Below are positions 1-64,000 of a stretch of 64,000 bases of DNA, in pieces. Each line of letters starts with the position of its first letter. Positions within the stretch are counted from its first letter, which is position 1. The notes beneath the pieces are model-generated. The model was not told the DNA's origin. It saw only the letters and a list, made by a program, of their open reading frames with translations, and did no database searches. Origin of the DNA: Paraspadella gotoi (taxonomy: Eukaryota; Animalia; Chaetognatha). Location: assembly GCA_051294375.1 (NCBI GenBank), contig CM119268.1:2540063-2604062 (forward strand), read 5' to 3'. Position numbers and translations under genes: made by a program.

Positions 1-1802
1 CTAAAAATAATTGAAATTATAATTAATATGATAATAATTATGATTATATTTATAATTATGATTATAATTTGAAATTAACCTTGGGTAAGTTATCACTCAA
101 CTGCTTTTTTATTTTTAAAACATTGTTTTTCAATATAATTTCCTTACTTATTTTAATTTGATTTAAGTTGAAAATGGTTGACACCCATCCCTACAGATAT
201 TTGATGCTAAATTTGTTCAGCTAATTTCATATTATAAATATATTAGTATATAAGTTAGAGACTCTTCTTGATTAAAATTAATTTACTCTCGTCAGATGTT
301 TTGTACCGATCGACTTTGACGTCCTATAACTTTTGGACGCTTTGATAGATTTTAATGAGACCTGGACCAATCGCTTTATCTTTCAATATGCTCAGTTTTA
401 TGTTTTAATATCTTAGTGAAATTCATCTATCCAATATAATTTTTTCAGTGTGAAAGTGTCTTTTTTTTTTGTTGAGCCTCAGTGTACTACTCTAGATTTT
501 TAAGCCAGAAATTTGAATAATATATGCGTTTTATTTCGAATTCAACATGGTTGATTCAGTACAAACAGGAGCACCAGTGGTTTAAATTTATTTGGTGTTT
601 GAGTTAAATTTGACAAAGTTTATGACAATCATTTTTTATAGGTAGGAAAGCAAATACATCTTTAACTTCTAGTTAGATCAAAATTTGTAAACTTTAATTG
701 ATATAGATTAAAAGAACAGGAACGATGACGAAAAATAAGCGTAGTAAAACAATGTTTTTTAATTTTAAAAATGTTAGGTTCGTCATAGCCGGTGATTAGG
801 TTTGTATTTTCTCTTACTTTTTCAGTAAAATTGTCTAACCTTTCGAGGTCCAACGAATCTAAATCTAATAATTCAATGATCTAACGTGATCTATGTGTCT
901 TACTGCAAACTTTTTGGGGTGGGACTGACGAACCGACAAAGTGAATTGTAGAGTCGGGATCGGCAAAGCAGATCCGGCTAAAAATTATTTGACGATAAAA
1001 AATAAATAAGTTCGCGAGATATTTTTTTTGTTTCGTCAAGAAAGTGTTTCCTTTCTCCGCTTGACGTCGCAAGTAGTGTCAAAAACCAAAGGAAAAAATT
1101 TAAACAAATGAACAATTTTTTCGACTTCACTTTCGAAAAAAAATTGTAATTGTTATTAAATACAAAGTTTCGAAAGTTTAAACTGATGCAAAGTTATTCA
1201 TGGAATCACAAACATATAAATATATTTTGGCTTGAGAACTGACTATGGATTTTCAGTTGTCTTTCTCGTTTAGCCTCAGCGCTTTCTCTCTTGCTATCTT
1301 CCTTTTCCTCTAAAAATCTCTAAAAATTAATTTAAATATTGTAGACANNNNNNNNNNNNNNNNNNNNNNNNNCCAAAATATATTTATATGTTTGTATTCC
1401 ATCAATAACTTTGCATTAGTTTAAACTTTCGAAAACTTTGTATTTAATAACAATTACNNNNNNNNNNNNNNNNNNNNNNNNNNNNNNNNNNNNNNNNNNN
1501 NNNNNNNNNNNNNNNNNNNNNNNNNNNNNNNNNNNNNNNNNNNNNNNNNNNNNNNNNNNNNNNNNNNNNNNNNNNNNNNNNNNNNNNNNNNNNNNNNNNN
1601 NNNNNNNNNNNNNNNNNNNNNNNNNNNNNNNNNNNNNNNNNNNNNNNNNNNNNNNNNNNNNNNNNNNNNNNNNNNNNNNNNNNNNNNNNNNNNNNNNNNN
1701 NNNNNNNNNNNNNNNNNNNNNNNNNNCTGTCAAATTGTTTCTTTTATTTCAGAAAAAAAAATTATTTAATTGAAACCGAGACCAACTATTAATTTTTTTC
1801 AG

Positions 1803-2035
1803 CCTATTATCGTGAAAACCTTCGCCTCAGCCAGGCTATGGTTATGGCCGAAGGCTTCGGGAGTTGGGACAGAGAAGCCCTGATCCTCCCAAAAGCCTTC
1901 GCCCACCACACGCTCGACGATGGGGATAAAACAAATTCCTTGAATGCATTTATTTTTTTTCAGCGCCTGTCTGTTGCTCTACGAAGCAACGCAAACTTGC
2001 TTATAAACCGAGACGTTGACCTAACAAACTATTAA
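1803..2035 (+). CDS. Possible 3'-terminal exons of an unidentified gene (5' part lost in N gaps)
   Basis: Two GC-richer segments follow polypyrimidine-CAG acceptors (1802, 1963) and read ..YYRENLRLSQAMVMAEGFGSWDREALILPKAFAHH.. and RLSVALRSNANLLINRDVDLTNY-stop. No clear donor lies between them and no family is recognised. Confidence 0.3.
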
Positions 2036-2057
2036 TCTTTTCTTTAAATTATTCTTT

Positions 2058-2448
2058 AAAATATTAGGTATCAAATTTCGTTATTATTTTTTTACCGTAA
2101 TAAAGTTTACATTGATTACGATTTTTAAAGTAAATAAAATACTAATAAAATGGTCAAATGCGAGCGAGCAGAGAATTTTAATTGTTTTGATTATTTAAAT
2201 ATTTTTTTTAAATATTTTGGAACATTAAATTTTAAATATTTAAAAAAATATTTAAATATTTTTTTAAATATTTTGGAACATTAAATTTTAAATATTTAAA
2301 AAAATATTTAAATATTCAAAACAATTAAAATTCTCTGCTCGCTCGCATTTGACCATTTTATTAGTATTTTATTTACTTTAAAAATCGTAATCAATGTAAA
2401 CTTTATTACAGTAAAAAAATAATAACGAAATTTGATACCTAATATTTT
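2058..2448. mobile_element. Foldback/MITE-like palindromic element
   Basis: Near-perfect inverted arms of ~150 bp (AGGTATCAAATTTCG...CGAAATTTGATACCT) around a duplicated ~55-bp AT-rich core; AATATT lies on both sides. Confidence 0.8.
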
Positions 2449-2745
2449 GTTATTTTTAATTACTCTAATTGTCGTTAATTATGATTTTAAGACGTTTTAG
2501 TTTTGGACCCTGAAATAGATTTAAATTAATGTGCGTTTTTCTGTATATAGCTTCTAAATGTGCTAACTATAAAAATTGCAAGTCCTTTTTCCTGTTTTTG
2601 TGTATTTTTATTTTCAGAAAACTCGTCACTTTCTGGATTAGTCATTTGTTATTTTAGCATCGATTCAACAGTCAAATGCCATCTAAAATCACAACTGACT
2701 ACTATTTGAAAAAAAACAATAGACGTTGCTACTATAATTCTTTAT

Positions 2746-2748
2746 TAC

Positions 2749-2815
<67 letters not shown>
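2746..2815. repeat. (TAA)n microsatellite
   Basis: Pure trinucleotide run read directly. Confidence 0.95.
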
Positions 2816-2816
<1 letters not shown>

Positions 2817-2947
2817 TTAGCAGTATTTTTTTGATTTTTTAATAAGAAACTACATTTTTAAACTATCAAGATCTCCTAAGTCATGCCGGATTATATTATT
2901 GTCATGTTGAAAAGCTAAACCGAAAACCGAAAACCGAAAACCGCTCT

Positions 2948-3123
2948 TCAGCGGCAAGTCATTCGCCTCCCAACCCAAAGGTCCGGGATTCTATCCCGGT
3001 GGTCTCCTTGCTGTTATGAGGGACGGGGCGCTTAACTCGCCTGTAACACGAAGCACAGGGACTGCTTATATTGAACGGTTCTATCACTAACAGTAACACA
3101 TAACAATCATTACTGTCTCTTCA
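2948..3123 (+). mobile_element. Diverged solo/partial LTR of the tRNA-bearing TRIM family
   Basis: Aligns by eye to the LTRs at 11566 and 59970 (GGCAAGTCATTCGCCTCCCAACCCAAAGGTCCGGG...GGGACTGCTTATATTGAACGG...ACTGTCTCTTCA), with internal deletions and no following PBS. Confidence 0.85.
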
Positions 3124-3343
3124 ATATGAATAAAATGCATTCTATGTTTCTTGGTTTAATTAAACATTTGATTTTGTTAACATCCATCGTTATATTCGTT
3201 AACAACGAATTTTAATGACAGTTTTTGACAGACATGTTTCGACTCTGCATTTTAGAGTCTTCATCAGTTAATTATCGAAAAATTTACAACTTAAGTAATT
3301 CACTAATTGATTTTGTCGAAAACGAAGCTGGGTTCGCGCACAT

Positions 3344-4981
3344 TTACTTGGTTGGAGTAATGTTTGTTTGCATGGTTTTCATAAAGTTGTTGCTGTACAA
3401 TGACCCAATCAGGTTCTTCTTTTTGTACTCTCCTCTATCACCTATTCAAAAAAAATATTTAACTGTTAGTAAAAAGCTTTAATTTATTTAAAAAAAAATA
3501 CTTGTAAACATTTTCTCGTCCATGCAAGTTGCCTTACCGTATTGAGTTGAAAGAGGAGCTCCGTGTCCTGGACGGCCCCACATGTCGTTAAAAGCCTACG
3601 AAAGGATTTCAACGGTTAAAAAACAAAATGAAATCCTCGCTTTGGTTCTTTCTCCTTATCGGGTATTTTCCGGTTCTAAGCCCCCATTCTCTCTCTTTCA
3701 CAACGCACCTAGTGTTTCTATTCTATTTTTAAAAGTGAAGGAGCAAAAAACAAGGAAGTAGAAGTCGAGGTTACATCCATTGAGCTACCATTTCCTTGGT
3801 TTTCTTTTTATAATCGTGGAGATAATATAAAATAAACAATTGTCGAATCTCTCGTGCATTTTTTGTTTTCTTTTCCCACCCGTTCTGTAAATCCGGGTGG
3901 GAAATGCGCCGTACCGCGAGAGGTCAGAAACCACCTTCCCAAAACAATTTCTTTTTCCTGAAATCGGGAATTGTCGTTACGGCCTGTGACGGTACGACGA
4001 CTTGTCGCAGTGGTTCTTCCTTGTTTTTTTTGTTTTTTTTTTGTTTTTTTTACGAGAACAATTTAGAGAGAAGAAAACGCGAAGAACAAATAGAGCAAAG
4101 ATTAAAGTAATATCACGATAAAGCTGAGGCAAGCTCCCGAGTTATTTTATTAAAACATAAACTGATAAAGCGTCTCTAGTATTTTCCGTCATCTGTTCAT
4201 AAAGACTCGGAAAGAAAAAAAACCATAAGATTTATCATGAAGTTGTGATTTCACCTGCATATGAGTTTGATAGTCGGTGTTCTCGCGTTTGAACTCTGCT
4301 TCTCTCATTTTGCTTCTTTCTCGGGCTTGCTGTTCCAAATCGGTCAAATATGACTGGAAAATTGAGTTTAAAAATGACATAAATTGAGTTTAAATTGACA
4401 TAATTAACAGACGTCTTCATGATACAAAATTCTCGTTCCGTTTTTCTGACCGAAAATCGGTTCAGACCAAATCACTGAATCAAAATTCTAATACGATTTT
4501 GCATACATAATAAAACATATAACATACATAACACGAATGGGTCTATCCAGGCGATTTTAAATATTTTACCCCCCCCCCCGAAAAATTTGGTCGGCTGATT
4601 TAAGAGCGGTAAATCCAGTTTTGTGCTCCAGGCAACTGACCTTTGACCGCACCAGGTTTGCCGCCGGCCGTACGTAGGACGTACTATGCGCCGTCACGTC
4701 CGAGACGCCCAAGTGCTGGGGCGCTAGTTGACCGTACTCGTCGCGCTTTGGCCTCCCGATGAGACCGCTGTTGATTTTGCTGGCTAAATCGCCGTAACCT
4801 GTTGAAGATGGAAGTTAGACTGTGAGCCTTATTTCAACTCAAGGTAATCCACGCTCTATTCGTCGCCAAGCGATGCACTCGAAGAAAACCCAAAACAATG
4901 GAGAAAATCTAATCAGGCTCAAAATTATAAAATCGGACTTGAAGACGCGAATCAAAATATGCAAAGAAAAAATGGGGGAAG

Positions 4982-5012
<31 letters not shown>

Positions 5013-8000
5013 TATCGAAGGATCAATTTGCATCGATGAATTCTGGAGTTGGAAACGACGCTGGGGTGATTGAATAAAACATGAGACGGGGACGGAAGGA
5101 AAAAACCCCTTGGTTTTTTTTTTACCAGGTGATTGTTAATAAACGGTTTAGTTTCACAAGTTAAAAAAATTCGGTTAGTAAGAGTTAAGGGAAAGACTCG
5201 GCAGCTTTTGAAATGTATGAAATTGTGGCGAATCCTAAATTCGCCTCCCGTATAGCTTGGTGACACTCAGCTCGTCACATTGGCTTGGAGAGCTAAGTAC
5301 TCGTTCACCAACGTTGAGTTCTAGGTTTAATCCCTTTACGGTCATCCTGGTTAAAGTATAATGCTGTCGGCATAAACACTCTAGTGACATGGGGTGGTCA
5401 TTGCAGGTTCAAATCCCTGAGCTCCAGCTGTCAGGAGATACTTCACACCCCAAGTATCATATATTTCCCCCCTTTGTCATAAAATATTAAATTAAATGAA
5501 ATGAGAAAGGAAATGTAAGAGGAAATTGTGCAATGCAATTAATGCTGACTTCTTTTTACCTGATTTATGTTCTTGATCCTCCTTTTGTCTCAAGTTTTTT
5601 TGCTCGTCGATCAATTTTTCTTGTTCTGATATATATATAAAAAAAAAGCAAAGCAATACTTAAAATGTGACTTAAATGATAATAATTTTGAGATATTAAC
5701 TAAGAATTGTCCAACGAATTTTATTTGTTCAGATACGGACATGTTTCGCTTGTAATGTTCAATCCTTCATCATAACTCATTAAACAACGAAAAAAAGAAA
5801 GGAATATCTCATCGTGAGATATTAACGTGAAATTCGACTCCAGGTTCTACCTCAAATAAATATACGTGAACTTACCCTTGAGAAAGGATATTTTTGTGCT
5901 CGAGCCTGGCCCTCATATCGCCGGGTGGCACCCGGCGGCTTTCTGTGAACGAGCTGGCCTTGCGCGGTCTCTCCTCGGCGCCCCAGCTCCGCGTCCGGCC
6001 CCAGGGATTGTAAATCTCCTCCCCCTCATCATCGAAACGGGTTTGAGCGACGGGCTCGCCCTTTCGGTCCAGTTTGATCTCGTTGTCTCCTGAGGACGAG
6101 ATGAAAAAGATTATTGGTGAAAACGGTTGGAATTTATTAATGATATTGTATTACTATTGCTTATTACTATTAATTACTTAGTATTACTGGATTCTTACTA
6201 TGCCAACCTCACCCTGCAGTTGGAATTTATTAATAATATTGTATTACTATTGCTTATTACTATTAATTACTTAGTATTACTGGATTATTACTACGCCAAC
6301 CTCATCTTGCGGTTGGAATTTATTAATAATATTATATTACTATTACTTATTACTATTAATTACNNNNNNNNNNTTATTACTATTAATTACTAAGTATTAC
6401 TGGATTTTTACTATGCCAACCTCACCCTGCAGTTGGAATTTATTAATAAAAGAGAGTAGATTAATAATTAATCATGTTCTCTCTGAAATAATCTTTCAGA
6501 CTCGTAAACTCGGTCCGGTCACTCGTCAGGAGTTCTGGGCGTCTCCCCGTCTCTTCGAATATGAGTCGAAGGCCGTCTTCATAATTGAGCGTCGTCTTGC
6601 GGGTGGAACTGGTCGGCACATGGCGCGACGAGAGAAGAGTCCACGCAGCAAAAGAATGAAGTAATGTCCGGAATTAAATTTGATATTTCATGAGAAGACG
6701 ATGATCGGCGTTCCAACGTGTCGTTCAGTAAAGCTTCTTCATGTTCGTCTTTGAATTTTAATTCTCGCTGGGTTTATGTAGGCGAATATGTCGGTTGATG
6801 TAAATCGACCACTCGCGAACCTGTCTGTTGGTTACCTTTTTTCCCCTTCCTCCTTCAATCGATCAGTGAAGGGTCTTCAAGTTGGAATATCCCCACCTAT
6901 CCTTTGGTTCGTTAATTCCTTGGAAGCTTCTCATAAAAATAATTTTTTCCCCATTTTTTCTGAGTCTGCCTCCCGGTTGAATTTTTCTCTTCCCCGCTCC
7001 TCTCTGCGTTTTTTCCCCCGCTCCTTTGTGGCTTTTTCCTTTCCTTCTCCTTTCTGGATTTTTTTTCCTTTCCATGCTGCCGTTTTGTCCGATGTTCTTC
7101 GAAGGACTCTTTCGGAGTCATGTAGCCGGGGCAACGTCTTTAAATGGAGTGTCGGGAATCGGCTATCTTCGTCTCTGGCGCTCGCCCCGGCGTTAAAAAC
7201 GTAGCTGCGGAATTCTGGATTTCTGGCGGCCGTGGGACGACGGGTCTCGGGTGGCTGCCAATTCTCACGCTCTTTCACCTCGCAAAGCGTCTGTTAAAAT
7301 TTGTTTCAGCTTCTATGTTTATAAATAAAAATCTTTCGTTTTTAGGATCCCTGTTCTACTATGGTTCTCAGCAAATTCGTTACTGGGTGAGTCAGGCTCT
7401 TTTCTCGCTCTACGAGATCGTCGACGATCTCTTTGGTTTCTCCTGGTAAGAACGCCCGTTCGTTCACGATCTATCTTTTGTATCTGTTTATGAGTAATTT
7501 GGGAAATTTTGAAGTCTGCGTAATACCTTAACCCCTTAGATCGTCATACTAGGCGCTAAATGTTTGCGATATTAATTTTCGCGACGTCTCTACTTTGTTT
7601 GGGTCTAAACGCTGGTGGGGGCGCTCGCTGTCGCGCCGATTCCCGCTTCTCTGCATTCCCTGGCGGAGCGCTGCGGGTCTCTCCGGCTCCGGAGCGACTC
7701 TGTTTCCGCGTTACAGGTAATCGTTATCAGGGGTCGACGAATGATGGGGTTACTGCGTTCCACCATTTTAGTCCAGTTCTGATTCTCTTCATTTTTTTTT
7801 CAATATTTATCTTCATGAATTTTTTATTATATTTTTGCATAATAATTCCGGCGTCTCCCGGTGGCAGTAGTCCCGTTTTTCGTGTTTTACAAATCTATTG
7901 TATTGTTTCCTCCGTCAACATGTACATTTTTTTGAAGGAACTCATGAATTATTTTTAAAGAGATATTGAATGAGGGTGGGAAATTGAGGGCGGAGAGAAA

Positions 8001-11000
8001 CAGAATTTAATATCAAACCGCGACCTTTCTGCAGAACCGTCGTCAGAGATTTCGTCGATGGTTTCTTTACGGCACAAGAAATTTATGTCCTTTTTATACT
8101 TTTTCAGTTTCTGTAGAGATTCGGGATCTATTGAAATGTTGCCTCTGCTTATATTAAACAATATTTCGCAAATGGTTTAATGACGTTTGGGTCCGCCTCT
8201 TTTGATAAAATTTTTTGTTGCTTAGTAGTTAATGAGCAAATGTATTCTAAAACTGGAAATATTTTCCTTTTAATTTCATTTTCTCTTTTTTTCTTCTTAT
8301 CGTATTTTTCTCGCCCTATGCTAGACGATGGGTGGCGTCGTATCGGACGGAGATGTTGGCGTCGAAGACGCAAGAATGGGAACTCTGAGAAGAATCGATT
8401 AATAAAATGCTGGTAAGAGTCTTACAAGCATGCGTAGCTATCCATAAAAAAGAAATATTTATCCGGAAACAATTGTCTGCCTGAGTCGTTACCCAATTCT
8501 GTCCCTACATGTTGCGAAGTAGTATATTTATATGTGTGTTTCGAGAGACTATGGTAAAATTGGGAATGTTTCTGTAGAACAATCGTGTAAGCAATAATAA
8601 GCGTGAATCCTCTGTGATGCGGATAATTTTGTCATCATTCTCTGCAGAAGCTTTCCGGGTCGATGACGCCGATCTGGTCGTGCCAGCACAACCACCGCCT
8701 TTCTGTCCTTCAAGTTTTCCTCCCGAAATAAACTCTTCGCGAAGCCTTCTATGAAATTGATATTGTTGTTGCGGGGTTCGTGGAAGACCTCTGGTCGCAA
8801 TCGTAAAAATTAAGTAAATTATGTCGGGAAACCAAGGTGAGCAGCTTACCCCGCGTTGCGTAAAAATGTAGACAAAACGTCGTTTTTCCCGACCCCGCCG
8901 GATGTCAAACCGACAATGGCGATATTAGAACGAATGGGAAATGCGAAAATCGTAAGAGTCGTCACTAATTCCATTTCGAATTTAATAAATTAAAAATTTC
9001 TGTACGTAATGTGGGAGTGGGTCCCGAAGTTTCGTCCGGTTTCGCGGTCTGGTAATTGTCTGTACACCAAAACATATTTTTTAGTGAATTTAATGTTATC
9101 TAATAATTCGTGTAGTCCGCCCTGACCGTCGTCTTCTGGTCTTTTTGAATAATTGTATAAACATTTATCCGTTGCCTCCGAATTTCCTTTTATACCTCCG
9201 CGATTACCATGTTCGCTTTTTTGTATTTTTTTCTTGTAATGTCATAATTTCGTTTTGCATCGTTTGAATTTTAATATTTGTGGTCCTGCTGCGTTATCCA
9301 TTCGTTTCGAAGTAATTGCGCGTTTTATTTGTATTATGAGAAGTTCGTTTCTTTAGTATTAAGTTTTCGTTTTCGAGTAATTTTTTTCTGAACTCGTGAT
9401 TATTCGTTGGTAAATTGCCTTATGGCCTCGTCTAACTCGATAAATTTTTGGCGGTTCATATTATTCCGTTTGAATTTGATAATATGAAAAATTTCTAACC
9501 GATGCAGTCGAACGAATTTTAAATAATGCGGGTGATGGTCACGCTTTTAAATTTTCTTTTCTGTACTAACAGCCTTCTGTCGGAGTGAAATAAAAACTAT
9601 TCTTGTTATTGTTTTTTCTTTATGCAAAATTAGACTATGAATAGACATAAACAATAGTTGGAGAGTGGAATAGCTTTGGGAACCCGCATATTCCGAAAGT
9701 TTTTTTAATGGAGACGCTTCCTCTTTTGAGTGACAGAAGGTAAACATTGCCTCGGTATGACCTGGTCAACGGGTTGACGAGTTTTTGAAAGTATGGTGGC
9801 TAGGCGACTTTAACCCGTAAAAAAAATAAATATAGGAACCTTGATGGTTCTAGTTGTATGTTCCCGTCGGGGATGGCACCAGACGTCGATATATGTGGAC
9901 AAGAACAGGACGTCGGTGTCTCTTCTCTCTCTCTCTGCCTCTCTCTCTCTCTCTCGTCTCTCTCTCTCTTTCTCTCCATCTCTCCCTCTCTCTCGTCTTC
10001 TCTCTCTCTGATGTTCTGTTCGCGCGCGGGATAGAACCGCGGCGGTGAATTTGTCTCTCGCGCGCGCGTTTGACATGTTGACAGGTCGAAATCGTTGAAT
10101 TGTATGCACGACGGAAGGAACGATGCACACATAATGCACCTACTCCGGAGGCAAGTCATTTGGCCTCCAACCCAAAGGTCCGGGGTTCTAGCCGGTGGTC
10201 GTCTGGCAGTTAAGAGGGACGGGGCGCTTAACCCGCCTGTAACATGGTGTTACAGCCTGATCCAAGCTCAGGGACTGCTTATATTGAACGGTTCTGTCAC
10301 TAACACATATCAATAATTACTGTCTCTACATTGGTGATCCGACTAAAAGATAAGTAACCTTCTGAAACTACATTATAACTGATTGATTGATTTATGATTT
10401 TGATTGATCTAGTGATTGATCGATTATATTTTATTTATCAATCGTAAATTGGCGGTTTTAACTAGCGAATAAAATCCTGCTCAGTTTCACGGCCATCACG
10501 ACAACGTATCCACTCAACAACCAACACGACTTCAACCTCAAAGACAAGCACGTGCAAGACAATACCATCGTCTGGGTTCTGAAGGAATAGATATATATTG
10601 TATTAGATGTCTAAGATCTAACTATCAGTCATTCGCGAGATCCGTGATTGTTAGATAACGGTTATCAGCACTATAACCAAATCATCACCAGTTGGTCACT
10701 GTTACGATTAATCACAAACTTGCCTAACAGCAAGTAATCATCAAAAACAAAATCATCAACAGCTGGTTATTTTTCATGATTTAACCGAGCTTGCCTAATA
10801 GCAAGCAATCATCATGACACTTTGACCAAACAAATCATTTTCCCTATCTCCCTACTTCCTTTTGTAAAATTTCTTCCCAAATATTTTTTTGAAGAAGAAT
10901 ATATGTAAATATTTATTGTAGAAGACAACCCCTTTTTAGTGGGTCCCCCAATTGTTTTCTCCTAGACCTTATTGTTTGCCCAAATATTCCCCAAGGAGAA

Positions 11001-36492: not shown

Positions 36493-39400
36493 ATGCTGGC
36501 AAAAACTTCCGCCTCGAATGGCTCCCTGGCCGGCCTCAAACGGGGACCCCCTTCGGCCGACTCTCCAGCCTTCCCGATGAGAAAGAAGATCCGTCGCACT
36601 TTTAAAAAGTTTGAGATCGAGGGCGACGGGAACTGCCTCTTCCGCGCCTTCTCCAAACACTTCAATGGCGCCGAGGATGAGTACGAGGGCGTGCGCCTGC
36701 GCATCGTCAACTACGTGGAACGTAACTGGGAAAAATTTCAACCGAAAGTGGAGAGCGTGTTGTCGCAACGGATCGCCCGGTCGGCGAGGCAGTACGTGTC
36801 CTACATGGGAAAGGATAAGACATTCGGCAGCGAAGTGGAGATCCTGGCGGCGTCGTTGCTCTTCAAGACGCCGATCCGCGTCTATCTCAAGCGGGCCAAA
36901 CGGTTTCTGCCCATCTACGAGTCGGATCTTGGTATGTCTAACGTGTCCTTAGCCGAGGATGACGAGACGCAGAACGTCCTTTACTTGGAATACGACGAAG
37001 GCAACTTGCACTACAACGTCCTCATTCCGCTCGACGTTCAAATAGTAGCGTCGGGAGCGGTGGCGGGTGCGTCCTCTGCTCAGACAACGGTTTCATCGAC
37101 GAGTCCGACTCTGCCGCCCCTTGCGGAGACGGACGAAAACCCTTCCAGCGCCGACGAAAAGTGGACCACGCCGCCAGCGTCTTCGTCTTCTCCTGAGACG
37201 TGCGGAAGCTCGGAGCATCGAGCGACGCCGAAAGCGCTTTTCGTCAATAAGACCGTCGCTAACATCCGGGAATTGGAAGACGTGAGTTTTCCGTATAGAA
37301 TTAATTTAGTCGTCAATTTTTTTTTTTTAGTAAAATTAACCATAAATGGTACCCCCATTGCAGCCAACCTCGTCGGCCGAGCGATCCTTCACCGACTCAG
37401 CCTCCTACTTCTCCGCGTCGTCCTCCAAATCCCCTCGCCCTTCTTTCCACTCCACGAGTTCCTCCTCGTCCACCCGTCGCGCCTCCGCCCCCATCGTCGT
37501 CCGGCCTTGCTTCGTTCCTCTCTCCCGAACGCCCTCTCTCTCTTCGGCGCCGGAAATCTCCGCCAGGGGCGTGGCCGGCGTTGACGGCGTCTCGACGACC
37601 TCGCCGCGTCTGCGGCTCTCTCCGAAATGGCACCGTCAGCGTCACGTTATTCCTCTGTGTTTGGCGTCGACGCGGGACCCGGCATTTCTCGGCGCCATCA
37701 CTCGGGCGGCGCGACGCCATCTGCTGGAGTACGAGATTTTGAGGAAGAGGACGGTGACGAATCGGATCACGCGGATGAGATCTGAGGGAGAAGGTGGGAA
37801 CTTGAAAGTCTCGTGAAGCAACTGCTTTACAGTTTTTTCACGATTGCTATTTGCGAATGAGTTTTGCGTTGTAATTGTTGATGTTAATTTCAAAAAAGAA
37901 TTCCCTTTGCCAGTTTTTTGAAAATTCCCGAGTTTTCTCAATTTGAATTTCATTTATTTTATTAGTTAATTTAAGTTCGAATATTCTTATTAAATTTTCC
38001 TTCATTAATAATTCTTTCGATCGATCCAGTTAAATGGATTCTCCTTTTCTTCCCCAGTCATCGATCCCGACACTCGCGCCGAACTCGAGGCCGTGACGAG
38101 CAAGTCCGCCCGCAAGGAGATCCTCGTCTGGCCGCACTTCGTCCACTCGCTCAAGTGTCCCGACGAGATATTCCTCTATCACCTCCTCTTCCTCCTCTTC
38201 AACGCCGTCCAGGACATCGACGACGCCTTCTCCGTCCTCACCCGTCACGTCCTCTTCCTTCAGCGGGATGAGATCGAAAAAGTATTAATCAATTAAATTA
38301 TTAATTAATAAGCATCGGTAATTAGTGTTTAGACCTCTCAATTTGAGTCATCTCTATGTCTAGTACCTAACCGCCTACAACCTCGAGTTCAAATCCCACG
38401 ACGAGGAGACGACGCAGAAGATCCTCAACCACTATCGCAAGTCGCTCAAGCGGGACGTCGCCGCGCTACGCAAAGAATACCGGGACACCTACTTCGCCTA
38501 CGAAGAGCTCGACCATCCGTGCGAGCCGACCAACCCGCGTCGGCGGCAGAACCTCGTCGTCGTCATGCTGGACTCGTCGCAGGAGGAGCATCGCAAACTC
38601 ATCAATCGCCTGAGCGAGTTCTTTCTCTACGCCTGGAAACGGAGGAGCCTGTCAAGCCGAGACACGGCCGTCAGCCTGGCCGGCCTGGACGACCGCGTCA
38701 ACGCGGGGCTCTGCAACGATTACGTCGACTCGATCGTTCATCGATTTCCGACGAAGAACTCCATCGATCGCGAGGTCCGCGCCTTCGCCCACCGCGTCGC
38801 CGTCGCCACGGGCAACGATTTTCGGCTGCACGTTTATCCCAAGGACGAGATATTCGTCGATCCCAGCGGATGCAGAGGGGTCTTCGCGTTGAAGGAGAGG
38901 CTGAAGGTGCTGGCCCAGCAGAGCGTCGATCTCGTTACCTTTAAGGTGTGGGCAATGAGCATGGGGTTATGGTTTTTGTGGGTAGTCGTGCGTTTATCTT
39001 TGTGGTTTTTCTCAACTTTTTTTTTCGTTAATTTTGGTGCAAAGATTTCTTTTTGTTTTCATCAGCGTCAACAGAGCATTGGCGACAGAATCGAGGATAT
39101 CCATCTAATGGAGTCGTCGCAATATCAAGTCGCCCTTTGTCTGCCGCTCGAGGACTTTGTAGATTTTCCGACGCTTTTGGAAATGATTTTCGCCGATTTG
39201 ATTTTCAAGTAAAACGAACTTCAAATTACTAGTATTAGTAGATATAGAAATTCCGTTCGGCAAAAATACATAAAGATAAGATACCGTCGTTTTCTCTTTC
39301 TTTTCGATATCCTTTAAATTGTTAATTGTTTAATTGTTAATAATTTCTTAACATATCTTGTTACAGAATGCAAACCTCCAACGACCAGAAGGGTTTCCTC

Positions 39401-39610
39401 TTCTTGCCCGCTTTCCAAAAAAATGGTCCGCCCTTCCACCCTTTCGCCGCCGGAGCGAGTCTTCACCGATTGGCTCAAGAGTCCGCGTATGATTTGTCCG
39501 TGCTGACGGCGTCGCGTCCGCACGACGAGGCCGTCTCCATCGTTCTCGTCCAGATCGAAAAAGTCGGGCTCAAGACTCAAAAACCCGAGGACGAGCTCCT
39601 GTCACTCTAA
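36493..39610 (+). CDS. OTU-domain deubiquitinase-like protein with Ser/Pro linker and unrecognised C-terminal region
   Basis: Exon 1 encodes IEGDGNCLFRAFS (catalytic Asp/Cys), YMGKDKTFGSEVEILAAS and NLHYNVL (catalytic His). Further GT-AG exons at approximately 37363-37792, 38058-38281, 38363-38946, 39066-39208 and 39367-39610. Confidence 0.85.
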
Positions 39611-40208
39611 TGTTTTTTTTAAAGATTTTTAAATAATTTTTTTTACTATTTTTTTTATTACTCGTTATCTTCATTTTTAGTATATATCTTTACGTTGGTC
39701 GCCTTAGCGTAATTACGTCGTTGTTTTTTAATCTCGATCTTTGCTACCTTCGATGCTACTTTATTTTTCCTTTGCTGTGAATTTATATATACCTTTGGAA
39801 AAATCAAATTTTTTATCAGAATTTAGATATGATTATTTTTTTTAATACAATTAAAAACACTTTCGAGGGTTTTTTCCTTAATTTTTCAATCTTGGGGAAA
39901 ACAAATTAAACTTTAGCTATCTTTATATACGTTTGTGTGTTAAGAACTCATTCACATCGACTATCGTTATTAGTGACGTAACTTTCGGGAATATCTATCC
40001 TTTTTTTAAAAATTCTAGATAACAATCCTTTTTTTTATGTGAATACTTTTAAGTTTTAATTAATTTTTACATTCTTGACAATTTTTCTATTTTTAGTTAC
40101 ATTGATTTATGATTACTATGTGTGGTTGACTGGGGGACTATGTGCAAATTTGATTTCTGAGACAAAATATTCGAATTGCTGATAAGACGCGAAACAACGA
40201 ATTTCAAA

Positions 40209-41884
40209 ATGAAGAAAATCTCCTTCAGCAAAAACTTTTTAAGTTATCTCATTTGCCTTTTATACCTTTGTGCCGGTGAGTGGATTGGAGATTTCATTTT
40301 ATACATATAATTAAAGACGGCCGAACGTTGAAGCAACTGCCGGATTTTTTTTTTCCCCCGCCAGACTGGAGTTTCTTTTCGGACGCCGCTTCCGGGATTC
40401 AACTTGGAAATTGCAACTTTGACGGAGCAATCGATCGACAAAAAGCGCAGAAGGACGTTTTGTCCAAACTGGGGCCTTTGCTCAATCGATCCTTTGCCGC
40501 CGTCACGTTTGAAGTTGAAGGAAGAACATATACCTTTAACATTGGTAGGGCATCTCGGGATTAACATAATAGGTTTACATTTTAATCATTTTATGATCTA
40601 TAGTTAAACTTTTGACCTTCAAGTTTACAAGCGTTATCAAAAACTAACTAAAAAACCTTAACATCAGGCCTTTGTGAGAAAGCTTGCTCAGACTGCGAGA
40701 AAAACGTGGGAGTCTTGCAGAGTTGGGAAGACGATGGTCATCACGAAAAAGTCGTTGGTCGAATGGACGACGTCGTCGTCGTCGCCGGGAAGTGTAAGTG
40801 AGAATTCCTATATTAGTTGGATAAGTTTATGTTAACTTTTCGCTAATTATTTTATTCCATGTTGCAGATTGGATAATGCTCACCTACCCGAACGGTGATA
40901 AGTACAAAACTCACTGCACAGTCAATAAAAACCGGAAAGCCAATATTATGTTTCTTTGTGATCCGTCCAAAAGTAAGACTTTTTTGATTTTAATTTAAAC
41001 CCTTAAATCCGAATAATAAAAATCATTTGCTTTATCCTCGTTGTCAAGGCAACCCCGATGTGCGGGTACTCGAGGAGAACTATCAGTCGAACAAGTCTTG
41101 TTACTACCTGATCGAAGTTTCTACCAAGCATGCTTGCCCCCCCTCGAACAGTATTTTGCCGGAAGGCGTCTCCGGAGGTGAGTTTGAACGAGATTGGAAG
41201 TAAAATTAATTGGAGCGACAGATTCCGTCAACGAATCAATCAATCAATCAACCACCTTTCCAGGCAGCGTCCTCGTCATCTTGTTCGTCGTCGCCGTCTC
41301 CTGTTATTTGATCATCGGCTGCATTTATCAACGCTTCGTCGTTGGGGCGAAAGGAATCGAACAAATTCCCAACATCCGCGCCTGGCAGGTCGGCGCAACT
41401 CCGATTTATTAATAATTATTTCTTTATTCGTAAAGCCCAGTAATTGGCCTATATCTACGTTTTTGCCGATTCAATGTATTTGTCTCGGACAGGGTTTGGG
41501 CAACCTGATGGCCGACGGATGCGACTTTGTCTTTCGGACGAAAAATCCTCGAACCGGTAGCCAAAGATCTGCGCCGGGGGCCGGCGGAGGTGAGTGACTC
41601 GCTCTCAAGTCAGTTGGAGTATTTCCTCAGATTGAAAATCTTTCGTCGATGCTACTTTGTTTCCTAATCTCAGGTTATACGTCTTTCGACCAAACGCCGA
41701 ACGATCGTGCTTACAAAGGTATGCTTGCAACGTCGTAAAAAAAAAAACACAAAACCATCCGCTTATCCAATCGATTAATTAATTAATAATGAAATAATCA
41801 GGTCTCGGGGACAACATTTTATCGAACTCCGAGTCCAACGGAGGCTTAGACGGCGGCGGCGACGATAGCATGTTACCGATGTGA
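40209..41884 (+). CDS. M6PR: Cation-dependent mannose-6-phosphate receptor
   Basis: Nine exons encode a signal peptide, an MRH domain (YTFNIGLC, VVGR, WIMLTYPNGDKY..HC, RKANIMFLCD, EEN..CYYLIE..HAC), a TM segment GSVLVILFVVAVSCYLIIG, and a tail YQRFVVGAKGIEQIPN, GNLMADGCDFVFR, AYKGLGD ending DDSMLPM (human DDHLLPM). Confidence 0.95.
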
Positions 41885-42381
41885 TCTCGACCAAAAACGT
41901 AGAAACGATTCGAGTTTAAGTACTACATTTCCCTTTTATTTTAACTCGCGATGAGCGGAATTCTCGACCTACACACAATTCACTATTTACTTGGTGGTGA
42001 TTATTTATATGTACACGTTTCGTCCCCCTTGGTTTTATGAACATTTCATTAATTAATATTTGTTTTGTGAGTCTGAGAAGAATTTTTGTAGATACAAAAA
42101 TCATGATGAAACAATAAATATCCAGTTTTTAAGTCTCGACGCGTTATTTTTATGATTACGCTTGTAAATAAATTTATTTATTTATGGAATGGACAAAATC
42201 TAGTTACAAGCGCTCAGTTATTTACATATAATTATCAGTTCTTGGCACGAAAAATAGTGATTCGCATCAGATTCTCTCGAGAGATAAGAGTCCAAAGCTC
42301 GAACCTAAATCTCTCAAGAAAGTTCGAGAAAAAGTCGCAATTGAATTTTTGTAAAAAAATAAATTTCCGCCGTAAACGAAA

Positions 42382-42507
42382 ATGGGCGTTTCTTTAACCG
42401 CGTGGATTCCCGAATCAACTTCGGGAAAAGTGTTACTGGCTGCCGCTCTGTTGGGAACCGTTGCCCTCATTTACGCTATGAATAAGAAGCAAGACAAAAG
42501 AAGATGA
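42382..42507 (+). CDS. Putative 41-aa single-pass membrane microprotein
   Basis: AAAATGG start; MGVSLTAWIPESTSGKVLLAAALLGTVALIYAMNKKQDKRR-stop, followed by a GT-AG intron (42509-42582) and a GC-richer second exon. Confidence 0.45.
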   Translation: MGVSLTAWIPESTSGKVLLAAALLGTVALIYAMNKKQDKRR

Positions 42508-42846
42508 GGTATTAAAGTTTTGCGTATGAGTAAAATTTCTGCCAACAATTAGTAAGTTCATGGTAATCTGTAAATGTTTTAGGCCGTCGGCTTCGTATTG
42601 GAGAGCGATGTACCGAGGCCCTCGAGGATTTTATTACCTCCTCAAAGAAGCAAGAGTTAAAATTTCAAAATGTTATAAAATCGTTTATTTTTCGTAAGAA
42701 TTATAAAGAAAAAAAAATTGAATGGGTCGCTACGACTCTTCTATTTTAGCAACATTCATTTCACCTAGTGCGTCGATATTATTTACATCAATAATACTGG
42801 CATGAATCTATAGCAAGTCTGTTCAGAAATTTTATAATTAAAGATT

Positions 42847-45800
42847 TTACGGTTCCGTCACTCGGCTCGCCCTGCGCCCTCTGAAGGCGAAAGATTTTGA
42901 GACGCCGCCGCCTCTTTCAAGCGTCAGCTGCCCCGACCTCGTTTCCGGCAGCGAAGATCGGCGCCGGACGCCCATTTCCGGGGTCGTCGCCGCAGAAGTC
43001 GACGCGCTCCAGGTTCCTAGTCAAAAATGGAAAATTAAATCAATCAAATGAAAATTAAATCGGATCCAATCAATTCAAATCGAATCAAGTAAGAATCAGT
43101 TAAGGACCAAGGTTAATAGTATCACCGGTAGTCAGCGTAACCACTGGCGATCCCTTCGTTGTTGTTGACGTTTGCCCTTTGGCGTCGTCTCCTTTGCCCG
43201 CTTTCTCGTCGGACAAAGGTCGGGCGGGGGGAGGACGGGCGATTGGTCGCATCGGCACGCCTTTGTGCCTGTTTTCGATTAACATTATCGATTATTAATC
43301 AGTGCACCGCTGATGTAACGCAAGTGTACCGATAGTCTCATGAAAGTACCTCATGGCAGCCTCTTTGCAAAATCCACAACGACTCAATAGAATGTAAAGA
43401 TCTTTCTTAAATTGCTTGGTGAAAACCGCATAGAGAAATGGATTGGCACAACTGATTGATGGAAGAAAAACCAATCAGTTGATGGTATATCATAGGTGAC
43501 ATATATTTAATTCTATTCTTTTTTTTCTAATATGAACCTGTTCAATGGGTAGAAAAACACCAATAGAATTTTCGACTGCGACACCGAGATGAGAGGATAC
43601 CCCGCCGCCGCCGTCGCGCCGAAAAACGCGATGGGAAACCAGCACCCAAAATCTGAAGGTAAGGACGTTGATGAAAACTCACCCGCTGGTCTCTTTTCGA
43701 AGTACTATCTAGGAAAAAAGTATATGACATAATTTATTTATTCAATAAAAAGTATATTAAATATGGGTAAAATATCATGATGACATTTTCAATATTTGGT
43801 ATACCTTTCCTCGGCATCAATTATTGCCTGCCTTTGTCTGGGTATGCTCTTATATAGCAAATTGAGGTATGACAGTGAAATGTGTTTTGAGATCTTTATC
43901 CCATTCTGCGCAGCCCCAATATTAATGTTGTGCATCTTTCCCTCTTTTCTGAAAGCTATAATAGTACTTTTTTGAACCAGAAAGAAGTGCAAGGCCTTTA
44001 GCATTGAAATTAAAAAAATATTTAAAAAATAATTAACTCTATTTAACATAAAAACAAATAATTAAATACTAAAAATGGTTAAAAATTAAATACATTTTTT
44101 TTCGCTATTTTTTATTTGAAGTAACAATATTTTTTTGCCGGTAATTTCTAAACTATTTGACCTATAAAAAAATAGAAGGAAGCTACTGAAAAGAAATTTA
44201 AATTAAATTCGGTAATATTCTGATTTTTTTTAAATTAAATAAGTTTTCGAGTAGATATCTTTTATTAAAAATGTCATATACTTTTTTCCTAGATAGTAAG
44301 TCTTTACCTGTAAAGACCAGCACCGCCATTCGTTTCGCTACCGTCGCGTCGTTCTTGTGCGTCGGGCCGCCTTCACGAACGGTGCTGCCGATTTCCAAAT
44401 GTCAAATATAAATGATAGTTTTTTTTAATATTACTTATTAATTATTAGATAGCCCGTTCCTAAGCATGGGGCAAGGTAGCTTATTATTAAATGAATGTAT
44501 AATTATTATATTGATTGTACCAATTTAATATTACATTCCCAAATCTGTAGCAAGAAAGCATACAGTATTAATTTTTATACGGGTTGTACCCACTTCAGTG
44601 GTTCTTTTGTTTACTTGAACATGGTGACGTAAAAAAACATGATGGCGGAAAAACAAAGGACAGTGAAGGCGAGGAGAGAGATGACGAAGACGAGACCGGC
44701 GACGGTGCTCGTGTCCATCGGGAGACAAGTCGACGTCCATCCGTAGCTGCTTACCTCTTTGATTGTAGTTAATTAGTTAGTACGTTTGTTTTCGAGCTTA
44801 GTTAAGACTATATACCAACCGAATATGGGCAACGCGGCGGCGACGAAAGAAAACGCGTAAACAAAAAGCATAGTTTTCATCGCGAATTTGATGCGAATTC
44901 GTTTGTTGAGATTTATCGCGTTTTGGATCGCGTACCAACGCTCTGATAATGATTCAAATGATTAACTAATTAAATGTTTAATCGCAAATAATTGAATTTG
45001 ATTAAAATTTGTTGATAACCGATTTCTCACCCGCTGTGATAAAAGTCAACGTCGCGATTGACAAAACCGAACCGAAGACCGAGAAAAAACCTGATGGGTA
45101 ACGAAATTAATTAATTTAATTTAATTAACTGTTTTTTTCTCTCTATTTTATTATGTTTTCGTTTGCTCAGACTTAGTCTATGTTTGTTGATGATTATTGT
45201 ACTGAATAAACCTGTATTCGAATATAATAAATGAGAATGACTTTCAAAGGTTAAATCTCCCGATGCGATCCACTTGATTTTTTTCAAATTAAAGTAATTT
45301 TTAATTATGGTAAAAGTTCAAACGATGTTCTTTTTATTATCGACCCTCCTTCCCCCCCCCCAACCGGCGACTTGGCAACCCATTCCGTGCTGCCAATCGA
45401 TGGCGAAGTTGAAGTACATCCCGACCGTCTTCATGTCGACGATGGAGATCATGGTTAGGTAGACTCCGATCATGAAATCGGCCACGCCCAAGTTGAGGAT
45501 GAGAAATTTGGAGACCGACATTTTGGAGCAGGAAGAGAGAAGGACGGTGAAAACGAAGAGGTTGCCGAGAAGAGCTGGTCGAGGGGGGGGAGTGGGTGGA
45601 TTGAAATAAAAAAGCTAATTTGGTGGACATTGGACAAAGAGCCGTCTTCCAAGTTTGATTTATTTTTTTAATTAGACAAATTAAATGAATAAAACTTGAA
45701 AGAAAGTCGGTTCCCGAGAGTTTGGGTGGTCCCAATTAATTGAAATTCGCCGAAAAAAAAGTATTTTTTTTTTTGTTTGTTTTTTTTTTTCCAATTTTCT

Positions 45801-46998
45801 CACCGAAAAAAGCGACAAGAAACATGACGATTCTGAATCCGTTGTTGGTCATGATGTCTTCGCAAGGGTTGAAGGCGTTCGCGGCCGGAGTGCACTGTGG
45901 AAAAAAAAGCGGGTCTTATTAATGAAAACAGAAAAGTCAGTGTGGAAACTGGAGAGGCACACAAATGGAGACACACAAATGGAATGTGAAAGGCTTGTTG
46001 GAAAGGTCTGTCGCCGAAGCTCTCTGACGGTGTGGCAAGCCCAAACCCTTAGTGTGGCCGGTGGATCTAGGAGATTTTTCCGTCAGTTGCCTTGCCTTCC
46101 GGAACTTCGATCCGGCGGTAGGATTGCTACCGGAGGTTTAATCGGCTCGTCACTCATTTGCAAGGACCGTTCCGACCGGGGATAGAATCCGGGACAGAGA
46201 TCGAAGCTTCAGCCCAGTGCGCTATGACGGCGCTGTCAGAAGAAACAGTCATCACAACATAATGACGAATTGGGTAAAACAGTTGAGTGAAGGAACTGAG
46301 ATTCAAGGCAGGAAGGATCGACCTAAATCCCGTACGTCTTTTTTAGGGTTCGGAGAAAAAGGTTTTTGTTTTAATTTTCAAAAAAAAAAAAAAAATAGTT
46401 TTAATTTCCGGAACACCTGTCGACTCATTTAAAAAGTGAATCCTTTTGTAGCGACGAAGTGTGTCTGATGTGAAGTTTGAGAAAAAAAAGCGTGAGAAAA
46501 AAAAATTTAGGGCTGGAATTTCACATTTCGATTCGTTAACTTGTTGAATGAATTATAAAGGTAATTCGTAATGCCTAAGCCTAAAGAGTAGTTGAATATA
46601 TTTTATTCATGATCACATTCATTCGATCATACATCGGACGATACGACTGTCCGACCGACCGACCGACCGACCGACCGACCGACCTCGACGACGGCGAAAC
46701 TGTCGAAGTATGCCCGTCCGCAGTCGACGTCGATCATGCTGTCGTTGAAGGGAGCGAAGGAAGCGGAGACGAAGGTTCCATCTCCCGCTTTGGTGGAGGC
46801 GGGGGTGGAGGTGGTGGCTGGAGGAAAGCGGAAGAGAGATTTGGGTTTTTAAGGGTCAGTTAGAGAGAAAAGGTTTTAAATTATGATTTATATAATTTGT
46901 TAAATAGTATGTCATAAAAAGGGTAAAGATGTTGTTCAAAGTTATCATCCGTGGGAGGGAGCGGGATTTTCGTTAAAAAAAAACACCTGTAAAATTTT

Positions 46999-47059
<61 letters not shown>

Positions 47060-47076
47060 CTCTTCTCTCTCTTCTC

Positions 47077-47109
<33 letters not shown>

Positions 47110-47151
47110 TTCGTCGTTGCCTCGGCTTGCAGTCGTCGTCGTCTCTTTCGA

Positions 47152-47188
<37 letters not shown>

Positions 47189-47854
47189 CCCATCACAAAA
47201 ACATTACGTTTCGCCCGAACGAACATAGTTATATTATTTTTTCGTTCCACTATTTATTTTCTTTTGTTGTCATCGCATCTGATGGTTTTTAATCTTGCGA
47301 ATTTAGTATTCAACTTGATTCCATCCTCATTTTCAACAGTTTACATTGACTGTTGTCTCTCTGAAGAGAAGATGCTGATAATTTCAGTGAATTTCCTTGA
47401 AAGACGAATATCTTTTTTTAAGTTTTTCCTTATTGCACTCTCTCTCTGTCTCTCTCTCTCTGTCTCTCTCTTTCTCTCTATCGCGTCACGAAACCCGAAA
47501 AGCATCACAGAGTTTCACCCGGGGCGAAATCACGGGAGGCAGAAAATAAACTCCGTTGGACATAATTACGACGACGATTATATTTTGATGGACGAAATCA
47601 CGATTCACGAAGGAAGGATTTCAAATTTTGCCAATCTGCCAATTAAAAAGATTTTTAACGATTTTTACGCGATTTAATTTAAAAACAATATAACGGCGAT
47701 TTTCTGCAAAAATTCTGATCTTATGTCTTGTTTTAAATATTTCACAAACTAATTCCGATGCTTTACAACGACATTTAATGATTATGTTTTTTTTATTTGA
47801 TTTATACTCAAAATTTATCTCTCTCTCATCTCTCAATCTCCGTTCTCTCTCTCG

Positions 47855-47887
<33 letters not shown>

Positions 47888-49022
47888 CTCTCTCTCCTTT
47901 CTCTCTTTCTCTCTAGAAAATCCACATGAATCGACCACCCATTCTCCTCCTCTTCTTCCTCCTTCCTTCTCTCTCCCTCTCAACTTCCGTCGTCGTCCCG
48001 CGCATGCGCGTCACTTGCGACGTGCATCACCGCTACGCCGTCACGCGCGTGGAGACCAGGCTGCGTAACGCGGCCGGCGCCGCTACGGAGACGGCGTTCG
48101 ACGTGACGCTGCCCGAATCGGCGTTCATCTCCAACTTTTCCATGACGATCGATGGCGTTGTTTATCCGGGGATCGTCAAGGTGAGGCAGAGTTGTTGTTG
48201 TCGTTGTTCTCATTACAAGTGGTGGTCGTTGTGGTGGTAGTGGTCGTCATAGTTTTCTTTTTGTGGTCAAGAATTTCGGTAAGAAATATTTTTGAATTTT
48301 CGGACACTAAAACTAATTTGCATGTTGACATAAAGTATTTTTTTCATTCTTTTCGTTCTTAATTTCCCTTTTGCTACTGTGAGCCTCGATTTGGGCGACC
48401 AAAAAACGTTCAATTTCTTTCATATGATAAAAATTTGACGATCGATGTAATTCTAATATTTCACTTGCTTTTTATTTTGTAATTTTGATGCGATTTAGTT
48501 TAGTAAGGTTTCCTTTTTAATATATTGTAATTTTATCATAGTTTCTACAAAATTTAAGTCTTCGTTTTTCAAAACGTTTCAAATTCATAAAGTAGAAATA
48601 CATGTTGACATTGTTAAGCCTTTTAATTTCATGCCATACTTGTGGATTTGACTAAAAAACCTAAAGACTTTCTCGCATTGAAAAAGAAAGTTTTAAAAAT
48701 CATTCGATATTATTCCCCGTCCTCAGGAGAAAGCCGCGGCGAAGGCTGCCTACGGCGCCGCCGTGGCGGCCGGCGCCTCGGCGGGCCTGGTCCGCGCGAC
48801 GCCGCGCAACTCGAATCGATTCCGCGTGGCGGTCAACGTCGCCGCCGACGCCTTCGTCGACTTCCATCTCGTCTACGAAGAGTTGCTGCGGCGGAAAAGA
48901 GGCGGATATCGGGTCGAGGTGGCGGTGAGACCTGAAGGGAAGGTGGAGGATCTGAAGGTGGAGGTGGAGATTGTGGAGGACGCTGGGGTCAGGTGGGTTT
49001 GGAAGGTGGTTTGGTTTTCTAT

Positions 49023-49059
<37 letters not shown>

Positions 49060-52000
49060 TTTCTTCTTTCTTCTTTTTTCTTTCTTTCTTTCTTTTTCTT
49101 TCTTTCTTTCCTCTTCATTTCACCCCTCTCATCCTCCCTCCTCCCCCCCACAGACTCCTCCGCCCTCCTCCGCTTCCTCCCTTCTTCCTCTTCCTCTTCC
49201 CCTCCGTCTCCCTCTCCCGCTCCGGACCCAATTCCTCGGCGAAGGTCCTCTTCTCGCCCCCACCTTCCGAGCAGCCGGCCGCGGGACTCGACGGCCGGTT
49301 GGAGGTTCTCTACGACGTGGAGAAGATCGTCGACGGGGGCGAGATTCATCTCGATGAAGACGGATACTTTGTCCACTACTTCGCCCCTCGGGGGTTGAAG
49401 CCTCTCGACAAACACGTGTGAGTTTGTAAAACGATATGTAATATTTGAAAAATCTCATTTGCATATCCTAGTAAATTATATCTATCGTCACAGGTTTTGG
49501 ATTATTTTTAAAATGATTGTTATTCCAGGGTTTTAACTGAACCTCCCAGTTTATTTGTTTTTTTTAATAGAATGGGCGAGTTTGATTAATGGTGGCGAAG
49601 ATAGGCAATTGAGAAAATGTTGAGAAACAAATAAAGTTTCTTGTATTTTAAGATTACTGCAGCTTTAAGATTCCTCCAATTGATCACTATATTTTAAATT
49701 CCTCCAATTCATAGTTGATCATTTTATGTGAGATTAAGTTCTTCAATCTCAATAACAAATTGTACCTAGCAGTTATGATTACTTCTCAAGTTCTCATAGC
49801 TTATCGGAGAAACAAGGCTTAAAACTCGCTTCGTTTTAATTGTAAATTTTAAACCGTTACGTAAAGATACCCGGTTTCCCGGAAACCTTAGGTTACGTAG
49901 CTGGATTTTTAGTTTTTTAATCAGTGAAGGGAGGCGTTTTCATTATGAAGTTAATAATTTAGAAAAAACACCTGTCATATTGAAAATCAAAAAGGTATAA
50001 ATAATATTTTTTTAAAAATTGTCGCCTACTCACTTACGGTGATAAACTAGAGGTCTTTATACTTTTTAACATAGCTTTTATTTCTTCATTCATTCATTCA
50101 TCTATTCATTCATTCATTCATTCATTCATTCATTCATTCATTCATTCATTCATTCATTCAATTGATTCATTGAATTTCTCAGCTACTTCGTGCTCGACCG
50201 GAGCGGCAGCATGCGAGGCATCAAGATGCGTCAACTCAAGTCAGCGATGGAGGTCATCCTGGAGGATCTCCGCGAGACCGACTCCTTCAACCTCCTCGAC
50301 TTTGGATCCGGGTTCCGCGTCTGGACTCCCGACAGAGGCGCTGTCTCCGTTCATTACGAGTCAGTTGCTCTTATTGTTGTCATTGTCCTTATCTTATTCA
50401 AAATGTTAGTTTGTGATTATTTTTTTTGGGGGCGCTATTTATTCTTAAAATCAAATAAACAATATTGGTCACGTCTAAGAGCCCAATATTTTTCTCGTTT
50501 GCTGAGAAATCCCTTATGTATGTATGTATTTCATAACTCCTAGGGGTCCCCGGTCTCCCCCTAGAAGTCCAGTCCCCAAAATCATTCGCTCTTACTTAGT
50601 CTCCATTATTTAAATATAACAATACAAAAAATAAGGTCAACGTTGAATAGGATTTATCCGAAATCGTGTGCCTAAAACCCGAGACGCCTGGGCCGTCACG
50701 AGCACGTCGACTGACGTCGCCAGCTGACAAAGAGGATGTTATAGTCTGAGGGACTGACACTAGACAGGGACACGAAAATAAAAAGTGGGGGCGGTAGGGT
50801 GGGGGAGAGACCGAACATCTGGCGAGATTTTTCCCGCGGAGTTTGACAATGAATTTGGCGGGAGATCGAAGTCGGAAGAGAATCTCCGCGGGGTGATGGA
50901 TGGATGGATGGATGGAGGGATGTCAGCCTCGTTTGAGGATGAGGACTGAGAGGGGTCAAGAAAGATGAATAGAAGAGAAGAAAAGAAAAGAAAAGAAAAG
51001 AAAAGAAAAGAAAAGAAAAGAAAAGAAAAGAAAAGAAAAGAAAAGAAAAGAAAAGAAAAGAAAATAAAATAAAATAAAATAAAATAAAATAAAATAAAAT
51101 AAAATAAAAGAAGAAAATATGTAGAATAAATAATAAATTGAGAAAAGTGAACTGAGAGAAACATTGGCGTGTTATTATTGAGCGTTATTAATGTGCGAAT
51201 GCGTATACGAAAAAAAAGTTTTAGACCTTCCGGGACATTAACCCTGATCCAGTAGTCAAACGAAAAATGACATTTGCCTTGTCGTTCTACGTTTACAGTT
51301 ACTACAGAAACCGGTTGTTACCCACCGAAACTCCCGGAGCGGTGTCGCCCAGCCCGATTCCCGCCACGCGCGCCAACGTCGATGGCGCCAAGAATTACAT
51401 CCGGGAGATGAGGGTCTCCGGATCAACTAACATCTACGACTCTTTGGAAAAGGCGCTCAATGATATGAAGGTCGGTCGAGGGAGAGAAAGGGAGAGAAAA
51501 GAGAAAGAAATAAAGAAAAAACGGATAAAAAAGAAATAATGAATTGTAAGAAGGATAGAGAGAAAGAAAGAAAGAAAGATAGAAAGAGATATTGAAATAA
51601 GAAAGGATTAGAAGGAGAGGAAAAAAAGAATAAAAGAAAAAAAAGAAATGGGGGGAAAATATGAAGTTTTAAAAAAGATAAGTCGAATGAGAAATAAAAA
51701 TAGTTACGTCTTAGCTGAAAAATATTAAAAAATTTATAAATCCTATTTTTAACGACAGAAACAACTCCCCCACCCAATTTTCCAACAGTCCTACCAATCA
51801 GCCGGAAGTCGCAAAGTCAATCTATTAGTCTTTTTGACGGATGGTGAGGCCAACACGGGTAAGTTCTCCGAGCGAGAGGACATCATTCGCCATCTGGGGG
51901 AAATCAACAGCGACGGCGTCGCCAGCATCTTTTCGTTGGGATTCGGGTCCTGGTTGGACTTCGATTTGCTCAAGGTAGACTGTGTGTGGGTTGGTTGTGC

Positions 52001-53431
52001 GTGCGTGCGTGTGTGTGCTTGTGGTTTGTGTGCGGTTGTGTGGATTTGAAACCGAGAGTGAAATCGGTTGCGTGATTGATATTTTTATTTTCGGTTTACT
52101 ATCCATTAATTAGTTTTATTCCTGGCGTTTATAAACATTTAGTATTTATTATCGTTTTTAAAGGGGCTTATTTTTGACAATGACGAACATTTCTCATTCT
52201 GGTCCAAGTTAAAATTAAGACTAAATTAAAATAATTAAGCCTTAAATGTTTCCTTATCACTCAAAATGTTACAATTTGGTTCTAAAAATTCGTTTTTCGC
52301 GTGTCGTTATTTTTTTTTTATCGTCAGAAAACTAGTGAGTAAATTGTAAATTTTTGTAAAAGTGACTGAGCCCAAAATATTTTTATTTTTTATCAATTCA
52401 ATTTTAATCCGAATTCTGTTTTTACATCCAGTATAAAAGGAGATAGACAGACGCTGGCCTATTACCCCCTCCTTCTCATTCACCTCCTCTTCATCCTCCT
52501 CCCAGGGATTCGGCCACCAATCGCTCCCTCTATATTATTCCCATTGGTTCGACCATCTTCTGACCACCTCTTCCCATCCTACATCTCACTCTCTTCGCCC
52601 CCAACACCCCCCCAACCCCCTCGCCAGGGCCTCTCCCTCCGCAACAACGGATTCGCCCGCAAGATCTTCGAGGGCGCCGACGCCAAACTTCAACTCACGG
52701 GGTTCTACGACGAGATCTCGGATCCGCTGCTGCAGGAGCTCAGCTTCGCCTACGCGGACGAGAGAGTTGATCAGGCGTCGCTCACCGGAAGTCGATTCAA
52801 GAATTACTTCGGCGGCGGAGAGATCGTCGTCGCGGGGAGAATGAGGGTGAGTCGTCGTCGTCGTTGTTGTTATTGTGTGACCTGCGGAGTTTTAAGTTAT
52901 GGAAGTCGATTTATTGTTGTTGTTGTTGATGGTAATTTGTAGTTGTTGCAATTGTTGTTGTGTTGGTTTGTTTGTTAGTTTTTGCGGGTGTGTGTTTGTT
53001 TGTTATGTATGTGTTTGAGGCGGTGATGCGTGTGGCATTTTTAGTGATCGCGTCCCACGTCTAGTTTGTTGATTTACTTTGTAGTCGCCATCGTCATCGT
53101 TATTATTGTTGTTGTTGTAAAAGTTGTTGTTGTGAATGAAAATCCCCGAGGGTGGGCGAACTAATTTGTTATTTTTTTTGTTTTTTGCCGTTGTCCTTCC
53201 CACTGGGCGATGATATCGGTCGATGTGACCCGGAGAAAACTTGGGAGGTTTATTTACTTCTCTCGCCGCCCACTTTGTTTTTCACTAAATTTAAAATAAA
53301 AAAAACAACACATTTTTTGACACTTTTAAAGATTAAACGGTAATTAAGAGCGGGACCGAACTTTGCCTTCCCGGATGTGAATTAATTAAAAAAATAAATT
53401 GAAACTCTCTCTCTCTCTCTTCTCTCTCTCT

Positions 53432-53499
<68 letters not shown>

Positions 53500-55564
53500 C
53501 CACTCCCAGACCAAACCCTCCCTCCAACACCCCGCCGTCTTCAAGTCTCTCGTCCGCGCGAGAGGCTTCGACGGGAACTCCTCCTTCGACACTGTCCCGC
53601 CAACTCCCCCTCCGCCAATTCCGCCTTCCAGACTCCAGAGGCTCTGGGCGTACTTGACCGTGAAGGAGATGTTGAAGGAGGCGGAGTTGGCGGAGGAGAA
53701 GAAGGAGAAGAAGGAGATCGAGAAGAAGGCGTTGGATTTGGCGCTCAAGTGAGGAAAGGAGAGGAAGAAATAAAGATGGAAAGAAAGATAGATAGAAAGA
53801 ATGAAAATAAAGGAAAGAAAAAAGAGCGAGAGAAGGAAAGAGAAAAAAAAATAGTGTAAGAAAGAAAGAAAGAAAGATCAAAGGAGAGAAAGATAGAAAA
53901 AAAAAAAGGATAAACAGAAAAAAATAATGAAAAAATAAAAGAAAAATAAATAGAAAATAATGAAAGATTGAAAGAAAGACACAAAGAAAAGATGAAAACA
54001 ATGGAACAGAAAATAATAGATAGAGAGCGAGACCGCAAAAAAATAGGAACAACTTTTTCCTCTTAAAATCTTTTCTTTTCTCGTTTCTAATCTCTCTCCT
54101 TTCCTCCATATTTCTCCTCTCCCCCCCCCACCCCCTCCTCTTGAACCCCCCTTTCTCTAAACCCCTCAAGATACAACTTCGTGACTAAACTGACGTCCAT
54201 GGTGGTAACACGCCCCCCTGAGCCTAACGAGAGTGAAGAGCAGCAGCGAGTGGAGATGGAAGAGGAACGCGGTCGCACTCGCAGCACCGGTAGCTTCAGC
54301 GGCCGCGGCGGAGGCGGAGGCGGAGGCCGCGCCCGCTATTCCAGCCGCAGTCGGAACCGGGTCGTCCGTCCTTCGGCATCCTTTAATTCCTTCGCGGATT
54401 CGGATCCGCATTTCGTCGTTCGCTTCGAGGGCGTCGACGATCCTCTCTGCTTCGATCTTCAAGGTTTGAGTCTGCGAACGTTTTATAATCTAATTTGCAT
54501 ATTGAAGTTGTAATTTTCGTTTTAATTTACGGTCATGAAAGTCGGTGGTTGGGATGTTATTTAGCACGATCAAATACTCTTGTTTTAATGATTTATTCTT
54601 TGCCCACGAATAAAAAAAAGTTTCTTTGAGCGTCCGAAACTGTTAATGTGCTTTTTAAGTGTGAAATACTAAATTAACGAAAGTAAAGTACTGTTTAAGG
54701 AAAGTTACTAATTTAAAAATACTTAAATTTTACTACAAATTTTTTTCCTTTACATCCATTTTGGCCGCGCCCGACAGAAGTCACAGAACCCCGATCCTCT
54801 CGAACATACCCAATTACCCATTCCTTACTCTTCCTTCCGACAGGCCAGCCCGGTCAAGTCTGGAATCTCCTCGAATCGACCAAAGTCCATCTCTCCGGCG
54901 AAATCATCCCGGCGCCGCCGACGCCGAACGGAAAGCGGCGCTCTTATTTCGGCCGGTTCGACTTCCGGTTCGAGGGACGCCGGGTCGAGTTGCGCGTCGA
55001 CGCCGAGAAGATACGAGTCCGTAACCTTGACGACGAGAACAACAAAAAGAATAACAACAGGGAAGACGAGTTTGTCCCGTGGCGCGAAATTCGTCTCGGG
55101 GAGGACACGGTTTTCGGGGGAAAGAAGTATGAAGGCGTTGACGCAGCCGCCGCCGACGACGCCGCAAAATCCGGCGTCCTCGTCGCCCGAACCGACGAAG
55201 ACCGACTGACCTTCGTCTTTGACGGCGTCGTCGTCGCCGTCGTCCGTCATCGTCAATGGCTCGGAACCGGAAAGGGTTACGTCCGTTACGTCGGCGTCTA
55301 TCTCGTCGAGGACCGCGGGCTGAAAAAAGGGGCGACCGTGCCAGAGGGGCTGTTGGGTCGTCTGGTCGGGCGCCGAGGGCTCGTGGAGGTGGGGATGGGC
55401 GGCGCCATCTTGAAATCGGACGGGAGATCGGTGAAAGTGAGGAGAGAGAAGAGGAGAAACTTTTTGACCGGAGAAGAGAAGATGCGGTGTTGGTTCGTGC
55501 CCAACTCGGGTGAGAGGTTGTTTAAAGGGAGAGTGGAGGCATTTATTGAGAGGAAAGAGTGATG

Positions 55565-55610
<46 letters not shown>

Positions 55611-58600
55611 TCGAGTCAATGGCGAAGATTCCCGGTTTTTTATTATTTCGCTTGATGCGACTCATTGAATGAGAATCGAACTTTCGTTTCTACATCAACA
55701 TCTGACGAATGAACGAAGTCGCTTTTACAATAAGGCGTACATTTATTATCATCCTGCGCCATAATTTCTTCCCTTGCGCTACCCTTAAATCTTTATTCTT
55801 GTCAGGAAACGATCGTTTTCGATTTCGAGTCAAGTTTGTTGGTTGTTTATGCATAACAATTGATTGTAAACAGATGTAAATTAAAATGTTAACTTTTTTT
55901 GCCTACACCAAGTATTTTGTTTCAATTTTGTGTGAATTTACGTAATATTACAGGATAGTTTTAATTTACCGCTAATAAACTAATGATTGACTTTTTCTTT
56001 TACATTTTGTTCCTGAGCTACTCGCTAAAACTACATTTGGTTTTTTTTTATAGATTTTTAATTAATAATGATGCAATGATACATATCTGTAACCATTCAT
56101 CTGCGAGCGACTTCATTATCACTTTATCATACGTTAAAGTTAACCTTGTGACAGACTCACTCGTTTTACTCGTCGCCGAAGTCACGAAGTCTCCCCAGAA
56201 ATCGAAAAATCCGTAATCGTCAGCCTCGTTCTCGTAGCCGAATCCATCTACGAATCCGTCCGTCAATCCGTCCGTCAATCCGTCTCCCGAATCCGTTGTT
56301 TCGTTACCGACGTTTTCAGCCCACAAGGCGACGTCGTCGTTCGCTATCGACCGCGGGAAACGCATCGCGGAAGTTGGGCGGGCTCCTGAAGAGAGAGAGA
56401 GAGTGAGAGAGAGAGGGAGGGAGTGAGAGAGAGAGATAAAGAGAGAGAGAGGGAGGGAGTGAGAGAGAGAGGGAGAGAGAGAGAGACAGAGATAGAGAGA
56501 GAGAGGGAGAGAGAGTTTATCTGTACCATGTTAACTGTTAAATTATTGTAGGATTATTTTACCATAGAAGTTTTTGTCGCATTCGGCTGTTAATCTCTTC
56601 TCCATCTGAAAAGTGAAAAAAGGGGAAAAAAGAAACATGGATCGATTACCACAGATTTAAAGGGCCTTTATATAAAATGACATATATGAAATTATATGAA
56701 ATTATATGTTTACTACTTCATCGTTAATCCCTGAACTTAACGTCTCATTTATTCTCGCCTTAGTCTTTTATTTAAATTCTTAAGTAACTTCGAGAAGCTC
56801 GGTCGTCGAAAGTGACTCGGACAACGCGAGTTCGAATCCCGCTCGTCGCTGAAAATACAAAGACGATCTTCCCTTTCCTCTCTCTTTCCTCTCTTATTCT
56901 AATCTTCCTACAGATCCGTTCAGCCTTTTTTTAACTTCCCTATTTGTCTCCTTTAAAACAATGTAAAACGGGAGGGGAGGGGAGGAGAGAGAGAGAGAGA
57001 GAGTGAGAGAGAAAGAGAGAGAGAGAGAGTGAGAGAGTGTGAGAGTGAGTTAACGGCCAGAGTCTTTGGCAAAAATAATTGACCAGTGGATCGGCGAATC
57101 GTCTTCCCCACAATCTGATTATTTCCTTGAATCCCTTTCCAAACCTTTTCTTAACCCACCTTCCCCTTCCCTCACCTCGCATCGCCTCTCCTTACCCTCC
57201 CCTCACCATCATTTTCTCCTCCAAGTCCATCTCTTGATGCTGCGCGCACTTGAAGGCGCAGCAGTGATAAGAATAGGTAAGTCGCGCCGTCTCCAGTTTG
57301 TCCAAATGAAAAACGGGTGGGAATCGGGTGAGGGTCTTCACGTCGAGGAGGATCAAGTGGACGAGCGTGTGGAGGTGGTGCGGGGGAAGTTTGTGGATGG
57401 CCGTGTGGGAGAGGTCGCTGGGGTGGGGAGTTGTTTTGTTTTTAAAGAATATAAAAATTGTTAAATGTGTTTTTATATATCTTTAAATCTAATTTAATCT
57501 TTTAATTTAACCCCTTCAATTACTCTGCGTACTAAAATCGAATAATTCAGAAACGTGGTCAAAAATCACTGAGGACATTCGAAAAACAAAAAAAACAAAA
57601 AACGCATTGAGGAAACTCACAGGGTATTTATTTGCACGATTCCTTCGAAGGCGGACTTGTGAATGGAAGTGAGTTTGGGATTGTCACGGAGAAATCTGAC
57701 GTTGAAAAGGCAATGCGTGATTTACTTTGGATCAAATTCACAATTTCTCTCTCTCTTATTTCACTTCGACTAACAATTTATCGATGGTTGCCCCGTAAAA
57801 ACTTTTCCTTCCTATTCGCCTGATGTCGTTGAATTGCAGAAATCTAAAGAGTCAAAAAAGTATTTATTTTTCCAAATTGATTAGTTTGACTCACTCGTTA
57901 AAATTATTAAAGGAAACCTTTTCAAGCATATTATTGGTTAAAGTGAATACAAATTTTACATCACAAGATTTTCGAAATAATGGTCGACGCTGTATGTGAA
58001 TTTTAATAATATAAGATAACTTGAAAGAGATAATTTTCTAATTATTTTATTTTAACACGACTTTGAGTTAACTGAATCCATCTTTCAGAAAATAAAATTA
58101 ATTCTATTTGTAGATAATGACAAAATATGATAAAATTAGTATTAGAAAAAAACCCCGCAATATACTCGGTATTAATAAAACAAAGAAAATTTATCCAGTG
58201 TCCATCGTCATTCGTCATTCGTCAACATAACAAACTTTAAATCCTTACGAAACCTTACTCAATACTTATTCAATACTTACTCAATTCTCATACTCAATAG
58301 TCAATACTCACAGTTGACCAACTTTGAGATATTTAAAATCGTAGCTTCGTACGGCGTCGATTCGATTTGATTCGAGATCTCTGAAATAAATTGAACAAGA
58401 CTTTTATTTTATTTGATAAATACACATTATAATTTATATATAACTATAAAACGTTGACTCACAGATACTCCAAAATGTTGCCATTTGCTGTCACGTTGGT
58501 CAAGTCAGGAACTCGCGTAATTCCAGAGTAAACGATCTTTCTGAAATTGATAACAAATATTTGTGAAAATTTAATTCTATGAATGGGAAATTAACAAAAA

Positions 58601-61092
58601 AAACATTTCTCACATGCGACGAATTTTAGGTGAGTGAGAAAAGCTTCCATCCTCGACTTCTGTGAGAGATGGACAAGTTGTGATTTCGCTAAAAAGAAAG
58701 ATATATTTTTTTCAATTACCTATATATAATAATTTCTGTAATATCTAGTGAACATTTTATTAAATCACAAACCGCGAGTGACCAATGCAACTCACAAAGT
58801 CTCCAAGTCAACCATTCCTCTTAAGGCATCCGCCTCGATGCGTCGCAAAGCTGCACTGTTGCAAACCGATCTGAATTGAAATTGAATTGAATCTTCTGAA
58901 TTGAAAGCGTTTTTGATAGAAACGATCTGAATTGAAATTGAATTGAACTGATCTGAATTGAAAGCGTTTGTGATTGAATCGATCTGAATTGAATTGAACT
59001 GAATCGATCTGAATTGAAAGCGTTTGTGATTGAATCGCTCTGAATTGAATTGAATAGAATCTATCAGAATTGAAAGCGTTTTCGATTGAATCGATCTGAA
59101 TTGAATTGAACTGAATCGATCTGAATTGAAAACGTTTGTGATTAAATCGCTCTGAATTGAATTGAATCGATCTAAATTGAAAGCGTTTGTGATTTTAATT
59201 AAACTCGTAATCCACTTATTCAATGTTTGTAATCAACTAACATTTCTTGAAGAAAAGGGAAATTTTTCAATTGATTCGAGCCGAAATATTTCATTGGCGT
59301 CGACTCGATTACCCTGAGCAAAAAAGAAACAATGTAAATAAATTAAATTAAATTGTTTTAATTATTGTATTAACAATGTAAATAAATTAATTTAAATTGT
59401 TTTAATTATTGTATTAACAATGTAAGTAAATTAAATTAAACTGTTTTAATTATTATATTAAAACTGAAGAAAACTCACAATGTTCTCATGCTCTTGGGAA
59501 GACCTGTAGGAATCGTAACGACTTCTTCTCCACAGTAAACCTAAAAAAATTGTTCAAAAATTATTTATAAATAAATATTTATTTCACTAAAAATATAGAT
59601 AAGTTTTTGTGATAATGGTGATAACTTACTTGCTCAAAAGTAAGGCCTTCTGTGGCGCTGCTTCTCTTTGAGTCGGACATATGCACTTTCTCGCAAATGC
59701 AGCTGCTGCAGTTGTAGACCTGCGATTTGGCGAAAAATTGAGCAAAGCTTTATACATGCATTATATTAACTTAATACTTTACTTAGTTAAGAAGATAAAA
59801 TCTAAAATGTTACGCAGAGAGCCATAAAACTTCCAGACTAGTTCATTAGGTTTACGTATTTCTACCCAGAATACAAAAAAACTTTTCCCCAAAATGTTTT
59901 GAACACATTGGTGAGGTTAGCTAATAGCATTGACGTAGACTCTACGCATTAGAGGCTATTTCAAAAGAGTATGGTGGACTAAAATCCACAAACCGTTAAT
60001 CAGCGGCCATTGGTGCCGGAGGCAAGTCATTCGCCTCCCAACCCAAAGGTCCGGGGTTCTAGCCCGGTGGTCGTCTGGCAGTTAAGAGGGATGGGGCGCT
60101 TAACCCGCCTGTAACATGGTGTTACAGCCTGATCCGAAGCTCAGGGACTGCTTATATTGATCGGTTTTGTCATTAACACTTATCAATAATTACTGTCTCT
60201 TCATTGGTGAGCCCGACTTCCGAACACAACAGCAACAACAACACTTTCAGGCGACATGCCTCAACCTGGCGATGCACTTTCCGCCCACAACACATCAGGC
60301 GACATGCCTCAACTTGGTGACGAACTTTCCTTCAACAACAATTCACTGAAGAGATGCAACAGACTTCTCTCTACGGGAGGGGGGGATGTACGGTGGACTA
60401 AAATCCACCAACTGTTCATCAGCGACCATGTTGCCGCCTCCCAACCCAAAGGTCCGGGGTTCTAGCTCGGTGGTCGTCTGGCAGTTAAGAGGGACGGGGC
60501 GCTTAACCCGCCTGTAACATGGTGTTACAGCCTGATCCGAAGCTCAGGGACTGCTTATATTGAACGGTTCTGTCATTAACACTTATCAATAATTACTGTC
60601 TCTTCAAGAGTTTATTTTGCTGAGTGTTCTTTCCTTGTATTAAATAGAAAAGAATTGTAAATCCCCTTTTCTTAAAGTATTAAAAATCTGACCTAATTAA
60701 TTAAACTTATTAATCCGATTTTGCCTCACATTACATAGACGATAATTTATCTATAAAAGTTTTTTCACGAAATATCAAATAGAAAATTATCGAATACTAA
60801 TAAATTGACAAAAGTTCTATAACTCATTAATAATCAAACGACGATTAAAAGTTCATAGCATAATTTTATAAAGTCATAATCAATGTGTCATAGTAAATTC
60901 ATTTTTTTAAACTCTAATTTAAATTAATATAAAGTTATACAAAGTTACAAACTAAACCTGTTCGCTAAATATTAGTAAAACCAAAATAAATAAACTCACG
61001 TCTCTGCCGTGAGGATGCAAACCGCACAACGATTCCGCGTTTCCAAAGAGAAAAACAAACAAAATCGGCGCGAAAACTCTTCCGGGCGACAT
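42847..61092 (-). CDS. Glycoprotein hormone receptor-type LRR-containing GPCR (type A LGR; FSHR/TSHR/LHCGR/LGR1-like)
   Basis: Signal exon ~60999-61092, Cys-rich cap exons, a series of ~70-75-bp phase-2 LRR exons (57.6-59.3 kb), hinge LTYSYHCCAF (~57270), GFGYE (~56235) and AFNPCEDIM (~45860). TM motifs: SKFLILNLGVADF, YFNFAIDWQHGMGCQVAG, ERWYAI, TCLPMD, DATVAKRMAVLVFTDF.CWFPI, CANPFLYAVFTK. Stop at 42847-42849. Two 1-nt indels must be assumed. Confidence 0.93.
45926..46259 (-). mobile_element. Intronic element with tRNA-like A/B boxes (SINE or second Pol III LTR family)
   Basis: Minus-strand A-box-like TAGCGCACTGG (46214-46224) and B-box-like GGATTCTATCCC (46179-46190), several hairpins, and a flanking direct repeat TAATGA (45920-45925, 46260-46265). 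The flanking LGR exons join in frame without it. Confidence 0.5.
47926..55562 (+). CDS. ITIH: Inter-alpha-trypsin inhibitor heavy chain-like protein (VIT + VWA + C-terminal propeptide), nested in an LGR intron
   Basis: Ten exons: signal peptide; VIT domain (HRYAVTRV, FDVTLPESAFISNFSMTIDG, YEELLRRKRG); DGYFVHYFAP; VWA MIDAS DRSGSM, GSTNI, FLTDG; NNGFARKIFEGADAKLQLTGFYDEISDPLL; RLWAYLTV; ALKYNFVTKLTSMVV; SDPHFVV; LCFDL. Confidence 0.95.
50980..51108. repeat. Compound (AAAAG)n(AAAAT)n microsatellite; representative of many SSRs ((AG)n, (ATTT)n ~32511-32592, (ATTC)n ~50085-50160)
   Basis: Read directly. Confidence 0.95.
58867..59195. repeat. ~45-bp intronic minisatellite (GATCTGAATTGAAAGCGTTTGTGATTGAATC core)
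   Basis: About 7 imperfect units filling an LGR intron; a separate ~3x41-bp AT-rich repeat lies at ~59330-59460. Confidence 0.85.
59970..60606 (+). mobile_element. Essentially complete TRIM (miniature LTR retrotransposon) with tRNA-like sequence in its LTRs
   Basis: 5' LTR 59970-60203 (terminal TG apparently missing), PBS TGGTGAGCCCGAC 60205-60217, non-coding interior, PPT 60375-60386, 3' LTR TGTACGG...CTCTTCA 60387-60606. AGAG lies on both flanks (59966-59969, 60607-60610). Located in LGR intron 1. Confidence 0.92.
60003..60074 (+). promoter_or_regulatory. tRNA-derived internal Pol III promoter within the TRIM LTR (not a functional tRNA)
   Basis: 72 nt; acceptor-like stem GCGGCCA/TGGTCGT, A-box-like TGGTGCCGGAGG, T-arm CCGGG-GTTCTAG-CCCGG with B-box-like GGTTCTAGCCC; the anticodon stem is poorly paired. 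Confidence 0.75.
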
Positions 61093-62399
61093 CCTGGTGC
61101 GAGTCCGTTACATAAGGGAAGAGTTGGCGGGAAAAACGGGTTTAAATCCGGGAACAAGAAGGAGAGTTTCTTTAATTCCGGTTTTTCGATGAACGCGATC
61201 TCCTTAAAAACGGATATAGGACGATTTCGTTAAACCCGAGTATCGTAAAAGGCGGGATCGCTTAATACTCATCCGATCAAACAGGATGTTTTTTATTGTC
61301 AATTCTTTTAAAAGACCGAACGAAGTAATCGAAAGCAAACGTCGTTTTTGTCTCTTAACGAAAACTCAACGATTCTTTTTGATTTTGTTTACTTTGTAAA
61401 GTAAGAACCAGATTTATTTTTTGGGTAAAAACGTGAATAAAATGAACGAAAATCTAGTCCGTGATCCTTTATTATGCAAAGGAGTCACTTTGCTTGTGAC
61501 AGAGAGAGAAACAGGAAAAAGAAGATAGAAAGAAAAGAGAGAAAGACAGAACGAGTATTAGAAACAAGAGAAAAAAAAAAGAGTGAGAAGGAGGAATAAT
61601 GTTTTGTTTTATTCGGTCAAAGGTGTGGAATAGTATTTCTGACAATCTGCTTGGAACGATTTTTGTCATTTTTGTCATTCTTCATCCACCTTTGAATTTA
61701 GTATTAAAATTCAATCGCAAATTTCATCTTTTGATGAAGAAAAAAAAAAGTTCCGACCGGAGGATGAAACCGCCGCAAGGGTTTTTGGTCTCGGGCGTCA
61801 AAACTAAGTTTGTTCTACATAAAAAAAAAAAAACTGTTTGCGAAAAGCCTTTCTGCAAACACGCAAAATCCCGAGTAGAAAGAGAGAGAGAGACAGAGAC
61901 GGTCGGGTGAGCGTGAGAGGGTGGGGTGAAAGGGTGAGGGTTAAAGGGTGAGGTGGAAATCGCTGGGTGCCGCCCTACTCTGACATTAGGTGGGGAAATT
62001 TAGACTCGTATTGACTCTGTCTAAATAAGATTGTCGATTGGCGAGACGAACAAGGATGCGAAGAATGATATTTCGTTTGATAATGATATATGATATAGTC
62101 TGTTCAAAGACAGGAGCACGATCTAGCTTGTTCATTAAATTAATAAATCAAATTTAATTAATTGATTTAAAAAAGGATCAAGATCCAAAGTGTTATTTCC
62201 GAGACGGAAATTTTCATCTTTAACGTAATGGGATTTTTCAGTTTAAAAAAAAAAAGGAGTTTTACGAAATGACTTTCATTCATAACATTAAATCATACAT
62301 TGAAGCAGATGCATAGCGACCGAAAGAATAACGTGCGAAAGTTGCAAAGTTTAAATGAATTCCAAGTAACAAAGCCCCACGCAGTCTTTCACTAAGTGT

Positions 62400-62661
62400 C
62401 AGTCCTTTTTTCTGCAAGAGAAACCGTCAGCGCCCCCTTTGCGTTGATTGCACCTCAATCGCTGCTGGATTGATGGAAACCGGCGCCGAGAGTCTCAGCG
62501 TCGTTGAGGTCACGTGACGTTGGGACGGTTGGCGCCGTCGAGGGGGCGTTGGCGTCGCCTCCGATGGATGAAGAGTCGAAGATTGTTGGAATCGATAAGA
62601 AAGCCTTGAAAAACAAGATAAGATTATGATATTTTGCGCTCTCTCTCTCTCTCTCTCTCTC

Positions 62662-62717
<56 letters not shown>

Positions 62718-63930
62718 CTCTCATTACCTTTGGCTCGTTTCTCCGCTTCTCTGTTTTTCAAAACGAGTTTCAATTCTTCTCGAACTTCGACCGGAAATGC
62801 GGCCACGCCCTTTGACGTTACCGAGTGCCGTCGGGACGCGAAAGACGCCAGAGGCAGCGGCGTTTTGGAGACCGGCGCTTGTTGTTGTTGTTGTTGTTGT
62901 GACGTCAACAGTCGATGTTGAAAAAGTGTTGTTGTCGATAGCGGACGATTCGATTTCGATGTCGACGGAAATCGTAATGGAGACGGAAACTTTGGCGTCG
63001 CGCATCCTGACCACAAAAGCGGACGACCAAACTGTGGTGACTCGAATTGTGTGCGTTGCGAAACTTGCGATAAGACGGGCCGTTTTGGCGAGCGGAGATT
63101 ATGCTGCCGTCTTGGTGACGACGACAATTCTAGTTGCGTGGATTCGGCCAAAGAAAAAATCGGTGATGATGACGTAAACGAGTGGAAATTAAAAGTCGAA
63201 GTTGGTGGCTTCATTTTCTGGTGATCTTGAGCAGATGACTCAAATTTATTGGACGATCCACTCGAACATCCAACAGAGCGCTCTTCACTTATTTTCGAGT
63301 CTTTTGTCTCTAAATTTGCGTCGGTGGAGACGCCTGTGAAGATTTGGTTAGTTTTCTTTTCGTGGCACCAACAATATTTTTTTGTTTCTTGATAAACACC
63401 AAATTTTGTTTCGCCTCCGAGCGAAGATGGCGCCATGAAGTTTTCAACAACTTGCAGATACTCTGGAAAAAAACAAAAGCACAATGAACATAACATTTCT
63501 GTCTGACTGTTAGTTTGTTAGATTATTAAATTGTTAGAATACTTAATTAAGTTCAACAAATAATCAACCAATTCCTCACCATCGAACTTTCCTCTACGAA
63601 CGCGGACATCCTTCAGGTCGTCACGCTGCCGCAGCTCATCTCCATTCGCTTCAACGCAGTCGCTCCTCAAAGTCTTCGGACGCAACCCGGGAATCTTTTG
63701 TGGACGCGACGCGGAATTCTTCGTCGAAGGTCGATGGATCGGAGTCGACGACATGATTGGCGTCGACCACACCGTCGAGGAGATTAAGTCTAAACTTCCG
63801 GCGGCGGAGAAGGAAGCGGGGCAGGCGGCTGCGGTTCCGGCTGCGGCAGCGGCGGCGGCGGAAGAAAAGGCCACTGAGGCGCTTAGGACGTCGAAGCAGT
63901 CTTTGAATACGGAATCCTTGCCAATCGAGT
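62400..63930 (-). CDS. Spliced gene for an unidentified Ser/Pro-rich, low-complexity protein
   Basis: In-phase exons ~63580-63925 (..RRGKFD|) and ~62727-63461 (EYLQVVENF..LKLVLKNREAEKRAK), then ~62454-62603. Start, end and family are unresolved. Confidence 0.45.
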
Positions 63931-64000
63931 AAAGAATTTAGTCTCATTGTTTTATATTTTCGTAAAACAAGAAATCTGGATTAACAAATTAACCTCGTAA

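What the first reader, a model, noticed from the sequence alone, without database searches (positions are those of the whole stretch)
59966..60610. Miniature LTR retrotransposon whose LTRs carry a tRNA-like Pol III promoter (SINE-in-LTR hybrid)
Seen: what looks like two SINEs is one 637-bp LTR-PBS-internal-PPT-LTR unit with a 4-bp AGAG TSD and no coding capacity. Each LTR has a 5' hairpin (GGTGGA-CTAAAA-TCCAC), a tRNA-like segment (72 nt in the 5' LTR, partly deleted in the 3' LTR) and further hairpins (CTGTAACA-TGG-TGTTACAG; CCTGA..TCAGG). The PBS matches 12/13 nt of TGGTGACCCCGAC, which I recall as the complement of the tRNA-Trp 3' end. Known (from memory): Cassandra TRIMs carry 5S sequence, and Helenus-type TRIMs carry tRNA-like LTRs with 4-bp TSDs in animals. 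Inference: this is a Pol III-driven, Gypsy-mobilised parasite, possibly a new family or host lineage.
Basis: partly seen in the sequence, partly recalled or inferred. Interest (0 to 1): 0.8.

Follow-up and report, generated by a model that had tools for sequence, protein, structure and literature searches.

The report
Twister-bearing tRNA-headed mini LTR retrotransposon
This is one copy of an abundant, protein-free jumping element of an invertebrate whose two end repeats each carry a tRNA-like piece (a likely promoter) followed by a predicted self-cutting "twister" RNA, which would likely cut the element's RNA into a ~400-base unit that is closed into a circle and copied by another element's enzymes.

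Summary
The structure is real: a 637-bp non-coding LTR-PBS-internal-PPT-LTR unit (59970-60606) with AGAG on both sides, three more partial copies in the window, and over 180 distinct left junctions in one public run. Junctions are fixed at TA...CA (not TG...CA), and the flanks fit a 4-bp ATAT-type duplication, so it is not a SINE. The LTR head aligns end to end with real tRNA-Gly(CCC) genes; its promoter boxes are degenerate. This meets the published definition of a Helenus TRIM (Kojima 2024); no match to the published Helenus sequences was found. All catalytic and pseudoknot nucleotides are present, but Rfam does not call it and one near-invariant G-C pair is A-U. The likely mechanism is retrozyme-like: self-cleavage, circularisation, Gypsy-driven copying. 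Cleavage, circles and Pol III use are untested. The scan already noted twister-bearing elements on other DNA of this genome; that lead prompted my tests. Verdict: new variant of a known kind, interest 0.7.

The parts
59966..59969 (+). Left target-site duplication (AGAG)
   Evidence: Sequence; family flanks fit a 4-bp NTAN-type site
59970..60203 (+). 5' LTR, 234 bp, begins TA and ends CA
   Evidence: 101 contigs of run X1 have loose ends exactly before 59970
59974..59989 (+). Short hairpin at the LTR 5' end (role unknown; candidate end-recognition signal)
   Evidence: also present in LTR3 and copy B
60003..60075 (+). tRNA-Gly(CCC)-like head; degenerate box A about 60011-60022, box B 60055-60064; likely Pol III promoter
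   Evidence: ARAGORN relaxed score 86.8, reached by 23 of 2000 shuffles; 52-53 of 75 columns identical to tRNA-Gly genes L128 and L184
60077..60152 (+). Predicted type-P5 twister ribozyme of the 5' LTR: P5 60077-83/60146-52, general-base G60090, T1 60092-94/60134-36 (one G-U wobble in this LTR), palindromic P1 substitute 60095-60100, predicted cut between U60101 and A60102, T2 GC 60107-08/60139-40, P3 60109-16/60120-27, P4 60128-32/60141-45
60152..60190 (+). TATA-like TTATATT (60152-58) and AATAAT (60185-90): possible Pol II signals (rival reading)
   Evidence: TATA-like motif in 5 of 5 LTR copies, AATAAT in 4 of 5
60205..60217 (+). Primer-binding site, tRNA-Trp class (12 of 13 nt)
   Evidence: Compared by eye with Fig. 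S2 of PMC10886601
60204..60388 (+). Internal region, 185 bp, non-coding, CAA-rich, with a 48-bp tandem unit at 60236-60340
60375..60388 (+). Polypurine tract (60375-86) followed by TG (60387-88), which is absent from most genomic left junctions
60389..60606 (+). 3' LTR, 218 bp, with a net 16-nt deletion across box A and the D arm near 60430-36
60480..60555 (+). Predicted type-P5 twister ribozyme of the 3' LTR; predicted cut between U60504 and A60505
   Evidence: (P5, P3 and P4 pairs mostly at probability above 0.9)
60607..60610 (+). Right target-site duplication (AGAG)
11363..11802 (+). Copy B: end of a 5' LTR, internal region, PPT and full 3' LTR
10145..10344 (+). Copy C: 5'-truncated LTR plus the start of a PBS; 1-nt gap in the twister loop L4
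2940..3123 (+). Copy D: diverged (8-15%) lone LTR with deletions across box A and across twister P3/P4; followed by ATAT

Best explanation
This is a non-autonomous miniature LTR retrotransposon of the Helenus type whose LTRs each hold a tRNA-Gly-like head and a twister-type motif predicted to self-cleave, so it likely moves as a retrozyme, through a cut and probably circular RNA copied by a helper Gypsy element. Steps: (1) Shown: LTR-PBS-internal-PPT-LTR anatomy, fixed TA...CA ends, many dispersed insertions, 4-bp AT-rich target sites. (2) Inferred: the 5' tRNA head drives transcription, probably by Pol III, through both LTRs. (3) Predicted: the two twister motifs cut at U60101/A60102 and U60504/A60505 and release a 403-nt monomer (419 nt without this copy's deletion); the 6-nt palindrome that replaces P1 would let the two motifs of one transcript complete each other as a dimer. 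(4) Inferred from plant and animal retrozymes: an RtcB-type ligase closes the monomer, host tRNA-Trp primes at the PBS, a Gypsy reverse transcriptase runs round the circle with no first strand transfer, the PPT primes the plus strand, and the integrase trims the terminal dinucleotide to leave a TA end. On this model both daughter LTRs inherit the tRNA head of the parent's 3' LTR, so this copy, with its 3' box A deleted, would give promoter-damaged daughters.
For: TRIM anatomy. Fixed ends: left loose ends sit at the T of TATGG in all four runs laid (X1 104+82, X2 96+85, X5 59+33, X6 67+59 contigs at 11569/11568); right loose ends sit at CA (X1 73+71, X5 43+35, X9 19+23). The left-flank majority ends ATA[T/G/C] and the right-flank majority begins [A/C/G]TA, which fits a palindromic 4-bp site like the ATAT of the ant PbTRIM. 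tRNA origin: the 28 nt 5' of the searched motif match tRNA-Gly genes L128 and L184 better than 4999 and 5000 of 5000 shuffles. Twister: a descriptor hits both LTRs and 0 of 20000 shuffles (designed after seeing the sequence). A position matrix built from 15 Rfam-confirmed viral twisters ranks the four LTR copies A5, A3, B and C first among 228 candidate sites in the window. With P4 and T1 pairing required, the LTR scores 17.5 bits, reached by 6 of 4000 shuffles. The same L4/T1 variant (UCCGAAGC with GACGG) occurs in 10 viral loci that Rfam scores as twister-P1 (E <= 3e-4), and a 3-nt P2 strand in one more. The four positions that tolerate no substitution in Osa-1-4 and the cleavage-site A, A2 and general-base G are all present by my mapping. 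P1 is dispensable, and P2 imperfections and pseudoknot G-U wobbles are tolerated. Changes among window copies in P2 and T1 keep pairing through wobbles. The P1 substitute is self-complementary (-8.3 kcal/mol duplex) in 4 of 5 copies, like the one-pair, palindromic-tetraloop helix of dimeric axolotl hammerheads. The circle route is established for plant LTR retrozymes, which also have 4-bp TSDs, PBS and PPT.
Against: Rfam (including twister-P5, RF02684) gave no ribozyme match at E <= 10 in three scans of the region. A covariance model from the 15 viral twisters, covering only the UAA-to-P4 part, scored the LTRs 8.1 bits, E about 4, below two unrelated sites. The pair closing L4 is G-C in 26 of 26 confirmed twisters and A-U here; a review calls it essentially invariant. 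A scan for A-U-closed twisters gave 2 passes in 120 loci, with the same motif sequence as two loci that Rfam had not called twister. The matrix score is about 10 bits below the positive controls (27.4-36.9). P2 has only two G-C pairs plus a C-A mismatch. The nested twister fold is about 7-8 kcal/mol above the MFE, which forms a competing hairpin (pseudoknots not counted). There is no two-sided covariation among the five copies, which are too alike to show it. The predicted circle is not unusually structured (55% paired, z -1.0), unlike many retrozyme circles. Box A and box B are both degenerate. The lack of T4 runs is not significant (P 0.2-0.4), and this copy has one T4 at 60165. Copies C and D carry damaged twister cores.
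Confidence: 0.55

Rival explanations
1. It is an ordinary Helenus TRIM. Pol III makes a linear RNA from about 60003 through the 3' LTR, the ~200-nt redundancy supports normal strand transfer, and the twister-like fold is an inactive relic or a structural or packaging signal. Daughters would inherit the 5' head and so repair a 3' deletion.
For: All Helenus criteria that could be tested are met. The twister departs from consensus at the L4-closing pair and at P2 and is not called by Rfam. No T4 run lies on the + strand of copy B's internal region and LTR, or of this copy's internal region and LTR3, so read-through is possible.
Against: A full set of twister catalytic and pseudoknot positions in the right order and spacing is unlikely by chance (6 of 4000 shuffles), and the core is intact in 3 of 5 window LTRs.
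Confidence: 0.3
2. It is a Pol II-transcribed TRIM. The TATA-like motif near the LTR 3' end starts a short-R transcript, and the tRNA head and twister lie in U3 as relics, an insulator or a 3'-end-forming cut.
For: TTATATT is present in 5 of 5 LTR copies and AATAAT in 4 of 5. Two of five LTRs carry independent deletions across box A and a third is cut inside it. Both boxes are degenerate.
Against: There is no AATAAA, the motifs are common in AT-rich DNA, and the tRNA head keeps its 7-bp acceptor and 5-bp T stems.
Confidence: 0.12
3. It is two tRNA-derived SINEs in tandem, or a SINE composite moved by a LINE.
For: The head resembles tRNA-derived SINE-like heads found in metagenome contigs, and twisters are known at the 5' ends of RTE LINEs.
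Against: Junctions are fixed 33 nt upstream of the tRNA head and at CA, there is no tail, and a PBS and a PPT abut the repeats in two independent copies.
Confidence: 0.03

Closest known systems
Helenus TRIMs (proposed TRIMp3), Kojima 2024, PMC10886601; nearest by PBS class: wasp Helenus-2_SyJa/-2_SyUm and Gypsy-32_NVi (main text parts 1-4 and 6 of 6 read; supplement parts 1 and 8-11 of 11 read, whole file searched twice)
   Same: Under 1 kb, non-coding, tRNA-derived sequence inside both LTRs, PBS and PPT, 4-bp TSD in animals, tRNA-Trp PBS. TA-starting LTRs occur in some wasp families.
   Different: None of five element motifs occurs in the Helenus consensus file. The head is tRNA-Gly(CCC)-like with degenerate boxes and is not followed by the T-run seen by eye after the head in most families in the parts read. 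It is followed by a twister-type motif; the paper never mentions twister and describes no ribozyme in Helenus. The host could not be placed among the listed hosts. By eye, Helenus-2_SyJa/-2_SyUm LTRs hold a type III hammerhead core, unremarked in the paper.
Plant LTR retrozymes (Cervera et al. 2016, PMC4918200; review PMC7761336; passages read)
   Same: Non-coding LTR elements with one self-cleaving motif per LTR, PBS, PPT and 4-bp TSD, Gypsy-dependent, with a monomer defined by the two cut sites.
   Different: They are plant elements with type III hammerheads, a tRNA-Met PBS, ~350-bp LTRs and 600-1000-nt circles shown experimentally. Here the host is an animal, the motif is a predicted twister, the PBS is tRNA-Trp class, the LTR has an internal tRNA head, the monomer is ~400-420 nt, and nothing has been tested at the bench.
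Metazoan non-LTR retrozymes (PMC7229834; passages read)
   Same: Animal host, small RNA units of similar size, RtcB-type circularisation, dimeric ribozymes with a palindromic tetraloop.
   Different: They use type I hammerheads in tandem repeats and lack LTRs, PBS and PPT.
Twister ribozyme, type P5 (Rfam RF02684; consensus compared through RF03160; PMC5408937, PMC11662667, PMC5113685) and twister variants of Perere-3 LINEs (PMC8501958)
   Same: UAA cleavage loop, GA plus T1 strand, GC/GC T2, UCCNAAGC loop, P3, P4 and P5 helices in P5 order.
   Different: P1 is a palindrome rather than a stem, P2 is short, and the L4-closing pair is A-U. The retroelement twisters in the papers read sit at the 5' ends of non-LTR elements, not in LTRs.
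PbTRIM of ants (PMC3532108; passages read) and Cassandra (as described in PMC10886601)
   Same: PbTRIM: animal TRIM with 4-bp ATAT-biased TSDs. Cassandra: Pol III promoter inside the LTR.
   Different: PbTRIM has a TATA box, a tRNA-Leu PBS and no small-RNA head reported. Cassandra uses 5S sequence and is a plant element.

Membership tests
TRIM / Helenus | Two LTRs, under 1 kb, non-coding | tested here: met
   637 bp, LTRs 95% identical, no long ORF
TRIM / Helenus | PBS after the 5' LTR and PPT before the 3' LTR | tested here: met
   12 of 13 nt to the tRNA-Trp complement in Fig. S2; 12-nt purine run; both also in copy B. The host's own tRNA-Trp was not available.
TRIM / Helenus | tRNA-derived sequence inside the LTR | tested here: met
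   End-to-end match to tRNA-Gly(CCC) genes; the part outside the search motif was significant for 2 of 4 genes, marginal for 1 and not significant for 1; ARAGORN P about 0.012. Rfam and a phage-tRNA model missed it.
TRIM / Helenus | Box A (TRGCY...YGG) and box B (GGTTC) conserved | tested here: inconclusive
   GGTTC is present at 60055-59. Box A matches 3 of 5 letters of TRGCY, has CGG, and lacks the usual central A.
TRIM / Helenus | 4-bp TSD (animal families) | tested here: met
   Exact AGAG in this copy; flank majorities in five runs fit a 4-bp palindromic site. Per-insertion pairs could not be tabulated.
TRIM / Helenus | TG...CA termini | tested here: not met
   Genomic left junctions start at TA. 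This is not exclusive: some published wasp Helenus LTRs start TA, and TACA is a recognised non-canonical class.
TRIMp3 | Transcription by RNA polymerase III | not testable with these tools
   No run on record as RNA holds the element; also untested for Helenus itself.
LTR retrozyme | A self-cleaving motif at the same place in both LTRs | tested here: met
   Twister-type motif in both LTRs, 403 nt apart; met at the level of sequence prediction only.
LTR retrozyme | Hammerhead ribozyme (as originally defined) | tested here: not met
   No hammerhead core on either strand
LTR retrozyme | Self-cleavage and circular monomer RNA in cells | not testable with these tools
   Needs bench work or raw RNA reads
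Twister ribozyme | Conserved L1 and L4 nucleotides, general acid and base | tested here: met
   U^AA, GA, GC and UCCNAAGC present; compared with the RF03160 consensus and 26 confirmed examples
Twister ribozyme | Pseudoknots T1 (3 bp) and T2 (2 bp) | tested here: met
   CCG/CGG in LTR3 and copy B, one G-U wobble in LTR5; GC/GC in 5 of 5 copies
Twister ribozyme | Stems P1, P2 (4 bp) and P4 with an invariant closing G-C pair | tested here: inconclusive
   P4 has 5 bp but is closed by A-U (G-C in 26 of 26); P2 has 2 pairs plus a mismatch; P1 forms only as an intermolecular palindrome. P1 and P2 defects are reported as tolerated.
Twister ribozyme | Match to the Rfam twister models | tested here: not met
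   No hit at E <= 10; own partial model E about 4
SINE2 | 5' end at the tRNA head, simple-repeat tail, variable TSD | tested here: not met
   Ends are fixed 33 nt upstream of the head and at CA, with no tail

The most novel reading that the evidence does not exclude
An animal LTR retrozyme that joins an internal tRNA-type Pol III promoter to a dimer-activated type-P5 twister ribozyme in each LTR, and so spreads through ~420-nt circular RNAs copied by Gypsy enzymes. Small-RNA-headed TRIMs and retrozymes would then be one continuum, with ribozyme cleavage replacing the terminal redundancy of LTR elements.
Probability: 0.5. Interest if true: 0.85.

Novelty: new variant of a known kind. Interest (0 to 1): 0.7.

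Why it matters
The papers read describe LTR retrozymes only in plants with hammerheads, and state that animal retrozymes lack LTRs, PBS and PPT. They place twisters in retroelements only at the 5' ends of non-LTR elements. An active twister in an animal TRIM would give this widespread ribozyme a second natural job, supply a Pol III source of circular RNA in animals, and show how a promoter that lies upstream of the RNA's 5' end is still inherited. It would also widen the sequence space of active twisters (A-U loop closure, short P2, palindromic P1) that Rfam misses. The key claim is testable in a day by in vitro transcription. Literature searches behind 'not found': (PMC open-licence papers and bioRxiv only; Repbase and Dfam could not be searched).

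Tried and rejected
No whole genome is held, so genome-wide copy, TSD and helper searches were not possible.

Expression: no RNA holder was listed; run X9 is only guessed to be RNA and was not used as evidence. Runs X5, X9 and X10 showed no cover on this copy's flanks, and X10 (organism B) laid only 2 short contigs; neither was interpreted.

Element motifs: no hit in metagenome contigs and one unrelated hit in viral contigs.

tRNA tests: a pattern scan of prokaryote genomes gave 120 loci with no tRNA; a phage blastn gave only chance hits; a covariance model from 18 phage T5 tRNAs missed the head.

Host placement: two ITIH exon searches found nothing. An LGR exon gave 12 hits of 43 candidates at 52-63% identity (louse, ticks, aphids, a priapulid, four unnamed), so the host is an unplaced protostome-like animal.

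Ribozymes: no hammerhead core was found; short HDV-like loop words occurred on both strands, with no Rfam support, and were not pursued. P5-order scans of viral contigs gave no confirmed natural type-P5 example (0 of 37 by Rfam; 2 of 109 passed my filter and Rfam did not call them), and RF02684 rang in none of the control genomes, so I had no true P5 positive control. T-run depletion was not significant.

Papers: Roth et al. 2014 was not held. The CHiTA supplement, which lists about 2000 tested twisters and may include A-U-closed or palindromic-P1 examples, could not be read. Parts 2-7 of the Helenus sequence file were searched for motifs but not read.
Full report
Observation. The unit runs 59970-60606 (637 bp) between two AGAG words. 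The repeats are LTRs of 234 and 218 bp that differ at 10 of 218 aligned bases and by a net 16-nt deletion in the 3' copy, so this insertion is not very recent. The 185-bp interior starts with T plus a PBS, holds a 48-bp tandem unit, and ends with a 12-nt purine run and TG. It encodes nothing long. Three more partial copies lie in the window: B (11363-11802), C (10145-10344) and D (2940-3123, 8-15% diverged).

Family behaviour. Twelve of 14 listed public runs hold the element or part of it, 8 of them with at least half of its sampled words, nearly all from one coded organism. Laying contigs on the locus gave 18,181 records in run X1, and two X1 contigs bridge this copy's junctions (X1 may be the source sample). 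Loose ends pile up at the element's ends: 101 contigs before 59970 and 73+71 behind 60606/60607 in X1. On copy B's PPT-LTR junction, left loose ends fall at the T of TATGG in all four runs (X1 104+82, X2 96+85, X5 59+33, X6 67+59), against 12 (X2) and 7 (X5) further left and 9 (X6) further right; 229 weaker rows were not shown. So integrated copies begin TA, and the TG that follows the PPT is normally absent from the genomic junction; trimming by the integrase is my inference. The flank majorities end ATA[T/G/C] on the left and begin [A/C/G]TA on the right, as expected for a 4-bp palindromic site; the ant PbTRIM also prefers ATAT. Fixed ends, no tail, PBS and PPT rule out a SINE.

The tRNA head. 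Default ARAGORN, Rfam and a phage-tRNA model do not call it. Relaxed ARAGORN calls tRNA-Gly(CCC) at 60003-75 with score 86.8, reached by 23 of 2000 LTR shuffles. A metagenome scan with an anticodon-arm plus T-arm pattern returned 119 loci, 4 of them called tRNA-Gly(CCC) genes. The head aligns end to end with two of them at 52-53 of 75 columns. The 28 nt outside the searched motif beat all but 1 and 0 of 5000 shuffles for these two, all but 177 for a third and all but 1660 for the fourth; the best of 17 unselected T5 tRNAs was matched by 12 of 500 shuffles. Box B keeps GGTTC; box A is degenerate against the Helenus motif. The PBS matches 12 of 13 nt of the tRNA-Trp class used by wasp Helenus-2_SyJa and Gypsy-32_NVi. 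None of five element motifs occurs in the Helenus consensus file. The element therefore fits the Helenus definition as a new family.

The twister motif. Earlier notes of this scan on other pieces of the same genome proposed twisters in such LTRs; I tested this here. Mapping onto the Rfam twister-P1 consensus in P5 order gives: P5 60077-83/60146-52; G60090-A60091; T1 60092-94 with 60134-36; U60101^A60102-A60103; T2 GC 60107-08 with 60139-40; P3 of 8 bp; P4 of 5 bp around UCCGAAGC. A descriptor written after seeing the sequence hits both LTRs and 0 of 20000 shuffles. For a less circular test I collected viral twisters with a generic pattern (18 of 120 loci passed a pairing filter; 16 of these were sent to Rfam and 15 were scored as twister-P1, 2 of them above the gathering cut-off). 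A matrix from these 15 ranks copies C, A3, A5 and B first among 228 candidate sites. With P4 and T1 pairing required, the LTR scores 17.5 bits, reached by 6 of 4000 shuffles in either order and strand, while 11 held-out twisters score 27.4-36.9. The T1 variant seen here is natural: 24 distinct motifs from 106 loci passed the filter, and Rfam scored 10 of the 12 sent; one twister with a 3-nt P2 strand (1 of 120 loci) was also scored. Mutational studies report that T1 pairs are interchangeable, wobbles are tolerated, P1 is dispensable and P2 defects are tolerated (PMC5113685, whole main text; PMC11662667, sections 32 and 38; PMC5408937, passages). In place of P1 lies GGCGCU, self-complementary at -8.3 kcal/mol in 4 of 5 copies. 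[quoted passage not shown]

Results against the twister. Rfam found no ribozyme in three scans. My partial covariance model gave E about 4. The L4-closing pair is G-C in 26 of 26 confirmed examples but A-U here, and no convincing A-U-closed example appeared among 120 viral loci. P2 is weak, and the nested twister fold lies 7-8 kcal/mol above the MFE. The five copies show no two-sided covariation. Copies C and D are damaged in the core. The predicted 403-nt circle is no more structured than shuffles (z -1.0). I had no confirmed type-P5 control. I put twister ancestry at about 0.75 and present-day activity with a circular intermediate at about 0.55.

Mechanism. Most likely the 5' head drives transcription through both LTRs, the two motifs cut (perhaps as a dimer), a host ligase closes the monomer, and a Gypsy reverse transcriptase and integrase copy and insert it, as modelled for plant LTR retrozymes (PMC4918200 and PMC7761336, passages). 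Only the anatomy, the ends and the target sites are shown; the rest is predicted or inferred. The circle model and the linear Pol III model differ in which LTR passes on the promoter, which makes them separable from genome data.

Host and novelty. The window is animal DNA with spliced genes (homeodomain, mannose-6-phosphate receptor, LGR-type GPCR, ITIH). An LGR exon is only 52-63% identical to its best hits, so the lineage is unplaced and a new host group is possible but not shown. Kojima 2024 does not mention twister. Searches combining retrozyme, twister and LTR (11 papers listed), twister with retrotransposon and LTR (75 papers, 25 listed), and twister with dimer and palindrome (1 paper) showed, in their listings and in the passages read (also PMC8501958, PMC6765202, PMC9804982, PMC3532108), no LTR element with a twister. 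Repbase, Dfam and subscription journals were not searchable, and the CHiTA supplement could not be read.

Verdict. A new variant of a known kind: a Helenus-type TRIM that probably works like an LTR retrozyme with a different ribozyme. Interest 0.7.

Noticed in passing
PMC10886601 supplement, Helenus-2_SyJa-LTR and Helenus-2_SyUm-LTR: By eye both wasp LTRs contain a complete type III hammerhead core downstream of the tRNA-like head (7-bp stem I, CUGAUGA, stem II, GAAA, complementary loops), not remarked on in the paper. They share the tRNA-Trp PBS class with this element.
   Followed up: no
window 11786-12712: A 93-bp tandem array starts directly at the 3' end of copy B; related units lie at 6124-6449.
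   Followed up: no
window 25970-27767 and 27793-29584: A 1.8-kb, 94.6%-identical direct duplication on either side of an N gap, probably an assembly artefact.
   Followed up: no
window 2058-2448 and 31090-31649: Two fold-back (inverted-repeat) elements, 94% and 75% self-complementary, MITE-like.
   Followed up: no
window 36448-37584: A long stop-free frame with an OTU-like cysteine protease domain (PF02338, E 1e-12).
   Followed up: no
window 34293-34493, 41188-41409, 45321-45614, 47917-55559: Exons of a homeobox gene (Prop-like by recall), a mannose-6-phosphate receptor, an LGR-type GPCR on the minus strand and an ITIH-like gene (VIT, VWA, ITI_HC_C) that may lie nested within the GPCR gene.
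   Followed up: partly
L122-L240: Most of the 119 metagenome loci are one dispersed tRNA-headed SINE-like family that shares the TCGCCTCCCA anticodon-arm word with this element's head.
   Followed up: no
L864 (viral contig): A candidate permuted twister with the GACGG/UCCGAAGC variant, a closed 6-bp P1 hairpin and a 7-bp P4; not checked against Rfam.
   Followed up: no
window 60109-60127: The P3 hairpin is a near-perfect 19-nt palindrome, and its loop is one of the variable sites of the family; it could also pair between molecules.
   Followed up: no
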